From Cyanophora paradoxa CCMP329 (Eukaryota > Plantae > Glaucophyta), in the NCBI GenBank assembly GCA_004431415.1, contig QPMI01000098.1:116890-180889 (forward strand): a stretch of DNA of 64,000 bases. Reading direction: 5' to 3'. The notes below the pieces were generated by a model that saw only the letters and a list, made by a program, of their open reading frames with translations, was not told the origin of the DNA and made no database searches. This document shows, piece by piece, positions 1 through 64,000 of this stretch; the first letter of the stretch is position 1, and each line of letters begins with the position of its first letter. Made by a program: the position numbers and the translations under genes.

Positions 1-445
1 TATGCACGCGGCACCCTTGAGCGTCAAGAAGCGTGCACGAGCGATCGATTGCGCAGTGCACGTGATGCAGTCAGAAAGTGCAGAAAGTGAGCTGAGACAA
101 GACTATGTTGCTGCAATTCGCATGCACGGCGTTGCACGCCGTCGCTGGCGCTGAGCGTCAAAAGTGTCCGCTGCACGAGGGTTCGGTTGCGTCACAACTC
201 GCGTGGTGACAGCGTCTATAGCTATTATATATACATCATCAGATGCCATATGCATGGTCCGTCACTAAGACCGGCCAGCTGGCATGGGGTCCCGGACTCC
301 CGGCTGCGGCATGGGGAAAGTGTCCCGGGCATCTTCGATCTAAGTCGCCTGTACCCCGCGAGTGCTGCAATGGCTGTGTGCAATTCGAACGGATTGCAAT
401 GATTATGTTGCAATCGCAAATCAACTGCGCATGCAATGTTTAGAT

Positions 446-548
446 GTGAATATCAGTATACGTATGTGCACACGTTATGTAATAGCAAAGGGAGTCGTGA
501 ATATCAGTATACGTATGTGCACACGTTATGTAATAGCAAAGGGAGTCG
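446..548. repeat. 51-bp direct tandem duplication (2 copies) in AT-rich intergenic DNA
   Basis: GTGAATATCAGTATACGTATGTGCACACGTTATGTAATAGCAAAGGGAGTC at 446 and 497. Confidence 0.9.
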
Positions 549-721
549 ACGTCGTGAAATGGATACGAAATGCATATGTGAGATCAAATGCTTTACATCT
601 CACAAGCTTAAGCTAGCTATTGCTAGCGCTAGTGAGGGACACATGTACATGGATTCATGATCAATGCAAGTATCATTAATATTCGATCGATAAAGCTCGT
701 TTCTTAAGAGTTGCTCTGAAA

Positions 722-3530
722 TTATGCGAGAGAAGTGAAAGAAGGCTCAGAGGGCGTGGCGGCGTGGCGGCGGCGGGCGGCGACGGCGGCGGCGACGGCG
801 ACGGCGGCGAGGGCCGCGACGCCGACGAAGCCGCCGACGGCGCCGGCGGCGAGGGAGGCGCCGCGGGCGGCGGGGGCGGGGGCGGCGCCCTCGCCGCCCT
901 GCTCCAGGGCGAGGAGGGCGCGGCGGGCGGGGCAGGCGGTCGGGGCGTTGGCGGTGATGTCCATCGTGAAGGCGCCCGTGGCCGACTTCTTGCCCTCCAC
1001 GGCGATCGTGTACGGCGTGCCGGCCTCCAGGCTCAGCGTCAGACGCGACTGCTTCGAGCCGCCCCCGCAGCCGTTGTCTGCGCGCGCGCGGGCGTCAGGC
1101 CGGCGGCGAGGCTGAAGGCAAGGGGGCGGGGCGCACCATCGGAGGCGAAGAGGGCGGCGGGGCCCTGGCCGGAGATCGGGCAGCCGGCGTAGACGTACAG
1201 CATCGTGTCCAGCGACACGGCGCGGTTGCACAGGCTGATCGTGTACGAGCTGCGCCGCGTCAGCGCGCGCCGGGCGGGGCGGGGCGGCGGGGCGGGCGGG
1301 GCGGACCCGGCGGCGGGGACGGTGAGGGTGTAGTAGGCCTCGCCCGAGGCCTGGCTGTTGGGCAGCAGGTTGGGGGTGGACGCGGTGATGGAGCCGGCGA
1401 CTTGCGCGCCGCAGGCCGCCACGGCCGTCGCTTGGGAGCAGGTCGCTGCGCCGGCGGTCAGGCCCGCGCCAGGGCGGCGGCGCGGCGCAGCAGCGGCGTG
1501 CGCACTGGTGACGGGGAGCGGCAGGGGCGTGGGCGCGACGGGCGCATCGGTCGGGCCGGGGTAGGGGCGGCGGGGCGTCGGTCGGGCCGGGGTAGGGGCG
1601 GCGGGGGCGTCGGTGGGGCCGGGGTGGGCGCCGGGGTCACGACGGGGCGGCGGTCGGCGTGGGAGGGGCGTCACGGCGGGGAGGGGCGACGGCGTCGCCG
1701 CTGCGCGCGGGCGCCCGTCAGAGGCGCGGCCGCGGCGGGCCGGCGGGCGGGGGCTCACCGGCGGGGGCGGGGAAGAGGGCGGAGAGGAGGAGGTTGGGGG
1801 CGCCCATCGTGTCGGCGATCTTGTTGGGCACGGCGGCGGCGAGGAGGGCCTGGAGGACCTGTGCCGGCGAGGCCGCCGGGTTCCGCTGCAGGTACAGCGC
1901 CGCCACGCCCGAGACTGCGCGCCGGCGTGAGCGGCGGCCGGCGGGGCGGCGGCGGGCGGGGCGGCGGACCGTGGGGGCAGGCCATGGAGGTGCCGGACAT
2001 GGTCGCAGTGGCGGTGGTCGACGTGTAGTACGCCGAGAGAACGCTCGAGCTGCGCGCATGCTGGGTCGGCCCTTGTGCCAAGCGCGGGCGGGGCCGAGGG
2101 CGCGGGGGCGCACCCGGGGGCGAAGATGTCGACGCAGCTGCCCCAGTTGGAGTACGAGGCGCGGGCGTCCGTGCTGCCGGCGGGTCAGCGGGGCCGGGGC
2201 CGGGGCGGGGCGGGGCGGGGCGGGGCGGGGCGGACCGGGTGGAGGCGGCGACGGTGATGGCGGAGGGGGCCGATGCGGGCGACTTGGAGCAGGCGGTCGC
2301 GTTGTCGTTGCCCGCCGAGACCGACACCACGATCCCCGCGCTCACCGCGCTGCGCGGCCCCGCGTCGGCGGGGGCGGGGTGGGGGCGGGGGCGGGGCGGG
2401 GCGCACTTGGCGATGGCGGTGTTGAGGGAGGAGGAGACGCCGCCGCCGAGGGACATCGAGATGACGGCCGGCCCGACGCGGTTCGCCCGCACGTAGTCCA
2501 CCCCCGCGATGATCCCGGAGTACGAGCCGGTCCCGTCGCAGCCCAGCACGCGCACAGAGTAGACTGCCGCAGCGTCGGCGGCGGCGCGTCGCGGCAGGCG
2601 GCGGGCGGAGGCGGGGCGCACGCTTGGCCTTCTTGGCGACGCCGTACGTCTTGCCGCCGATCGTGCCGGCGACGTGCGTGCCGTGCCCGCGGCAGTCGCT
2701 CCCGTTCCCTGCGGCGGCGGCGGCGCGTTCGGCGCGGGGGCAGCGGCGCTGGGGCGGCGGGGCGGACCGCCGAAGGCGTCGAAGGCGAAGGCGGCGCGGC
2801 CCTCGAACTCGACGTGCTCGTACAGGATCCCCGTGTCCAGCACGTACCTGCCCCCGCCCGCTCGCCCCCCGCGACGCCGCCCGGGCGCGGGGCGCGGGGC
2901 GCGGGTACGCACACGCTGACGCCCTCGCCGGTGGCGGTGTAGGTGTAGGTGCCGGAGAGGGGGAGGGCGGCCTGGTCGATGCGGTCGAGGCCCCAGAGGC
3001 CCGAGGGGACGCTCTGCGTGGCGGCCGCCTGCGCCTCCGACGCCGTCTGGTCCTCCTCCACCTCCGCCACCTCCGCCGCGCCCCGCACCAGCTCCACCAC
3101 CCGCTCCGACATCCTGCCAAGGCCGTCAGCGGCGCGGCGCGAGCGCGGGTGCGGCGCGGGCGGGGGCGCACATGGCGGCGAAGCCGGGGAAGACCGAGCG
3201 GTACTGGAAGGCGACTTGGAAGACGGGCGCCTGCGCGGCCGGCAGGTTCGCGAGGCGCGCCGCCACGTCCGCCCGCAGCCGCTCCAGCAGCGCCGCCGTC
3301 GCGCGCCCAGGCTCGGGCCCTCCGGCCGCGCCCCCGGCTGCCCGACGGCCGCGCCCGCCGCCTCGTCCGTGAATCGCTGCGAGTCGCCCCTCAGCGCCCC
3401 GCGGCCGCAGCGCGCCGCCGCCGGCGGCGGTGCGCACCACGATGTAGGACTTGGGCGCCGCCGCCGCCGCGACGCTCAGGAGCGCCGCGAGGGCAAAGAG
3501 CGCCACCCATGCACTACGCGTGCTCGACAT
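722..3530 (-). CDS. Host multi-exon subtilisin-like (S8, proteinase K-type) serine protease with signal peptide, prodomain, Pro/Thr linker and C-terminal TM helix
   Basis: Motifs are spread over several ORF frames: MSSTRSAWVALFALAALL signal, WGLDRIDQ, YVLDTG (Asp), GHGTHVAGTIG (His), SAGN, SGTSMACPHV (Ser) and a hydrophobic GAVGGFVGVAALAAVAVAAAVAA before RRR. GT..CAG introns join the frames. Exon boundaries were not all resolved. Confidence 0.9.
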
Positions 3531-4159
3531 CGCCGGTGAGTTTCGATCAGCGCGCGGCCGTGCAGGTGGCGGGAGCGACGTGTGGGGTTGATCGGGTGAG
3601 CGCGCGCGTCCTCTGACTGCTGCTTTGGAAGCAGTGATCTAGATGCGCTGCTTTGGATGCTCGATGTGCCGAGGTGACGTGCGCTGTGAGCTGGTCTGGG
3701 ACTCCGGGCGCGGTGCGCGGGATGCGCTGCGCCGAGCTGCTGAGCGCGGAGGCGCGCTGTGCTGTCCTTGTCAAGAGGAGAAAGGCTGCGAGGAGCCTTG
3801 CGCGTCGGTACGAAGGCTGCTGAAGGCGGAGGCCAATGGCACGCGAGGCGCGTCGGAGCTGAAAGTGACTGGGGCTGCGAGGCCTGAAAGGATGAAGGCG
3901 CCGCCATCGTATCGCGCTGGATGTGTTTGCTGGCAGATCCAGGTGGCCGCGGCCGCGATGGCGCTCGGAACGCCCGCTCGACTTCGACGTCTGGCAGCTC
4001 TGAGCGCGCTCCACGTTGTGCTCCCCCCCCCCCCCCCCCCCGCCCCACACACACAAGCCCGTACCCCGCGAGCCTTTCGGCGCAGCCGCTGCCACGTGCA
4101 CTTCGCCTTGTCCTTTGAACTGACGCAGCGGAGGCAATGTTGTAGCTGTAAATTCGAAA

Positions 4160-6432
4160 ATGAGCGCCGGTGCTAGTGCCATCAGCGATGGAAGCGTATG
4201 TGGCGGGTGGCCGTCGGAAATCTTTGAGCCCGGCGAGGAGGCGAAGGCGAAGGGCTTCGAGCTGACGTGCGCGGTCTGCTTGCTTGTAATGCGCGATCCG
4301 GTGCGTCGCGATCGGCGCCCGCACACGCGTACTAACTGCAGCCACTGCATTACACAGGTCGAGCTCGGTTGTCCCAACAAGCACGCGCTGTGCCGAACCT
4401 GCGCGGATCATCTGGCGCGGGAAGCCGGCTATCCCTTCGAATACGAGTACATGAAGGCGCAGCTAAAGTGCCCAGTCGACCGCGATGTCATCGACTGCGA
4501 GCGCTTCGAGCCGGCGAAACGCGACGGTCGACGCATCAACGAGCTGCGGGTGCTGTGCGCATCTTGCGACCAGAGCGCGGGCTCAGCTTGAGCTAGCGCT
4601 CGAGCTCTAGCTTTAGCTTAATTAAGCTTGCATCGGCACCTGACTCCGGACGCGGCGCCGTGCGCCTCCACCGCGCAGCTGCCTGTTTCAGGAGCGGGGC
4701 TGCGAGTGGCGGGGCGAGCTGGGCTCCTTCACCGCGCACGCCGCGAGCTGCAGTGCGGTTTGTGCCTCCCAAGCCTTCGTTTAGCTTCGAACACTGACCG
4801 TGAACTGAACTACACGCCCGCGCGCAGATGCCGCAAGGGCAAGGCGCCAGCGACGAGTTCATCGCCCGCCTAACGCGCGAGAAAGGTCCTCGTTCCCTTC
4901 TCTTCTCTTCCCCCCCCCTCCCCCGTGCCCCCCCTCGCCCTGCCCCCCCCCCCCCCCCCCCCCGTGCCCCGTCCACCCCTGTCCCCCTCCCCTTCCCTCG
5001 TCCTTCCCGTCCCCTATTCCCCCCCCCTCCCCCGTCCACCCGTCCCCCCCGCCCCCCCCCCCCCCCCCACCCCACCCGCCCCCACCACACCCGCCTCCCT
5101 TCGCCCCCCGGTCTCCCTCCCCCCGCCTCCCATGCCCGGGCCCCGCCCCATCCCCCCCACCCCTTCCTCCGTCTCCCCTCCCCGCTCTCCCCCCTCCCCC
5201 CCCTCCCCCTGGTCCCCCTCCCCGCCGCCTTCCGTGCCCGGTTTTGACTGCAAGGTTCAGGTACCCTGGAGGGGCAGGTCCGCGACCTCTCGAGGCAGCT
5301 CGAAGCGATGCGGCTGCGGGCGGAGGCGGCTGAGAGGCAGCTCGACAACTCGACAACTGAAGTTGCAGTTGCCCCCGGGCAGAGCGTTGCGAATGCTGTC
5401 AGGCGGGCCGCCGTTGGGCAGACAATCCGACTCGCACCCGGCGTGTGCGCGCTGCTTTCTGATCATGCACATGAGTATCGTATGAGTCTCGTTTCTAAGG
5501 CTAAGTTTTTTAATGTGCCATGTGCCACAGGTACAGGCAGCAGCTGGTGCTGGACAAGGAGGTGCACGTCGTGGGGCCGCGGGAGGCCGTCTTCAAGTGG
5601 GACCAGGGCCCCACGCTGCACTGCAAGGGCCCCGCGGCGCCTAGCGTCAAAGGAATTACGATCCGGAACACTGCGCGGGGGGAGACGGCGGTGTGGATCA
5701 CAGATGGGAGCCGGGTGTTCGTAGAGGGCTGCGACGTCTCCAGCGCTGGCCTCAGTGGCATTTTTGTCTCCGAGGAGGGGACGGCTCCGACGATGCGCGG
5801 TGGGCGCCCCGCCCCGCCCTCCGCCCGGCCTACTGTTGACCGATTCCTCGCTGGGCAGGGAATGTGGTACACGACTGCGGCGGTATTGGCATCTTCTTCC
5901 ACGCGTCGGCGAAGGGCGTCGCGGAGGGCAACGACATCTACGACATCAAAGTGGCGGGCATTCAGATCACTTCCGGCGCTGACCCCATCGTGCGGGGCAA
6001 CAAGGTACATGACGGCAAGCAGGGCGGCATCTTCGTGAATGAGAACGGGCGGGGCACCGTCGAGGGCAACGACGTCTACGGCAACGCGCTGGCAGGCATC
6101 CAGATCAATGACGGCGCTGACCCCGTCGTGCGGGGCAACAAGGTCCACAACGGCAAGTCGGGCGGCATCTGGGTGTTCGATAACGGGCGGGGCACGGTCG
6201 TGGGCAACGACGTCTACGGCAACGCGCTGGCGGGCATCGAGATCAGAACTGGCGCAGACCTCGTGGTGAAGGGTAACCGGTGCGCCCTCGGGCTCCTCTA
6301 CGCCTCCCTCACCCTTCTCTCCCGGCGCTGACATCGATATCCGGCCCCCGCAGGGTGCACGACCAGCAGTACGGGATCTTGGTGAGCGGCAGCAGCAAGG
6401 TGATCGTCTCGGGGAACACAATCGAGCGCATC
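4160..6432 (+). CDS. Host RING/Zn-finger + coiled-coil + right-handed parallel beta-helix (FBXO11/NosD-like repeats) protein, 5' part; interrupted by element 1
   Basis: LTCAVCLLVMRDP..C..H..C..C..CPVDR RING-like motif; repeated GNKVHDGKQGGIFV / GNDVYGNALAGIQI; the last exon runs GNTIERI into the element terminus. Confidence 0.8.
6427..6432 (+). repeat. Left 6-bp target-site duplication CGCATC
   Basis: The same hexamer follows the right TIR at 34274-34279; 6-bp TSDs are typical of Polinton rve integrases. Confidence 0.95.
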
Positions 6433-6740
6433 ACACATATACAACTCCCGGCTTTTAGACCTCGGCTTATTTAAATTGATCTCGTTAGTATATAACCTGT
6501 ATTTATAATATATCTATCGTGAATATGTGTGTGTTTTATCGGTGATTTGTATTTATTTTATCGTGGGTTATAGCTTCTTTTTAATAAAATATGTGAAATA
6601 TGTATAGTTTCTTTGATCTTTATGTATATTCTCGATGAGTAGACTTATATATCTCGTGAGTTTTATTATATTAGAGGTGTGACTCAACTTAGTTTAATTA
6701 TAACTTGCCTCAGTCTAAAAGCCGGGAGTTGTATATGTGT
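6433..6740. other. Terminal fold-back: 28-bp perfect stem (6433-6460 / 6713-6740) enclosing an imperfect AT-rich arm
   Basis: ACACATATACAACTCCCGGCTTTTAGAC at the terminus, with its exact reverse complement at 6713-6740; mirrored at 33966-34273. Confidence 0.9.
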
Positions 6741-6904
6741 GTTTGTTCTGAATTTTCAATATAAAAGCGACGATCACGCGCCGTTTCATCATAAACAACT
6801 ACCATGAGCTGCATGGAACGTTCTGCATGCGGCTCTCTATAAAACAAAGTAGATCTATGATATATTATGATTGATTGTTTTGTATTTTAATTGGTCTTAT
6901 TCAG

Positions 6905-6996
6905 TGTTACAGGTGTTACAGGTTCATCCCAAACTTTGCCCTAGGAGGGGGGTCTTGGTTCCCGAGTTTGGGCAAGACCTGTAACACCTGTAACAA
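6905..6996. repeat. Inverted repeat of a tandem TGTTACAGG dimer around a ~55-bp spacer (inside TIR)
   Basis: TGTTACAGGTGTTACAGGT ... ACCTGTAACACCTGTAACA, with inner CCCAAACT/AGTTTGGG. Confidence 0.85.
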
Positions 6997-7123
6997 CGTA
7001 AACAATTATCATGTGCTGTATGAAACATGTCGCGCGCATCGAGAGTGTGCGGCGCACTGTGCGGCGGACTGTGCGCAACGTAAATGTATGAGTTTCGCAT
7101 CGAGATCGATCGGCTACTCATAG

Positions 7124-7812
7124 GAAACTACGCAATCTATCGCAACTACTCAAAGAAACTACGCAATTTAATACCGGGAACTACTGAAAAGATACCAAAA
7201 CTACGCAACTACGCAACTTTTTGAAAACGTTTGAAATTCGGGGCGGGAAAAATTTAGAAAAGTGTAAAACTTGCGTAGTTGCGTAGTTTTGGTTTCATTT
7301 GCGTAGTTTTGGTTTCGAATTGCGTAGTTTTTCAGGGAAAGTTGAGTAGTTTAAAGTAGTTTATATATTATAAAGTTGTTTCTTATTAATATCAATATGA
7401 TTCTATGATATATACCATGCTTTCTCTACTGAAAAGAGCGCCGGCATGCTACAAAGGGAAGCTACGCAATCGTTTCGCACTGAAACACAACAGTTTTATA
7501 GGCTACACAATAGTCTCGCACTGAGAAGCATGCGGGCAATCGGAGACTACGCAATTTAACGTAACTACGCATGAAAACTACGCAATCTGATCGCTTTTAA
7601 TACCGAAAACTACGCATTTAATACCAAAACTACGCAACTACGCAACTTTCTGAAAAAATTTGAGAGTAGGGGGGGAAAAAAATTAGAGAAGTGAAAAACT
7701 TGCGTAGTTGCGTAGTTTTGGTATTAAATGCGTAGTTTGCGGTATTAAGTTGCGTAGTTTAACATAGGTAGTTGAGTAGTTTAAAGTAGTTTTAATTAAT
7801 TATAAAGTAGTT
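7124..7812. repeat. Two tandem palindromic ACTACGCA iteron-like cassettes (putative origin) in the left TIR
   Basis: Arrays of AACTACGCA face arrays of TGCGTAGTT across a ~50-bp A/T-tract spacer with a G-run; the two units are offset by about 429 bp; mirrored at about 32895-33583. Confidence 0.8.
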
Positions 7813-8170
7813 TATTATTTATCTTATTGTTATCAGTCTGAGACTCTATGAAAATCGATTGACCTTAGTGTGAAACAGTGCGCCCCGCCCACTATGCAAG
7901 ATACATGCAAACTACATGCGAGTTCCATGAAAAACTATAACGATTAAGTCATGTATATATTTCGTATATATGTCCGAACCTCCGTGATAGTGATCCCGCG
8001 CAACTTTCGTTTTTGTTTTTCTTTTTTTTCTCATATCACGACATATACATATATATATCGGCGTCACCGACATATTCGGGGTCATCACATCGCGGCGATT
8101 CCGAAAACATATAGCATGCCACAAAGTAGTATTTTATGTTTTTGTTGTGGTATTCGACCAATCACAAGCC

Positions 8171-8257
8171 ACTAGAAAGGGGGAATACCGATTTACTAGA
8201 AAGGTCTAGAAAGGGGGGCTACCGATTTACTAGAAAGGTCTAGAAAGGGGGGATACC
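8171..8257. repeat. Short tandem repeat, ~35-bp unit (CTAGAAAGG-rich)
   Basis: TACCGATTTACTAGAAAGGTCTAGAAAGGGGGG twice, plus partial copies. Confidence 0.8.
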
Positions 8258-8465
8258 TAAAAACTGACATGTTAACAGGTGTCACATGCAAAAAAAACCA
8301 GAGTTCTAACCAAATTACTTAATTGTTTGTTATTTTTGACTTGGGGCTCTAACTTTTAGTAAGCCTCTGACTCGGTGAGCCGCTGAGCCAACTCACCGGG
8401 CTCGGCGGTCGGCGGTAACCTATACTATGATACTTGCCAGTTGCATTTTTGAAGTTGCAAAGTTG

Positions 8466-8542
8466 GAGTCCCGAGTCCCGAGTCCCGAGTCCCGAGTCCC
8501 GAGTCCCGAGTCCCGAGTCCCGAGTCCCGAGTCCCGAGTCCC
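8466..8542. repeat. Perfect heptamer tandem repeat (GAGTCCC)x11
   Basis: Read directly from the sequence; followed by GACTC. Confidence 0.95.
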
Positions 8543-8910
8543 GACTCGATAACACCGGCGATCGCGACTTCGCGGAGACCCCCTTCCGTTTTCCCCGCAT
8601 AACTTTGGACAGGAAGCCGATCCCGGCGCGCTCTCAATTGCTACGTGCTCATAACTTGCTTCCGGGCATGTTGGTGCTGGTTTGACTAGCTTACGCAACC
8701 GTGGCGCGACGCGCAAGTTCGCCATCGGCACAAGTGCCCGAAAACCGAGGTGTCCGCTACATTCTGAGCGCCGGCGCGCGTTCCCGTGCGTCTCCACTAG
8801 TCATACTTTGCATCCGCGTGCGCATAGAGTAGTGCTACACTGCTACAAAGTGGCGCGGTCTGATTCGCAAAGGGCGCGATTTGGCGGCTACGAAAGCACC
8901 GCGGCGCCTA

Positions 8911-10353
8911 CTACTTTCGTGGTCTCAGAGTCGCTCTTCGATCGCCATTAGCTACCGGCGCTACCGTTGCTACTTTTCTACTACTTCTTAATGTAGCTTT
9001 GGTTTCCGGCGCTTTGTAGCTCTCAGTTTGATTAGAGAACGACTTATACCATCGTTGGCTATTAACGCCGCCGGACAGCTTAGGCTCCGCGGCTGTTACT
9101 AGCCGCTGTAATTCTTTATTTACTCGTTTCTCTTTTTGCACGCGATCCTCTAATAGAGTGCCTTGTGGCACAGTCGCGGCGGCTTCTATGCCCTCTCTAC
9201 GCAATTGCGCATCGACCCGCGCCTCGTCCTTTGCCGCTTCTAATGCATCTACTGTGGGCGCCATTAGGTAATCCACAGCTTGGACAGGCAATAGCTCGTG
9301 GAAGGCAAAGCGACCCTCTACGCGATTGCCGTCCGGATCAGTTAGCATAAACTTATAGCCCTCGCGCGCGGCGACAGTATATACGATCCGGCTCCAATTG
9401 TTACCGCCCTTAGCGAATGGCGTCTTCTCGATGCGTAGCCTTACTGACATGCCCGGCTGAATCTGATCCAAATAAGCTATCGATTTCTTGAATTTCGCAT
9501 CTTCTTTTTGAACTATAAGCTTATAGTGACTCTCGTTGGTCTCGGCAGGCATATAGCCGGTCGCAGAGTGCACCGTATTATTATAGTTATATTCCAGAGA
9601 CGAAAGGATATCTATAAATCGAGCCGTATTATTCGCGATGCAGTAGCTCGTGATCAGCCGCCGCATTTGCTTGTTAAATGCTTCTATGCGCCCTTGCGCG
9701 CGATGGTCGGCTGTGTCCGCTATCTGATGCTCAATAAACTGATTCTCGAAATATTTGCGCATAATATCATTGCGGAATTCGCTTCCCGCATCGCTTTGCA
9801 CTTTGAATATTGGTCTCGGCGCCTTATTTTGCAGCTGAATAAATGCGGCTAAGGTCGACGCCGCGGACTTATCCCGCATTGGGATAATGAACCCGACCCG
9901 TAATGTGTTCTCCATAGCCGTGAGAAAAGCACTGTAATTATCATTATACTTCGAGTAAGCGGGAAAGAATAGCAGATCAATTACGTAGGTATCGAGAGGC
10001 TGTCGGATCGGTATAGCAGGGTCTCGTTTGCGGGATAGGTGCGGCGCATTAATCTGAACGACCTCTTGCCGGCTATACCACTCTTGCAATTTCTTATAAT
10101 TCTCGTCGGGCAGCTCTTGCCGTAGCTTAGTGATCCCTTTGAAACCGGTTTGCGGATCGTAGAATTTACGCGCGATTTTCGATTCCTCCGGGACAGCAAG
10201 GGCTACGGGCACGTCGCGGGGCACCAAAGCCTTTAAATCAGACCGCTTTACTATGCGGCTCTCTTTATTCTCTTTGGGCACGGGGATCGGCAATGTGCTC
10301 CCCTCTAAATCTTGCGATCGTCTTACTATTGGCGGTCTTGACATCCTTGTCAT
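8911..10353 (-). CDS. Retroviral-type (rve) DDE integrase of Polinton type
   Basis: YVIDLL (D), VQSDAGSEF (D), QGRIEAFNK (E), YNNTVHSATGYMP, and the GMSVRL..FAKG..NWS tail typical of Polinton integrases; ATG at 10353 or 10344. Confidence 0.93.
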   Translation of the reverse strand: MTRMSRPPIVRRSQDLEGSTLPIPVPKENKESRIVKRSDLKALVPRDVPVALAVPEESKIARKFYDPQTGFKGITKLRQELPDENYKKLQEWYSRQEVVQINAPHLSRKRDPAIPIRQPLDTYVIDLLFFPAYSKYNDNYSAFLTAMENTLRVGFIIPMRDKSAASTLAAFIQLQNKAPRPIFKVQSDAGSEFRNDIMRKYFENQFIEHQIADTADHRAQGRIEAFNKQMRRLITSYCIANNTARFIDILSSLEYNYNNTVHSATGYMPAETNESHYKLIVQKEDAKFKKSIAYLDQIQPGMSVRLRIEKTPFAKGGNNWSRIVYTVAAREGYKFMLTDPDGNRVEGRFAFHELLPVQAVDYLMAPTVDALEAAKDEARVDAQLRREGIEAAATVPQGTLLEDRVQKEKRVNKELQRLVTAAEPKLSGGVNSQRWYKSFSNQTESYKAPETKATLRSSRKVATVAPVANGDRRATLRPRK

Positions 10354-10416
10354 CAGACAATAAAAAAGATCAATGTAACATTTTACTCGCACGCGACAAG
10401 AGAAGGTCTTGTTTAT

Positions 10417-11025
10417 TTACGGTAAATTGGGACAGAATATATTGGCAACGATTCTATTAGGATTACTAACGTCAGTATACCACATTCGGCTAACGCGACT
10501 CCATTTCGCTCCATTGTCTTTTAAGAATTTACGCAAGGTGGTGCGGCGGGTAATTTGCAGTCCATGCTCTTCAAACTTCTTATGATATGTGGACAGATTG
10601 CGTTTAACATTGAAATAGATAAGCTGTATCGACTGTGGTTCGTGCTCACGCTTTATGGCTTTGATTACATCAGTCATCTTATATTGTGTGCATCTTACGA
10701 GACGCCAGAAATCCAGAACAGGTTGATATCCTCCCTCGTCTTCATCATTTACTTTCTTGATGGTATACTTATAGGATATCTCATCGTTGGATGCTCTTAC
10801 ATACGCAAACACATTATTTACTGATCGAATGACTATCTTGTGCGGTTCTTCAATAAAGAAACCAATAGATTGAATATCGGCTCTACGAAAGATTGTATTT
10901 ACAAAGGTAAATGGCATGCGATCAGTATCAAATGAAAAGAGGATATCAAATAGTTCCACGGTGCTAAATGATAGATCCGAAAGAGGATAAACGAAAATAG
11001 GTTGTCCTTTGAACAGATACGCCAT
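10417..11025 (-). CDS. Viral hypothetical protein (202 aa)
   Basis: ATG-initiated ORF, co-oriented with its neighbours and preceded by the shared upstream motif. Confidence 0.7.
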   Translation of the reverse strand: MAYLFKGQPIFVYPLSDLSFSTVELFDILFSFDTDRMPFTFVNTIFRRADIQSIGFFIEEPHKIVIRSVNNVFAYVRASNDEISYKYTIKKVNDEDEGGYQPVLDFWRLVRCTQYKMTDVIKAIKREHEPQSIQLIYFNVKRNLSTYHKKFEEHGLQITRRTTLRKFLKDNGAKWSRVSRMWYTDVSNPNRIVANIFCPNLP

Positions 11026-11040
11026 TTTCGCCGTCGCCTT

Positions 11041-11065
11041 TTACTTTAAGCTGAGAAAATATTTT
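11041..11065 (-). promoter_or_regulatory. Putative viral promoter motif AAAATATTTTCTCAGCTTAAAGTAA
   Basis: The same ~24-mer lies upstream of both ORF 10417-11025 and ORF 18327-18548 (about 18558-18582); looser AAAWTWWTTTCT versions precede the helicase and MCP genes. Confidence 0.6.
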
Positions 11066-11188
11066 CCTGTTGCCTAAATGTAGCGCGTTCTCCTTAAATC
11101 ATTTTGCGTTGCCCACGGGGCTTTCAATTTTTGACGATCCGCGGTGAGATTCTCACGTTTACTGTCAATAAAATCAGGCTACCTGAGC

Positions 11189-11235
11189 GTTTATTGTCAA
11201 GATTTTAATAATTAATGAAAATCTTGACAATAAAC
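11189..11235. terminator. Perfect 18-bp-stem hairpin downstream of the polymerase gene (putative 3'-end signal)
   Basis: GTTTATTGTCAAGATTTT, 11-nt loop, AAAATCTTGACAATAAAC; function is inferred. Confidence 0.5.
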
Positions 11236-11436
11236 ACCGCAAAACGCGCAATAAAAACGTGCAGTAAACAGTAAAATGGACGCCCCGATATGGGACGCGC
11301 ACCCGATCCCTAATTACTTCCTAATCGACCCGGACGACCCCGGATTAAAGTGCGTATGGCTTCTCCATATCCTAAGGCGACAGCTCCTTCAATTAGAGCG
11401 CAAACCAAGAAAAAGAACGCACGATAAGATAGACGA

Positions 11437-14400
11437 CTAACAGCCGAATGGAAGGCTATGTATGCCGTCGCCTGATATGCAGCGCTTGCCATCGAATTGG
11501 GTCAGCGCTATCCGCTTGCTCTCCAAATCATATAAGTGGTGGCATCGCCGTTGCTTGTTTACTACTGTTACTGTTTTTGTGATCCCGTCAAATAGGCAGC
11601 GCTTAAAGTCGTCGAAATGCACCTCTTTCGAGGCTGTCCCGCTCATTTTTACCTTGTCGTAGCTCTCGGTGCGGAAAGCATATAGCTTCGGTCGCAGCCC
11701 CACATACTCCACTATCTTGACGTCGGGCATCTCATTTTTATATTTACCGGGAACCATCCGGTTCTCGGGACTATTAGGGCAATCTAAATAAGGGCTGATC
11801 GCTCGCATGCCAGCTTCCAGATCCGCGCTCTCTATATACAGACAGAACGAGTCGGTATCGTGGAACAGCAGCTGAGCTTGCGAGAAAGTCGGTCGGATCA
11901 CGTCGTAAAAGAAGCTATAATTATGCAGCTTCGCAGCATCGAGCACATACGCGCCAATCGCAACCGGTTTATCGAGTTTTACGTGTTTACTATACATTTC
12001 GAATGCGACCGCGGTCTCGTTTAATACATTCGTCGCTTTTACCAGTGGGCTCGCGGCGTATTTCTTAAACAGCTTCGTGCTGTTCGCGATCTTTACCACG
12101 GAGCGCCCGCGACACGATTCCAGGCATTTACCGTAAATAGCATTATTCATCAATTTGAAAAAGTCGCTCTCGAATTTATTCCGGGCTTCCTTTCGCAGCT
12201 TCGTGTTCAGATCTATATAGGGCTTCATAAATGCAGCGGTTGCAAACGAGAGCACGCGGTGAATCTTAGTAACTACGATCCCCTTTTTTACCATATAGAG
12301 CAGCATCGGCTGAGAGACCACGTAATTATATTTCGGAGTAAACGAGGCGATCAGCTTCGGATCTTTACTGAGCTTCTCGCCGCTAATCTCCAAAAGCCCA
12401 CGCTGATATTTCCCGAGCATGTCCACAGTAATTACCTCTTTACTCACGATCAGCGGGAAATCGCGATGGTCGCCCTTTAAATAGTCCGGATATGCAAGGT
12501 CGACCTCTATAAATGCACTCCGCCCTACGACCTCGGTAAAAGCTGTGCTTGTGTCGTCCCAGCGATAGTCCCCGACCGGTAAAGGCTGACTGAGCGCATA
12601 GCCATACAGATTATTCGCATCCAATAGCACTATATGTTTATCCTCGCTATTAGCCTCGGCATATCGTGTGGGCATGGTCGCAAAGCCGCCCCTAATTGCC
12701 CTCTCAATAAATTCGTATTGATCCGCATCGCTGATCTGTTCAATTGCGACCCTCGTATGCTTTAACATCGCGTCCCACGATAGTCCCGGTGCGCTCACAT
12801 AATGCGTGGGATCCAGTCCGTATTGCTCATGTGCGAGCATACTGAATTTACCGAATTTTACCATGAGATCATTAACATCGGACGCCTGAAAATCCATGAA
12901 ATTCGATGCATCTATGAATTTGTAAAGTCCCCACTGTAAAGAGAGATACTCGTCGAAATTCTTACTTAGGATCTCGACCCGCAGCTTATCGTCTTGCTGT
13001 GCGATTTTCCTGAATAGAGCATGTCCGCACTCGTCCATCCGATCAATTACCACGGCTACTTTCGTTTGCTTTGAGATCCTCCTATGTAAATTGCATTTTC
13101 GGCAAGCTTTTCCTATATAATCGCCGCTTTGGTGACAGTGATCGCGCACAGGGAAGTTTTCGTGGGTAAACCGCTGATTGCATATATAGCAGTGCTTGGT
13201 GAGCTTATAGGCTTGCTTTTGCGCCTCTGTGAGCGGGATCATAGGCGTGTTGGTAAATAGGGTATTAAGCATCTCGCGGCACAGATCCCCTAACGTGGTA
13301 AACATCTGACCCAGCGGATCCACGCCCTCGAATTCGTGATTTTCAACATGCGAGCCCATAACTACATTAAGTGCCACCGACTTTACCTCTCGCTTGGTTC
13401 TATTTGGTTCATTAGGAACCGGCACCGACTCCATCTCTACCTTGCAGTAGCAGACAGTAGGAAGCCACACCATTTTCCTTAGGTGTTGCAGTCCGAAAGT
13501 AATAAAGCTTCCGGGCTCCGGGCATTTACCTTTACTCAGCCGCCAATCGATACAGCGATTAGAGTCGGTGTGGCTATCGAGTTTCTCCTGTGATCTAAAC
13601 CGGGACAAACAGGTTTCGCAGTAGAAAATGCGCCCGTCGTTTGCTTTATCAAAGGTGGTCTTTAATAGGCGGCTCAGTGACATGATCGTAATATAGTGAC
13701 CCTGTCCGTTTGCGTCCTCGATCAGCAGCAGGTTTACCTTTGATTTGCGACGCGGATTACTTGACATGTGCAATGGGTAAAAGGTTTGGGTCGCATTGTC
13801 GGCGCCATATATATTAATTGACAGCTCGGGATTATTGTCCTCGAAACGATCGATTATTTGGGCATCGCAAGCCACCGGGAAAGTAATGCCTGAGAAGTCG
13901 AGTTCAGTCAACCACCGCCTATATTGGAACGGATCATTACGTTTGTGTCTGTTTATGTCGTTTCTGTGCAGCCATGCGAGGATAGCGTAATTAAAACAGT
14001 CGTGACCATCGATATTCTTAATATTTACTGTGGCTCGCTTTAATCCAATCCATTCGGGGGTCTCAATGTAGCAACCGCCCATCGGCGCATATGACAAAAC
14101 GGCGACATGTAGCTTATCTAATTTACTGAGCCGGTAGCTGTCGACCTGTATCATCTGTTCATTCATTTGCTGAGCTACACCCACTAACTCAGTGAGAATA
14201 TTGCGCGACCTTGTGATTACGAAATAATCGCTGTAAATGTGTTTGGTGATAAAAACGTTAGGATCACTCACTTTTACGTATCGGCAGATGAATGTAAGGC
14301 GCACCTTAATAGCTTTAAGCTCGTCCAGCCTCTCTTTCAGCCGCCCAGGCAGATTTGCAGCGATGGTAGTGAGAAATTCCACCGGATCTAAGATTATCTG

Positions 14401-14700
14401 TTCATCCGCCTTATAGCTATACCAGGCGTATGCTTTATTCATTGCGAAACCGTCGTCCTCATCGGGTTCTATGACGGCTAAGCGCCGCCCTTCGGTATAG
14501 AAGCGCTCCACATTTTCCAGGCGATTGTAAAGCTCGTCGGCAATATTCGCAAGGTTAGCTAAGCGGGGTTTTCGATCTAAGATCGCCGCCCTCCGATCGT
14601 ATTCGGCTTCGGTGATCTCCCCAGTGACTAAAAGACTACCTAACAAGCCTAATATTTCGTCCTTTTTCTCTTTTATAAGGCGATTAGTTTGGCGGGGCAT
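11437..14700 (-). CDS. polB: Polinton-type (protein-primed family) B DNA polymerase with putative OTU-like, C2H2 and endonuclease VII-like domains
   Basis: Polymerase motifs LLDANNLYG, FKLMNNAIYGK, HDTDSF, GKYKNE, GLRPKLYA; CETCLSRFRSQEKLDSH; CYIC...VRDHCHQSGDYIGKACRKCN. Confidence 0.93.
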   Translation of the reverse strand: MPRQTNRLIKEKKDEILGLLGSLLVTGEITEAEYDRRAAILDRKPRLANLANIADELYNRLENVERFYTEGRRLAVIEPDEDDGFAMNKAYAWYSYKADEQIILDPVEFLTTIAANLPGRLKERLDELKAIKVRLTFICRYVKVSDPNVFITKHIYSDYFVITRSRNILTELVGVAQQMNEQMIQVDSYRLSKLDKLHVAVLSYAPMGGCYIETPEWIGLKRATVNIKNIDGHDCFNYAILAWLHRNDINRHKRNDPFQYRRWLTELDFSGITFPVACDAQIIDRFEDNNPELSINIYGADNATQTFYPLHMSSNPRRKSKVNLLLIEDANGQGHYITIMSLSRLLKTTFDKANDGRIFYCETCLSRFRSQEKLDSHTDSNRCIDWRLSKGKCPEPGSFITFGLQHLRKMVWLPTVCYCKVEMESVPVPNEPNRTKREVKSVALNVVMGSHVENHEFEGVDPLGQMFTTLGDLCREMLNTLFTNTPMIPLTEAQKQAYKLTKHCYICNQRFTHENFPVRDHCHQSGDYIGKACRKCNLHRRISKQTKVAVVIDRMDECGHALFRKIAQQDDKLRVEILSKNFDEYLSLQWGLYKFIDASNFMDFQASDVNDLMVKFGKFSMLAHEQYGLDPTHYVSAPGLSWDAMLKHTRVAIEQISDADQYEFIERAIRGGFATMPTRYAEANSEDKHIVLLDANNLYGYALSQPLPVGDYRWDDTSTAFTEVVGRSAFIEVDLAYPDYLKGDHRDFPLIVSKEVITVDMLGKYQRGLLEISGEKLSKDPKLIASFTPKYNYVVSQPMLLYMVKKGIVVTKIHRVLSFATAAFMKPYIDLNTKLRKEARNKFESDFFKLMNNAIYGKCLESCRGRSVVKIANSTKLFKKYAASPLVKATNVLNETAVAFEMYSKHVKLDKPVAIGAYVLDAAKLHNYSFFYDVIRPTFSQAQLLFHDTDSFCLYIESADLEAGMRAISPYLDCPNSPENRMVPGKYKNEMPDVKIVEYVGLRPKLYAFRTESYDKVKMSGTASKEVHFDDFKRCLFDGITKTVTVVNKQRRCHHLYDLESKRIALTQFDGKRCISGDGIHSLPFGC

Positions 14701-14722
14701 CTTTTACTCTAAGGGAACATTT

Positions 14723-15019
14723 TTATTTCTCATTTTCGGCGCGTTTCGCAAGTTTCTGTTGGAGTCTAAGCCTAGCAACTCCTCGCGAATGATTCTTCTT
14801 CGCACAGTGTATGAAGTGATCTGAATCAAATGCGATAGAATTTACAAACTTATCTACTCGTTTCTGAAAGCGTTTCTTTGAGAATTTGCACTCATTGAGC
14901 TGATTTTCATTAATAGCACACTTCGAGCACCCAGCCTTTGTTAGAGTGGTCGTTACAGCCTCCATGTCCAGATAGGTGACGGGACAGGCTTCCGCATACG
15001 CCTCCGGATAGGTCGCCAT
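14723..15019 (-). CDS. Viral hypothetical protein (98 aa)
   Basis: ATG ORF tightly packed upstream of polB on the same strand. Confidence 0.55.
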   Translation of the reverse strand: MATYPEAYAEACPVTYLDMEAVTTTLTKAGCSKCAINENQLNECKFSKKRFQKRVDKFVNSIAFDSDHFIHCAKKNHSRGVARLRLQQKLAKRAENEK

Positions 15020-15081
15020 GTTTCTTAGTGTGTATTAGTGTGGTTCTGTGTCTGAAAATAATTTTTCCCGATGATCAAATT

Positions 15082-15354
15082 TTACGGACTTTGTATGGTG
15101 CGCCCCGACAAATTTTTCCCAGCGAGCTTACTGACGCTCCTGACCGAGAGCTTTACGTTTTCGGGCAGCTCTATAACAAGTTGTATATCGCCCGATTTGA
15201 TGACGTGGGTGCGGGTCTTTTTACCGCGGCAATTCGGGTAGTAACCGAATATTCGCCTGAAAAGATCCTGTGTGGCTTCAATATCCATGGTCGCGGTTTG
15301 AGTGATCTCGTCCGCAGTCAGGACATGCGTATAGGTCGGTCTGATAGCGGTCAT
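15082..15354 (-). CDS. Viral hypothetical protein (90 aa)
   Basis: ATG ORF co-oriented with the replication module; preferred over the overlapping GTG-start + strand ORF. Confidence 0.45.
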   Translation of the reverse strand: MTAIRPTYTHVLTADEITQTATMDIEATQDLFRRIFGYYPNCRGKKTRTHVIKSGDIQLVIELPENVKLSVRSVSKLAGKNLSGRTIQSP

Positions 15355-15440
15355 TGTGTTGTCAGTATATACAATCAGAGAAAGGCTTATATACCTTTGT
15401 CAAATTTTGAGAATGGCACGATATATAGTATACAAAATAA

Positions 15441-15710
15441 TAAACTACTTAATTAATATAATAAACTACATGAAACTACTTGACTTTCCTTGAAACACTA
15501 CGCAACTTGAAACCAAAACTACGCAATTAATACCAAAACTACGCAACTACGCAACTTTTGCGCTTTTCAGAATTTTTGCCGCCCCGAATCTCAAACCTTT
15601 TGCAGAAAGTTGCGTAGTTGCGTAGTTTTGGTATTAAATGCGTAGTTTCCAGTATTAAATTGCGTAGCTTCGCTATGTAGTTGCGTAGTTACTAAAAAAT
15701 GATGTAGTTA
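15441..15710. repeat. Internal copy of the ACTACGCA palindromic cassette directly after the helicase stop codon (putative origin)
   Basis: ACCAAAACTACGCAACTACGCAACTT...CCGCCCCGAA...AAGTTGCGTAGTTGCGTAGTTTTGGT, closely matching about 33340-33590 of the TIR. Confidence 0.85.
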
Positions 15711-15729
15711 TTAATTGTTTCCGTGTCGC

Positions 15730-18144
15730 TTATGCTTCAATATCGTCCTCATCTTCGTCTTCGAACTGTGTCTTGGCGATCTTAGTGAGCCCCTTATAAA
15801 CTCGCTTCGACTTCCCTTTAATTGTAGTCACAGTCGATTCAATCTTGAATGTTTCGAGCACTTTGTTACTGATAGTGCGAGTGGTAACCTTTGTCTTGAT
15901 ATCGTAGCTTCGCATCATTTCCGCGCAAGCTTTGAATACCTCATCGCAGGCAACATGGGCGCCCTTCTCATCTGATGGTTTGTAGTTTTCGCGCAGATAG
16001 GAACCCAGCTTATCGCTGTCGTCGAGATATTTGGCGCTATGCTCGATGACAGATTGCGGCGGGTTTTGCAGGATCTCTTTTACTTTGCCAGTAGCGAGCA
16101 TATCGATGAGAATCTGAATATTTGCCCGCTTGTATTCATTTTTCTCGTCGCCCTCAAACATTTCCATGAGAGTTTCGTCCGCTTTCTTCTCTCCGGCTTT
16201 GGGATTAGGTGAGTAAACAGAGCGGAATGGGATCGATCTGAACCGACGCTTAATAGCTTTGTCGGGCTTTTCGATTTCCAGATTATTGTTGCACAGGATC
16301 ACCATAGTAAACCGAGGCTTGAAATCAATAGGATCCTTGAAAAGTCCTCGGGCTGTGCAGAGCTCGCCACCTGTCAGTGTCTTCATCATACCGCATAGAA
16401 GCTTGTCGCCATCATTAGGCTCGTTTGCATGGGTAAGCCGGACACCTTGCTTATTAGCAAGCTCGGGAATCGGGCTATTTGCTTTGTGGACTTGTGTGAG
16501 CAAAGTAATGCTAATCGGGCGAGCATAATCACCGAATGTCTCTTGCATAAACGTTTCAATCACACTCTTTCCATTAGCACCGACACCTGTGAATAGATAG
16601 AACGTTTGCAGGTCGGTTTTACCTGTGAGTGCATATGCATAGAGGCTGATCAGGTAATTGTAGAGTTCCATATCTCCGCCACAGATATCCAAATAAATGT
16701 CTTTCAGTCTTTTAACCTTTGCCTCATCAACTTCCTCGCAGTAATCAAAGCCGACAGTCTTGCTCACCATATCTTCCGTCGTCCCCTTGCGGAAAGTCAT
16801 ATTATTTAAATCAAACACGCCATTAGTAAACCCCACAATATTGGGAACTGTGTCCAGAGTCGCCATAAAGTCATCGTCTTGCAGCTGTGTGATAATATGC
16901 GGTTCCAGTGACTTTTGATACGGTGTATTCTGAATCCTCTTATGAATTGCCAGCAACATGTTGGCGCTCTTCTCAGCTTTTTCCTTCACAAGATCATCTC
17001 CACTTGCCCTGAGAGCATTGGAAAGATGATAGCCCGCCCTCTTAGAGAACCACTGTGCCACATGCTCGGGGATCTTAGAAAGTAGCGACTTCTCCGTTTT
17101 ATCATATTTCCAAATACCATTTTCGGGGTTCAGGTTAAACCAGACCTTATTTGAATATTTCGTGGTCGCTTTCAGGATCTTGGCGCAGATGATTGCAACA
17201 GGATAATGGGCACCTTCAACTGAAACGGTCTTGTCAATGAGAGTATTAATTTCTAAATGGTGCTTCTCTTCCTCGGTCAGCTCTATGTTAACCGAGAACT
17301 CTTTCGGCTCGCAGTTCTCGCTATAACTCTTCACAATATACTCGTTATACTTGCCATCTCGCTTTTTCTTCACCCACCAGTTATTGGAATCGTGGGATTC
17401 ATCGCAGCAGGGACACAGGAACCCCTTGTTAGCCGAATTAAAGTCAAAGCCCTCATCGCGGCGTGCATAGATGTTTGGGAATAGGAACCCCATCCCACAC
17501 AGCCCGGTAATAATAGCAGCTTCGGTATTATCCTTGCTCGAATTTCCCGCTTTCGGCTGTGGATTATTGGCATGCTTGTAATCGTAGTTCTCGATAATCC
17601 ATTTACGGAAAGCGTCGGAGGGCTCATTAAACTTGCACGACGATGCCCACGGCTTAATTACCCAGGTCTTATTAGGGCTTGGGCATACATTGAGAAGTCC
17701 CGCAGTGCCAGTGCCAGTGATGGTTTTGAGGTCGACCTTCTTGTATCCCTTAAAAGCCGGCGCGCTATCTGTGATTTTCAGCTTATCGAACTCATCAGGG
17801 CGTCGAAAGAATACATGGTAGCCCTTACGAGTCTTTTCGAGTGGCTGATGGGCATCGAAATCATCGGGAAACATCTCAACGAATTTCTGATAGGTTTCCT
17901 CATCGTCGAAATCGACGACCATCATCGAATTCGACAGCAGAATGCCCCAATTAGTGAACTGATTGGACTTAAAGGCTTCGTCGTATCGTTCCCAGTTCCA
18001 AACACCGCCTTTATGGGTGTAGGCGGGCTTTTTAACCTCGTCTTTCATGGGAATAATCGTGTTTTTCGACAAGGTCTCATCGCCACGCAGCCAGTCAGCG
18101 AGCTCTTGGAGTAAAGTCTTTTGTTTCAACGTCATCTTTGCCAT
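15730..18144 (-). CDS. Primase-polymerase (AEP/Prim-Pol) fused to a D5-like superfamily 3 helicase
   Basis: N-terminal NWGIL...VVDFD...TRKGYHVFF; Zn-binding CPCC..H..C; D5_N FTNGVFDL; Walker A GVGANGKS, Walker B-like ANEP, motif C ILCNN, AIKRR; likely ATG at 18144. Confidence 0.92.
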   Translation of the reverse strand: MAKMTLKQKTLLQELADWLRGDETLSKNTIIPMKDEVKKPAYTHKGGVWNWERYDEAFKSNQFTNWGILLSNSMMVVDFDDEETYQKFVEMFPDDFDAHQPLEKTRKGYHVFFRRPDEFDKLKITDSAPAFKGYKKVDLKTITGTGTAGLLNVCPSPNKTWVIKPWASSCKFNEPSDAFRKWIIENYDYKHANNPQPKAGNSSKDNTEAAIITGLCGMGFLFPNIYARRDEGFDFNSANKGFLCPCCDESHDSNNWWVKKKRDGKYNEYIVKSYSENCEPKEFSVNIELTEEEKHHLEINTLIDKTVSVEGAHYPVAIICAKILKATTKYSNKVWFNLNPENGIWKYDKTEKSLLSKIPEHVAQWFSKRAGYHLSNALRASGDDLVKEKAEKSANMLLAIHKRIQNTPYQKSLEPHIITQLQDDDFMATLDTVPNIVGFTNGVFDLNNMTFRKGTTEDMVSKTVGFDYCEEVDEAKVKRLKDIYLDICGGDMELYNYLISLYAYALTGKTDLQTFYLFTGVGANGKSVIETFMQETFGDYARPISITLLTQVHKANSPIPELANKQGVRLTHANEPNDGDKLLCGMMKTLTGGELCTARGLFKDPIDFKPRFTMVILCNNNLEIEKPDKAIKRRFRSIPFRSVYSPNPKAGEKKADETLMEMFEGDEKNEYKRANIQILIDMLATGKVKEILQNPPQSVIEHSAKYLDDSDKLGSYLRENYKPSDEKGAHVACDEVFKACAEMMRSYDIKTKVTTRTISNKVLETFKIESTVTTIKGKSKRVYKGLTKIAKTQFEDEDEDDIEA

Positions 18145-18326
18145 TTTCGATGTCTTTCTACCTTTATACAAGAAATTAATTTTTCTTAGGCTGATCAAAT
18201 TTTGGCGAGTTGTCTTTAAATGCCCTACAAATTTTTTCCCGATGACTAAAAACGATTAGGAAGCTTGCCGATATGCATCGGAAAGCCGCTTGAAAAATGA
18301 GGAATGGGTTCAGCGGCGGATTGCGT

Positions 18327-18548
18327 TCAATACTTGCGGGGTCGCCCGCGGTTTCCATTATGGATGCCCTCTTCTTGCTTGCGACGATAGTAATATTCCA
18401 GCGCCTTTTTCTTTTTTAATTCGCGATATTCGGGATCGTCGTTATATCGCATCCGCTGTTTATATATGTCCCTGACACGCCAGCCCGCCTTATCGAGATC
18501 TACCGGGTTCCCGTTCTTATCATACACAGTCATAGCATGCGTCTCCAT
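18327..18548 (-). CDS. Small basic protein with C-terminal AT-hook-like RGRPRK (putative DNA-binding)
   Basis: RYNDDPEYRELKKKKALEYYYRRK..RGRPRKY; the promoter-like motif lies upstream. Confidence 0.65.
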   Translation of the reverse strand: METHAMTVYDKNGNPVDLDKAGWRVRDIYKQRMRYNDDPEYRELKKKKALEYYYRRKQEEGIHNGNRGRPRKY

Positions 18549-18765
18549 TGGTTTACCTTACTTTAAGCTGAGAAAATATTTTTATCAGTGGTCTTTGCTA
18601 TTTCTTCTTTAAATGATTTTCTGAGCTGTCATTTTTTGTGACCGAATCGAGCTCGTCTCTACGTTTTTTAATAGCGGCTTCCAGTGCATATTGCGCGCAT
18701 TTCCTGTATAGGATCGCGTAGAGATCAGGGTCGGGCATTCGATACTATTTAACGCGAAAATAGTT

Positions 18766-19248
18766 TCAGCGATCGTATTCGCCCAAATAAAGCGGATTTA
18801 TTGGCGGATATGGCGAATCAACGCGAATATGACCTTCTACGAAATTAGGGCACGACCGGCGTCGTATATAGGATACTTGCACGTCTTCTATTGCTACCTG
18901 TGGGATTATATTGGAGTCAGCGGGCACAGGCGAGGGCGATCGGGATCGTGGGCGATCGTGATTATCGCTGTGGTTGGAATATACAGATAATCGCCTACCT
19001 CCATTATCCTCGTCCGAAATGTCAACCTCTACGGTTGTCTCGCAGCAGGAGTTATGGCACGTGCTTGTGAAATGCAGGTGAAACATCTCAATGCATTGTG
19101 TGATGAAATTCATAGATCCTAATATTGCACAACGTATTAAATATTGGAGAAAAGAAAAAGGAATGAGGGTGTTACTTGCTCGCCTGTTCCCATACGAATT
19201 AGTCGACCTTATAATGGTGTTTGTGGAGCCGTCCTGTCCCTTTTGCAA
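18766..19248 (-). CDS. Viral hypothetical protein (start uncertain, possibly ATG 19113)
   Basis: Co-oriented ORF with an RSRSPSP low-complexity stretch; an overlapping + strand ORF (19091-19342) is an alternative. Confidence 0.4.
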   Translation of the reverse strand: MQKGQDGSTNTIIRSTNSYGNRRASNTLIPFSFLQYLIRCAILGSMNFITQCIEMFHLHFTSTCHNSCCETTVEVDISDEDNGGRRLSVYSNHSDNHDRPRSRSPSPVPADSNIIPQVAIEDVQVSYIRRRSCPNFVEGHIRVDSPYPPINPLYLGEYDR

Positions 19249-19313
19249 GGGAATTCATATTAAGACCCGCTCTAAATACGGGCGGATTCATTTATGTTTG
19301 AACGACTTGCACA

Positions 19314-19985
19314 TTAGAAGCGACGACGCCCACCAAACATAGATGACAGATTGGCACCCGGCTGTGCATGCACACCCGATGGGTTAACGAAACCGCCCGG
19401 CTTTGGTGCATTTTCAGCTATGACTGTCTCTTTTCTTTCGACTGTCTGAACATCGGGAACAGTCGCCCGCTTCTTTTCCATTTCCACGCGAACAGCTTGT
19501 TTAATCAGCTTGCGCTGTTTGTATTCCTTAGTGAAATCATCAAAGGCTCGCACAGTAGTGTCGTATGTAGCCAGTCGCGCTTCGAGCGCCCTAAACTTCT
19601 CCTCTAATTCCTGACCGACTTTCTCGCCCTTGGTCACATAGACAGATGCCCGCTTTTTAGGGGCTTCCATCGATGCAGGTAAAGCGGCTGTTGCTTCGGC
19701 TTTTACCACCTTGTTATCAGTAAGCTTTTCCCCTGTGAGCTGTGATTCAGCGAGGGATTGATCCGCCAGCTTTCTGTCAGTGGAATCGACCGGCTCCCGC
19801 TTAGCATCCACCTTTTGAGCACGCTCTGAAACCTTGGTATTCGGATCGATTAGGTCGAAATCTATTTGGTCAGAAGCCGCAGCACCACCAGTGCGACCAG
19901 CATCCTCCGCAGGATTAATCTTGCCAGCGACAACAGCGCTTTGATCTTCCATTTGGATCGCTTTCCGCGAGTTCTTGGGTGGCAT
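19314..19985 (-). CDS. Viral hypothetical coiled-coil protein (223 aa)
   Basis: ATG ORF immediately downstream of the ATPase, charged helical composition. Confidence 0.7.
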   Translation of the reverse strand: MPPKNSRKAIQMEDQSAVVAGKINPAEDAGRTGGAAASDQIDFDLIDPNTKVSERAQKVDAKREPVDSTDRKLADQSLAESQLTGEKLTDNKVVKAEATAALPASMEAPKKRASVYVTKGEKVGQELEEKFRALEARLATYDTTVRAFDDFTKEYKQRKLIKQAVRVEMEKKRATVPDVQTVERKETVIAENAPKPGGFVNPSGVHAQPGANLSSMFGGRRRF

Positions 19986-20008
19986 TTATCATTATGCGAG
20001 AAATTTAT

Positions 20009-20920
20009 TCAAAATTTACCCAATTTCTTTGCAAATTTTGGGCGGCGCTTTTCTTGGTATGCCAGCAATAGATTGGGGTCTTTAAGTAGGTCGGCTTCGA
20101 TTATTCGTTTGGTGGATCGCTTTAAGGTTGCGACGTTTCCACTCACAGGCTTCGTAATATCGGTGGTTTGGGGTTGGTCACCATTTACCGCGCCCGACGT
20201 CGGTTTTACCGGCTGTTTACCAGCGGTCTTTATGTCGTCCGCCGCTTTTTTAAAGAAGCGCTTGAATTTATATTCGTCGGGCACCGGATCAGCCTTGCCA
20301 ACAGAGAATTCCAGGCTATATTTCGCATTGTTTACCACGATCACCTGATAGCTGTGACTGTATTCGGTCATCACCTTCTCGAACCACCGCTTTTCGTATG
20401 GATTAAACTCGTCCTCGGCGCTCTCCATCTCCTTTCTATTCGGCAATGAGAACAGGAATATATATTCGGCGTTTACTCTGAGTGTCGGCGAGATCTTCGT
20501 GAGTTTCTGTGACAAAATCCACACGGACACAAACAGATGGCGTCCAGCCGTGAAAAGACGATTTAATATAGGCTCACCCTTTCCTGACATCGATAGACTC
20601 GGATTATCAATAAAATCGTCCAGCACAATTAACAGGTTACCGACTTTCTCATTTTTCTTGATCCTCTCCTTGCGTTTCTCTATTATATTGTCGATCAGCT
20701 TATGGTCGAAATCCTCATACAGATACGATGTGACATTGTCGTATTGATGATTCCAGATCGTGGAGGCGAATATCATCACCGAATCTATCTTGTCCTCATT
20801 GTGGTAAAGCAGGTATTTCAAAAACACTGACTTCCCAGTTGCTGTTTTGCCCACAAAAACGGCTCGATTTGGGAAATCCAGGCTTCCCGGGTCAAACTCA
20901 CTCAGATCTTGTATATCCAT
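20009..20920 (-). CDS. A32-like (FtsK/HerA) DNA packaging ATPase
   Basis: Walker A VFVGKTATGKS, Walker B LIVLDD, GRH..VSVWILSQ, R.NAEY; likely ATG at 20920. Confidence 0.95.
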   Translation of the reverse strand: MDIQDLSEFDPGSLDFPNRAVFVGKTATGKSVFLKYLLYHNEDKIDSVMIFASTIWNHQYDNVTSYLYEDFDHKLIDNIIEKRKERIKKNEKVGNLLIVLDDFIDNPSLSMSGKGEPILNRLFTAGRHLFVSVWILSQKLTKISPTLRVNAEYIFLFSLPNRKEMESAEDEFNPYEKRWFEKVMTEYSHSYQVIVVNNAKYSLEFSVGKADPVPDEYKFKRFFKKAADDIKTAGKQPVKPTSGAVNGDQPQTTDITKPVSGNVATLKRSTKRIIEADLLKDPNLLLAYQEKRRPKFAKKLGKF

Positions 20921-20971
20921 TTCCCTTATAAGAAACATATAAAAATTACGAAACGCCACAGCCCTCATTCC

Positions 20972-22420
20972 TCATGCCGATATTCTACTGAGACCGTTGG
21001 CATTCATTACAAGGATATTGTGGCAGTAAGCCGAAATCTGAACACTGACCTTCGACCAGGTGGCGAGGGGTGTGCCATTGGGTGTGAGGATTAGGAAGCT
21101 CGACGCTGATTGCGTTAGATCGACGTAGCCAGTCGCCTTCTCACCTTTGAGCGCCGCTTTACCATCGAGAGCAAAGCAGAAGCCAGTGTAAATGGGGCGC
21201 TTGTTGCTATCGATCCAGTTAGTCATCTTGAATTTATCGGCGAGCTCCATAGCCGCGGATTGCAGCGGGACACCAGTGTTGGAATATAGGTAATTGTTGT
21301 TATTTAGAACTTGCATCACGACATTATCATCGAACGCAAGGGTGCGGACAGTAGAGTGCCCTCCTTTATTATCGCCGAGTGTGTTTTCGTCGCGAACCTT
21401 GACAACAAGTGCGTAAACAAGTCCCGAAATTTGAGATAGTGACAGGCGGAGACCAGAGCCGAGAGCAAGACCGGTATAATCCGCAAACTGAATATCAGTG
21501 TAGGGGATGGCGATGCCAGAGGTCTTAACACGAGTAATGATTTCGCCCATCGTTTCCTCATCGATGTTAACAGCATCCATAATAATACGAGGGGTCGTCA
21601 TTTCCAGATTCGCAAGAGCAGGTGTAGGTGTGAGAGCCGCACTATCGAAAATCGCAGTGGCATTAGGGTGAGCTAAGGTCTTAATATTTCCGAAAGCAGC
21701 CGCAACAGCAAGCGTCGTCTCGCCATCAGTAGAATTGGCAGCAGTAATTGCAGTCGTGTTATTCTGAGCGTAAACGCCAGGAACCGCCGCAGTTTCGAGC
21801 AGCGCAGGGGTTTGGAAATATACTTCGACCGCGATTTCGGATGGGAGCGCACCGATGGGCACGCCAGCATCGAGGAAGCTCGGAATTCGCATGGTAAAAA
21901 TGCCGCCAGCTTGGTTGCCGCCCTCTACCTTCGGTCCGAGATGTAGCCCATGCTTGCGCTTCTTTTGCTCGAATTCAGCCGGAGAGTTAGCGAGGAAGGC
22001 GTAATCTACCAGTCGCTCAGCGGGAATAATTTGCTCATACGACCCGTATTTAATGCTGACTCGCTGAACAAACGATCCAGGAAGCCCGCGGACGAATCCA
22101 GTATTGAATAGATCAGCCGAGCAGTCAGCAGAGGTCTTGGCGATGGCAGTCAGCGCCTTCGCCGATGGAATGGTAACTTGGAGGCTAATACCATTGCACC
22201 AATTGTAGCGAGGGAGATAGAAGACCACACGAGTGGTAGCACCAGTAGAGGAGAACAGATTGCCGGGATCCGCAATTGGGAGCACCTCAACACGAGAAGG
22301 CTTGAATTGTTTATCAACGCCCACAATAAATCCGCGATCCAAAAGCATGCTCTTGTAATCCTCCGGGGTTTCCAGGACGGATTTGAGCGTGAGGCGGGAA
22401 AGCGAGGTCGTGGGATCCAT
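20972..22420 (-). CDS. Major capsid protein (double jelly-roll, PLV type)
   Basis: 482 aa and beta-rich; lies between the ATPase and pentons; FVQRVSIKYG..EQII, IPSFL..GVPIGAL..I.VEVYF and C-terminal ISAYCHNILVM fit the DJR-MCP pattern. Confidence 0.78.
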   Translation of the reverse strand: MDPTTSLSRLTLKSVLETPEDYKSMLLDRGFIVGVDKQFKPSRVEVLPIADPGNLFSSTGATTRVVFYLPRYNWCNGISLQVTIPSAKALTAIAKTSADCSADLFNTGFVRGLPGSFVQRVSIKYGSYEQIIPAERLVDYAFLANSPAEFEQKKRKHGLHLGPKVEGGNQAGGIFTMRIPSFLDAGVPIGALPSEIAVEVYFQTPALLETAAVPGVYAQNNTTAITAANSTDGETTLAVAAAFGNIKTLAHPNATAIFDSAALTPTPALANLEMTTPRIIMDAVNIDEETMGEIITRVKTSGIAIPYTDIQFADYTGLALGSGLRLSLSQISGLVYALVVKVRDENTLGDNKGGHSTVRTLAFDDNVVMQVLNNNNYLYSNTGVPLQSAAMELADKFKMTNWIDSNKRPIYTGFCFALDGKAALKGEKATGYVDLTQSASSFLILTPNGTPLATWSKVSVQISAYCHNILVMNANGLSRISA

Positions 22421-22452
22421 ATTTCGTTTTATCTTCCGTTGAGAAATTAATT

Positions 22453-23739
22453 TTAGAAGAACGGATTATTTTTTACAGCCACCCCACTCAACGCATTCGT
22501 TAAATTTCCGCAATGAGGGTAGTCCTCATATAGCATTTTCGCGAATCCCTTATTAACAATGCGCTGTAAATCGTCGTCGGGCTCATCCACTCCCATAGTA
22601 ATTTCCAAAATGAATGTGTGCTCGCAGCTTCCGAGGAAATACCTATAACCGCTCTCCGTGAGAATTTGAACGGTTAAACTATCAAAGGAGAGGCGGGTGT
22701 TAAAGTATTTCGTGAAAGCATCCGCCCCATAATTAATTAGCTCAGCATCAGCATAGGCTGTGCCTTTCGAAATCGGGATCTTAGCGAGGAATCCATTAGT
22801 AGCCTCGGTGCATGTCGTAAAAAGCGAGCAGTCCGGCTCTGTGATCTTTAAAACTATTGCATTATCCGGTGTATAATCAGGGGCAGTGCCTCCGGCTATG
22901 CCTAAGACCAGAGCCGTCGAATTATAATTGCGGAATGCATCACCAGCTGAGTAAACGACACCACTCCCAGCAAAGGCTGTATAGCCCGATCCGTTGTATT
23001 GATCTATCACTATATTCTCTCTGATCGATGTAAACCCAAGAAGAGTCATCGTGCGATAGGCGAGCACCTTTCTCTCATTCGCAGTAGACCCAGTGGCATT
23101 ACTCGGTCCATATTTCGTGAAAGCTATGTAGACATAATCACTCGAATAAAAGCATATGGCATTTAATGTGCTCTCAAAACGACATCTCACCACCGGGTAA
23201 AAGGTTCCCCCTGTCGATGCGTAGCTTGGATTAATTTTTGTGTCGATCATATCCTTGATGTAGTTGCCAGTTCCATTTTTCGTTAAGATGTTATCGATTG
23301 CAGTGGCAAGGTCGGTTCCAGTCGAGTATGTGCCAGGAGGGATCGTAATTGCTACGTCTCTGTATCGGGTATATCTTCTGAAAGTGTTTAGGTAATCAGG
23401 CGGTATATAGTTGCCTTGGTCGCCGAAATCTATCGCTTTGTATGCTTCGTATATTGCAGTTGCTTGCGAGTCTCTGATTTCCTGAGTGGCACCATTCAGC
23501 TGACCGCTCGAAAATCGGTAAGGAAATGATATGAAAATCGTATTAGCATCCTCGGCTTTCGTTTCCCCGATTTCAGTATAGAATTGAGGGCTTGGAACCG
23601 TCGGAATCGTGTTGGAAAATTCGATCTGTCGCACAGCGATGCTCTTCACATTGTGGTATTGCTTTGGAAGGGTCACCTTATAGGAATGAGCCGAGCCCTC
23701 TGATCGATCACGGCTACTGATGCTGAGATACTCGCGCAT
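22453..23739 (-). CDS. Minor capsid protein (penton) 1
   Basis: YLSISSRDR, YKVTLPKQYHNVKSIAV..IEFSNT, IPPGTYS, LAKIPI, LTVQI, EHTFILEI; ATG at 23739. Confidence 0.82.
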   Translation of the reverse strand: MREYLSISSRDRSEGSAHSYKVTLPKQYHNVKSIAVRQIEFSNTIPTVPSPQFYTEIGETKAEDANTIFISFPYRFSSGQLNGATQEIRDSQATAIYEAYKAIDFGDQGNYIPPDYLNTFRRYTRYRDVAITIPPGTYSTGTDLATAIDNILTKNGTGNYIKDMIDTKINPSYASTGGTFYPVVRCRFESTLNAICFYSSDYVYIAFTKYGPSNATGSTANERKVLAYRTMTLLGFTSIRENIVIDQYNGSGYTAFAGSGVVYSAGDAFRNYNSTALVLGIAGGTAPDYTPDNAIVLKITEPDCSLFTTCTEATNGFLAKIPISKGTAYADAELINYGADAFTKYFNTRLSFDSLTVQILTESGYRYFLGSCEHTFILEITMGVDEPDDDLQRIVNKGFAKMLYEDYPHCGNLTNALSGVAVKNNPFF

Positions 23740-23766
23740 TTTATTCTTTATTAATAGGAAATAAAA
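23740..23766. promoter_or_regulatory. 27-bp quasi-palindromic bidirectional promoter region between the two penton ATGs
   Basis: CAT-TTTATTCTTTATTAATAGGAAATAAAA-ATG. Confidence 0.55.
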
Positions 23767-24741
23767 ATGATTCGGAAGCCAGTTAACGATTTCTATAATG
23801 GCAAGTTTACGAGGGTCAATGTTAATATCGATTCTATTGAGCGCAGTGCAGGGCACCCGGGAGAATATACAGTTAAGCTTTCCCAGCGGCTTCTAAACGT
23901 AAAAGGGGTGCGCATTGCGAGTGCCGAGCTCCCGAACACGATTTATGCTGTCACCGATAATTCCAGAGGCGTGACCATACAGGGAATGACGAACAGCATC
24001 ACCTTTTCCCCTTTCCCTGATATAGGAAACTACACCCCAGCGGTTTGGGGATATGGTAATAAGAACTTAGGCTATTCGGGCAGCTTTGTCGATGTAAACC
24101 CTCTCACAAGCGAAAGCGTGACAGTATACTACAAGTGGCTCTATAATCCAGCGACTATGAAAATTACGTTTTATTCGAGCATTCCCCTCACACTGAGCTG
24201 TGCACATGACGACTTTGCAAGGTTCCATGGAATGATCAAAGGGGATATGTATCAAACAATTCCAGTTGGTGAGGGTTCAGAGCATCTCACGGTAGACTAT
24301 TTACCCCTCACACCCAGCAATCCAAAATACTCATTTCTACAAGCCTATGAGGGCAAAACAAAATACCCCGCCGGAATATCTGTGCTTCCATTCCCTCTCG
24401 AACATGCAGTGACTTTCCCGAATGCGATTAATCTAAATCCGACCCCCTATGTTTACCTACAAATTAAAGAGTTTACGCCCTTTTACGACAGGTATATGGT
24501 GGCAGCAAAGACAGATGAGGGCGGAAATGCAAACCTCGCTAAGATCCCACTAACCAGCCCCTTGGGATCGTTTGTTTACTACCTGACATTCCGCAGAATC
24601 GATACTGTGGAGTTCTTTAATTCCCACGATCAGGCTTATGACATAGACACCCTCACAATTAAATGGCTCGACGCCTACAATAATGTAGTCAACTTTAATG
24701 GCGTTAATCACAGCTTTATATTAGAGGTGCTATCGGGTTAA
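23767..24741 (+). CDS. Minor capsid protein (penton) 2
   Basis: VNIDSIER, YTVKL...LLNVKGVRIASAELPNT, YVYLQI, LAKIPL, LTIKWLD...VNFNGVNHSFILEV. Confidence 0.85.
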   Translation: MIRKPVNDFYNGKFTRVNVNIDSIERSAGHPGEYTVKLSQRLLNVKGVRIASAELPNTIYAVTDNSRGVTIQGMTNSITFSPFPDIGNYTPAVWGYGNKNLGYSGSFVDVNPLTSESVTVYYKWLYNPATMKITFYSSIPLTLSCAHDDFARFHGMIKGDMYQTIPVGEGSEHLTVDYLPLTPSNPKYSFLQAYEGKTKYPAGISVLPFPLEHAVTFPNAINLNPTPYVYLQIKEFTPFYDRYMVAAKTDEGGNANLAKIPLTSPLGSFVYYLTFRRIDTVEFFNSHDQAYDIDTLTIKWLDAYNNVVNFNGVNHSFILEVLSG

Positions 24742-24759
24742 AATAATCTTATATTACAA

Positions 24760-25956
24760 ATGAGTATCACGAATCTCCCCTTTATCACTCGGGAAACCTT
24801 GTATTTGGATGACGGTTTCGAGCTCAGCAGTAACATTACCGCTTCCAATGTGACCATATCTTCGAACCTTGTGGTAAAGGACTTCCTATTAAATCAGAGC
24901 AACCTCGAATATATTGATATCACCAGCAATCTCCCATTTACCTATGGCACTGATAACTCAGCCCTCGTAATATATCATGGGGGCTCGCCTGTTGCATTCT
25001 TTGGCAGCAATTTCCCCACAGTGCGAACCTTTCAGCACGAAATCAATAAAGCCCGCCCCATCCCACTGACAGCTGTCGTCGAATGGGATCCTGTTAAATA
25101 TTCGCAGAGAATCACAAGCAATATCACCCTCACTCGACCGCATTTAATTGATGTCATGGGGGTCGACCTTGTTAAGGAGTTTTATAGCGAACGATTTACC
25201 AGAAACGAGCGAGATGTAGCCCAGGATCTCGAAATCTCGGGTTTATCAATTGCTACCGCAGCAAACACGGCAGGGCTCGCTGTTTTAACAGGGGCTATCA
25301 CCATCACTGATGCGATCATGTATTTATCCCGCGATTTGGTGCCTTTGCTCGATCATCAGTTTAATCTCGGGCAATCTAACACTGATGCTGTTAAGAAATG
25401 GCTCAATGTGTATGCCTATGATGGGTGGTTTGATGACTTGCACACGACTAACCTTTATAGCACGACCTCAAAAACAAGTAATATAATCCTTCCATTTAAT
25501 CACTCAGTCCGACCCAGTGATTTACCCACTGATGAGAGAGCTCTGATCAGCTACAACGACTTTAATAGCAACCTTGCCCGCTCAGTTTCGCGAACTGAGA
25601 CCTACACTGTCGAGGGATACCCGCAGAAATTCGCAGGTCTTGAAGTCTATGTGGTGTATGCTGATAGCCCGACCTACACATTTACATGGGGTCAATTGGG
25701 TGTCACAGGTTTCGAGATTTTACCTACGGTTACCTTGGTCGATCATACAGTTTACTATAATCAAATTACTTTCACTGATGAATATAACAAGGCATATGTC
25801 CATAATATCACCTCCACAGGGTTTCAGGTTTCGTTCCAATATGTTGGAACAAATACTCTCATTATCCGAAACAACTCGCTAAACAGCATAGCTAATGTGA
25901 GCTTCACTCTCACTATCAATTATGTCACCCCTATATTTGATAGCAAGCCAGAGTAA
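24760..25956 (+). CDS. Fibre/spike-like structural protein, N-terminal part (probably continues into 26100-27998 through a 1-bp frameshift)
   Basis: SN-rich beta repeats, LVP...FNLG...KW.NVY fibre motif, lectin-like HNITSTGF. Confidence 0.65.
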   Translation: MSITNLPFITRETLYLDDGFELSSNITASNVTISSNLVVKDFLLNQSNLEYIDITSNLPFTYGTDNSALVIYHGGSPVAFFGSNFPTVRTFQHEINKARPIPLTAVVEWDPVKYSQRITSNITLTRPHLIDVMGVDLVKEFYSERFTRNERDVAQDLEISGLSIATAANTAGLAVLTGAITITDAIMYLSRDLVPLLDHQFNLGQSNTDAVKKWLNVYAYDGWFDDLHTTNLYSTTSKTSNIILPFNHSVRPSDLPTDERALISYNDFNSNLARSVSRTETYTVEGYPQKFAGLEVYVVYADSPTYTFTWGQLGVTGFEILPTVTLVDHTVYYNQITFTDEYNKAYVHNITSTGFQVSFQYVGTNTLIIRNNSLNSIANVSFTLTINYVTPIFDSKPE

Positions 25957-26099
25957 AGGTTTACCGAGATTTACAGGTAAATAATGTCGTCCCCTTCCCA
26001 GCTTCCAATATACAGATAGGCGAACCCACAAACCCCTTCAAACGAGAATATCTTAAAGAGCTCTATATAACAAAGTCCGATTTCGCAGATGCTGTCGCT

Positions 26100-27998
26100 T
26101 TGGTAAACTCCCCGACACCCAGTATATCATACCACAATATCAAAGCGTTTACCCCTATGACTCAGACAGGTAGCAGGTCGTTCCCGAGCTCAGAATTATT
26201 AAGTATGGTAAATGGCTACTATTATAGATATACTCCGTCAGAGTCGATTAGTATACCTATTACCTTCACATCGACATATAATGCCCCACCAATTGTTACC
26301 ATAGTAGATACCAATCGATATTTCGCCCAGCCCACAGGAGGCATAACACCAGCACCCAAATATACTACCGTTTTTCGAGCAGAGAATGTCACCACCACAG
26401 GCTTTAATCTTGTAGCCGATCCTACGATTCATACTTATATCAATGGCTACCCAGTCGGTGTCTACTTCTATACATATAATGCCACCACAGCGAAATTCGA
26501 ATATCCCCCATACACAGTAGGGTGGTCAGCTGTGGGTCAGACTCCCCAGTATGATGATACTGATAGATTAAAAATAAAGTATCCACTCGATGTGACCGAC
26601 CTATATACTACAAGGATCAATGGGCAGAATTTTGTGTTTAATGGAACCAATGCGACTGTGATCGATAACAGAGTCACAAATAATTACTTTTTCGATTCTC
26701 GATATATTAATACTTGTAACATTGTCATACAGAACACGTTTGAAAATCGCAGTAAGACCTTAACAGTCACCTTGCCCACTCACTCGAATGTCTCAGATGG
26801 ATTCCACTATTACCTGTTCAATCGCAATTACACCTCGTATATTCCATATCCCTCTGAGACTGTGGACATGAGCTATCCCAGAGTCACCCTAACATCGACC
26901 AATGCTCACTTCTTTGGATCCACGGACTTTATGACCTTCTTTACTTTCACATCGTCCACAGATGGACTCTTAGTTTATTACACTTTCAGGTATGATGCTG
27001 TTTGGACTCAGCTTGACAGCCACCCAAATACAGATGTAATCGAAGTGGGCGATAAGAAATATATAAAAACCGCTTCCCCATGGGTGTGCACTGTCCGGCT
27101 CGATGACAGATACACTCCTAACCTAAATAACATTGGATTGCACTCGACATGCAATATTTATGTGCAAGGTGCGATTTCGGCTACCAAATATTTTGAGGGT
27201 GGAAATTGTGATACAGGACATAGGTTGCTATCGCGAAATGGACTCTTTGAGTCATTCAGTGGGACGGCTCTACCGCCCTTTATCAGGGACACAGTCTATG
27301 ATACCACATGCAATATTTGGGTGTGTCGATCTGTGAGTAATCCGCCTGTGACACAGGAATTGTATAAATATCTGTCAGATACCTATGGTGCAATCACAGG
27401 GTCTTCCACAGGAAATCCAGCGACGGCTCCCATCGTGTTTGCAAATGCATACACAGCGCCGACATCATTAGCAGGGTCGACAGAGCCGCCACCAAACGAT
27501 CCCAATCCGAACCAGCCTAACCCAGATCCCGATTCAAAAGATCCCCCTACAACTGATCCAGATCCAAACACACCACCTAATAATCCCACAAATCCTACTA
27601 ATCCAGTCGGAGCACCGGGAACTGATCCAGGAACGTTAGTGCTTATGATTCTCTTGCCTATTCTTGGTGCTCTTGGGCTTGTGCTTGCATACAAATTCCG
27701 AGCTTTATGTTGTGCTTGCATAGACAGAACCATTGCAGGAGCAGGTAATAAATACTCAACACCTGAACTGAATGTGACCCAAACAGCCGAAGGAGATGTG
27801 GGGTTAGAGGTGAGGTCAGCCGAGGGGCATGGTCTTAGTGTAGTGAGAACTGATCAACCACCAGCAAGTAGGGCAGCACCCAAAAAATCGCGAGCAGAAC
27901 GAATGGCTGAATCAATAATAAAAGATAATGCAGACTTTATGGCGGAAATGGCACAGCGAGAAGGGAGAATATATGAACATGTTCCAAATGTTATGTAG
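26100..27998 (+). CDS. Fibre-like protein, C-terminal part, with P/N/D-rich stalk and a transmembrane helix
   Basis: The frame is open from 25944 but has no ATG there; ITFTSTYNAPPIV/ENVTTTGF lectin-like module; PNDPNPNQPNPDPD linker; LVLMILLPILGALGLVLAY followed by KFRALCCAC. Confidence 0.7.
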   Translation: MVNSPTPSISYHNIKAFTPMTQTGSRSFPSSELLSMVNGYYYRYTPSESISIPITFTSTYNAPPIVTIVDTNRYFAQPTGGITPAPKYTTVFRAENVTTTGFNLVADPTIHTYINGYPVGVYFYTYNATTAKFEYPPYTVGWSAVGQTPQYDDTDRLKIKYPLDVTDLYTTRINGQNFVFNGTNATVIDNRVTNNYFFDSRYINTCNIVIQNTFENRSKTLTVTLPTHSNVSDGFHYYLFNRNYTSYIPYPSETVDMSYPRVTLTSTNAHFFGSTDFMTFFTFTSSTDGLLVYYTFRYDAVWTQLDSHPNTDVIEVGDKKYIKTASPWVCTVRLDDRYTPNLNNIGLHSTCNIYVQGAISATKYFEGGNCDTGHRLLSRNGLFESFSGTALPPFIRDTVYDTTCNIWVCRSVSNPPVTQELYKYLSDTYGAITGSSTGNPATAPIVFANAYTAPTSLAGSTEPPPNDPNPNQPNPDPDSKDPPTTDPDPNTPPNNPTNPTNPVGAPGTDPGTLVLMILLPILGALGLVLAYKFRALCCACIDRTIAGAGNKYSTPELNVTQTAEGDVGLEVRSAEGHGLSVVRTDQPPASRAAPKKSRAERMAESIIKDNADFMAEMAQREGRIYEHVPNVM

Positions 27999-28036
27999 CG
28001 ACCCTAATTTTTGTATTATGCCATAATAGAGAAATA

Positions 28037-31000
28037 ATGACGGAACCCATAGTAGAAACGACAGTAAAGAATGCTGTATTGGATAATCAATTTTATATAA
28101 CCCATGCCAATATACCCAGTGAATCCAATGACCTAATTGTTAATCTAAAAGGCTATGTGATGGGAGCTATGGCTTCTAACCTATGGAATGACCTTTTCGG
28201 TTACGAGTTTGGTCACATCTATGACATTGCAAATGGGATCGGCTATGTGGATGCGATGGCAGGCACAGCCTTTCGCAATTTAAATTGCAACTGTGTGGGT
28301 GGGTGGATGTTTCAGATCTGTTCAAATGTCGATCCTACTATCGATCCCGCCACTGTGACCTTTGATTGCAATCTGTTCGCCCCCAAAACGATTTTTTCCA
28401 TCACTTGCAATCTCGTTAATTCGGATGTGCCCATTGTGGCACCTATAATTGGGGCAAGTAACATATATATACAAAAAATGCCTGTGGCTACTCAAAACTT
28501 TGTTTCGTCTAACTACCTATCTCTTGTTGGTGGAACGATCACAAGCAATTTGAAAATAAATGAAAACCTTACAGTTACCAGTAACTTGCGAATTGGAGAC
28601 AAATATACAAACATTGATGTCTTCTATAACACACCCTATTACCCTGTTACTTCCAACACTGACCCTGCTACAACCATTCCGAAATGTCTATTAACTATCA
28701 GACCGGATGGGTTACCTGTTAATACCAACCCCTATAATCAGTTTATCGCAAATAGGGCAACATCAGCTGTTCCGTTCCTTTCAGGGATAACATTCCCATT
28801 TTGGGGAAGTAGTGGAACTGTTGCAGCTAATGCTGCATTGAACAACCGAAAAGTAGTAAGAAAGTCAGGTGGGTATACTGCGGCGGCATTCATAAACTAC
28901 TCTGTGACTGTTGATTGGTCAGAGGGCATGACACTGTTCTATGTAGGCAGTCACTATTCATTAACAAATTGGCAAACAATTCATTTAGATTTTGGTTCTC
29001 CTGATGGAACCCATAAAATAGCATTTGGGTATGGGTCATCTTTATCATTTGGCTTGTATTCATTTACGAGTAATGGGGTGAGTTACCCAGCTCCACGAGT
29101 TAATACTAACTATGCCTCACACTCAGCCAATTATTGGGACACCACCATAACTTCTAATGCTATAACCTTTGGTATTGGGGGACAAGATGTAGGAACATTT
29201 ACAGGAACAAATTACCTTCCCCCTTCCACTTTCAATCGAATGGGAGTCGATTATTTCATAGGTGATGTAGCCGAATACATCATTTTCAACAGAGCCTTGT
29301 CATTTGAGGAGAAGCAAAGGGTGAGATATTATATTCAGGATTATTACGGTTTTCCAAAAACGCAATCACTGTATTATCCTGACAATCTACGAATCGCTGC
29401 TGATTATGTTCACATTGAGAACATAATAGTTAGTTCAAACGCTACCATTCCAAACTACACTACATCCAATGTGGTGCAGGGTTGGTTGGCTCCAAAGGCT
29501 GATACAGTGACTGTGAATGCCCAGATAGCTCCTCTAACCTCCTCTAACACAGTTCAGGGATGGCTTGCTACTAAGGCTGATACAGCAACTGTGAATGCTC
29601 AAATAGCTCCTCTAACCTCTTCAAATACTGTTCAGGGATGGCTTGTCTCGAAGGTGAGTGCAGCTACATTAAACGAACTCTTGGCTCCTCTCACAAGTAG
29701 TAATGTTACATTAGGGTGGCTCAACAACTACTTGCCAAAATCAGGGGGAACAATAGATGGAAATCTTATTATAACAAGCAATCTTACCACAAGTAATTTG
29801 GATGTGCATGGAACAGTGAAATCAATAAACAGTAGCAACACAGGATCCGCTTGGATTGGTAGCAATCTTACAGTTACATGTAACCTGAATGTAAAGGGAA
29901 AGCTGAAAATAGGAGACGGAAATACAGAAATCGATGTCTACTATGATCCACCCTATTACCCCATTACTTCCAACACTGACCCTGCCAAAACCACACCGAA
30001 ATGCCTTCTAACAATGAGAATGGATGGGCTTCCTGTTAATACAAATCCTCAGTCACAGTTCATCCCCAATAGGGCGACATCAGCAGTTCCATTTATTTCA
30101 GGGATTACTTTCCCATTTTTCGGGAGCAGTGGTGCTGTCGTAGCAAACCCTTCATTCAACAACCAAAAAGTAGTAAGAAAGTCGGGTGGATATACTGCGT
30201 CAGCATTCATAAACTACTCTGTGACTGTTGATTGGTCAGAGGGCATGACACTGTTCTATGTAGGCAGTCACTACTCTGCACCAAATTGGCAAACAGTTCA
30301 TTTAGATTTTGCATCACCTGATGGAACCCATAAAATAGAGTTTGGCTATACAAACTCCTTATTATTTGGCTTGTATTCTTTTACGAGTAATGGAGTGGGT
30401 TACACAGCCCCACGAGTGAACACCAATTATGCTTCCCATTCAGCTAATTATTGGGACACCACCATAACTTCAAACAGCATAACCTTTGGAATCAGAGGAC
30501 AAGATGTAGGAACCTTTACAGGAACAAATTACCTTCCACCTTCAACTTTCAGTAGGATGGGTGTTAACTATTTCATAGGTGATATAGCCGAATACATCAT
30601 TTTCAACAGAGCATTGTCGTTTGAGGAGAAGCAAAGGGTGAGATACTATATTCAGGATTATTACGGCTTCCCAAAAACGCAATCGCTTTATTATCCCGAA
30701 AATCTGCGAATTGCTTCTGACTATGTCCAAATTAAAAATTTAATAGTAGGTTCAAACGCTATAATTCCAAACTACACTACATCCAATGTGGTGCAGGGAT
30801 GGATACAAAACCACACTCATGCTTGGTCGAATATCACAGATAGACCTTCAATATTCCCACCTGCAACCCATGAGCATACATGGGATGAGATCAATAACCA
30901 ACCTGAATTCTCAAAAGTCGAACCTGTGAATATGGGGGTTTCCCTTTATAAATCCTGCAATATTGCGGAAAGAACTATTTTGAATGAGCACTATGTTCAC

Positions 31001-32782
31001 CTCAAAGGGGCTGATGCAGGCAGTGGAATGACAGGACCTCTATTTGTCCGAAGCTTGCCTCAATTCCGAGTGCAAGATGTAGCCTATGTTAACCCAGGTG
31101 ACACCTTCCCCAATATCTATGTGACAAGCTATTACAAAAACGATATTCCAAAGGATGGGTTCGGTGTTCCCTCCAATCCTGCGGGTTATCAAGACTTCTC
31201 AGCAGCTGTCCATGTAAATGTGACAGATGTCAGCAGCTTGGATGGATCAAGACCTAAGATAGTTTTCACTCGGGATAAACTCAATTATATTCCACTTGTT
31301 GGGCAACCAACTGATAATTACAGTAAAGCTGAGATCGCTTGGATTAAAACGCTATCAGGTGGGGCTATTGAAGCCAATCAGAGAATGGCGGCTAAAAACC
31401 TGCACAACGAGACCCTTTCAGGTGTGGTCACAGACGATTACCTGCAAAGCAAAAATTATATAGATGAAACCGAATTGGGTGTTGCACTTCAAACTCACAG
31501 TCATGCATGGAACAATATCACAGATAAACCTTTAACATTCCCTCCTGCAACCCATACTCATGCTTGGTCAAATATCACAGATAGACCTAATCTTGCGACT
31601 GTTGCAACGACAGGAAATTACGATGATCTGATAAATAAACCAACATACACATCTCCAATTAACTTTGATGCCACAAATGGTCTTTCCACAGATCGCACAG
31701 GTGATTGGAGATTTTTCACATTTATATCTCCTTATTCAGGAGCAAACACATGGGCTTCTGGTGATGAAGATTGTAGTGGCTACAAGATGTTATGGACTGT
31801 CCCCGCGGGAATGAAGACATGCTATATCTTCTATGTGTGTCAATACAATAGTAGATACTTTGATGTTGTAGGAGTTTATCCATCAACCAATTCCTATACT
31901 CTTTCGAGAGTAAATGCTTATTCTCCTGGTGCTGATCCGAGTGTAGAGTTTAGGCAATATGTCGGGGTGAATTGTGAAGGGCTGAGTAAAGTGGGTGTTC
32001 AAGGAAGAATAGGAAGAATTTACCTTGTGGGTCTTGTTGGTTGGAGTAAAAACCCTGCTGTATCATCACAAAGTGGCTTCTTGCATTGGGACAACATTTA
32101 CGGGAAACCAACAGCTTCCACAACTGTCGGACCTCACTCTCACACTAAATCAGATATCACCGACTTTGCCCATACTCACACAAAGGCAAATATTACAGAT
32201 TTTGCCCACACTCACACTAAATCAGAAATCACAGATTTGCCTTCTTTTGATCCATTCACAGCCAATACGATCACAGCAAATAATACTATGTATGTAGGAT
32301 CGGGTTCAATAGTAACACCTGCATCGCCTACAAATGAGGAAACTTGGTTCTTCCACAATTCAGCAAACTTTTATGATAAAACCCTACTCTGTCGCGGAAA
32401 TGCTTATGCAAGAGCATTTTATGCAATGAATGCGGGAACCACGAATACAATTAGCCAACTTCCAACTTGGTATGATATAGAAAGACGATTTAAGTCAGGA
32501 AAATTTCAAGCTTACAGTGGTGCTATAAGTGCAGGTCAGAGAACACAGCATGCACAGGTTTTGAATTGGGATCCTGCTTTTTACACTAAGACACCTGTTG
32601 TAACTGCCACACTTGAAGGAACTCCTGCAACAAACCCCGGGGATGTAGATTTTAGAATTGGAATCTCAAACTCCACATCTACCTATACAACAATTTATGT
32701 GACATTCATAGCATCCCCTACTCTATCTGAAAGCCGAAGTATCACTTGCACAATCCATTGGACAGCATATGGAGTCCCATAA
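28037..32782 (+). CDS. Large fibre / receptor-binding protein (1581 aa)
   Basis: Duplicated LamG/ConA-like domain (FIGD.AEYIIFNRALS.EE), 26-aa repeats, phage-fibre-like HTHAWSNITDRP and HTHTKSEITD repeats, H-lectin-like C-terminus (TPVVTAT...IHWTAYG). Confidence 0.8.
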   Translation: MTEPIVETTVKNAVLDNQFYITHANIPSESNDLIVNLKGYVMGAMASNLWNDLFGYEFGHIYDIANGIGYVDAMAGTAFRNLNCNCVGGWMFQICSNVDPTIDPATVTFDCNLFAPKTIFSITCNLVNSDVPIVAPIIGASNIYIQKMPVATQNFVSSNYLSLVGGTITSNLKINENLTVTSNLRIGDKYTNIDVFYNTPYYPVTSNTDPATTIPKCLLTIRPDGLPVNTNPYNQFIANRATSAVPFLSGITFPFWGSSGTVAANAALNNRKVVRKSGGYTAAAFINYSVTVDWSEGMTLFYVGSHYSLTNWQTIHLDFGSPDGTHKIAFGYGSSLSFGLYSFTSNGVSYPAPRVNTNYASHSANYWDTTITSNAITFGIGGQDVGTFTGTNYLPPSTFNRMGVDYFIGDVAEYIIFNRALSFEEKQRVRYYIQDYYGFPKTQSLYYPDNLRIAADYVHIENIIVSSNATIPNYTTSNVVQGWLAPKADTVTVNAQIAPLTSSNTVQGWLATKADTATVNAQIAPLTSSNTVQGWLVSKVSAATLNELLAPLTSSNVTLGWLNNYLPKSGGTIDGNLIITSNLTTSNLDVHGTVKSINSSNTGSAWIGSNLTVTCNLNVKGKLKIGDGNTEIDVYYDPPYYPITSNTDPAKTTPKCLLTMRMDGLPVNTNPQSQFIPNRATSAVPFISGITFPFFGSSGAVVANPSFNNQKVVRKSGGYTASAFINYSVTVDWSEGMTLFYVGSHYSAPNWQTVHLDFASPDGTHKIEFGYTNSLLFGLYSFTSNGVGYTAPRVNTNYASHSANYWDTTITSNSITFGIRGQDVGTFTGTNYLPPSTFSRMGVNYFIGDIAEYIIFNRALSFEEKQRVRYYIQDYYGFPKTQSLYYPENLRIASDYVQIKNLIVGSNAIIPNYTTSNVVQGWIQNHTHAWSNITDRPSIFPPATHEHTWDEINNQPEFSKVEPVNMGVSLYKSCNIAERTILNEHYVHLKGADAGSGMTGPLFVRSLPQFRVQDVAYVNPGDTFPNIYVTSYYKNDIPKDGFGVPSNPAGYQDFSAAVHVNVTDVSSLDGSRPKIVFTRDKLNYIPLVGQPTDNYSKAEIAWIKTLSGGAIEANQRMAAKNLHNETLSGVVTDDYLQSKNYIDETELGVALQTHSHAWNNITDKPLTFPPATHTHAWSNITDRPNLATVATTGNYDDLINKPTYTSPINFDATNGLSTDRTGDWRFFTFISPYSGANTWASGDEDCSGYKMLWTVPAGMKTCYIFYVCQYNSRYFDVVGVYPSTNSYTLSRVNAYSPGADPSVEFRQYVGVNCEGLSKVGVQGRIGRIYLVGLVGWSKNPAVSSQSGFLHWDNIYGKPTASTTVGPHSHTKSDITDFAHTHTKANITDFAHTHTKSEITDLPSFDPFTANTITANNTMYVGSGSIVTPASPTNEETWFFHNSANFYDKTLLCRGNAYARAFYAMNAGTTNTISQLPTWYDIERRFKSGKFQAYSGAISAGQRTQHAQVLNWDPAFYTKTPVVTATLEGTPATNPGDVDFRIGISNSTSTYTTIYVTFIASPTLSESRSITCTIHWTAYGVP

Positions 32783-32798
32783 CTCATGCATTAAAAAG

Positions 32799-34273
32799 GC
32801 ATGTATCTTGCATAGTGGGCGGGGCGCACTGTTTCACACTAAGGTCAATCGATTTTCATAGAGTCTCAGACTGATAACAATAAGATAAATAATAAACTAC
32901 TTTATAATTAATTAAAACTACTTTAAACTACTCAACTACCTATGTTAAACTACGCAACTTAATACCGCAAACTACGCATTTAATACCAAAACTACGCAAC
33001 TACGCAAGTTTTTCACTTCTCTAATTTTTTTCCCCCCCTACTCTCAAATTTTTTCAGAAAGTTGCGTAGTTGCGTAGTTTTGGTATTAAATGCGTAGTTT
33101 TCGGTATTAAAAGCGATCAGATTGCGTAGTTTTCATGCGTAGTTACGTTAAATTGCGTAGTCTCCGATTGCCCGCATGCTTCTCAGTGCGAGACTATTGT
33201 GTAGCCTATAAAACTGTTGTGTTTCAGTGCGAAACGATTGCGTAGCTTCCCTTTGTAGCATGCCGGCGCTCTTTTCAGTAGAGAAAGCATGGTATATATC
33301 ATAGAATCATATTGATATTAATAAGAAACAACTTTATAATATATAAACTACTTTAAACTACTCAACTTTCCCTGAAAAACTACGCAATTCGAAACCAAAA
33401 CTACGCAAATGAAACCAAAACTACGCAACTACGCAAGTTTTACACTTTTCTAAATTTTTCCCGCCCCGAATTTCAAACGTTTTCAAAAAGTTGCGTAGTT
33501 GCGTAGTTTTGGTATCTTTTCAGTAGTTCCCGGTATTAAATTGCGTAGTTTCTTTGAGTAGTTGCGATAGATTGCGTAGTTTCCTATGAGTAGCCGATCG
33601 ATCTCGATGCGAAACTCATACATTTACGTTGCGCACAGTCCGCCGCACAGTGCGCCGCACACTCTCGATGCGCGCGACATGTTTCATACAGCACATGATA
33701 ATTGTTTACGTTGTTACAGGTGTTACAGGTCTTGCCCAAACTCGGGAACCAAGACCCCCTCCTAGGGCAAAGTTTGGGATGAACCTGTAACACCTGTAAC
33801 ACTGAATAAGACCAATTAAAATACAAAACAATCAATCATAATATATCATAGATCTACTTTGTTTTATAGAGAGCCGCATGCAGAACGTTCCATGCAGCTC
33901 ATGGTAGTTGTTTATGATGAAACGGCGCGTGATCGTCGCTTTTATATTGAAAATTCAGAACAAACACACATATACAACTCCCGGCTTTTAGACTGAGGCA
34001 AGTTATAATTAAACTAAGTTGAGTCACACCTCTAATATAATAAAACTCACGAGATATATAAGTCTACTCATCGAGAATATACATAAAGATCAAAGAAACT
34101 ATACATATTTCACATATTTTATTAAAAAGAAGCTATAACCCACGATAAAATAAATACAAATCACCGATAAAACACACACATATTCACGATAGATATATTA
34201 TAAATACAGGTTATATACTAACGAGATCAATTTAAATAAGCCGAGGTCTAAAAGCCGGGAGTTGTATATGTGT
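32799..34273 (-). repeat. Right terminal inverted repeat (1475 bp)
   Basis: Reverse complement of 6433-7908. Confidence 0.95.
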
Positions 34274-34390
34274 CGCATCTCGGACCCATCCTACGCGCCC
34301 TGCGGCGGCGTGAAGGTTCGCGAAGGCTGCACCTCAATACGGCAAGGAAACACGTTCCGCCATGATTATGATGATGATGATGATCAATAA
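34274..34390 (+). CDS. Severed 3' end of the host RING/beta-helix gene (begins with the right TSD CGCATC)
   Basis: Joined across the TSD it reads GNTIERI-SDPSYAPCGGVKVREGCTSIRQGNTFRHDYDDDDDQ*, in frame. Confidence 0.8.
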   Translation, partial: RISDPSYAPCGGVKVREGCTSIRQGNTFRHDYDDDDDQ

Positions 34391-34496
34391 CTCTCGCCGA
34401 ACGATCGTTTTGCGTGCTTGTGTATTGAAATAGAAGTTTCAAAGTGCGCGCCCCTGGGCCCGTGCTGCTTCTCGCACAATGGAATCCGGATCCGCG

Positions 34497-36404
34497 CTAG
34501 GCTTAGCTTTAGGGGTGCGCCTCGCGGTCGCGATCGCCGGGGAGCAGCCAGTCGAGGATGAGGCGCCGGGCCAGCGACGCCCTCCCCGGGATCGCGAACC
34601 TGTCCCCACGTCGACGCGTCAGCTGCAGGCGCGTCGCGTGCTGCTAGGCCATGGGGGCCAGCGGAGGCGTGGTCGCACCGGTCGAGGTCGGGGTGGTCGC
34701 CGGCCCACTCGCCATCGGCCTCGGGGTCCGAGTCCGGAGGGAAGCGGTCGGGCAGCACCCGGGAGAGCAGCCTGCGAGGGGCGTGGGGGGCGAGGGAAAG
34801 GGAGGGGGGAAGGGGGAGGGAGGGAGGGAAGAAAGTGAGAGAAGGTCAAGATCCTCTTCGGATCCAAGCCCGGGGCGAGGAGGGGGAGGAGGGGAGGAGG
34901 GGGGCCAGGAGGGCACCAGCGCCTGTGGAACCACCGGACGTCCTCCATCTCCTCCTCGTCCACCTCCGTCCTCAGCGCGTCTGCGGGGGTACAGGTCAAT
35001 CGAAACGCCGCGGGGGCGGGCCGAGAGGATCGACGATCGCGTACCCCTGCCCTCGAAGGGCACCTCGGCGTAGAAGCCGACCATGAGGGAAGCCGGGAAT
35101 GGCCAGGGCTGCGGGTTGCGCGCAGAGTGAGAAGCTTGCAATTGGCCGGGGGTACGGCCTCCCAAGGGATAGGGGGTACGGGCTCGCCTGCGAAGAGTGG
35201 TAGCGAACGGTGCTGGGGCACACGCGCACGCCCGCCTCCTCCAGCGTCTAGAAGCGGCGGGGTACGAAATTAACGGGGGTACGAGACGACGTGAGAGGGT
35301 GCGGCCGCAGTACCCACCTCGCGGGCCACCGCCTCCTCGAACGTCTCGCCTGCGCCGCGCAGCTGTGAGTGGCGCGGCGCGAACGGTGTACCCTCCCGCC
35401 GCAGAAACGGCGTACCCGGCTCCATGAAGCCGGCGAGGGTGCTGTAGCGCTGGGGGGCCCACGCGGCCTTGCGCCCGAGGAGGCAGTACTCCCCGCTCGT
35501 CACCAGCATGATCACCTGGGCCGCCCGCTCGCGGAACGGGGGGTACAGGACCAGGAGAGGTCGGGGCGCACGGCGGGGTCAGTGCGGGGGAACTCCTTGG
35601 CGCCGCAGGCGGCGTCAGTGCACTGCCGCATGAAGCCCAGCTCTTTCATCGCCGCCGGCGCCCCGCACCGGCTGCGCGGATCCGGAGGGCGTCAAGCCGG
35701 CCCGCCGGCGCCGGGCAGGCCCGGAGGGACCTGCAGTGGCGGCTGCGGCGGGCCCAGGCGACGATGCCCGTGGCGTAGGCGAGCGCCGCCGCGTCGTCGT
35801 CGTCCGCCAGCATCGGACCGACGCTCCGCAGGCCCGCGAAGCGCGCCTCCCGCTCCTCCTTCAGCGCCACGTGGTCCTGGCCCCGAGTCAGCTAATTATA
35901 TAAGGGCGGGAAAAGCTCACGCTAAGAGGGCGGGGCACCGGGTCGCGGGAGGCGCGGGGCTCCGGGGGCGGGAACGGGGGCGGCAGCCCCGCCGCCTGGA
36001 AGTCGACGGCGAGGAGCGGCTCGCCGCTCCGGCGCTCGATCCCGAGGAAGAAGACGGAGGCGTCCTCGGCGAGCGGGTCCACGCCCCGCAGCGCCTCGCT
36101 GCCGCCCGGCAGCAGGATCGGCTCCGCCGCGCGCTCCGAGGCCGAGGGTCCCAGCACCGCTACCGCCTCGCCCCACATGGGCAGCACGCGCGTCCGCTCG
36201 CTCCGGAAGGCCCGCCGCGCCCACTCGCGGTCCGTCCGCAGGTGCGCCGCCCGCTCCAGCGGCGACCCCGAGTAGAAGTTGCGCGCAGCGCGTACCTGCG
36301 CGCTCGCGAGTGAGCGCTAGCGATCGGCACGCGAGCACGCGTACGGCCCGGCGGCAGCTGCCGCGGCCGGTTCGCCAGCGGCGCGGGGCGCCTCGATATG
36401 CGCA
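34497..36404 (-). CDS. Host NADH pyrophosphatase NudC/NUDT12-like Nudix hydrolase (multi-exon, ends approximate)
   Basis: VIMLV..CLLGR..YSTLAGFMEP|GETFEEAVAREV Nudix box, QPWPFPASLMVGF, VDEEEMEDVRWF, Zn-ribbon cysteines. Confidence 0.88.
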
Positions 36405-36667
36405 TGCACCTTGCGCGATGAAGATGCCTCCGATCCGCCTGTTGCTTGCTGCCCCGCCGCGTCCGCGCGGGCCCCGCCGGCCTCACACACGGGTCCAAGC
36501 GTCGCACTCGAGCGGCTATTGCGCTGGCGCGGAATCGCGTGCTGTACGAGACTTTTCACGGCAGGACCGATCGATGCGCGCTGCCGCAGCCCGCCCAGGG
36601 GCGGCGGCGCTGCCGAGAACGCGTGCTTCATCCTTTAATTTGGGGGATACGTGCACGGATCGAACTG

Positions 36668-37881
36668 ATGTCGGGCCACGGGCACGGGCACGGCCACGGC
36701 GGGCACCACGGCCATCACGGCCACGGCCACGGCAACCACGGAGACGGGCACGCGCACCACCACCACCACCACGGAGCGGACGTCGACCCGACGCGCTGGT
36801 GCCATCCCGCCGCTCGTGGAGGCGGCGCGCGCTCTCCTGAGCGCGTACGTGTGCCAGGGATGACCCGGAGAAGGCCGCGAAGATGCTCGAAGCGGTGCGC
36901 GCCTCTCTCGCCCCAGCTGCATGACGCACAGGGCGGCCGATCGGGGCTCCCGGGGCGCGGCCGCCTGAAGCGCTCGCGCAGGAGAACAGGCAGGACTGGC
37001 AGAAGCCCGAGGAGATCATCCAGCGCCTCGGCGTGAAGGCGACCGACGTCGTGGCGGACGTCGGTGCCGTGCGCCCGCCGCCCGCCGCGGGGCGCGCGCT
37101 CTCCGCGCCTCTGAGCGCCCTCTCTTTCAGGGGACGGGCTTCCTCTCCTCGCGGCTCGCGCGGCACGCCGCGGCGGTCTTCGCGTGCGACCCGGAGCCGA
37201 ACATGGTCGAGTTCCTGCGGAAGCGCTTCGAGAGGGAGGGCCTGGGGAACGCGCGGCCCGTCCTCGCCTCCAAAGACGACGCGGCGCTCCCCGAGCGATG
37301 CGACCTCGTGAGCCTTTCTTTTCCTTTCCTTTTTCCTTCATATCCACTCTCTTCCTTCCTTTTCCCTTCCCCGCAGATCGTGAGCGTGAACGTGTACCAC
37401 CACATCTTCCAGCGCGAGCGCTACTTCACGGGCCTGCGCGAAAAGTGCGCGCGCGTACCCCCTCCCCCTCGAATTCTTCGACCGACCTGTACCCCCCGCG
37501 AAGGTACCTCAAGCCGGGCGGCCGCCTCGCCATCGTCGACTTCAAGAAGGGCGAGTGGCCGTGCGTTCCGTCCCGTACCCCCCCTCCATCCCCCTCCATC
37601 CCCCCCTTCCCCCCCTCCTCCCCCTGCCTCACCTGAGCGCAGGATCGGGCACCCGCCGCAGCACATGCTGGTGGAGGCCGACGCGATCGCCGCCGAGCTC
37701 TCCGCCGCCGGCCTCCGCCTCCTCGTGCGCCCTGCCTTGCATGCCGCCCCCGCCCTCCCCGAGGCGTCCTTAAGCCGGCGCCTGCTGATGCATATGGGCC
37801 CCGGGCCCGGGACGGCAGGAGCGGGCCCCAGAGGACTTCATGCCCTACCACTTCCTCCTCGTCTTCGGCTGCTATATCTAG
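36668..37881 (+). CDS. Host class I SAM-dependent methyltransferase with His/Gly-rich N-terminus (multi-exon)
   Basis: MSGHGHGHG..; WQKPEEII..LG....VADVGA|GTGF; VFACD; VNVYHHI; LKPGGRLAIVDF; PYHFLLVF. Confidence 0.85.
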
Positions 37882-38158
37882 CGCCAGCGCTGCGGGGGGC
37901 CGCGCCTCAGCGGCGCGTTTTGCATGCTAGCGCTGTTAATGGATCTTTACAGAATACGAAACTGCTAAGAAGGCCTGGGGGTGCATGCGTCACGGCGGCG
38001 TCGCGAGCTCGGGATGGCTGTTTGCTTCCAGACCCCGCGCCAGACGTCGCGCCCCCTCGTCTGAGTAATCGATATCGGTAGTTGAATTACTGCCTGCCTG
38101 CGCTACGCTAGAGCTAGATAGAGATAGGGACCGGAGAGGCCGCGGCCGGGTGCGGTGG

Positions 38159-41100
38159 CTACGCGGCGGCGCCGGCGAGGAGGCTGTCGGCGGCGGAGGC
38201 AGGCCCGCCCTCCGCCGCCTCCGCCTCGTCCCCGGCGCCGCCCTCCCACTCCGCCGCCGCCGAGTCGTCCCAGAAGGGCTCCTGCGCGTACCCCTCCTCC
38301 GCCTCCTCCCCCTCCTGCGCCTCCTGCGCCTCCTCGTCCCGCGCCCGCTCCGGCTCGGACGCGCCCCGCTCCTGCGGGGCGAGGCGGGGCACCGTGAGGC
38401 GCGCGCGGCGGGGCGGGGGGAGGCGGTCTAGGGCCCCCTCGCGCACCCTGCTTAGGGCCTCCCGCAGGACGGCCAGGGCGTCCGCCCGCGGCGTCTCCGG
38501 CATGGGCGCCGGCTCCAGCTCCCGGCTAGGCGCCGGCTCGGGCTCCGGCATCGGCTCGGGCTCCGGCTCGGGCCACGCGGGGCCGGGGCCCCGAGGGATG
38601 CCGTGCAGGGGTACCGCGCCAACCACCCGGCCGCCCTCCACGATGAAGAGCTGCGAGTACCCCGCCTGGCGCATCTGCCGGGGTACGCGTCGGCAAAGGG
38701 GTACAGGGATGGGAAGGAGGTGCCGATCGCCGGGGGGGGTACGCGGACCTCGCGCATCGCGTCCTCGAGGAGGACGTCCCCCGCCGGCTCCTCCGGGTCC
38801 TCCCCGTACGCGCTCGGGTACGGGGGGTACGGCGTGAACGGGTCCGACGCGTCGGGGTACGCCGGCTCGGGCTCGGGCTCGGGCTCGGGTAGTACCTCGC
38901 CGTCCTCGCCTTGGAGCTGCGCGGGTAGGGCGGGGCGGGGCGCGTGAGCGGGCGCGCCAACAAACTCAAAGCGACGAGCTCGAGGCGGGGCGGGGCGGGG
39001 CGGGGCGGGGCGCACCGGGGGCTCGGGGTGCGAGGGCGGGGGCGCCTCCGGGAAGAAGTAGGGCGCGGCTGGCGGCCCGGCCTCGGCCTCGGGCTCGGGC
39101 TCGGGGGCGGCCGGCGGCTCGGGGCGGGGCCCTCGTCCTGCCACACCCAGCGGCCCTGCCGCCCCGCAGGCGCCGCCGGCGGCGGAGGAGGCGGCGGGGC
39201 GTCGAGGGGCGCGCCCCGCGGGGCCGCCCAGGGCGCCGGCTCCTCGGCCGGCGAAGGCTGAGGCTGAGCCTCCGGCGGGGCGGCCCCGCGAAGAACTCGA
39301 GGACGGCCGCGAGGGCCGCCTCCGCCCCCGCCCCCGCCTCCGCCTCGGGCTCGGGCTCGGGCTCGGGCTCGGCCGGCGGAGGCGGCTCGGGGCCCAGCGC
39401 CGGTCCCTCCGGCTCGTAGTAGGGGGGAGGAGGCTCGGGGCCCATTACGGGCGCCGGCTCCGGCTCCGACTCCGGTTCCGACTCCGGCGCCGGCTGCTGC
39501 TGCTGTTGCTGCTGCTGCTGCTCGGGGGCGGCGGGGCCCCCGTGCAGGATGTCGTGCACGATGGCGGCGATGTCGACGTCGCGCCCCGTCGCCTCGGGGC
39601 CCGCCGCCGCCGCCGCCGCCGCCGCCTCCGCCACCCGCTGCGGCGCCTCCGGCCGCGCCTCCGTGACCACCGGCGCCTCCCCCCCGGGCCCCGCCCGAGG
39701 CTCGGGCTGGAGCTCGGGCTCGGGCTGGGGCTCGGGCTGGGGCTCCGGGCCGGGCGCGAGGAGGGAGGCGGCGCCGCCGAAGAGGCTGGCGAGAATGGCC
39801 TCCACGCCGGAGGGCTCCCCCCCCGCCCCCGCCCCCTCGGGCTGCGGCTCCGGCTGGGGCTCGGGCTGGGGCTGGGGCTGGGGCTCCGGGGCGGGCTGGA
39901 TGGGTGGGGCGGCGCCGCCAAAGAGGCTGGCGAGAATGGCCTCCACGCCGGAGGGCTCCCGCCCCGCCCCCGCCCCCTCGGGCTGCGGCTCCGGCTGCGG
40001 CTCGGGCTGGGGCTGGGGCTGGGGCTCCGGGGCGGGCTGGATGGGGGGGGCCGCGCCGCCGAAGAGGCTGGCGAGAATGGCCTCCACGCCCGAGGGCTCC
40101 CGCCCCGCCTCCCCCTGCGGCTCGGGCTGCGGCCCGGGCTCCGTGGGGCGGAAGGTCGTCCCCTGCGCCGGCGTCCCCTCCGCGGCAGCAGCCGGCTGCG
40201 CCTCGGCGGGGCCCTCCCCGCACCCGATCGGCACCACCTCCGGCGCCGCCTCCGCCGGGGGCGGCGCAGGCTCTGCGGGCGCAGGCTCCGCCGGCGGCGC
40301 CTCGGCGGGCGGCGCAGCCTCCGGCGCCGCGACCGGTGCCTCGGCGGCCTCCTCGCCCAGGGCGGGGTCGGCCGGGGCCGGGGCCGGGGCCTCGAAACCC
40401 GCCCGTCGAACGGGAGGGCGGCGGCGTCGGCCGGGGCGGCCTCCGCTGCGCCCGTCGTGGGCGGCGGGGGCCACTGCGGCGCCCCCACGTCCGCCGGCTC
40501 CGTCGCCGGCTGCACCACGGGCCCCGCCTCCGCCTCCGCCGGCGCCGGCGCCGCCTCCTCCCCGAACGGCACGCCGTCCGCAGGCGCCTCCGCGGGCGCC
40601 GCCTCTGGAGCGGCCTCCGGTGCAGGTTCGGGGGCCGGTTCAGGCGCAGGTTCGGGGGCCGGTTCGGGGCCGGCTCGGGCGCCGGTTCGGGCGCGGGCTC
40701 CGGGGCGGGCTCGGGGGCGCCTGCGCCGTCGGCCGGGGCGCCCTCGGCGGCGGGGGCGTCTCGGGCTCGGGGCCGAGGCGCCCTCGGCGGCGGCGGCGGC
40801 CGCGGCGGCGGGGTCGGCGGCCGGCTCGCGGCCGGGCGGGGGCGGCGGGGGCGCCCGCACGTACGCCGCGATCTCCTCCACCGCCCGCGCCACTGCGAAA
40901 CGAACGAAACACAGCGCCGCGTCAGTCAGCGTCGCACGCAACGCCGCAGAGTAAAGGCGGCCGGGGCGCACCGTCGGCGTCGGGGTGGCCGCCGAGCTGC
41001 TCGACGAGGGTGTCGACGAGGACGTCCCCGCGGTCCGCCAGCCCCAGCGCCGTCGCCCCCTCCGACAGCTCCTCGAACGCCTGCCCGCGGCTCGGTTAGG

Positions 41101-43086
41101 AGGCTTCTTTGGCTTGGTTCAGAAGGCGCGCGCGCCTTGGCGACGTGCTGGTCCCATGCGGAGCGTAGGGATCCGAAGGCGGCGTCGCGCTCGGCGTCGC
41201 CGACGGCGAGCAGCTGCTTGCCCATCTCCGCCGTCGCCTTGGAGAGCAGCGCCTCCCGCAGCTCCGAGACCGCCGCCGCGCGCCCCTCGCCGTCCCCGTT
41301 CCGGTGCCGCTCCACCGCCGCGAAGGCCGCCTGCCGCGCGCTCGGCGCGGGCCGGGCCGGAGGGCCGGAGGGGCGGGAGGGGCGCACGGCGGCGATGCGG
41401 TCCTCGAAGGGACGGTAGGCCTCCGCCCCCGAGCGCTCGAACCAGTCCGGGTCCTGCCAGGCGCTCGCCGGATGCGGGGGCGGGCGTCCGGGGCGGGGCC
41501 CGGCTGACTGACCTGGCCGACGAGGCCCGGGATGGGCTCGCCCCCGATGGGCGGGCTGACGGCGTCGGCGAGGGCGTCGATGGCGCGCAGGTGCTCCTCC
41601 GAGGGCGCCTCGGGCGAGGCCGGCGCCCGCGCCAGCGCCTCGCACAGCGCCGAGAAGGCCCCCGCCGCCTCAGACGGCGCCCCGTCCGACTCCCGCAGGA
41701 ACGCCTGCCGCGCCGCGCCGGCCAAATCAAACCAAAATCTCTCAAGATCTCGTGGAAATCAAATGAAAGACCTCCTTGAGGACGAGGCGGACGCGCTGGT
41801 CGAAGAAGAGGGCGGGGCGGAGGGCGGCGGCGCGCGGGTCGACGTCCACGCCGGCCTCGGCCTCGCCCATGCTCGCCACCCGCGCCTCCAGCAGCGCCCG
41901 CAGACGGTCCAGCGCCCCGCTCATCGGCTGCGGCCCGGCGCCACGCTCGCTCAGCCGGCCGGGCCCCGCTAACAGGGCCGCAGGAGGGCGGACCGCGAGG
42001 GACTGGAGGGACTCCTCGACTGTCGTGACGCGGTAATCGTGCGCCGCGTCCTCCGCATCGTCGATCGCCTGAGTCCAGAAACAGCGCGTCAGTTGGTTAG
42101 GCGGGTGGGGCGGGTGGGGGAGGGAGGGAGGGGCCGGGGCGCGCCCTGGCGACGAGGGCGTCCTGGAGGGCCTGGCCGGAGGCGGGGAGGGCGTCCCAGG
42201 TGCCCATCAGCAGCGAGGGCGCCACGCGCGCCGCCAGCGACGACACCGCCGACGCCAGCTCCACTGCCGCCACGTCGGCCGCGCCGAGAGGGGCGGGCGG
42301 GGGCGGGGGCCGGCGGACCGCTGTTGGAGGGCTCGAGGAGCTCGAGGGGCTTGCTGGGGTCCAGCGTGGCCTGCGAGAGGCGCGCGCACGCCGACGCGAA
42401 GCGGTTGACCGCCTCCTGCGCCTGCGCCTGCGCCCGCGCCTGCCCCGCGTCCTCGTGCGGCTCGTGCGCCATCTGCAGCAGGATCTGCGCGCGCCCCGGA
42501 GTCGAATTCGAATTCAAAAGATTCGATCCGCGGCACGGGGGGAAGGGAGACGGCGGCCGGGGCGGACCTTGACGACGAGGGGCTTGGCCTGCTCCCAGTA
42601 CTTGATGGTCGGGATCGGCGCCGCCGGCTTGTCCGAGCGCTGCAGCGCCTCTAGCTCGCAGTACTTCGCCTGCGGGTGCGGCGGCCGTCGGCCGGCGCGG
42701 CGCGGCGGGGCGGGGCGCTCCTGCGGGGCGCGCACCGCGAGCGCGGTCACTGCGAGGTCCACGGAGCTCGCGCCCGCCACCTCCGCCGCGTAGACCACAT
42801 CCGACACAGCCTGCGCGAAGGAAAGGTCGGCGCGTCGTCGCCGGCGGGTCCTAGGCGGGGCCCAGCCGGCACAGGCGGGTCGCAGAGCGCCCCCGACCGA
42901 GCGCCCCTCATGGGCCGTGCCTAGGCGACCCGGAAACTTGAATTCTAGTACTCTGTCCGCGAGCTGTGCACTGTAGCCCGTCCGGACAGAGCCGAAGGGC
43001 CCGTCCGGCCGAAGGGCTCCTAGAGACCCCGTGACCGGAGCGGCGAACCTGCTTCAACTCGCCGAGCTTTGCTGCTTGTTCATCGT
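38159..43086 (-). CDS. Host large Pro/Glu/Ala-rich protein of unknown function (multi-exon, approximate)
   Basis: Chain of coherent minus-strand exons; PEPQPE tracts; three copies of EPSGVEAILASLFGGAA. Confidence 0.55.
39690..40125 (-). repeat. Three ~130-140-bp coding tandem repeats
   Basis: GCGCCGCC.AAGAGGCTGGCGAGAATGGCCTCCACGCC at about 39771, 39912 and 40053. Confidence 0.85.
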
Positions 43087-43581
43087 ATGTCAAGGCATCC
43101 CAGGCGCTCTTGGGCTCGCTGGGAGTCCCGCCGTCGTCCTGCGCGGCATGTCAGCAACGAGCGAGGCAGCTCCACGCGACATGCCCGCTCGCAAAGAATC
43201 GCACCGCCATTGCGGCCGCGGCCGAGGTTCCTCCGCTACTGCGAGGCGATTGCCGAGTGGGCGGGCTCCTAGCTTCGGGGTAGTCCGTCCAGCGAAAGGC
43301 TTCGTTCGCAGTTGGCAGCGCGGCCGTTTTTCTGCGCCGGCCGCGTTTTCCCCAGCGCCCCGAGCGTTTGCTCCAGCGCACCGAGCGAACCGGAGAACGC
43401 GGACAGACCGGCGGCCGGGCGCCGGATCACGGACACCGATTCGCGCCACCTCAGTTCGATATCTTAGGCTGCGCAGGCTGCCAGGCTGCAGCCTGCACAA
43501 AAGCACTCGTTATCCGCCGCTGGCTCCAGCTATATGATCAGCTGCTTGCGGTAGCGTTCTCGAGGCGCCTTTATCCAATCC

Positions 43582-45681
43582 ATGGTGTTCGAGGCGTTCT
43601 CGTGCTTCTCCTTCCTGACGCGAGCGACGGTGAGACCCGCTCACGCTGGCCAAGTTGCACAGACCGAAACGCGGCCGCCTCGCGCAGACCTGCGGGCGCG
43701 CCCCGCGGGCGCGGGACGTTCTCTCCCGCTTGCCGCCCGACGTCTTGGAGCGCATCCTCTCGTTCATCAGCCTCAGCGATGCGACGCAACTCGCGCAGGT
43801 CTGCTGGGGCCTGAGGGAGGTGCGCGCCGCGCCGCCTCGCGCCCCGGCGGGCCGCCGCGCCGATCGGCCGCGGGACGCCCTCCCCGCGCGCGCGCGCAGG
43901 CGGTGCGGCGGCAGGTGTGGCGCGAGCTCGTGCTGCCGATGCGGACGGCGGAGGGCGACCCGGACGAGGCGGGCATGCGGGCCCTCTCCCGCGCGATGGA
44001 CGCCGGCGCCCTCGGCGGCGTCCGCCGCCTCCGCATCGCCATCCCGCCCGCGGGAAGCCGCCCCCGCGCCGGCCGTCAACCTCGGCGCCGGCGCGCGCGC
44101 CCTCCTCGCCGCCGCCGCCCGCCTCCGGTGCCCGCGGCCCGCCCCCGGGCCCCCCCACCTTCGCCTCGCGCCGCCGACCGACGCCCCCGCGACGCCTTAG
44201 GCCGCTGGAGGAGGTGGAGGTGGTGCGGGCGGGGGCCGGGGACATCCTCTCGGGCGCCTTCTTCTCGGACCTGGCCGCGATCCTGGCGCTCGCGGCGCAG
44301 GGGCGCCCCGCCCTCCGCCGCCTCTCCCTCGCCTTCGCCGACCGGTCCCTCTCCGAGCGCGGCCGCGCCGGCTTCTGGCGCCTCCTCCTCGTCCGCCCCT
44401 CCTCCCGGCCCTTCGCCCAACGCGCAGCTGAGCACAGCGCGCGCAGGCGCCGTGGCGGATCGCCCCGCCGCAGTCCCTCGCGCTGGGGGACGGCCTGCTC
44501 CTCGACGGCCCCGCGGCCGCCGCCATCGCGGAGAGCCTCCCGCGGCTGCGGCGGCTCCACGTCGGGCCGCCCGGGGCGGGGCGGGCGCGCCTGGAGTGCC
44601 TGGAGCCCCTCTCCGTCCTCCCGCTCGAGTCGCTGCGCCTCTCGGGCGCCTTCGGGCCCGGGGAGGAGGGCGAGGACGCGTCGCCCCAGGTCGCCTCGCT
44701 CGCCCTGGGGCCCGCCGGCGCCACCCTCCGCGAGCTCTCCCTCGACTTCGACCCCGGAGAGGGCGGCCTCCGGTTCGAATCCCCCCGGGGCCCTTTGGTA
44801 TCCTCCTCCGCCTCTAACTTCCCGCTGGGGCAGGGCGCTCTCGCCGCTGCCGCGGCTGGAGGAGCTCGCCCTCCGCGTCTCCAACCGCAACGCCTCCGGC
44901 GCCATGTTCCTCGGCTTCATGAAGGTCCGGGGCCTCCCCGAGCGGAGCCGAACGGAGCCGAGCGTCCGGGCGGGGCGGGGCGCAGAGCCTGCGGTGGCTG
45001 ACGGTGTCGGCGGCCGAGACGCCCTCGGTCGACCTGCTGGGCGCCCTCGCCTCCTCCCTCCGCCGCGCCCCCGTCCGCTCCCGCCCCCGCCCGCTCCGAT
45101 CGCCCCGATCGCCCCGGGGGCGCTCGCGCGTGAGTGAGTGAGCGCGCGGCAGGTGCTGGAGGAGGTGCGGGTGGACTTCGGGGAGGGCGCCGGCGGCGCC
45201 GACGGCCCCGCCTTCGCCGACGTCATCCGCGCCGCCGGGCACCGCCTCCTCGCCCTCCGCGCCGCCGTCGCCTCCGACTCGGGTGAGCTCCGATCAGATC
45301 TGATCTGATCTGATCTGATCTGATCCGGCCCGATCTCGCGCAGCGGACGCGATGCGGGCGCTGTGCGGCTGCCCGCGCCTCGCGGAGCTGCGCCTCCTCT
45401 TCCTGCCCCCGGCCGAGGACGGCTGGGCCGCCCCGCTGAGCACCCTCGCCGCCGTCCTCGCTGCCTGCCCGCGCCCCCCCGCCCTCGAAATACGCTTCGC
45501 GGGGCTCGAACCCGACGAGGACGCCCTGGCGGCCCTGGAGGCCCGCCCCGCCCCGCCCCGCCCCGCCCCGACGCCCCGCGCCCTCGTCTGAGGCGAGCCC
45601 CCGCGCCCGCAGATCCTCTCCGGCGTCTCCTTCGCGCCCAGGGACGCCGGCACAGCGCAGTTCTCCCTCGTCGTCTGCTGA
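43582..45681 (+). CDS. Host F-box / leucine-rich-repeat protein (multi-exon)
   Basis: LSRLPPDVLERILSFISLSDATQLAQVCW F-box; LPRLEELAL and CPRLAELRL LRRs; TGA at 45679. Confidence 0.75.
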
Positions 45682-46023
45682 GCCCGCGGCCCCTCGCCTC
45701 GCCCCGCCCGCCCCTGGGGCCTCTTTCGCCTCCACCCGCCCGGCCCCCTGCGCTTGGATGCGTACCCAAAGGTTGTTTTCCCTCCCGCAATTTTCCCGTA
45801 GCCGAGTCCGTGCACGTGCATGCGATTGTTCTGCATGCGCATGCTTTCTTTCCAGCAATTTTCCCGGCCAAGTACGCAGCTGAATTATAAGTAACCGTGG
45901 CCCAGTGAATCAGGCAGTGATCATGACTTGTGATAATTGCGCATGCGTGTCTTTTTGTGTCGCGCTACCAGTAGTGCCTGACTCGTTGTTCATAAGCCCC
46001 GAGCTAGTTCGCTAGTACTAGTA

Positions 46024-49000
46024 CTAGAACTGGTCGTATGGTTTTAGGTCGAGTACGCATCGTTCTCGCTCAGAAGTGCACATGTACAAGGCTAGCAGAA
46101 CGCGTGCTTGGGGCCCGGCTGTCCAGAGTAGATCTAGATCCGGGCGGGTGGGCGGGGGCGCGGGGCCGGCTAGGCGCCGGCGGTGGGGCCGGACTTGGAC
46201 TTGGAGGCGGAGGCCTTGGGGGCGGAGCCAGAGCCCTTGCCCGGGTGGGGCCCCTGCACGGCCTGGTAGACCACTGCCCGCTTCGCGTCGAGCATCTCCG
46301 CCACCGCCAGGCACTGCCCCGCCCGCCCGGCGCCCGTCTCGCTCCGAGGCGAGGCGGGGGGGGGCCGGGAAGGGGTCGCGAGGGCACCTTCTTGCTCGGG
46401 TTATGGTGGTCCACGAACCCCACGACGGCGGGTACTGCGCCGAACGCGGGTCGGCGTGTGGGGGGGGAAAGAGGGGGGTACGGGGGCGCGCACTGCGGAG
46501 GGCCTTCGCGGCGGCCTTGAGGACCTCCTCGAACGGCATGTCCCGCTGGGTACGGCGCTCGGAGGGGGGTACGCGGTAGGGAAGCGGGGCGGGCGGGCGG
46601 GCGGGGGGTACCTTGACGAGGACGACACCGCCGCGGAGCTTGCTCGGGTGGCGCACGTGGACGCGGCGCGAATCGGGGTCCGAGGCCTGCGGGGCGGCCT
46701 GAGGGCGTGCGGGGGGCGGAGGCGGCGCGGGGCGGGCCTTTGGTTGCCAAGGGGGGAGCGCGGGGGCCGCCTTGGGCTTGGCCGCGGGGGCGCTGCCGCG
46801 GAGGAGGAGGCGGCGGCGGAGGCGCGCGGGGCGAGGGCCCCGCGGTCGGCTGCCCCGCGCCCCCGCCCGAGCCCGAGGGACCCGCCGATCCCGACGGGCC
46901 CGCCGATCCCGACGGGCCCGCCGCGGCGCGCGCCGGCGCGGCCGCCGGCTGAGCCTGCGCAGGGCCGGCTGGGGGCGGGGGGGGGGGGGGGGGGAGGGGG
47001 AGCAACGAGAGGCCCCGGGGGAACGCGCACCCTCACCGCGTGCTGCTCCATGAAGCCCTTGACGCGCGCCACCACCGACTGGGGCGCAGCGGCTCGGTCT
47101 TGCTTTTGGGGTATTTGGGGGGGGGGGAGGGAGGGGGGGGGGCGGGGCGGGGGTACCTGGGCCAGGGGCTCGGGGTCCTTGGAGCCGACCTTGGGCCGGT
47201 TCGGGCCCTCGAAGAGGCTTTGTAGAACGACTCCTCTTTGTAGTCTGGGGGGGGGGGGTGGGGGAGCGGGGGCAGTGAGGGGGCGGCGCCGAGCCCGGAG
47301 GGGGGGGGGGGGGGGGGGGGAGGGGGGTAGGCCGCGGGCGGACCGGAGAGGGGGTAGTTCAATCCGACGTGCTCCGCCTCTTGGGGCCCGAAGAGGACCA
47401 CGAGCAGCCGATCCCGTACCCGTGCCGCAGCCTGGCTGAGGTTCAGGGGGGCAGGGGGCGAGGGAAAGGGAGGGGAAGGGGGAGGGTTGCGTGCCTCGGG
47501 CGCCTTGTCGTCGCTCCAGTACTGGGGGCGGAGGGTCAGGGGGGCTGACGTCTCCAAGGACGGAGTTGTGGGGTGGGTACCTCGATCAGGAAGCCGCGCC
47601 ACGTGACCCGGGCGACGAAGCGGACTGGGGCGTTCTCGACGGGGTACACTCCGAACACGTCTGCGGGGGGGAGTACGCGTTGAGATGCAGGAGAGCGGGG
47701 CGGGGGGAGGGGCTCGGACCCGGCACGGGCCGGTCGCGGACGGCGGGCCCGCCCGTGGCGGCCTCGCCGACGGGCACGTAAGTGATTCCGGGGCCGGCCC
47801 CGCGCTGCCCGGGGGGCGCCAGAGGCGGCGCGCTCGAGGCCGCCGGCGCCGCCGCCGCCGCGGCGCCCTCGGCGGTCTTGCGCGGCCGCCCGCGCTTCCG
47901 CTTGGGCGCCGGCGACCCGTCCGCCTGCGGCGCCCCGCGCCCGTGAACGACGTCCAGCAGGTACCTGCGCGGGGGCCTCGGGGAGCGGCCCGCGGGGGCG
48001 GGGCGGGAGGGCGCGGGGGGCGCGGAGGTGCGGGCCTCTTGGCGCGCTCGATGGCGGCGGCGGCGTCGTCGGGGTCCGGGTCGTGTACCCCGACCTTCGG
48101 GGGGCTACCGGACGCGAACATGTCCCGGTAGAACTTCTCCCCCTCGTACCCTGCGGGGGCGCGTGAGGCGGGCGGGCGGGCGGCTGCGGGGGGCGGGGCG
48201 GGGCGGGGCGGGCCCTTGGAGGGGAAGTTGAAAGAGCGCTCGGGGACGCCCCCCGGGCCGTGGCAGATGAGGAGGAAGCGGTCGTGCGAACGCCCGCCCT
48301 CCTGCCGGGGGCCCAGCCTCAGCCCAGGCCTCACAGGCCCCGCGGCGGCGCCCCGCGGCGCGGCGCGGCGCGGGCAGCGCTCACTTCGGCGGAGTCCCAC
48401 GTCGCTTGGAACTGCCGGCGGCGCCCCGCTCAGCGCTCAGCCGGCGGAAGGGGCGGGGGCGGGGGTGAGGCGGGGGCGCAGGGGGCGGCGCCCGCACCAT
48501 CTTGTTCTTCCAGCGGTAGCGGGTGACGGCTGAGCCGTTCACGTTGAAGACCTGCGCGTGCTCAGGCGGGGCGGGGGCCCCGCCGGACGGAGGGGGGACA
48601 CGCCCACCCCGAAGAACCCTGCGGGCGGTGGGGTTAGGGGTTGGGGCGGGGTAGGCTAGGTTTCCGGCGAGGGTATGGGTAGGCGAGCGCGCACCGGACT
48701 GTGGCCGGCGCCCGTCGCCCGAGTGGCTGGGATGAAAGTGGAGGTCAAGGAGGGGTGGTGCGGCGGAGGCCGGGGCCGGGGCCGGGGCCGTGGGGCGCGG
48801 GCGCGGGGCCGCACGAGGAGATGAACTGCTTGAGCCGCTTCAGAGCGGCATCCGCGTCCGTGTCGCGGTCGTGGACGCCTGCCGCCGGCCCCCGCGTTAG
48901 GCGCGCGGCGCCCGGCAGCCGGCGGGGGCGCCGCGCCAATCTCAGGGGGGTCTCCGCTGGGGCGGAAGAGCAGCCCAAACCACGCCTGCGGGGGGCCCTC

Positions 49001-49605
49001 CTGAGCCGTCCTCCGCGGCTCGGGGTGACAAAGGCGGGGCGAGGCGTGCGCCACCTCGCTCTCGTAGCTGGAGAGAGGGTAGTTGAGGCCGCGGGCGCTG
49101 GCCGCCTCCGGCCCGAGCGCCGCAATCAAGAACCGGTCCCTGTCCCTGGCCGCATCCTGCCCGCGAGCCGCAGCTCAGCCGCGCGGCTCGGCGCGCGACC
49201 GGAGGCCGGCGGCGGGCGGCGGGCGCGAGCTTGCCTCGCGCTTGTCGCGGCGCGAGCAGATCCACTGTGCGGGCGCTCAGCGAGGAGTGAAAGCGGTAGC
49301 AGAGAAGGCCCTGCGCACGTTCTTCTCGCGCCAGACAATCTTTGACTGAAAACGCCCAGGCGAGGCGCTCGTGACGCCCACGAAGCCCGGCTCCGGCCTC
49401 GTCGCGCCCGCCGGCTGCGGCGCTCGCTTTTCCGTCCAAGCAGGGAAGGAGCGGGGGCGTAGCTCACCGCCCCCGTGTCCTCACCGTCATCCTCGAACTC
49501 GTCGGCCTCCTGCCGGCGCTGCTGGGCTGCCTGCTGCGCCGGCTTCGCCGCTGTCTTTGCACGGCCGCTTCCGGGGGGCAGGCGCATCTTCGATCGCTGT
49601 AACAC
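46024..49605 (-). CDS. Host protein of unknown function with three related internal modules (multi-exon, approximate)
   Basis: Recurrent RDRxL...GP...LNYPLS and GVHDxDxD.AA...R.K segments. Confidence 0.5.
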
Positions 49606-51371
49606 CCTCAGTCAAAACGTTACCTACACCGCTGCGTATCGCGGAGTCGCTTTTCCTCGTCGGGCTCTCAGTGGCCTCGACGTTTCGGCACCCGCCGCCG
49701 ACTACGATCGGGGTCGGAGCCACCCGGAAATCGCTAAACTTGCTGCTGCGGGCTGGTACCAGCCGTCTCGAGCTCAGACGTAAACTCGATTTCACGTACC
49801 CAACCGCGACCCTCACCGTGGCCCACGGGCATCACCCGCGGTTCACGTATACTATTACTAGTACATCAGCTTGTTCCCAAGCTTTCACCAGCTGCATAAG
49901 ATGTCGGGCTGGGATCCTTACTGCAGCCTGATGGTGAAAGACGGCAACGTCAAGGTGCGTCGCGACCAGAAAAGCCATTAATATTCCTCTACCGCCGCGG
50001 CGCCCCGGCCCAGCACGCTCTCCGGCCCGAGGCCTCACTGCCCAGAGCTCAGGCCGGTTCGATCTACGGCAAGGACGGCGCGAAATGGTGTTCGGCCGCG
50101 GACCCAGGAGCATCGCCGACCGACGCGGAGTTTTCGGCTTCCCAGGCAAAGGCGTTCGCTTCCGGCCTCAATAACCCCAGCCAGTTTGCCACTTACGGGA
50201 TGATCATCGGGTGCGGCGGTTATAAATTAACGTTACTACGGTTATAGCTTGCGATCCCTTCCTCGCTCTGTCTCGCTTCTTCCGTCTTATACTTATAATT
50301 AGGGCGACTCCGTCGAAGTACATGTATCTCCAAACGATACCGGCAGACGTCAGCACCGGTGCTCCAGCGGTGTCGATCGGCCGCAGGAGTGTCACGAGCG
50401 TCTTGGGCACCCAGTCCAACAAGGTGCGCCTTTTGAAAGTTCGCATGCACACGTGCACGCATGCGCACTTCAGCTCTCGATCGGAGCTTCCGAACCCCAC
50501 GACTCGGAGAGATACCAGATTGACTTGGCGCGCCGTAGGCTATCATCACTGTCGTGACGACTGACGGGGCGTCTGCTTCGAACGTCGCCTCGCATTTGTT
50601 TATTGCCCGTGAGTTCCGAGATCTTTCTTTGAAGCTCGGCCGCCCCCGATCGCGATGCGCTCAGTGTAGCTGCTCGAGCTAACTGTGGCCGCAGAGGATT
50701 TGATCAAGAAGGGGTTCGAGCTGGACGAAGAGGCGCAGCAGCTGGGGCCGGAGGAGGGGGGGCTCGAGGGCCTCGCCCTCGACGGCCGCGGCCTCCCCGC
50801 GGAGGAGGGCGCCCCGGGCGCCCTCGCGATCGCGGTCGAGGCGGAGGCCGAGCCCGAGCTCGCCCTCTCCCTTGCCGAGGACGAGGCCGAGCCCGCCCTC
50901 CTGTAGGTCCCGGCCTAGACCCCGCCCTCTGAGATCCAGAGATCTCTATACATAGCTAGGTCTGACGTCTCCCCGCCTTGCCAAGTTGTTTTCGTACTGT
51001 CTTCGAATTCTATCGCGAATTTCATTTCCCACATGATCGTGAGTTTTACGAAGGGAGGGAAGCTTTAAGAGGACGGGGCAGGGGCTAGCGCTGGAGCGGA
51101 GGGAGAAGGGGTGGAGGGCGGGGGCGGCCGGGGAAGAGGGGAGGGGCGGGGAGGTGACAAAGGCGGGGCGGGGCGTGCGCCACCTCGCTGATTATTAATT
51201 ATGATCATGATCAGTGTGCACTGTACATGTAAAGACACATACATATATTCTGGAAGAAAGCTTTAATCTGCAGATTCCGATCGCGACTAGCTTTAATGTG
51301 GAAGGCAACTTTGATTTATGTCTGGAAAGAGTACTGTATACGCTGTACGTGTAAATATACAGCGGCCTTAC

Positions 51372-51444
51372 ACACATATGAATATTCATATTTTAATCCC
51401 TCGGCGTTCCGCCTCAGGATTAAAATATGAATATTCATATGTGT
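51372..51444. other. Terminal hairpin of element 2: 28-bp perfect stem with CTCGGC-GTTCC-GCCTCA head
   Basis: ACACATATGAATATTCATATTTTAATCC (51372-51399) pairs with GGATTAAAATATGAATATTCATATGTGT (51417-51444). Confidence 0.92.
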
Positions 51445-51829
51445 GATTCGATGTTATATCAATAAAATCGATTAATTTATTTGAATTTTCACATGAATTT
51501 TCATATTTTTAAATGCATTTTCAATTAATTTAATCGATTTTATATCGATAAACTCGATTAATCGATATTGTATCTTAATTGTAGTTAATCGGAATTATAT
51601 CTATAACTTCGATTAATCTTAATTGAATCCTAAATGAATCTAATCGGAATTATATCAATAAATTCGATTAAATCATGTTCTTTTCCGATTAAATCAATTA
51701 AATATTTAAGTTTGTTACCATAAGTGGTCTAAGTTGACTCACTTTTCATAAACAATTTGAACTCTTAGTCTCCTTGAATTTCTTAAGATGACTCAACTTA
51801 GTCAACTTAGTCAACTTTGTTACCATAAT

Positions 51830-52550
51830 CAATCAGGGTGGACTCACTTTTAGATCAACTTTGAAATTTCAAGCAAAATCAACTTATATTTCAAAAGTGG
51901 ATCTTCTAAGTGGACTCATAATGTTCACTTTGTGATACATTTAAGTTCTAATGCTTACTGTATATGGTCAGGGTTGACTAAGTGGGGGGAGTTGACACAT
52001 TTTTCAAAATCTTTTATAGAATATTCTTTGGATCTCAAAATTTCCTCTGAAATTTGAGTCAACTCAACCCACTTAGTCAACCTTAGCATTGAAATGGTCA
52101 CATTTTTATATACATTTACTCCTTTTACGATTAATATGAATCAACCATGAGTCCACTTAGTATTAAATATTAATCAATGTAAATATAAACAAGGGATTAA
52201 GAGGAATGCTTATTGAATATGGTCAGGGTGGACTCACTTTTTTATACAAATCGAATTCCCAAGTAAATTTGACTCTAAACTGTTAGGTGGATCTTCTAAG
52301 TGGACTCAATATGTTCACTTTGTGATACTTGTTAGCTCAAATCCTTACTGTTTATGGTCAGGGTTGACTAAGTGGGGGGAGTTGACACATTTTTTCAAAT
52401 CCTTTTTAGAAAACTTTAGGTCCCAAATATTTCCTGTGAAATTTGAGTCAACTCAACCCACTTAGTCAACCCTTGCATTGAATTCGTAACAAAATCCATA
52501 TACTTTTACTACTTTTACGATTAATATGAGTCAACCTTGAGTCCACTTTA
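51830..52550. repeat. Two tandem (390-bp offset) palindromic GTTGAC/GTCAAC iteron-like cassettes
   Basis: GGTTGACTAAGTGGG..GAGTTGAC, A/T spacer, GTCAACTC..CCCACTTAGTCAACC at about 51971 and 52361. Confidence 0.82.
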
Positions 52551-52671
52551 ATATAAATATTATATAATAGGGGGAATCAAGGGGAATGTTGAGTTTTACT
52601 GTAATGAAATCGAACATTATTCCAATTACTTACAATAGAATTCTATCGTAAAAAATGTCCGGAATCCGGAA

Positions 52672-52747
52672 AATAATCATTGTATAAAGCTACTGTAGTG
52701 AAAGGATATATTATATCTTTTTGTTACAGTAGCTTATCAATGTTATT
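52672..52747. terminator. Long AT-rich hairpin just downstream of the AdoMetDC gene
   Basis: AAGCTACTGTA (52687-52697) / TACAGTAGCTT (52725-52735), with inner GATATA/TATATC and outer CATTG/CAATG. Confidence 0.5.
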
Positions 52748-52792
52748 GTTAGAAAACAAAGGAATCCTTTAGAAATTCATTATAGAAACCCA

Positions 52793-53191
52793 TCAAAACG
52801 GGAATCTATCATGTTTATGTCTCTCAGTCTTCTCAAATGTTAAGAAATTCATTGTTTTATCGATCTCATCTGCTACTGATTGTGTTTTATGCTGAGCTTC
52901 TTTACCACAACTGAATATATCAATTGCTAACATGCCTTCATTGGAATAACAATGAGCTGTGCAATGGCTTTCATCTAATAGCAGAACCAATGCAAAACCA
53001 GGAGGTGATAGTTTGCCATCAAATATCTCACAGTGTTTATGAACAATCCTAATACCTTGTCTCAATATTGCTTGTTCAAGGGTTCCCATAATCCAATTAC
53101 CTAGGAAGCTAACATGCTCATGACCTGTTGCTATAGCTGATTTAGCTTTGTAATCAAGCATAACATGAAAGCCTCTGTATTTAGTCTCCAT
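52793..53191 (-). CDS. speD: Prokaryotic-type pyruvoyl-dependent S-adenosylmethionine decarboxylase-family proenzyme
   Basis: GFHVMLDY, PPGFALVLLLDESHCTAHCY (ES self-cleavage site), IDIFSCG; 132 aa. Confidence 0.85.
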   Translation of the reverse strand: METKYRGFHVMLDYKAKSAIATGHEHVSFLGNWIMGTLEQAILRQGIRIVHKHCEIFDGKLSPPGFALVLLLDESHCTAHCYSNEGMLAIDIFSCGKEAQHKTQSVADEIDKTMNFLTFEKTERHKHDRFPF

Positions 53192-53220
53192 TAAGAATAC
53201 CTTAGAAAAATTAATTAATC

Positions 53221-53493
53221 CTAATCGAACCTAATGCAAATGTCCCTGTACTCTACTTTGATTGATGAAGTAGCCCTTTTCCTGTAAGCCTGAGAGTGCT
53301 TTTTGTTGCATTCCCTACACCCTGATCCCTTCACATGATTAAAGGGATAGGTTAGGATCACCTTGTTACACTGCAAACATCTAACAGATACTTTCTCTTG
53401 AGCTTTGATGTAATGTGTCTCACTGTAATCGAATTTATCTTTACCATGAACTGTCATAGCAGCATCAATAAACTTTTTTGTTTTAGTATCCAT
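53221..53493 (-). CDS. DUF723-like zinc-ribbon protein
   Basis: KFI..A..VHG..FDYS...Y......V.V.C..C.......P.NH.KGSGC.EC. Confidence 0.75.
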   Translation of the reverse strand: MDTKTKKFIDAAMTVHGKDKFDYSETHYIKAQEKVSVRCLQCNKVILTYPFNHVKGSGCRECNKKHSQAYRKRATSSIKVEYRDICIRFD

Positions 53494-53515
53494 ACTCTAT
53501 ATATAACCAACATTC

Positions 53516-54349
53516 TTATGGAGCAGTATCCTGCCCGAAAATGGGGAAATATCGATTTGTCCCATAGTATTCAGCATAGGTATTCTGCTTTGCAATAAAA
53601 TCGGTTCTCTCAGCATATAATACACACTTGTAGATACCAAACTTGGTGGCTCTAACCAGGAACTGATAATCTTCCAAACCAAAATTGACTCCATGATAAG
53701 CAATTCCGAAATTATCATATGGGGTGATCACAACAGCAAAATTAGGAGTTCCACCCTCTACTTGACAAAGAGCATATACATCTGGTGGGATATCCACAAC
53801 AACCTTGTAGTGGTCACCAATCTCAACAAGGGAGTCTACTACTGCTGTTTGTTCATTTACAACAATGGGGAATATTTTGATTATATAGGGGGCATTCATG
53901 CTGGGGACATAGGTTCGAATTCTTGTGTTGGGATCAATGGGATTGGGTTGATCATTCACAAATAAAGGCGCTCCAACAGCCCCACCAACCCTAAGACCAT
54001 CACCAATATAAGCTCCCCCCGATTTGCAGTTAATAGCTCCCGACCTAGATTCAAAAGAATAAGTAGACAGAGGATCTCCATAGCTATCTGGGTCTCCATA
54101 ATGAGCAGAAAAGTTTGCATTTGTGACAAGTAGCTTAGTTGTCTTAACTATACCATTATTTTTATCACATCTGAGTTCCTGTAATCTCAGTTTGTGGGTG
54201 GAACCAAAGGTGTTCATTGTAGGTTGGACCTCTGTTGATTGGAGACCCTCTACATCATCAAAGGTAGCATGCTGCAGAACATGGTTTGCTGGGGCAGCTA
54301 ATGATAGCTGTGGTGTAATAATTCGTTCAAGTGGGGGTTGCTCAGCCAT
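53516..54349 (-). CDS. Viral structural/fibre-associated hypothetical protein (277 aa)
   Basis: Intact ORF; paralogue of 54373-55216; GAINCKSGGAYIGDGLRVGG beta-repeat. Confidence 0.65.
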   Translation of the reverse strand: MAEQPPLERIITPQLSLAAPANHVLQHATFDDVEGLQSTEVQPTMNTFGSTHKLRLQELRCDKNNGIVKTTKLLVTNANFSAHYGDPDSYGDPLSTYSFESRSGAINCKSGGAYIGDGLRVGGAVGAPLFVNDQPNPIDPNTRIRTYVPSMNAPYIIKIFPIVVNEQTAVVDSLVEIGDHYKVVVDIPPDVYALCQVEGGTPNFAVVITPYDNFGIAYHGVNFGLEDYQFLVRATKFGIYKCVLYAERTDFIAKQNTYAEYYGTNRYFPIFGQDTAP

Positions 54350-54372
54350 TTTACATTAAAGGGATATATCTT

Positions 54373-55216
54373 TTATGGGGTTGGGTCATCAATAATATCT
54401 GGCTCCATGTAAAACCCTGTAACTGAAAGAGTATCAGGAGTTACACCTCTAAGAGCTGATACAGCGGCTATATCTGTTCTCAAACCGATAAGAGTTATAG
54501 TATATAACCCAATATCTGTAACAAACAAGTCAAAGGTGAAATTATTATTATAAACACAGTAGCCATAACCGAAATGATTATATCCCTGAACATTGAAATA
54601 GTATTTATGACCTACTTGATTGTTGTTGGCTCTACAAAGGGAAAGCATTGCAGATGGAATCGCAAGACCTCTCAGTACTCTTTTGGTTCCTTCAATTAAT
54701 TCCGAGTTTTCAAGAGTAACAGTATATCCAATGTAAAATTGAATTAATGGCTGCTGTGCGACAGGAGTATATAATCGAATTCGTTGGGGTCTTCCACATT
54801 TTGCTCTAGAGTATCTGGGACATCATTATACGAAATGGAGGATGAGAGTTGACCTGACACTCTGCAACCACCCCAATAAATGCTCCTCCTGATCTCACAG
54901 TAACAGCAGCAGTATTCTTGTCGAAATCTAGGGCTTTCAGGGCAACACTGTAAGCATCAGGACCTCCATTTGTAGGCTGGAAGAAGTTAGCATTGGTGAC
55001 AAGAAGTCGAGTTGTTTTAACCACACCAGAATTCTTATCAGCTCTCAGCTCTTTAACTCGAATAATCGAATTCTTATCAAAGGAGTTACCATTGGAATTG
55101 GGTCTCTCTGTGGATTCTAAACCACGAACCTCATCATTAACTTCATGCTGGCGAAAATGCATTGCAGGGGATCCAAGGGAATATATTGGAAGTTGAACTC
55201 GATTATATTCACCCAT
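54373..55216 (-). pseudogene. Frameshifted paralogue of 53516-54349
   Basis: ELRADKNSGVVKTTRLLVTNANF vs ELRCDKNNGIVKTTKLLVTNANF; split into the 54806-55216 and 54373-54648 ORFs. Confidence 0.6.
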
Positions 55217-55255
55217 GGCTTCTTTTACTAAGAAGGAAAGAAAAATAAACTACCA

Positions 55256-55561
55256 TCAAGCCAAAGTGATTAAATTCGATCCAAGGGATTGGTAAACAGT
55301 TGAAAGAACTTGCAGGTTGGATGTCATTGCTTTAATGTTGTTATCACACTCATTGTATTTAGCAACAGGGTCACCATATGCAGCTTGAGCAAGGACATTA
55401 ACCAAGAGGTTTTTATACTCATTTACAACTGGTGAGAGCTTGTTAGTTTGCTGAATCGTTTTTTCAACTGTTTGTAATGCGTTTACAAGGGTGATTGTAT
55501 CAAAAGAAAGTGCAACAGGCTCAGTAGAATAGGTGGTTCCACCAAGAGGATAGGTCGCCAT
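55256..55561 (-). CDS. Viral hypothetical helical protein (101 aa)
   Basis: ATG directly abuts the stop of the upstream fibre gene. Confidence 0.6.
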   Translation of the reverse strand: MATYPLGGTTYSTEPVALSFDTITLVNALQTVEKTIQQTNKLSPVVNEYKNLLVNVLAQAAYGDPVAKYNECDNNIKAMTSNLQVLSTVYQSLGSNLITLA

Positions 55562-58500
55562 TTATAATACTGTGATATTTTTAATTTGGTCTATTTGACT
55601 TTGGAGATTCTCACAGGTTTGTGTTAAATCTTTGCATTTTTGGGATAACTCCTTCACTGCTTCAATGAGAACCGGAATTAAACCTGTGTATGCAAGGGTC
55701 AAATAATTTTCGTGATTTTTACCTACTACTTCTGGTATGACTTTTTCGACATCTTGCGCAATCAAACCTAAGTTTACTTTCTGTTTTCCATCACCAATCT
55801 TTTTGTAACTCACACCCTGTAATTTCTCAATTGCTGAAAGGGCGCCGGTTATATTTTTAATGTCGGTTTTGTATCTTCTATCACTTCCTTGTGTAAGCCA
55901 TCCCAAAAGTAAACGTCACCATTATTATAAAAAGCTTGCATTGTTATATCATTTCCTGCTCTAAAATGGATCATTTCGTAACCATAACCTTTAATGTATG
56001 TAGTTGATGATGAACCGAAATAAACTCTCCCATTACCTTCATCTGATGTTATCCAAGTTCCGGTTGCCCAAGTTGTGCGAGCATCTTTACTATATACATT
56101 ATCCCAGCTGATCATACCATTTGCTGGTGAGGTTCTCCCTTTTTCTTTCGTCCATCCAACCATACCAATATAACATCTCCCTTTTCTTGCAACAAATCTA
56201 ACATGTGAGAAATAATCACAAGCAAAAGAAGCCCACGCCAACCATCGTGATAATCTGTGGTTCCATAATTTGAGACAGTCTGATAAGTATTAACTCGCAT
56301 AATGTGGAACCATCTACCCGATCGATAACCTCCAATATCGAAATATCGACAATTCGACCAACACAAATATTGGACATGACATGTTTGCATATTTGCTGGG
56401 ACTTCAATTTGCGCCCAATCACCACTTGTCGAATCACCTTCAACAATACTATAAAATCCATCGACGGATTAGAATAAGAAGCTGTCCAACCTGACACCCA
56501 AGATCCACTAAATGATAGACCACCACTACCTGTTCCACTCCAAGTATCAAAACCTGTAATATTTCCAACTAAATTCGTTGTTAGTAGATTTGGCTTACTA
56601 TAAATGTTATCCAAGAAACATAACCTGTGTGACCACCATAACTACTTCCTGTCCAAGTGCGAGTAAATCCAATGCCCATTATGTAAACTCTTCCTACCTT
56701 TGGAATAATACGAAGGCGAATAAAGCGATTTCCCAACATAATAGGGACATTTTGTAAACCATTGTGGTTTCCATCTGGTGCGCTTTCATATTGATGATAA
56801 CTATTCACTCTTGCAATGAAAACCGCATTTCCTTGTCTATTAATTCCCCAAATCTCAAAGTAACGACAATTTACCCAAGGGAGATATAATAAGTGGGCTG
56901 TTCCCGTATATAATCAGTGGGTATTGTGTAATCAACCATGAGCGTTTACAACTGTGTCGCCACTCTCATTATTGTAAGCATACCCACCGTAATTGTAATA
57001 GGGTTCCCATGCTGTTCACCTTCAAACCCCAACCTCCTGCATAACCATGTGGCGAATTTCCTGCAACTGATGCATCATATTCTACACATCGAGGCATTGT
57101 TTTGTCGCCAAATTTATAGTTTGTAGTTGCATTTATTGAACCCCATTAATAATTGTTCCACTTATAGTCGGAGCGGATACAGTATTATTCACCCAAAGGT
57201 TGCCGTTTTCATAAGATTTTAATAATGCTGCATCCCCTGAGTTTCTGAATTCGATGCAAACGCTGTCACTATTGGTCTACCTCGAATATATGTAGTGCTG
57301 GCGTTTCCAAAATAAAACCGCTCATAGTTGTCAGTTGATTTAAGCCATGTCTGGACAGCCCATGTTGCTGTTTGTGGGAGGTCTGCGGCTGTAAATAAAG
57401 CGGGACGACTGTAAATATTATCCCAACTAATCAAACCATTCGCTGGTGCTGTTCTTCCTACTTCTTTTGTCCATCCAAGCATTCCAATGTGAATTCGTCC
57501 TTTCTTTGCAAAAATTCCAATATGAGAGAAATTCCCACAAAATACGGAAGTCCATAATAAACTCGAATGCCAATTTGTGTCGGCTGTGTTTTGAACATTT
57601 TGATACGTATTCACTCTCATAATATAATTCCAACGACCATTGCGGTATCCATAAATATCAAAATATCTTGAATTCGTCCAACATAAGTATTGTATGTGAC
57701 AGGTTTTCATTCCTGCTGGAACAACACACTGCATGTAGCCACTGCCACTTTCATCATCTGTCTGGTTGCAATAAAAACCCTCTACTGGGTTATCTGTTGT
57801 GGGTTTCCATGCTGTTGTCCAAGCCCCAGCTGGGAATGCTACACCTGTGCTATTCCAACCACTTACAACATCAAACTCGGAATATTTGCCAACAGGATTG
57901 AAAGCAATATTATCGTAATGCAATAATCCTGCATCATTATCAGTTGCTCTTTGTCGACTCCAACCAAAGACACCTGTAAGATAAATGCGACCTTTTCGCC
58001 CTTGAACATATATTTTACTGTAAAATTCGCAGTTTACTGAAGTAAATATTATAGCTGGGTATGTTCCATCTTGAACTGCAACATCCTGAAGTCCTTGATA
58101 GTTATTTATTCGTCTTAGGAAATGTTGATGTCCATTTACAGTTTGCCCGTAAATATCGAAATATCGACAAGTATGCCACAGTAAAGTTGAATATAAAACG
58201 ATTTCATACCTTCTGGAACTGTCCAACGCATAAAACAACCATTACAATCTTCATCATTTTGTGGTATTGTATAACATCCTGTTTGTCCTGTTCTTTGTCC
58301 TGTCCAATTGACTGTCCAATTATTTGCGCTTCTATCTGTTGATACTACATCTAACTGATCAAAATCATAACCTTTTGGAATTGTGGTTCCACCAATTTGT
58401 AGAGTGGTAGCATTCACAGTTCCATTGACAGTCCCACCTGTAAGAGGCAAATAGTTTGCAAGAGCTGTTGTTAACTCTGCATCTGTTGCATAACTGCTTA

Positions 58501-61500
58501 AATCTGCAGAGGTAAGATAACCTTTATTGGTAAGGTAATCATCTGTGACCACTCCTGAAAGGGTTGTATTGTGTAAGTTTTTTGCTGCCATCCTCTGATT
58601 GACTTCTAAGGCGCCACCTGATGTTGTTTTAATCCAGGACATCTCACATTTACCATGATCATCTGTGGGTTGTCCTGCAACTGGAAGGTAGTTTACAACT
58701 TTCTCCTTGTAAACACGATTTTAGGTCTTGCTCCATCATATGGGTCTTGATCTGTTACATTAACTTGAATTGCTGCTGAAAAATTGGCTACTTGTCCTGT
58801 TTCTCCTGGGTGATAATTCGTTACATAGATACTTGGGAAAGTATCATTAACTCCCACATTAAAATCGCCATCATAAACTCCATTAACAATTGGATCCCTG
58901 GGTAATCTTACTGCAAGAGTTCCCACCATTGGGGTTCCTGTTTGACCTGTAAAAGTCCATTGAGACTAACATAATGATCATTCAAAAATAGCCTTTCAGT
59001 GTATTACTGGATTGGTAAAGTGTAACTCCATTGAAAACATTTCCAATCGCATTCAACAGTGCAAATACTGGTTGTTGATCGATTTCACTCCAAGGGTGTC
59101 TGTGATTGCAGTTGGTGATCTGGGAATAATCATGACTGTGTGGATCAGGTGGAAAAGTTAATGGTGGATTTACGATTTGCTCCCATAAATGCCCATGGGA
59201 ACTGGGAGGAATGTTAATGGTGGATTTGTTATATGCTCCATAAATGCTCATGTGCAAAATCTGTTATTTCATCTTTTGTGTGGGTGTGGTTGTCGATCCA
59301 ACCTAAAACTACATTGGATGTAGGATGATTTGGTAGATTTGCTGCAATATTCACAGTCAAATAGTCGACTTCTAGATTACTTCCGTAAATATTGCTTGCC
59401 CATAGATTACTGGTGTAAATGTTACTTGTATAAAGGTTACTGGTGAAAATGTTACTTGTGACTGTAAGGTTTGTGTCATTTTTGATCACAAAAAGAGAAA
59501 GAATGTTTGTTAATTCACCTTCATCAATATATCCTTGCTCTTCTAAATAATCCTCTGTGACCACTCTCGAAATAGTCTCATTGTGAATATTCTTTGCAGC
59601 CATCCTCTGATTGGCTTCCAGAACCCACCATAGTTTGTTTTAATCCATGCAAGCTCTGCCCTTCCATAGTTATCATTTGCAGTTCCCACTATGGGAATAT
59701 AGGAATATTTATCTCGACTGAAAACTATCATTGGTCTTGATCCATCTAGACTGCTTACATCTGCTACATGAACCTGTATAGCAGAGTTGTAATTTTGGTA
59801 GGTTGCTGGGTCTGTTGGGACTCTGAATGTATCTGTGGGAATGTCAGCCTCCATGTAGCTTGACACAAAGATATTTGGTATGGTTGCTCCTGGTTCAGGT
59901 GGTGGATTATAAGAGCCTGGTAATGTCCTAATATGAAGTGGTCCTCTCATAGCTGAATTCGCAAGTGTCCCATTCACATGAACATAGTGGTGATTCAAAA
60001 AGATCCTTTCAGGGACATTGCAAGTCTGGTAAAGAGAAACTCCCAGAGTAGCAAGAGGCTCAACTTTTGCAAATTCTGGTTGGTCATTGATCTCATCCCA
60101 GGTGTGTTCATGGTTGCTTGCTGCAAACTTATCTGGAATCCCATCAATATCACCCCAATCATGCCTGTGGTCTTCTGGTGGGTATTTCTGTGGTTTGCCT
60201 AAGATCTCATCCCAGTCATGATTGTGGTCCTCTGGAGGATATCTCGCTGGTTTATTGTTTATTTGCTCCCAGTCAGGGAAGATCTCGAAAACCTCAGGTT
60301 GCAAACCATCTGGTAACAGTTCCTCATGGGGTCATGGGTTGCTCATAGTCAACAGCTGGGGGATCATGACCATCTGCTAAATACTCCTCATGTGGTTCAT
60401 AATTCTGCTCATACTCATACTCTTGTGGATCATGTCCATCTGCTAAATACTCCTCATGGGTTCATAGTTCTGCTCATACTCATACTCTTGTGGGTCTAAG
60501 CCATCTGGTAATATTTCCTCCTCATTGGGTCATATTGATCATATTCATACTCTTGTGGTCGAAACCATCTGGTAAATACTCTTCCTCATCTGGAACGAAT
60601 TGATATTCATCAAGCTCTAATATATCGACTTCAGGAGGTAAATACTGCTCATCTATTTGCTTTCTGGTTCAATTATAGGTTTATTGCGAACTTGCTCCAA
60701 CTCACAATATGCTGCCCAAAGGCTACATTTCAGTTGCTGTGTATTCTCTTCCAGGCTGCTTCTTTGGTGTTAGATCGGGTGTCCATTGGAAATGGAATAG
60801 GGAATGGACAGTAGGTCCATTGGGACCATAATGCTCAATGATTTCCCTTAGAGTTTTCTCACTAACAAGCTTCTCTCCATTTGCATACACATTGCTGCCA
60901 TGGATATTTCGCCATTGCCTGGTTCGAATTCCAAGGTCTTTCACATTGCTATACAAGGCAAAAGGTGCCTATCCATTTCGACTAAATCAGGATGCAATGG
61001 ATTGCTACTGGTGACTGGGGCTACTGTTGATTGTAATTGATGGCTTTTTTTGATGGACATCTTTTGGAGTAAAGAACCCAAAAGGCTCATTTCTTGCAAA
61101 GTCATATGTAATATCCTTGGGTAGACATCATTGTGTAGAGACCTGATTGTATTGGCAATGGGACCCACTTGCAATACTTGGGGACTCAGCTTTTGCAGTG
61201 CTGCCCTCATTGTAAATTCGTAAAGCTGTGTTCTGTTTGCCCTGCTCATCTTGAACATTGAAAATCAATCGACCACTATCGAACCTGAAGGTATATCTGG
61301 GTGAGTGCCACTGGTTTTCAGTTTCCTAGGTCTCTTCTGGTGGCTTTGATCTCTGCCACTTGGTTTGCTTTCACATTACCCAAACTAAAAGCAACACTGA
61401 CATCCTCTTTATCTGGATCGGTTTGATTCACAGATAAAGCATGCTCCCTTGATTGAGTCTTTGATGAATTATCAGAGCTGTGGTCAATTGAAACTGAACC

Positions 61501-61591
61501 CTTTACTTTATATTATCAAAGTTCACATGCTTGGTGCTGCTTGCATTATCATCTGAATGGTTTCTAGATTGGGTGGGTAATTGAAGCTCAT
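55562..61591 (-). pseudogene. Large fibre gene(s), multiply frameshifted, with a C-terminal peptidase S74 intramolecular chaperone
   Basis: SDRRYKTDI..GLIAQDVEKVIPEVV..LAYTGLIPVLIEAVKEL; fragments match the element 1 fibre (EHTWDEIN.QPEF.KVEP, NQRMAAKNLHN.TLSGVVTDDYL, VPAGMKTC); the frameshifts may be assembly errors; may be more than one gene. Confidence 0.75.
60310..60592 (-). repeat. ~66-bp coding tandem repeat (HEEYLADGHDPQEYEYEQNYEP-like), 4-5 copies
   Basis: Recurrent CCATCTGCTAAATACTCCTCAT / TCATACTCTTGTGG. Confidence 0.8.
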
Positions 61592-61634
61592 GGCTTTTAC
61601 TATATGGATTTATAAAATTCCTGATAAGTAAAAG

Positions 61635-63184
61635 ATGCCTCTCAAAGTAGTTCTCAGTTTGTCAGGGGGAGGTGCAAGGGGCATTATCATAACCAGGCTG
61701 CTCAAAGAAATCGAAAATCGAACTGGCAGGAGAATAATCGATCTTGTGATCTTGTGAGTGGAACTTCCACTGGTGGATCATTGCTATTGGGTTAAACATC
61801 AGGCATCCTGATAAACCAGGTGAACCTAAACTGACAGCAAACGATTTACACAATATTTACCTAACTCAACTGCCCTTGATTTTCGCAAATCCTCGAAATA
61901 TCATTGAAAATGCCCTATTTAACACAAAGTATGATGTGGGACCCTTGGAGACTGCAATCAATTCAGTTACTGGTGAATCACTAATACAGGATTCCCTTAA
62001 GGACATTGTGATCACATCCTTTGATACTCAGAATATGAAACCAATATTTATCACAAATGACAACAATTACAACTTTATGCCTTGTAAGATTGCTGCTAGG
62101 GCTACTTCTGCTGCTCCTACATATTTCTCTCCTGTAAGCATTGTTGATTTCAATCGGGAGTATATGTCTGTCTTATTGATGGTGCCATTTCGGGAAACAA
62201 TAATCCCAGTGTGTGTGGTTACAGCCATGCAAAGAAGATTTACAGTGATGATGATGATATTATAGTAATAAGCATCTCTTGTGGTGAGGTAGACCCACAT
62301 TTAGAGTCTGATTATGTGGGTTATGCTTATGAGACTGTAAACAGCTGGGTATTCTCTCATGGATTGCCTCAACAGATGGAAGCCCATTGATTAACATGCT
62401 CATGGCTGCAAGTGAGCTTTCTGCCCTTGATAAAATGAGGAGCTTTTACCCTACAACTATGATCAGGATTATGGAGATACTATAGGTTATCAGTCCCTCT
62501 TCCAAATCATATAGTAAGCTCCCTGGATGACACATCTAAGATCCCAGACATGCTTGCATTCACTGAAACATACATTGCAGCAAACAATGATATGATCAAT
62601 AAGCTTTGCAGCCTTCTAGTAGCAAACTATGAAACTAAAGAACCCTTCAAAGGCTTACATTTCATCCACTCTCACTACATCACCTCCTTGGATGCCAATT
62701 GGTATCAGCTTGCAGATGATGCCTTTACTGCTCATCCTCTGTGACAGGTAAAGAGCCTTTCATGGCTAGACCTTCAGCATTTGCTGGGAAGCTGGAGCCT
62801 ATGCTCCTGAACAGATATGGGAAACCCCCATGAATACCTTCAAGTTGCTTTTCCATATACTTTTGAACTCTCCTCTGTGATTGCCTATGGATCAGGGACA
62901 CCAATGCTTTTATTAAGACTTTCAATGTGGCAACATCCACTGATGGATCAACTGGTCTTTATTCGATCAGATGGGCAAAACAAAATTATGTCTGTGAGAA
63001 CATTAACAATGCTCACAACTCTGGTGATGTGGCTCTATTGAGTGGGTTCCCTCTCAGCATCAAGGATCTTTTACATAGGTTATTCTCTGAGAATAAGATA
63101 TATTCGCATTATCCCCTTGTGTATGTGAATGCTCCCACAATGAGATTGACTTTACAGGTGCCTTTATTCGATAAACTCAACTGA
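61635..63184 (+). pseudogene. Patatin-like phospholipase (frameshifted), possibly with a C-terminal discoidin-like domain
   Basis: MPLKVVLSLSGGGARGII, SGTSTGG, ATSAAPTYF and IDGA...NNP in successive frames; YLQVAFPYTFELSSVIAYG downstream; end approximate. Confidence 0.8.
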
Positions 63185-64000
63185 AAAGAATTATCGATTC
63201 CATTCATATCAATCAGTTCACCAAGTAATCTTTAAACTCCACAGTGAGTTCCCTTATCACCAGGTTTCTGTCATTGATTTGAATAAATTCTGCTTTCACC
63301 ACTATGGTAAACATAGCCCCCTATATCTTTACTCAATTGCAATCTAAGGATAGCTCCCTGGTTTGTGGTTGCGATTTGGAATTATATTGTGTCTGCTGGC
63401 AAAGGGGACAGCTCTTTAATATGCATGTACAGATACTGCTCAGCATTCATATCAGACATCTTCCTGCTGTCAAAATAATATTGCAAGGGCTTAGAGGAGA
63501 GTCTGGGTCCTGAGAAGGTGATTCCCCATGCTGGGTGATCAGGTGTAATAGGTTTGCCATCATACTTTAAAAGGTTCTCAGGTCGATAGGGAGATCCACC
63601 AACAGGAGGAGTGCTATAATACCCAGTGGTGTATTCAGTAGAACTACACCCAAAAGCTTCCCTATTCTCTGGTTGCTTGCAATAAAACGAAACTCATGGT
63701 TACTGTAAAACTCCACTTTATAGGTTGTTGGTTGTAGAATATCTTGAACTCAAAAGCTACTGTTTTGCCTGCAATAGTTTGGAAGCTTGAATAGTTCAGC
63801 CCATAATTATAATGTGTTGACCCCAAAATGACCCTGATTGATGTAGCCACTGGAAGGGGATACACTTGTTGTGTGATTCACTTGTTATATGAACCATCTT
63901 GGTAATTAAACTGAACTGTTAGATGATCAGTTCCCACACTGTTATAGATACTGTTTGGAATCTCTGCATAGAAACCCTACATTCCCTTGGTCTCTCTACT
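63150..64000 (-). pseudogene. Minor capsid (penton) gene, C-terminal part, frameshifted and cut by the window edge
   Basis: The minus strand reads YLYMHIKEL, ELTVEFKD and ELIDMNGIDNSFQL, matching penton 2 of element 1 (YVYLQIKEF, LTIKWLD, VNFNGVNHSF). Confidence 0.7.

What the first reader, a model, noticed from the sequence alone, without database searches (positions are those of the whole stretch)
6433..6740. 308-nt terminal arm folds back imperfectly, like an unfolded hairpin telomere
Seen: beyond the 28-bp stem the two halves still align by eye as reverse complements (ACCTGTATTTATAATATATCT vs ACCTCTAATATAATAAAACT), with many T:T and G:T oppositions on a T-rich strand. Both TIRs carry the same isomer. 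Known: incompletely paired AT-rich hairpins with flip/flop isomers are poxvirus/asfarvirus telomeres, and unfolded terminal palindromes result from parvovirus terminal resolution. Inference: the free genome may have covalently closed or self-priming ends. The segment is also bounded by two copies of the 28-bp end, so it could invert or move as a MITE-like unit.
Basis: partly seen in the sequence, partly recalled or inferred. Interest (0 to 1): 0.72.

Follow-up and report, generated by a model that had tools for sequence, protein, structure and literature searches.

The report
Capped hairpin end of Polinton-like virus
Each end of this integrated DNA virus carries a perfect 28-base-pair fold-back stem with a fixed mismatched cap, which a second element nearby shares; the stem likely lets the end prime its own copying, while the long middle part is decayed and does not fold.

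Summary
6433-6740 is the outer end of a 1,476-bp TIR of a 27.8-kb Polinton-like virus (6-bp TSD, rve-like integrase, pPolB, primase-helicase, capsid). The 28-bp stem is real. The inner 252 nt folds no better than shuffles (z +1.3). Its outer 90 nt per arm are a decayed palindrome (50 of 88 aligned pairs; z 3.8), and its T:T and G:T oppositions match composition. Contigs of four runs show no flipped isomer for this family, so a poxvirus-like flip/flop telomere or MITE is not supported. New here: a second element at 51372 has a 28-bp stem differing at 12 positions, all compensated, with the identical cap CTCGGC...GCCTCA around a 5-nt rather than 240-nt core. One of its junction contigs is flipped or solo. 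The polymerase lacks proofreading residues and has Asp where 104 of 114 homologues carry the presumed terminal-protein linking Ser. Best reading (0.45): a 3' fold-back, self-priming end kept in one orientation. Main rival (0.3): protein priming with fold-back repair. A 2026 preprint already reports terminal palindromes in PLVs and virophages, so this is a new variant.

The parts
6427..6432 (+). Left target-site duplication CGCATC (right copy 34274-34279)
   Evidence: Flanks printed; the host reading frame runs in frame across the empty site; same left junction in 4 of 4 runs laid
6433..6460 (+). Outer arm of the 28-bp terminal stem; element terminus 5'-ACACATAT
   Evidence: pair probability 0.99
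6461..6466 (+). Cap, outer half CTCGGC (3-nt bubble side plus GGC)
   Evidence: identical in the second element at 51400-51405
6467..6550 (+). Decayed palindrome, left arm (about 55% complementary to 6623-6706)
   Evidence: not stably folded
6551..6622 (.). Central 72-nt spacer without self-complementarity above shuffles
6623..6706 (+). Decayed palindrome, right arm
6707..6712 (+). Cap, inner half GCCTCA; on the 3'-terminal strand the cap reads TGA opposite GAG (T.G plus tandem G.A/A.G)
   Evidence: identical in the second element at 51411-51416
6713..6740 (-). Inner, inverted copy of the terminal 28 bp; no TSD beside it
   Evidence: most other family copies differ at 6727
6433..7908 (+). Left TIR (1,476 bp), also holding inner palindromes at 6905-6995, 7194-7293 and 7607-7738
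8911..10353 (-). rve-like DDE integrase (weak matches)
   Evidence: Pfam rve E 0.014, below cut-off; PHROG transposase E 4e-6
11437..14700 (-). Polinton-type family B polymerase: TP-like domain (residues 84-203), vOTU Cys235 kept, endonuclease VII motif kept, exonuclease degenerate and partly deleted, Asp187 in the column of the presumed linking Ser
15435..15685 (.). Third, internal copy of the TIR iteron palindrome, next to the primase-helicase gene (candidate internal origin, inferred)
15730..18144 (-). Prim-Pol / D5-like primase-helicase
20009..20968 (-). A32-like packaging ATPase
20972..22420 (-). Probable major capsid protein, NCLDV-like by language-model features
   Evidence: Atlas score 0.98 to clusters with Capsid_N in 10-30% of members, recognition value below the tool's threshold; no Pfam or PHROG hit; single-sequence fold unusable
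32799..34273 (-). Right TIR (1,475 bp) with the same terminal arm at 33966-34273, same isomer
51372..51444 (+). Terminal hairpin of a second element: 28-bp stem, same cap, GGCG/CGCC stem and 3-nt loop (GAA on the 3'-terminal strand)
   Evidence: high-depth contigs start at 51372

Best explanation
The segment is the end of an integrated Polinton-like virus whose 3'-terminal strand likely folds back through the 28-bp stem and would prime DNA synthesis on the inner copy, with the conserved asymmetric cap predicted to mark one arm and so likely keep a single orientation; the 240-nt middle is a decayed palindrome that does not fold. Shown: element boundaries, the perfect stem reaching the last base, the same stem length and cap in a second element, the unfolded middle, one dominant orientation among integrated copies, and the altered polymerase motifs. 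Inferred: (1) strand displacement or primase-helicase replication frees the 3'-terminal strand; (2) the stem forms and places the 3'-OH on a template that continues inward; (3) the proofreading-deficient polymerase extends it, and re-copying of the outer arm from the inner arm keeps the two arms identical while the loop drifts; (4) an unidentified nick reopens the end for the integrase, the polymerase's endonuclease VII-like domain being one candidate; (5) CTC versus TGA at the stem top tells outer from inner arm.
For: The two elements have 28-bp stems with 16 of 28 bases alike, all 12 differences compensated in the partner arm, and 12 of 12 cap bases identical, though their cores are 240 and 5 nt. 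This points to a maintained or self-copied structure, not an accident. On the 3'-terminal strand the cap gives T.G plus tandem G.A, and the second element has a GAA triloop; sheared G:A in GNA loops of 3' telomere overhangs is described in PMC5449611, while the stability of tandem G.A pairs is recalled. The polymerase has Asp187 where 104 of 114 homologues have Ser, in the loop where the linking residue is placed. It has Lys420 where 112 of 114 have the Exo I Asp, and lacks 94 columns including Exo III. A primase-helicase is present. The Halocafeteria preprint finds terminal palindromes preferentially in elements with non-pPolB replication genes and proposes hairpin priming. Some parvovirus ends occur in one form only (PMC8242256). 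One flipped-or-solo junction occurs in the sister family.
Against: Simple hairpin transfer predicts flip and flop in equal amounts, yet no flip was seen for this family: X3 record 18 spans 6567-6760 unbroken at depth 842 against 748 further inside, and there is no strand-changing joint in 4 of 4 runs (contigs drop rare forms, 32 of 467 pieces shown). The TP-like fold is intact (model pLDDT 89.5) and vOTU Cys235 is kept. Asp-Ser-Tyr is conserved in the one close relative, so Ser188 or Tyr189 may still prime. The terminal ACAC repeat suits slide-back protein priming (mechanism). No nicking enzyme was identified. Most other copies carry a change at 6727 inside the inner arm, and no matching change at 6446 was listed, though near-end differences are filtered out. 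No outside relative with this end was found, so conservation rests on two elements of one genome. The energy model separates the two strands by only about 1 kcal/mol.
Confidence: 0.45

Rival explanations
1. Protein priming is retained, with Ser188 or Tyr189 as the linking residue. The fold-back serves as a platform and repair template for the single-stranded 3' end left by primase-helicase replication or by excision, as in Streptomyces telomere end-patching.
For: TP-like fold and vOTU Cys kept, Asp-Ser-Tyr shared with P0002; acidic residues beside linking residues are noted in the pPolB paper, though not always present; terminal ACAC repeat; single orientation; iteron palindromes in the TIRs and beside the primase-helicase; fold-back repair of truncated TP-primed telomeres shown in Streptomyces (PMC5449611). 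No nuclease is needed.
Against: The Ser and both Gly of the conserved loop are replaced. That paper states no such repair is reported for pPolB replicons such as adenovirus and phi29. Copying would have to stop exactly after 28 nt.
Confidence: 0.3
2. The two arms are inverted protein-binding sites acting in duplex DNA (integrase or origin binding); the cap is a sequence signal and no single-strand folding is needed.
For: The TIR holds several other inverted iteron pairs with 52-54-nt spacers; the cap is conserved in sequence; the 252-nt spacer makes a large loop.
Against: Twelve compensated differences with conserved complementarity rather than conserved sequence in the stem; in the second element the arms are only 17 nt apart and form a compact hairpin (z -13 to -14).
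Confidence: 0.12
3. An unfolded poxvirus- or asfarvirus-like covalently closed hairpin telomere of 308 nt with flip/flop isomers.
For: Residual complementarity centred on the stem axis; AT-rich (27% GC); one flip-or-solo junction in the sister family.
Against: The inner part does not fold. Fifteen variants from other copies gain 4 and lose 5 Watson-Crick pairs against this copy's partner bases. No common flip; no resolvase found among the ORFs scanned; integration with a 6-bp TSD needs open ends.
Confidence: 0.07
4. A one-off fold-back accident, or a MITE-like unit bounded by two element ends.
For: The decayed palindrome does look like an old fold-back duplication; the preprint names accidental annealing as an alternative; a solo unit is one reading of X10 record 15.
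Against: The same stem length and cap recur in a second family; there is no TSD at the inner copy; solo units can arise by deletion between direct-repeat arms.
Confidence: 0.06

Closest known systems
Terminal palindromes of Halocafeteria seosinensis virophages and PLV subtype 4 (bioRxiv 10.64898/2026.07.28.741278; passages and section 7 read, figure and supplements not seen)
   Same: Palindrome inside the TIR directly at the TSD, rve integrase, hairpin priming proposed.
   Different: There a 52-nt palindrome is shown, the screen allowed a gap of at most 10 nt, and the link is with non-pPolB genes. Here the spacers are 252 and 17 nt, an asymmetric cap is shared by two families, and the element has a pPolB with altered motifs. 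The text read mentions no cap or flip test.
Polintons/Mavericks and Polinton-like viruses (10.1101/2024.03.18.585575, passages and section 6; PMC12747079, passages)
   Same: TIRs, 6-bp TSD, rve-like integrase, TP-vOTU-palm polymerase, A32 ATPase, capsid genes.
   Different: Exonuclease degenerate (mavirus pPolB also lacks it), linking loop altered, added primase-helicase, no maturation protease found among the ORFs scanned, internal inverted copy of the terminus.
Streptomyces linear-replicon telomeres (PMC5449611, passages)
   Same: A 3'-terminal strand that folds back on an inner copy; G.A-type motifs on that strand; one orientation; template for end repair.
   Different: Bacterial Tap/Tpg system without a family B polymerase; several tight palindromes, not one stem with a long loop; not integrated.
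Parvovirus terminal hairpins (PMC8242256, passages; MVM bubble mechanism recalled)
   Same: 3' fold-back primer with a mismatch bubble; some ends occur in a single form.
   Different: ssDNA viruses with an HUH nickase; none was found here; this genome is 27.8 kb, integrated, with its own polymerase.
Poxvirus flip/flop hairpin telomeres (PMC8956199, abstract and Introduction)
   Same: AT-rich imperfect inverted repeat at the genome end.
   Different: Those hairpins are mostly paired, covalently closed, made by a Holliday junction resolvase and present as two isomers; here the middle does not fold and one isomer dominates.

Membership tests
Polinton-like virus / Polinton | TIRs with 6-bp TSD | tested here: met
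   1,476/1,475-bp TIRs, CGCATC on both sides
Polinton-like virus / Polinton | Protein-primed-type family B polymerase | tested here: met
   Pfam DNA_pol_B_2 E 7e-12; best solved-structure matches are phi29 polymerase; adintovirus and bidnavirus-like polymerases in BFVD
Polinton-like virus / Polinton | Retrovirus-like (rve) integrase | tested here: inconclusive
   Pfam rve E 0.014 below cut-off; PHROG transposase E 4e-6; the 6-bp TSD fits
Polinton-like virus / Polinton | Capsid protein and packaging ATPase | tested here: met
   Pox_A32 E 1e-9; capsid only by Atlas features, 0.98, a lead rather than an alignment
Polinton (strict) | Maturation protease gene | tested here: not met
   No protease family hit among the 16 larger ORFs of the element scanned; filed as PLV rather than strict Polinton
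Protein-primed replicon | TP domain with a linking Ser/Tyr between helix 2 and strand 4, near Gly or Pro | tested here: inconclusive
   Secondary-structure order fits; the conserved Ser column holds Asp and both Gly are lost, but Ser188 and Tyr189 are adjacent. That this Ser is the linking residue is inferred from position.
Protein-primed replicon | Protein covalently bound to 5' ends | not testable with these tools
   needs free viral DNA
Poxvirus/asfarvirus hairpin telomere | Mostly base-paired hairpin over its length | tested here: not met
Poxvirus/asfarvirus hairpin telomere | Flip and flop isomers both common | tested here: not met
   No strand-changing joint; unbroken contig through the inner stem at full depth; integrated copies only, rare forms dropped
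Poxvirus/asfarvirus hairpin telomere | Covalently closed ends on free genomes | not testable with these tools
   no raw reads of free DNA were offered
Parvovirus-type rolling-hairpin end | 3' end paired to a template that continues inward | tested here: met
   stem reaches the terminal base; geometry only
Parvovirus-type rolling-hairpin end | HUH (Rep/NS1) nickase | tested here: not met
   no such hit among the ORFs scanned; several short ORFs have no match at all
MITE | Own TSD on both sides of the short unit | tested here: not met
   CGCATC left, GTTTGT right of 6433-6740
MITE | Many solo copies at independent sites | tested here: inconclusive

The most novel reading that the evidence does not exclude
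A lineage of integrating Polinton-like viruses has given up protein priming for parvovirus-like hairpin self-priming while keeping a disabled-proofreading pPolB and a retroviral-type integrase. A conserved asymmetric bubble at the top of a 28-bp stem picks the active arm, and the loop can grow from 5 to 240 nt without harm.
Probability: 0.3. Interest if true: 0.8.

Novelty: new variant of a known kind. Interest (0 to 1): 0.5.

Why it matters
How Polintons and PLVs copy and restore their ends after leaving the host chromosome has not been tested; the standing models are a panhandle with protein priming and, since 2026, hairpin priming. This window offers a natural experiment: two families with different stems, the same cap and very different loops, plus a polymerase whose priming loop and proofreading site are changed. 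A 73-nt oligonucleotide and one purified enzyme could decide between self-priming and protein priming. Palindrome screens with a small gap limit would miss such ends, so they may be commoner than reported.

Tried and rejected
No whole genome is held, so solo copies could not be counted directly. No RNA holder was listed. End-motif scans found no relative: viral contigs gave 1 hit, a phage tail region, and 27 hits without an inverted arm (best 17 of 28); metagenome contigs gave 1 hit without an arm. All were rejected as chance. No loci for the capsid or for P0001 in viral contigs; no capsid homologue; one integrase homologue. Among 42 pPolB loci, stems of 18 bp or more were internal; I read 3, and the one near a contig end (L069) is an inverted duplication within the polymerase coding sequence, likely an artefact. 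Most of these contigs probably lack element ends, so the blank says little. A 14-mer shared between the spacer and the second element's TIR (6680-6693, 51789-51802) has E 0.06, like two other 14-mers: rejected. Rfam gave only below-threshold matches on other TIR hairpins and none on 6433-6740. The promoter scan was at chance level (4 vs 2.5 +/- 1.7). The single-sequence capsid fold was unusable (pLDDT 31). PDB sequence search with the polymerase: 0 hits. No polymerase relative above 30% identity in the second search. Lower temperature did not make the middle fold. Earlier scan findings: none returned. Apart from the Halocafeteria preprint, none of the passages read described terminal palindromes in PLVs, and none described the cap. 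Most subscription journals are not covered, and bioRxiv supplements (end sequences of the Halocafeteria elements) were not seen and could hold similar caps. One search gave nothing on tandem G.A pairs.

Full report
CONTEXT. The segment is the first 308 bp of a 27,841-bp AT-rich element (6433-34273) in GC-rich eukaryotic DNA. The host is not known; a microbial eukaryote is my inference from GC content and short introns. The TIRs are 1,476 and 1,475 bp, identical but for one gap, with CGCATC duplicated on both sides. The interrupted host frame continues across the empty site. The element encodes a family B2 polymerase, a Prim-Pol/D5 primase-helicase and an A32 ATPase, a weakly matched rve-like integrase and a probable NCLDV-like capsid protein. 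It is a Polinton-like virus.

THE OBSERVATION. The 28-bp stem is perfect and reaches the terminal base; the 28-mer occurs 4 times in the window. The inner 252 nt folds no better than shuffles on either strand (z +1.3). It does align with its own reverse complement above chance under 3 of 4 global scoring schemes, with z 3.8-3.9 peaking at the stem axis and exceeding all 30 AT-rich control windows. The signal sits in the outer 90 nt of each arm (50 identities, 38 mismatches) and is absent from the central 72 nt. T:T and G:T oppositions equal the composition expectation (27 vs 27.2, 20 vs 19.0). Pair probability drops from 0.99 in the stem to 0.5-0.6 in the next 6 nt and to 0.10 or less beyond nt 73, at 37, 25 and 15 C. 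The middle is a decayed palindrome, not a working paired hairpin.

OTHER COPIES. Nineteen DNA runs of one organism hold about half of the sampled words. I laid 4 of them on 6300-7300; all are contigs. The same left junction is in 4 of 4. TIR contig depth is 13 to 21 times the flank depth (a rough sign of many copies, not a copy number). No joint changes strand. X3 record 18 runs from 6567 to 6760 through the inner stem at depth 842, against 748 further inside the TIR, which leaves no room for a common flipped isomer among these copies. Limits: contigs drop rare forms, only 20 nt lie beyond the stem in that record, and 32 of 467 pieces and 24 of 49 loose ends were shown. Fifteen listed variants in the spacer gain 4 and lose 5 Watson-Crick pairs against this copy's partner bases, as drift would. 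None was listed in 6461-6533 or 6675-6726. Most copies differ at 6727 in the inner arm; a partner change at 6446 was not listed, but differences near contig ends are filtered, so compensation is untested.

A SECOND ELEMENT. An AT-rich element with related fibre-like genes begins at 51372 and runs out of the window; high-depth contigs start at exactly that base. Its end is again a perfect 28-bp stem. The two stems share 16 of 28 bases, including the first 8, and all 12 differences are matched in the partner arm. Both stems are topped by CTCGGC and GCCTCA, 12 of 12 identical, enclosing 240 nt in the first element and 5 nt in the second. On the strand whose 3' end is the terminus, the cap reads TGA opposite GAG, and the short version closes with a GAA triloop. 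Sheared G:A pairs in GNA loops of 3' telomere overhangs are described in PMC5449611; that tandem G.A pairs are stable in DNA is recalled. In 4 runs laid on this end (32 of 248 pieces, 23 of 26 loose ends shown), X10 record 15 covers 51406-51444 with one difference and continues 1,387 nt into other DNA; a loose end at the same place occurs in X1 and X3. That junction joins the terminal arm to the other side of the loop. It is either a flipped end or a solo 73-bp unit, which deletion between direct-repeat arms could also leave. The breaks in the main contigs do not fully explain where this record ends, so it is a lead from one contig.

THE POLYMERASE. Against 114 homologues (all but 36 of the 150 listed, minus the closest, P0002), the protein keeps the polymerase motifs, vOTU Cys235 (113 of 114) and the endonuclease VII residues. 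It has Lys for the Exo I Asp (112 of 114) and lacks 94 well-occupied columns including Exo III. The model from 57 sequences is confident (pLDDT 89.5), and its best solved matches are phi29 polymerase. Residues 84-203 show the strand and helix order of PRD1-like terminal proteins. In the loop where that paper places the linking residue, 104 of 114 homologues have Ser, mostly flanked by Gly; this protein and P0002 (46% identical) have Asp-Ser-Tyr with Asp in the Ser column. Priming may be lost, or shifted to Ser188 or Tyr189. The two proteins are one lineage, not two independent cases.

MECHANISM. The fold puts the terminal 3'-OH on a template that continues into the genome, so it can prime synthesis (geometry shown, use inferred). 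Copying the outer arm from the inner one would explain perfect arms beside a decaying loop. The cap differs between the arms (CTC outside, TGA inside) and could keep one orientation or steer the integrase to the outer arm (inferred). I put self-priming at 0.45, protein priming with fold-back repair at 0.3, duplex binding sites at 0.12, a poxvirus-like telomere at 0.07, and accident or MITE at 0.06. The weak points of the preferred reading are the missing flip isomers and the unidentified nick.

COMPARISON AND NOVELTY. The Halocafeteria preprint (passages; section 7) already reports palindromes inside TIRs next to TSDs in four virophage subtypes and one PLV subtype, proposes hairpin priming, and notes a link with non-pPolB genes; its screen allowed gaps of at most 10 nt. 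Terminal palindromes in such elements are therefore known. Not found in the 8 searches and the passages read: a conserved asymmetric cap, the compensated fixed-length stem, a long decayed spacer, or the pairing with an altered pPolB. The element works most like a parvovirus 3' hairpin or a Streptomyces fold-back telomere, but is a member of neither: no HUH nickase and no Tap/Tpg system were found. It fails the poxvirus tests of pairing and flip/flop, and the MITE test of its own TSD. No outside relative of the end was found, so the case rests on two families in one organism. Verdict: real feature, new variant of a recently described kind, interest 0.5.

Noticed in passing
window 51372-64000: Second AT-rich element with the same TIR plan (terminal hairpin, AT-rich spacer, two 390-bp repeats with inverted iterons), SAM decarboxylase, patatin-like and S74 chaperone ORFs, and fibre-like genes broken into many short frames; terminal contigs at depth about 4,000-4,900 against 28-63 for the flank.
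   Followed up: partly
window 51364-51372: The second element's insertion looks polymorphic: flank contigs in X1, X10 and X19 run on into other DNA after 51364, while X10 and X19 also hold the filled junction; the other allele lacks the 7 nt before the terminus.
   Followed up: no
window 51407 (loose end in X3, X10, X19): A contig matches the arm and cap up to 51407, then continues for 255 nt or more into unrelated DNA: possibly a third family with a long loop, or an insertion in the loop.
   Followed up: no
window 6905-6995, 7194-7293, 7607-7738, 15527-15637: Inverted iteron pairs with 47-54-nt spacers; the ACTACGCA type recurs inside the element next to the primase-helicase gene (candidate internal origin). 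Other copies share 6905-6995 but differ outside it, and some skip 6823-7080, so the TIRs are modular.
   Followed up: partly
window near 6950: The only difference between the two TIRs is a 1-nt indel, in or beside the G run in the loop of the 6905-6995 palindrome.
   Followed up: no
window 51376-51391: The second element's arm holds its own perfect 16-nt palindrome, absent from the first element's arm.
   Followed up: no
window 5800-6432 and 34274-34393: The element interrupts the last exon of a host gene with beta-helix-like repeats (label from sequence pattern, recalled), about 37 codons before its stop.
   Followed up: partly
window 8172-8273 and 8420-8725: Short tandem arrays just inside the left TIR (34-nt units; a 21-nt unit that reads as a repeated heptapeptide).
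   Followed up: no
L056 4674-4823; L051 11574-11709; L037 5759-5827: Internal long-stem palindromes in other pPolB contigs (28, 26 and 33 bp), not terminal; possibly origins.
   Followed up: partly

Follow-up and report, generated by a model that had tools for sequence, protein, structure and literature searches.

Candidate replication-origin cassettes of a D5-type primase-helicase in an integrated Polinton-like virus of Cyanophora paradoxa

Origins beside primase-helicase genes in described replicons

In SaPI islands the replication origin (ori) immediately follows rep and is recognised through a C-terminal winged helix (PMC9371898, in part), and the origin used by ORF904 of pRN1 consists of a 21-nt stem with a 58-nt loop, 54 bp behind the gene (PMC4234260, in part). 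For Polinton-like viruses (PLVs), Barth et al. hypothesised that inverted repeats or terminal inverted repeats (TIRs) serve as the origin for the primase-helicase; in Gezel-14T a TIR repeat of more than 300 bp recurs behind the replication (end) module (PMC11296320, in part, including its section 9). The passages of that paper on PLV end modules describe no motif, spacing or binding domain. PolB and D5 occur together in one element in the Halocafeteria virophages, the palindromes of which lie at the very termini and were proposed as priming hairpins, whereas the arrays reported here sit 0.7-1.3 kb inside the TIR (bioRxiv 10.64898/2026.07.28.741278, in part). The portions consulted of PMC12721341 and bioRxiv 10.1101/2025.10.09.676808 hold nothing on such arrays. 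In the article texts covered, chiefly outside subscription journals, we met neither iteron cassettes in the TIRs of PLVs or virophages nor a mapped replication start site for this virus group.

We report five repeat cassettes in an integrated PLV. By analogy with SaPI, P4 and pRN1, we estimate at roughly 70% the probability that they are cognate binding and loading sites, i.e. replication origins, of the D5-type primase-helicase of the element. To judge from this analogy, the cassette system would work like the SaPI rep-ori pair and resembles pRN1 in its domains and geometry, being a member of neither.

The element and its ACTACGCA cassettes

The window, that is the whole stretch of 64,000 nt analysed, contains at 6433-34273 an element of 27.8 kb (ca. 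44% GC, 56% AT) that sits in GC-rich host DNA and that we call an integrated Polinton-like virus. It carries the features by which Polintons and PLVs are recognised: TIRs (1475 identities, no mismatch and one indel between left and right), a 6-bp target duplication, an rve integrase (weak, E 0.014), PolB, and a packaging ATPase. A jelly-roll capsid protein is probably encoded as well, judged solely by Atlas look-alikes; neither the Pfam scan nor the capsid search gave a sequence match for one. The main features are:

6427-6432 and 34274-34279: target-site duplication CGCATC, 6 bp
6433-7908, plus strand: left TIR, 1476 nt
8911-10353, minus strand: rve-type integrase (weak Pfam match, E 0.014, consistent with the 6-bp duplication)
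11437-14700, minus strand: family B DNA polymerase (PolB; DNA_pol_B_2, E 7e-12)
15730-18144, minus strand: D5-type primase-helicase, 804 aa, matching ASFV C962R and poxvirus D5
15763-16017, minus strand: predicted C-terminal winged helix (residues ~710-794), candidate reader of ACTACGCA
20009-20968, minus strand: A32-type packaging ATPase (E 1e-9)
20972-22420, minus strand: ORF
32799-34273, minus strand: right TIR, 1475 nt

The element stretch was present in 20 of the 24 listed sequencing runs of one organism, and the host-element junction (6215-6460) was found without differences in three of them (X1, X13, X16). In three runs the depth of the helicase-carrying contigs exceeded that of the host-junction contig about 5-10-fold, a hint at several element copies, contig depth being no copy number. 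The insertion site lies near a beta-helix-like host ORF. Between the left TIR and the integrase stands a tandem 7-bp repeat, GAGTCCC (about 11 copies, 8466-8547), a region that differs among contigs of other runs. The terminal sequence ACACATATACAACTCCCGGCTTTTAGAC at 6433-6471 is found again in inverted orientation at 6710-6748, ca. 300 bp inside each TIR. PolB bears an Endonuclease_7-like insert (E 4e-4), and its exonuclease motifs appear degenerate against the consensus.

The window contains 44 copies of the 8-base word ACTACGCA, where 1.13 would be expected and 100 shuffles gave at most 5. All sites are confined to five clusters (7127-7328, 7546-7758, 15497-15689, 32949-33161, and 33379-33580), two per TIR and one behind the helicase gene, in agreement with the first-pass annotation, which had listed five such units with the internal one ca. 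20 bp after the helicase stop. Elsewhere in the element only three more sites come within one mismatch of the 9-mer. As the TIRs are identical, the five cassettes represent three distinct units, which are pairwise 82-86% identical:

7126-7398: outer cassette of the left TIR, with its interior-facing AT flank at 7359-7398
7545-7826: inner cassette of the left TIR, with its interior-facing AT flank at 7787-7826
15421-15710: internal cassette, AT flank 15421-15467, spacer 15554-15610
15497, 15518, 15538, 15546: exact ACTACGCA sites of its left arm
15611, 15619, 15639, 15682: exact ACTACGCA sites of its right arm, with degenerate sites to ~15709
32881-33162: inner cassette of the right TIR, with its interior-facing AT flank from 32881
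33309-33581: outer cassette of the right TIR, with its interior-facing AT flank from 33309

In each cluster a gap of 56-57 nt separates plus-strand sites on the left from minus-strand sites on the right, so the opposite-strand arms of the "inward-facing" arrays described earlier are borne out, "inward-facing" itself being a label only. The internal cassette has eight exact sites (4+4) beginning ca. 20-40 bp behind the helicase stop, and ca. 20 bp separate its last degenerate site (~15709) from the stop codon (15730-15732, minus strand); contigs of two other runs connect it with the helicase gene (X13, 15619-15945; X4, 15652-16959). From the centre outward the sites follow one another at steps of 8, 20 and then mostly 21-22 bp in both arms of all units, with one arm showing a step of 32; the outer steps are thus near two helical turns. 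Motif positions vary less than those between them (9/84 against 37/118 gap-free variable columns, P 6e-4), a test that is partly circular, because columns with the motif in any unit were counted as motif.

The spacer runs from a T-tract through a G/C run to an A-tract, so that the A/T tracts earlier attributed to it are there, interrupted by the G/C run and with an AT content (58% in the internal unit, 68% in the TIR units) to be set against 56% for the whole element. The related proposal of an AT-rich central core did not hold: the internal spacer, at 58% AT, stands at the 31st percentile of duplex weakness, and the five weakest non-overlapping 40-nt windows of the element (starting at 15421, 32881, 7787, 33309, and 7359) are flanks of the cassettes. 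Each cassette is polar, with a very AT-rich flank of about 45 nt on one side only, which points to the interior in the TIR cassettes and away from the helicase in the internal one. GC skew of the element shows no switch at the internal cassette.

Inverted arms also admit a reading by shape, in which the cassette, though still an origin, works as a stem-loop or cruciform, or as a displaced-strand hairpin used by the primase; we regard this as unlikely. In two units the arms (43-53 nt) pair with 96-98% complementarity, and the cassette strand folds at z -11.9, as is expected of any inverted repeat. Among the three units to which the comparison is limited, 3 of 43 arm pairs are changed on both sides, but 7 of 43 are broken in at least one unit, one of them beside the loop. 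ORF904 of pRN1, with the same order of domains, needs a stem-loop behind its gene; the pRN plasmids, however, have no iterons and keep the structure without the sequence, whereas the repeated word and its spacing are conserved here (PMC4234260, in part).

The primase-helicase and cassettes at related loci

In Pfam the helicase matches D5_N (8e-8), SF3-type DUF5906 (7e-6, just under the cut-off) and Prim-Pol (E 4e-4, under the cut-off), and its closest relative shares 37% identity. The AlphaFold2 model of residues 639-804 (pLDDT 89, 42 sequences) places a winged helix at the end. VIA-align matched this model with the DNA-binding domain of RFX1 (Z 11.3, rmsd 1.9, 75 aligned), with RFX5 (Z 10.4), and, at rank 3, with the origin-binding domain of phage P4 (1ka8; Z 7.7, rmsd 2.8, 79 aligned); Foldseek also put RFX1 on top with E 1.6e-3, and none reached E 0.001. 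The C-terminus is accordingly modelled, and here predicted, as a winged helix of the RFX/P4-origin-binding type; the P4 match lies under Z 8, and a shared fold alone would show no function. Giant-virus core D5 proteins (C962R, D5) share such a C-terminal domain, yet have no adjoining cassette.

With SaPI/PICI Rep, or the fused PriRep5, the element has in common an SF3 primase-helicase with a C-terminal winged helix (here predicted) and 6-12 short repeats that directly follow the gene, two or more of them on each side in opposite directions; unlike in SaPI, the word is an 8-mer instead of a 5-6-mer, there are five copies per genome, and the AT-rich part is lateral instead of central (PMC9371898, in part). 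SaPI/PICI are moreover phage-inducible bacterial islands, whereas we deal with a TIR-bounded eukaryotic virus with rve, PolB, A32 ATPase and a probable jelly-roll capsid. From pRN1 it shares the order Prim-Pol, SF3, winged helix (the Prim-Pol match here being under the Pfam cut-off) and an inverted repeat with a loop of 50-60 nt less than 60 bp from the stop (PMC4234260, also PMC2777425, both in part). Phage P4 alpha and its ori offer a winged-helix origin-binding domain on a primase-helicase together with short repeats (Z 7.7 for the fold; role according to PMC4234260, in part). P4 alpha, however, is a Toprim-type primase, and Pfam found no Toprim match in our helicase, the N-terminus of which matches Prim-Pol. 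P4 replication needs a second iteron region, crr.

Our cassette detector required a 7- or 8-mer to be present two or more times and, after a gap of 20-120 nt, to recur in inverted orientation two or more times. In its 8-mer form it found eight cassettes in the window, all within two AT-rich elements, and the 7-mer form added one match in host repeats. Among 91 viral loci with related helicases (86 with room) the strict detector returned only 2/86 cassettes behind the stop. The 7-mer detector gave 3/7 downstream and 1/8 upstream in the small-contig helicase subfamily, and 0/82 and 0/81, respectively, at the other D5 loci, which are mostly giant-virus contigs that were not classified singly.

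A second sample comprised 83 virophage-capsid loci, a cassette being counted up to 350 nt after or 450 nt before an ORF. With duplicates included, cassettes accompany 4/14 helicases downstream (20/581 other ORFs) and 5/13 upstream (21/559). After removal of duplicates (L023, L026, L136, L146, L177) the figures are 7/10 helicases against 12/105 other ORFs, and in a set enlarged by five helicases 9/15 against 18/156 (P 4e-5), or 6/15 against 10/150 for the downstream side alone. The five were found via the L164 protein, two of them having drawn attention by their cassettes; L165 is a helicase by our own profiles only, and the partial L161 was excluded. Shuffled loci yielded 2 cassettes in 743 kb, compared to 23 in 248 kb of real sequence. 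Of the six helicases lacking a strict match, three have imperfect arrays by eye and three none. Every cassette-bearing virophage genome has its own word, and the gaps beside the helicases are mostly 50-70 nt, often with A/T tracts round a G/C run.

Two or three intergenic copies occur in virophages L022, L112, L132, L138, L164, L169, and L176; these lie at internal sites, so extra copies are not special to TIRs. The internal unit of our element resembles the two TIR units to nearly the same degree (212/248 and 211/247 aligned positions identical). Taken with the internal copies of virophages, this means that unit identities do not tell the direction of copying, for which a transfer from the helicase into the termini had been suggested.

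Could the cassettes be transcription signals, whether as mimivirus-like hairpins at transcript 3' ends or as operators and promoters? We consider this very improbable. Stop codons do precede the internal and right inner units, virophage copies are intergenic, the internal AT flank stands 70-110 nt ahead of the next ORF, and RFX-type folds are also present in transcription factors. Yet the element has ca. 17 ORFs but only three distinct units, two units per TIR follow no gene end, and some virophage cassettes stand before the helicase start. The units are also conserved in sequence, whereas the mimivirus polyadenylation hairpin was described without sequence conservation (PMC4402537, in part).

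Outside the virophages, tandem ACTACGCA was met in viral contigs at seven loci, with the layout in two and absent in five. Phage contig L001 has the same word and layout behind the end of an ORF with Pox_D5 and an RFX-type winged helix, and L007 has them behind a VapE-like ATPase. BLASTP gives no alignment of the L001 winged helix with the domain of our element, so the shared word does not amount to a wing-to-word recognition code. Eight of 888 matching phage records gave two clear cassettes at the stop, one weak, one at 1.9 kb, two imperfect by eye, and two none. Two cassette patterns had no match in prokaryote genomes. In metagenome contigs the full pattern was met at three loci, which were set aside as unrelated: they are GC-rich bacterial intergenic palindromes with no helicase. 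In these (L008, 5040-5120; L009, 1331-1417; L010, 8818-8903), which we take to be REP-like, tandem ACTACGCA lies inside GGGGACGG...CCGTCCCC ends. At L020 a cassette-bearing 190-bp repeat flanks the helicase gene on both sides and recurs at the contig end (763-952, 4023-4213, 7181-7306), and in L021 (1-9950) a primase-helicase module is perfectly duplicated in inverted orientation about the contig centre, which would make the contig either a hairpin replicon or an assembly artefact.

The single-protein locus search for the helicase and the capsid search returned no close relatives of the element, and the ATPase search found a single protein, of 82% identity, on a contig of 1.7 kb. Of the survey that the first-pass annotation had called for, the helicase-adjacent part, run here on virophages, speaks for the pairing (9/15 virophage helicases against 18/156 other ORFs); no close relative with TIRs came to light in these searches, so that the helicase-TIR link is drawn from the present element.

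We thus favour the origin reading on account of the predicted winged-helix tail, the conserved phased sites, and the enrichment beside virophage helicases; these support the rep-ori module envisaged at first, less its AT core and its direction of copying. The winged-helix domains would read ACTACGCA on one face of the duplex, and helicase hexamers would load onto the two arms. Melting would begin in the lateral AT flank and not in the spacer, after which the Prim-Pol domain would prime and PolB extend. More tentatively, the TIR copies, with their AT flanks inward, might serve to bring helicase onto the excised genome close to both ends. Several points count against the origin reading: the PolB belongs to the protein-primed family and might copy the termini independently of the cassettes, the spacer lacks the AT-richness of the SaPI centre, giant-virus D5 proteins with such a C-terminal domain lack the cassette, and 6 of 15 virophage helicases gave no strict match. 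A terminal-protein domain (background in bioRxiv 10.1101/2024.03.18.585575, in part) was sought at the PolB N-terminus, for which the single-sequence model has a pLDDT of 34.5 and the Atlas matches are unnamed proteins.

A second cassette type, cassette exchange and implications

Each TIR also contains a cassette of another word that was absent from the first-pass list:

6907-6993: left TIR, two copies of TGTTACAGG, then a 53-nt spacer (43% AT) and an inverted pair of the word
33714-33799: right TIR, the same cassette type with TGTTACAGG

Virophage L173 has a word similar to TGTTACAGG in the same polarity behind its helicase. Tandem TGTTACAGG was found in at least 122 stretches, 80 of which were fetched. 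A partner test on one side only gave 2/74 non-redundant loci, with no D5 helicase by our own profiles, and 6 of 22 scanned neighbouring ORFs are helicase- or initiator-like; at L197, L208 and L214, the three of these loci inspected with enough flanking sequence, the polarity about the spacer is opposite. The pattern of the second cassette had no match in viral contigs. A second AT-rich element, apparently decayed, runs from about 51220 to 64000 and beyond the window, and holds fragmented homologs of a 1581-aa ORF, an AdoMet decarboxylase and a patatin-like piece. Its twin units (51833-52090 and 52223-52480, 390 bp apart) have inverted GGTTGACTAAGTGGG arms about a spacer of ca. 55 nt. The 14-mer TGACTCAACTTAGT is common to the TIR of the first element (about 6679-6692) and the left end of the second (about 51791-51804).

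Contigs of other runs differ from the left TIR by whole cassettes. X1 and X16 skip 6823-7080, and with it the TGTTACAGG cassette (shorter side 47 nt); X1 only also skips 6995-7882, with both ACTACGCA units (shorter side 21 nt, weak); X13 and X16 run from 7877 into a different short repeat. As these are short-read contigs in repeats, the skips are to be taken as hints.

Such skips would also suit a mobile replication module with the cassettes as its boundaries or recombination sites, or an internal copy left behind from a TIR by a module swap; we think this improbable. The internal unit is inverted relative to the left-TIR units, so that integrase and PolB are bracketed. As in Gezel-14T, a TIR repeat is again found behind the replication module, which Barth et al. 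read as a sign of mobility; the Gezel-14T modules, however, use a tyrosine recombinase (PMC11296320, in part), and none was detected among the 17 ORFs scanned in our element, where the helicase gene lies 8 kb from the TIR and has a cassette on one side only. Against a leftover piece, the likeness to the TIR stops at the edges of the internal cassette, and this diverged unit retains its sites and phasing.

Within the origin reading, the long TIRs of this PLV family may, as a doubtful extension, be stacks of exchangeable origin cassettes with different helicase specificities. The ACTACGCA pair would then serve the present helicase, and TGTTACAGG a former helicase or, in trans, that of a sibling element. 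Were cassettes gained and lost with swaps of replication genes, the TIR would record, or widen, the range of helicases that replicate the element.

The layout itself is already known from SaPI, P4 and pRN1, and the proposal that TIRs act as origin is in print (PMC11296320, in part). What the present element provides is a base-resolved candidate origin for PLVs and virophages with a D5 primase-helicase, with its word and spacing, a presumed melt flank and a predicted reader domain. The virophages surveyed point to a general helicase-cassette layout, with a private word in each genome.

Follow-up and report, generated by a model that had tools for sequence, protein, structure and literature searches.

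Two AT-rich elements in GC-rich host DNA

The window, the whole 64-kb stretch analysed here, contains two AT-rich inserts in surrounding DNA of 70-80% GC, and the host ORFs within it have no Pfam match. The first insert, element 1, is a Polinton-type element with an RVE integrase, a pPolB, a primase-helicase, an ATPase and capsid genes between 1.5-kb TIRs flanked by a 6-bp TSD. The second, element 2, extends past the window edge, and its right end lies outside the window.

6433-34273: element 1, a complete 27.8-kb Polinton-type element, recognised by TIRs, TSD and gene content
6427-6432 and 34274-34279: TSD of element 1, CGCATC, 6 bp
6433-7908 and 32799-34273: TIRs of element 1, about 1476 bp, with one indel between them
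6905-7760 (6905-6995 and 7127-7760), also 32799-33800: iteron-like inverted repeat arrays inside the TIR
8911-10353, minus strand: RVE integrase, 480 aa, with D126, D188 and E224 in D-35-E spacing; weak Pfam rve match (E 0.014)
11437-14700, minus strand: pPolB, 1087 aa; Pfam DNA_pol_B_2 (7e-12), polymerase motifs intact
15461-15690: further copy of the iteron-like array, directly beside the primase-helicase gene
15730-18144, minus strand: primase-polymerase/D5-like helicase, 804 aa; Pfam D5_N (8e-8), DUF5906 and Prim-Pol
20009-22420, minus strand: region with evidence of an A32 ATPase (Pox_A32, 1e-9) and, by atlas features, a capsid
51372-64000: element 2, left part only; AT-rich, with frameshifted fibre genes and a minor-capsid-like gene

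Among the characters that define Polintons and PLVs, element 1 has a protein-primed family B polymerase, an RVE integrase with a 6-bp TSD, TIRs of several hundred bp or more, and an A32 ATPase with a weakly recognised capsid. Recognition of the capsid is sub-threshold and comes from atlas features (0.98) shared with clusters in which 30% of members have Capsid_N and 19% have Capsid_NCLDV; the protein is likely of the double jelly-roll type, and no sequence homolog of it was found. Two ORFs without a Pfam match for this role can be read as minor-capsid-like, in addition to fibres. Pfam detected no Ulp1-like maturation protease among the ORFs of element 1, several of which are unassigned. The element begins AC at its ends, whereas Polinton ends usually begin AG. 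Public homologs are sparse, with one for the integrase (63%) and one for the full-length pPolB (46%), and the family is rare in public data. Many variant contigs, with a period of 113-138 nt, match the host DNA to the left of element 1 (6100-6290), and the element therefore adjoins a repetitive host gene family.

The iteron-like arrays consist of tandem 8-9-mers placed as inverted arms around a spacer of A/T and G runs. Such arrays act as origins for P4-alpha/D5-type enzymes, and those in the TIRs are candidate internal origins. An array in element 2, at about 51900-52480, is analogous to them and different in sequence.

A structure model of the pPolB (mean pLDDT 83) has the phi29 polymerase as its best fold match (E 2e-16). 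In the model, residues from about 117 to 203 form an alpha/beta domain whose last strand is preceded by a loop holding Ser188. By comparison of text, this domain appears to match the D1/TP-like topology described in the available part of PMC11161782, and the modelled Cys235/His335 pair would fit a vOTU. An HNH/EndoVII-like insert at about 497-538 is common to 17 of 17 aligned pPolBs; Pfam Endonuclease_7 matches the protein at E 4e-4, under the curated cutoff, and a PDB search with the insert returned weak zinc-finger matches only. Exonuclease motifs are degenerate in this pPolB and in its closest relative (P0001), which, together with the separate SF3-type helicase, is in line with the pattern of exonuclease loss and helicase gain in PMC11161782, as far as its available part extends. 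Element 1 thus resembles pPolB2 Polintons/Mavericks, as portrayed in the accessible portions of 10.1101/2023.08.22.554363 and PMC11161782, in its TP-like and vOTU-like domains, HNH insert, RVE integrase, ATPase, capsids, TIRs and 6-bp TSD. It differs from them in its degenerate exonuclease motifs, an extra primase-helicase, the lack of a recognised protease gene and a terminal fold-back. A pPolB-bearing viral contig (L049) begins with a long imperfect fold-back of 525 nt (1-525) with a 63-bp perfect core, which may represent either a hairpin end or an artefact of assembly.

Element 2 is a degraded relative of element 1, to which frameshift-broken fibre and minor-capsid matches within the window appear to tie it. 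A Peptidase_S74 intramolecular chaperone (Pfam 8e-18) closes the element 2 fibre region (55562-60400, minus strand), where fibre segments are duplicated with many frameshifts, yet the terminal hairpin is perfect. Unusual cargo includes an S-adenosylmethionine decarboxylase-like gene (52793-53191, minus strand; Pfam 5e-11) and a frameshifted patatin-like phospholipase (about 61750-62744, plus strand; Pfam 3e-4, under cutoff). A 14-nt word from the element 1 hairpin head (6680-6693) recurs in the subterminal repeats of element 2 (51789-51802), which suggests that the two elements may share TIR ancestry beyond the hairpin.

Anatomy of the terminal fold-back

Three ends lie within the window, and each carries the fold-back:

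6433-6740, plus strand: left fold-back of element 1, outer arm 6433-6460, inner arm 6713-6740
6461-6466 (CTC-GGC) and 6707-6712 (GCC-TCA): inside of the left stem of element 1, around a 240-nt head at 6467-6706 (25% GC)
33966-34273, plus strand: right fold-back of element 1, arms 33966-33993 and 34246-34273, same as the left in inverse orientation
51372-51399, plus strand: outer (terminal) 28-nt arm of element 2, with a 16-bp internal palindrome at 51376-51391
51400-51416, minus strand: mismatch, clamp and loop of element 2; the 3'-end strand reads TGA, GGCG, GAA loop, CGCC, GAG
51417-51444, plus strand: inner arm of element 2, perfect inverse of the outer arm

A sequence-only reading of this DNA had proposed a terminal fold-back common to both elements, and this proposal is confirmed: 28 of 28 pairs followed by CTCGGC...GCCTCA are present at 3/3 ends, in the same register and orientation. 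Since both element 1 ends belong to a single TIR, the three ends amount to two independent examples. The fold-back spans 308 nt in element 1 and 73 nt in element 2. It is real and non-random. The motif ACACATAT occurs 8 times against 0.91 expected, and stems reached at most 15 bp in 200 order-2 Markov mimics of the TIR. None of 200 shuffles folded as well as the element 2 end (z about -13), and none of 100 did so for the element 1 end (z -7).

In element 1 the stem starts at the terminal base, which is the TSD junction. The TSD CGCATC fixes this boundary, as do further host flanks that join the element at 6431-6433 (see below), so that the proposed length of exactly 28 bp stands for element 1. 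For element 2 the same figure rests on a boundary set by analogy with element 1, because a flanking C, present at both left ends and absent at the right end of element 1, adds a 29th pair. The description of the stem middles as unrelated was too strong, as 16 of 28 ungapped arm positions are identical (by segment 8/8, 3/12 and 5/8). The arms of the two elements differ at 12 positions, each of which is mirrored on the opposite arm. Perfect pairing had been taken as selected covariation, but copying from arm to arm would yield the same picture, and pairing alone is therefore weak evidence of selection. The 16-bp palindrome inside the element 2 arm hints at such copying. The head of element 1 contains a nested third inverted copy of the terminal 8-mer (6523-6530 and 34176-34183, 98 nt from the end), possibly a relic or an alternative short fold.

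The interior of the stem changes when it is read on the 3'-end strand. A 3-bp clamp and a 5-nt head had been assigned to element 2, where folding gives a 4-bp clamp and a 3-nt loop; on the 3'-end strand this loop, GAA, is a GNA triloop. The supposed unpaired bubble is probably a closed helix, not an opening: on the 3'-end strand TGAG lies opposite CGAG, giving T·G, G·A, A·G and G-C, in which a T·G wobble is followed by tandem G·A. Read on the 5'-end strand, the same positions are three unstable mismatches. The computed energies of the two strands, -30.8 vs -29.7 kcal/mol, leave a gap of about 1 kcal/mol. In a post-hoc test, a YGAR tandem on either strand arises in 8 of the 1728 3x3 loops that are fully mismatched and have the same closing pairs. 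NMR data show that tandem pyrimidine-GA-purine blocks make sheared G·A pairs (PMC10085684, in the part available); that block closes with C:G, whereas the mismatch here has T·G on one side. By analogy, the fold-back mismatch may adopt sheared G·A geometry, and the 3'-end strand is predicted to form a stable hairpin closed by tandem G·A pairs.

Short-read support, sister copies and further ends

Short-read contigs support the end of element 1. In 4/4 runs a junction contig agrees with 6215-6460 without a single difference. In two runs, each has four to five further host flanks that meet the element at 6431-6433, and this variety of flanks indicates a multi-copy family. The inner arm is crossed unbroken by contigs in X2 (6567-6760), X17 (6482-6760) and X8 (6691-6756). 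The possibility that the fold-back is a sequencing artefact, checked for element 1 only, is rejected, since these contigs confirm both the junction and the inner arm. No strand-changing joint is listed among the element 1 contigs of two runs. With the inner-arm contigs unbroken and such a joint absent, no inverted head is visible in the assembled contigs, which omit rare variants, and this is what TP priming predicts.

Sister copies mostly carry C, not A, at inner-arm position 6727 in 4/4 runs (834/1020 of the depth in X1 and all counted depth in X2, X8 and X17). No compensating row is listed for the partner base, 6446, a site too close to contig ends for reading, and the family stem may therefore be imperfect. 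One contig starts at 6447, for which a variant at 6446 or at 6477 could account. Inner-arm contigs have about 11-24x the depth of the junction contig, a depth ratio that is no copy number; the scarcity of junction contigs relative to family depth would fit an outer-arm difference in sister copies. Variable sites in the reads number 17 in the 240-nt head and 0 in 6707-6712, a difference that is not significant given 6 bases.

Searches for further ends covered viral, metagenome and GTDB collections, and no third end was found in any of them. A strict pattern had 0 matches in viral contigs and 0 in metagenomes. With a loose pattern, 0 of 91 metagenome matches had stem plus mismatch; GTDB yielded 53 loci (best partner match 18/28), none with stem plus mismatch, viral contigs yielded 24 loci (best partner match 17/28), likewise none with stem plus mismatch, and another loose viral pattern yielded 0. 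The motif is also absent from a cryptophyte PLV supplement. Four metagenome loci, L088 (27/28), L059 (24/28), L133 (23/28) and L116 (22/28), were rejected as further fold-back ends: in L088, L059 and L116 pairing continues past the motif within longer inverted repeats, and the L133 arm is identical to that of L059. Scans anchored on the integrase gave 0 viral loci. Those anchored on pPolB gave 32 distant loci, 3 of them with TIRs at the contig end, and the longest terminal fold-back was 10 bp. As 0/3 of these TIR-bearing relatives with the same pPolB type fold back at contig ends, which may be incomplete, TP priming would not need a fold-back.

Precedents and possible roles of the fold-back end

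The earlier statement that this group has no known structured end is out of date. In Halocafeteria seosinensis, TSD-adjacent palindromes are described in virophage subtypes 1, 2, 5 and 6 as well as PLV subtype 4, and hairpin priming is proposed for them (bioRxiv 10.64898/2026.07.28.741278, July 2026; available text). Like the present fold-back, these palindromes lie inside the TIR beside the TSD of an RVE-integrated Polinton-related virus and have been given a role in end replication. Unlike them, in mostly non-pPolB elements, the fold-back of element 1 accompanies a pPolB, and a conserved mismatch, a fixed length and a strand assignment are found only in the present elements when compared with the accessible text of the preprint. 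The screen described there allowed a palindrome gap of at most 10 nt, and it would therefore have missed a 308-nt fold like that of element 1. Elsewhere, the string "palindrom" is absent from the main text of PMC8547959, PMC12220804 and PMC12721341, the hairpin passage in the available part of PMC12747079 concerns giant viruses, and bidnavirus ends form no parvovirus-like hairpins (PMC4061559). Within the literature searched, mostly outside subscription journals, no description of structured PLV ends was found besides the Halocafeteria preprint. The class of feature is thus already known; new relative to the available preprint text are a conserved mismatch of G·A type placed at a fixed distance, its assignment to one strand, the form with a long loop and the association with a TP-type pPolB.

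A second precedent is bacterial. The accessible portions of PMC4513846 and PMC5449611 describe Streptomyces 3' overhangs of about 300 nt that fold back, in which G:A-closed hairpins are Tap sites and the G:A-closed GNA loops are thought to be nuclease-resistant. The overhangs are repaired on a fold-back template, although repair did not use the long-range fold ("rabbit ears") as its template. As in these telomeres of TP-capped linear DNA, a terminal segment here finds its complement in an internal copy on the 3' strand; GNA loops closed by G:A and a span of up to about 300 nt are further likenesses, drawn on our side from sequence and prediction. Streptomyces differs in having seven palindromes in 180 nt, a 13-nt terminal palindrome, a Tap primase rather than a pPolB, and no integration. 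Element 1 has one fold-back rather than multiple packed palindromes, and no Tap/Tpg family member was found among its ORFs. The fold-back end may work like a Streptomyces telomere without being one, and no sequence homology is claimed.

The best explanation, to which we give a probability of about 0.4, is that the fold-back is a structured telomere that positions TP priming, keeps the 3' end protected and supplies the template for its repair. That some strand actually folds is rather probable when all readings are taken together, and the fold-back likely marks the 3' end and shields it during copying of the viral termini. TP priming uses the 3'-end strand as its template, and this strand is also the one joined by the integrase. 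In the proposed mechanism, this strand would first be exposed as a single strand, by strand displacement or by internal initiation of the primase-helicase at the TIR arrays. It would then snap back, tucking the 3' end into a duplex, and the G·A motif, 28 bp in from the terminus, would give the TP-pPolB complex, or a helper, its landmark, with synthesis starting at the terminal AC repeat. Finally, the inner arm could act as template for repair of an eroded 3' end, which would keep the arms identical while their sequence drifts between lineages. The whole would work much as a Streptomyces telomere does, inside a virus.

Several observations favour the structured telomere. The proposal of a structured signal measured from the end is supported, since the fold-back is in register with the terminus, and register and orientation are alike at 3/3 ends. 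The pPolB model shows the TP-like topology with a Ser placed in the linking loop, together with a Cys/His pair of vOTU-like type, and the single orientation and unbroken contigs fit TP priming better than simple hairpin transfer. On the other hand, no motif-binding protein has been identified, and the replication genes of element 2 lie outside the window.

A somewhat unlikely alternative is self-priming in the manner of parvoviruses, in which the 3' end snaps back and primes synthesis and the mismatch makes the duplex asymmetric, so that one arm is nicked. The fold does leave a 3'-OH paired and facing an internal template, which corresponds to model D of the Halocafeteria preprint (bioRxiv 10.64898/2026.07.28.741278, available text), and element 1 has an SF3-type helicase and the HNH/EndoVII-like pPolB insert. 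The left hairpins of MVM and LuIII also share with the present end a 3'-end fold-back, a single orientation and a purine mismatch: GA opposite GAA or GAG, with complementary CT/CTC in LuIII, is near the TGA/GAG found here (PMC1185569, available part). However, these are ssDNA viruses with an NS1 nickase. Their bubble is an asymmetric 2-vs-3-nt spacer whose sequence, in MVM, is unimportant, whereas the loop here is 3x3, sequence-conserved and set in a dsDNA element with a TP-type polymerase (same source and extent). No HUH/NS1-like nickase was detected by Pfam among the 13 main ORFs of element 1; the flip/flop heads expected from simple hairpin transfer are not seen, one orientation being present at 3/3 ends, and there is no asymmetric spacer bubble. 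Moreover, the pPolB retains its TP-like domain.

It is unlikely that the fold-back serves as an excision or integration signal, either as a cruciform with the host junction at its base, cut by the HNH/EndoVII-like domain of the pPolB, or as a refolded 3' strand that offers the integrase a TP-free 28-bp duplex. The exact start of the stem at the TSD junction would suit such a role, as would the sub-cutoff Endonuclease_7 match (E 4e-4). In the available text of PMC11161782, TP removal before integration is left unexplained, and in that of bioRxiv 10.64898/2026.07.28.741278, palindromes are tied to particular RVE integrases. Yet the insert is present in 17/17 aligned pPolBs, TIR-bearing relatives lack a fold-back at their contig ends, the insert resembles zinc fingers only weakly in the PDB, and a 240-nt head would make cruciform extrusion unlikely in duplex element 1.

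Quite improbable is a role without any fold in vivo, in which the terminus and the GC-rich hexamer 28 bp inward are two inverted duplex binding sites and gene conversion keeps the arms identical. The invariant parts are indeed short motifs (ACACATAT, CTCGGC and GCCTCA), a third inverted 8-mer lies in the element 1 head, and the MVM bubble acts as a duplex (PMC1185569, in its available part), but this leaves unexplained both the presence of G·A geometry together with a GNA loop on a single strand and the tolerance of a 73- vs a 308-nt span. Slightly less probable still is a neutral by-product, a template switch at GGC/GCC microhomology that recopied the terminal 28 nt with the common 12 nt inherited: the 16-bp palindrome of the element 2 arm is a mark of fold-back copying, and accidental annealing is offered as an alternative in the available text of bioRxiv 10.64898/2026.07.28.741278, but 12/12 bases inside the stem are conserved next to an unalignable head and arm middle.

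Open questions for Polintons, PLVs and mavirus-like virophages are the start of replication, the exit from the chromosome and the removal of the TP before integration; the last is stated as such in the available part of PMC11161782, and excision routes are listed merely as possibilities in PMC8547959. For the structured telomere, the element 2 end offers a natural 73-nt substrate with a strand-specific structural prediction, testable by oligonucleotides and purified proteins. The element 1 end suggests that short-gap palindrome screens would miss long-loop fold-backs of its kind. A broader proposal, in our judgement unlikely, is that this PLV lineage arrived by convergence at a G·A-stabilised 3' fold-back telomere like those of Streptomyces and parvoviruses, with the tandem G·A 28 bp in both setting TP priming and giving the integrase a TP-free duplex end. 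If true, a convergent telomere would answer how a protein-capped genome becomes a provirus and back.
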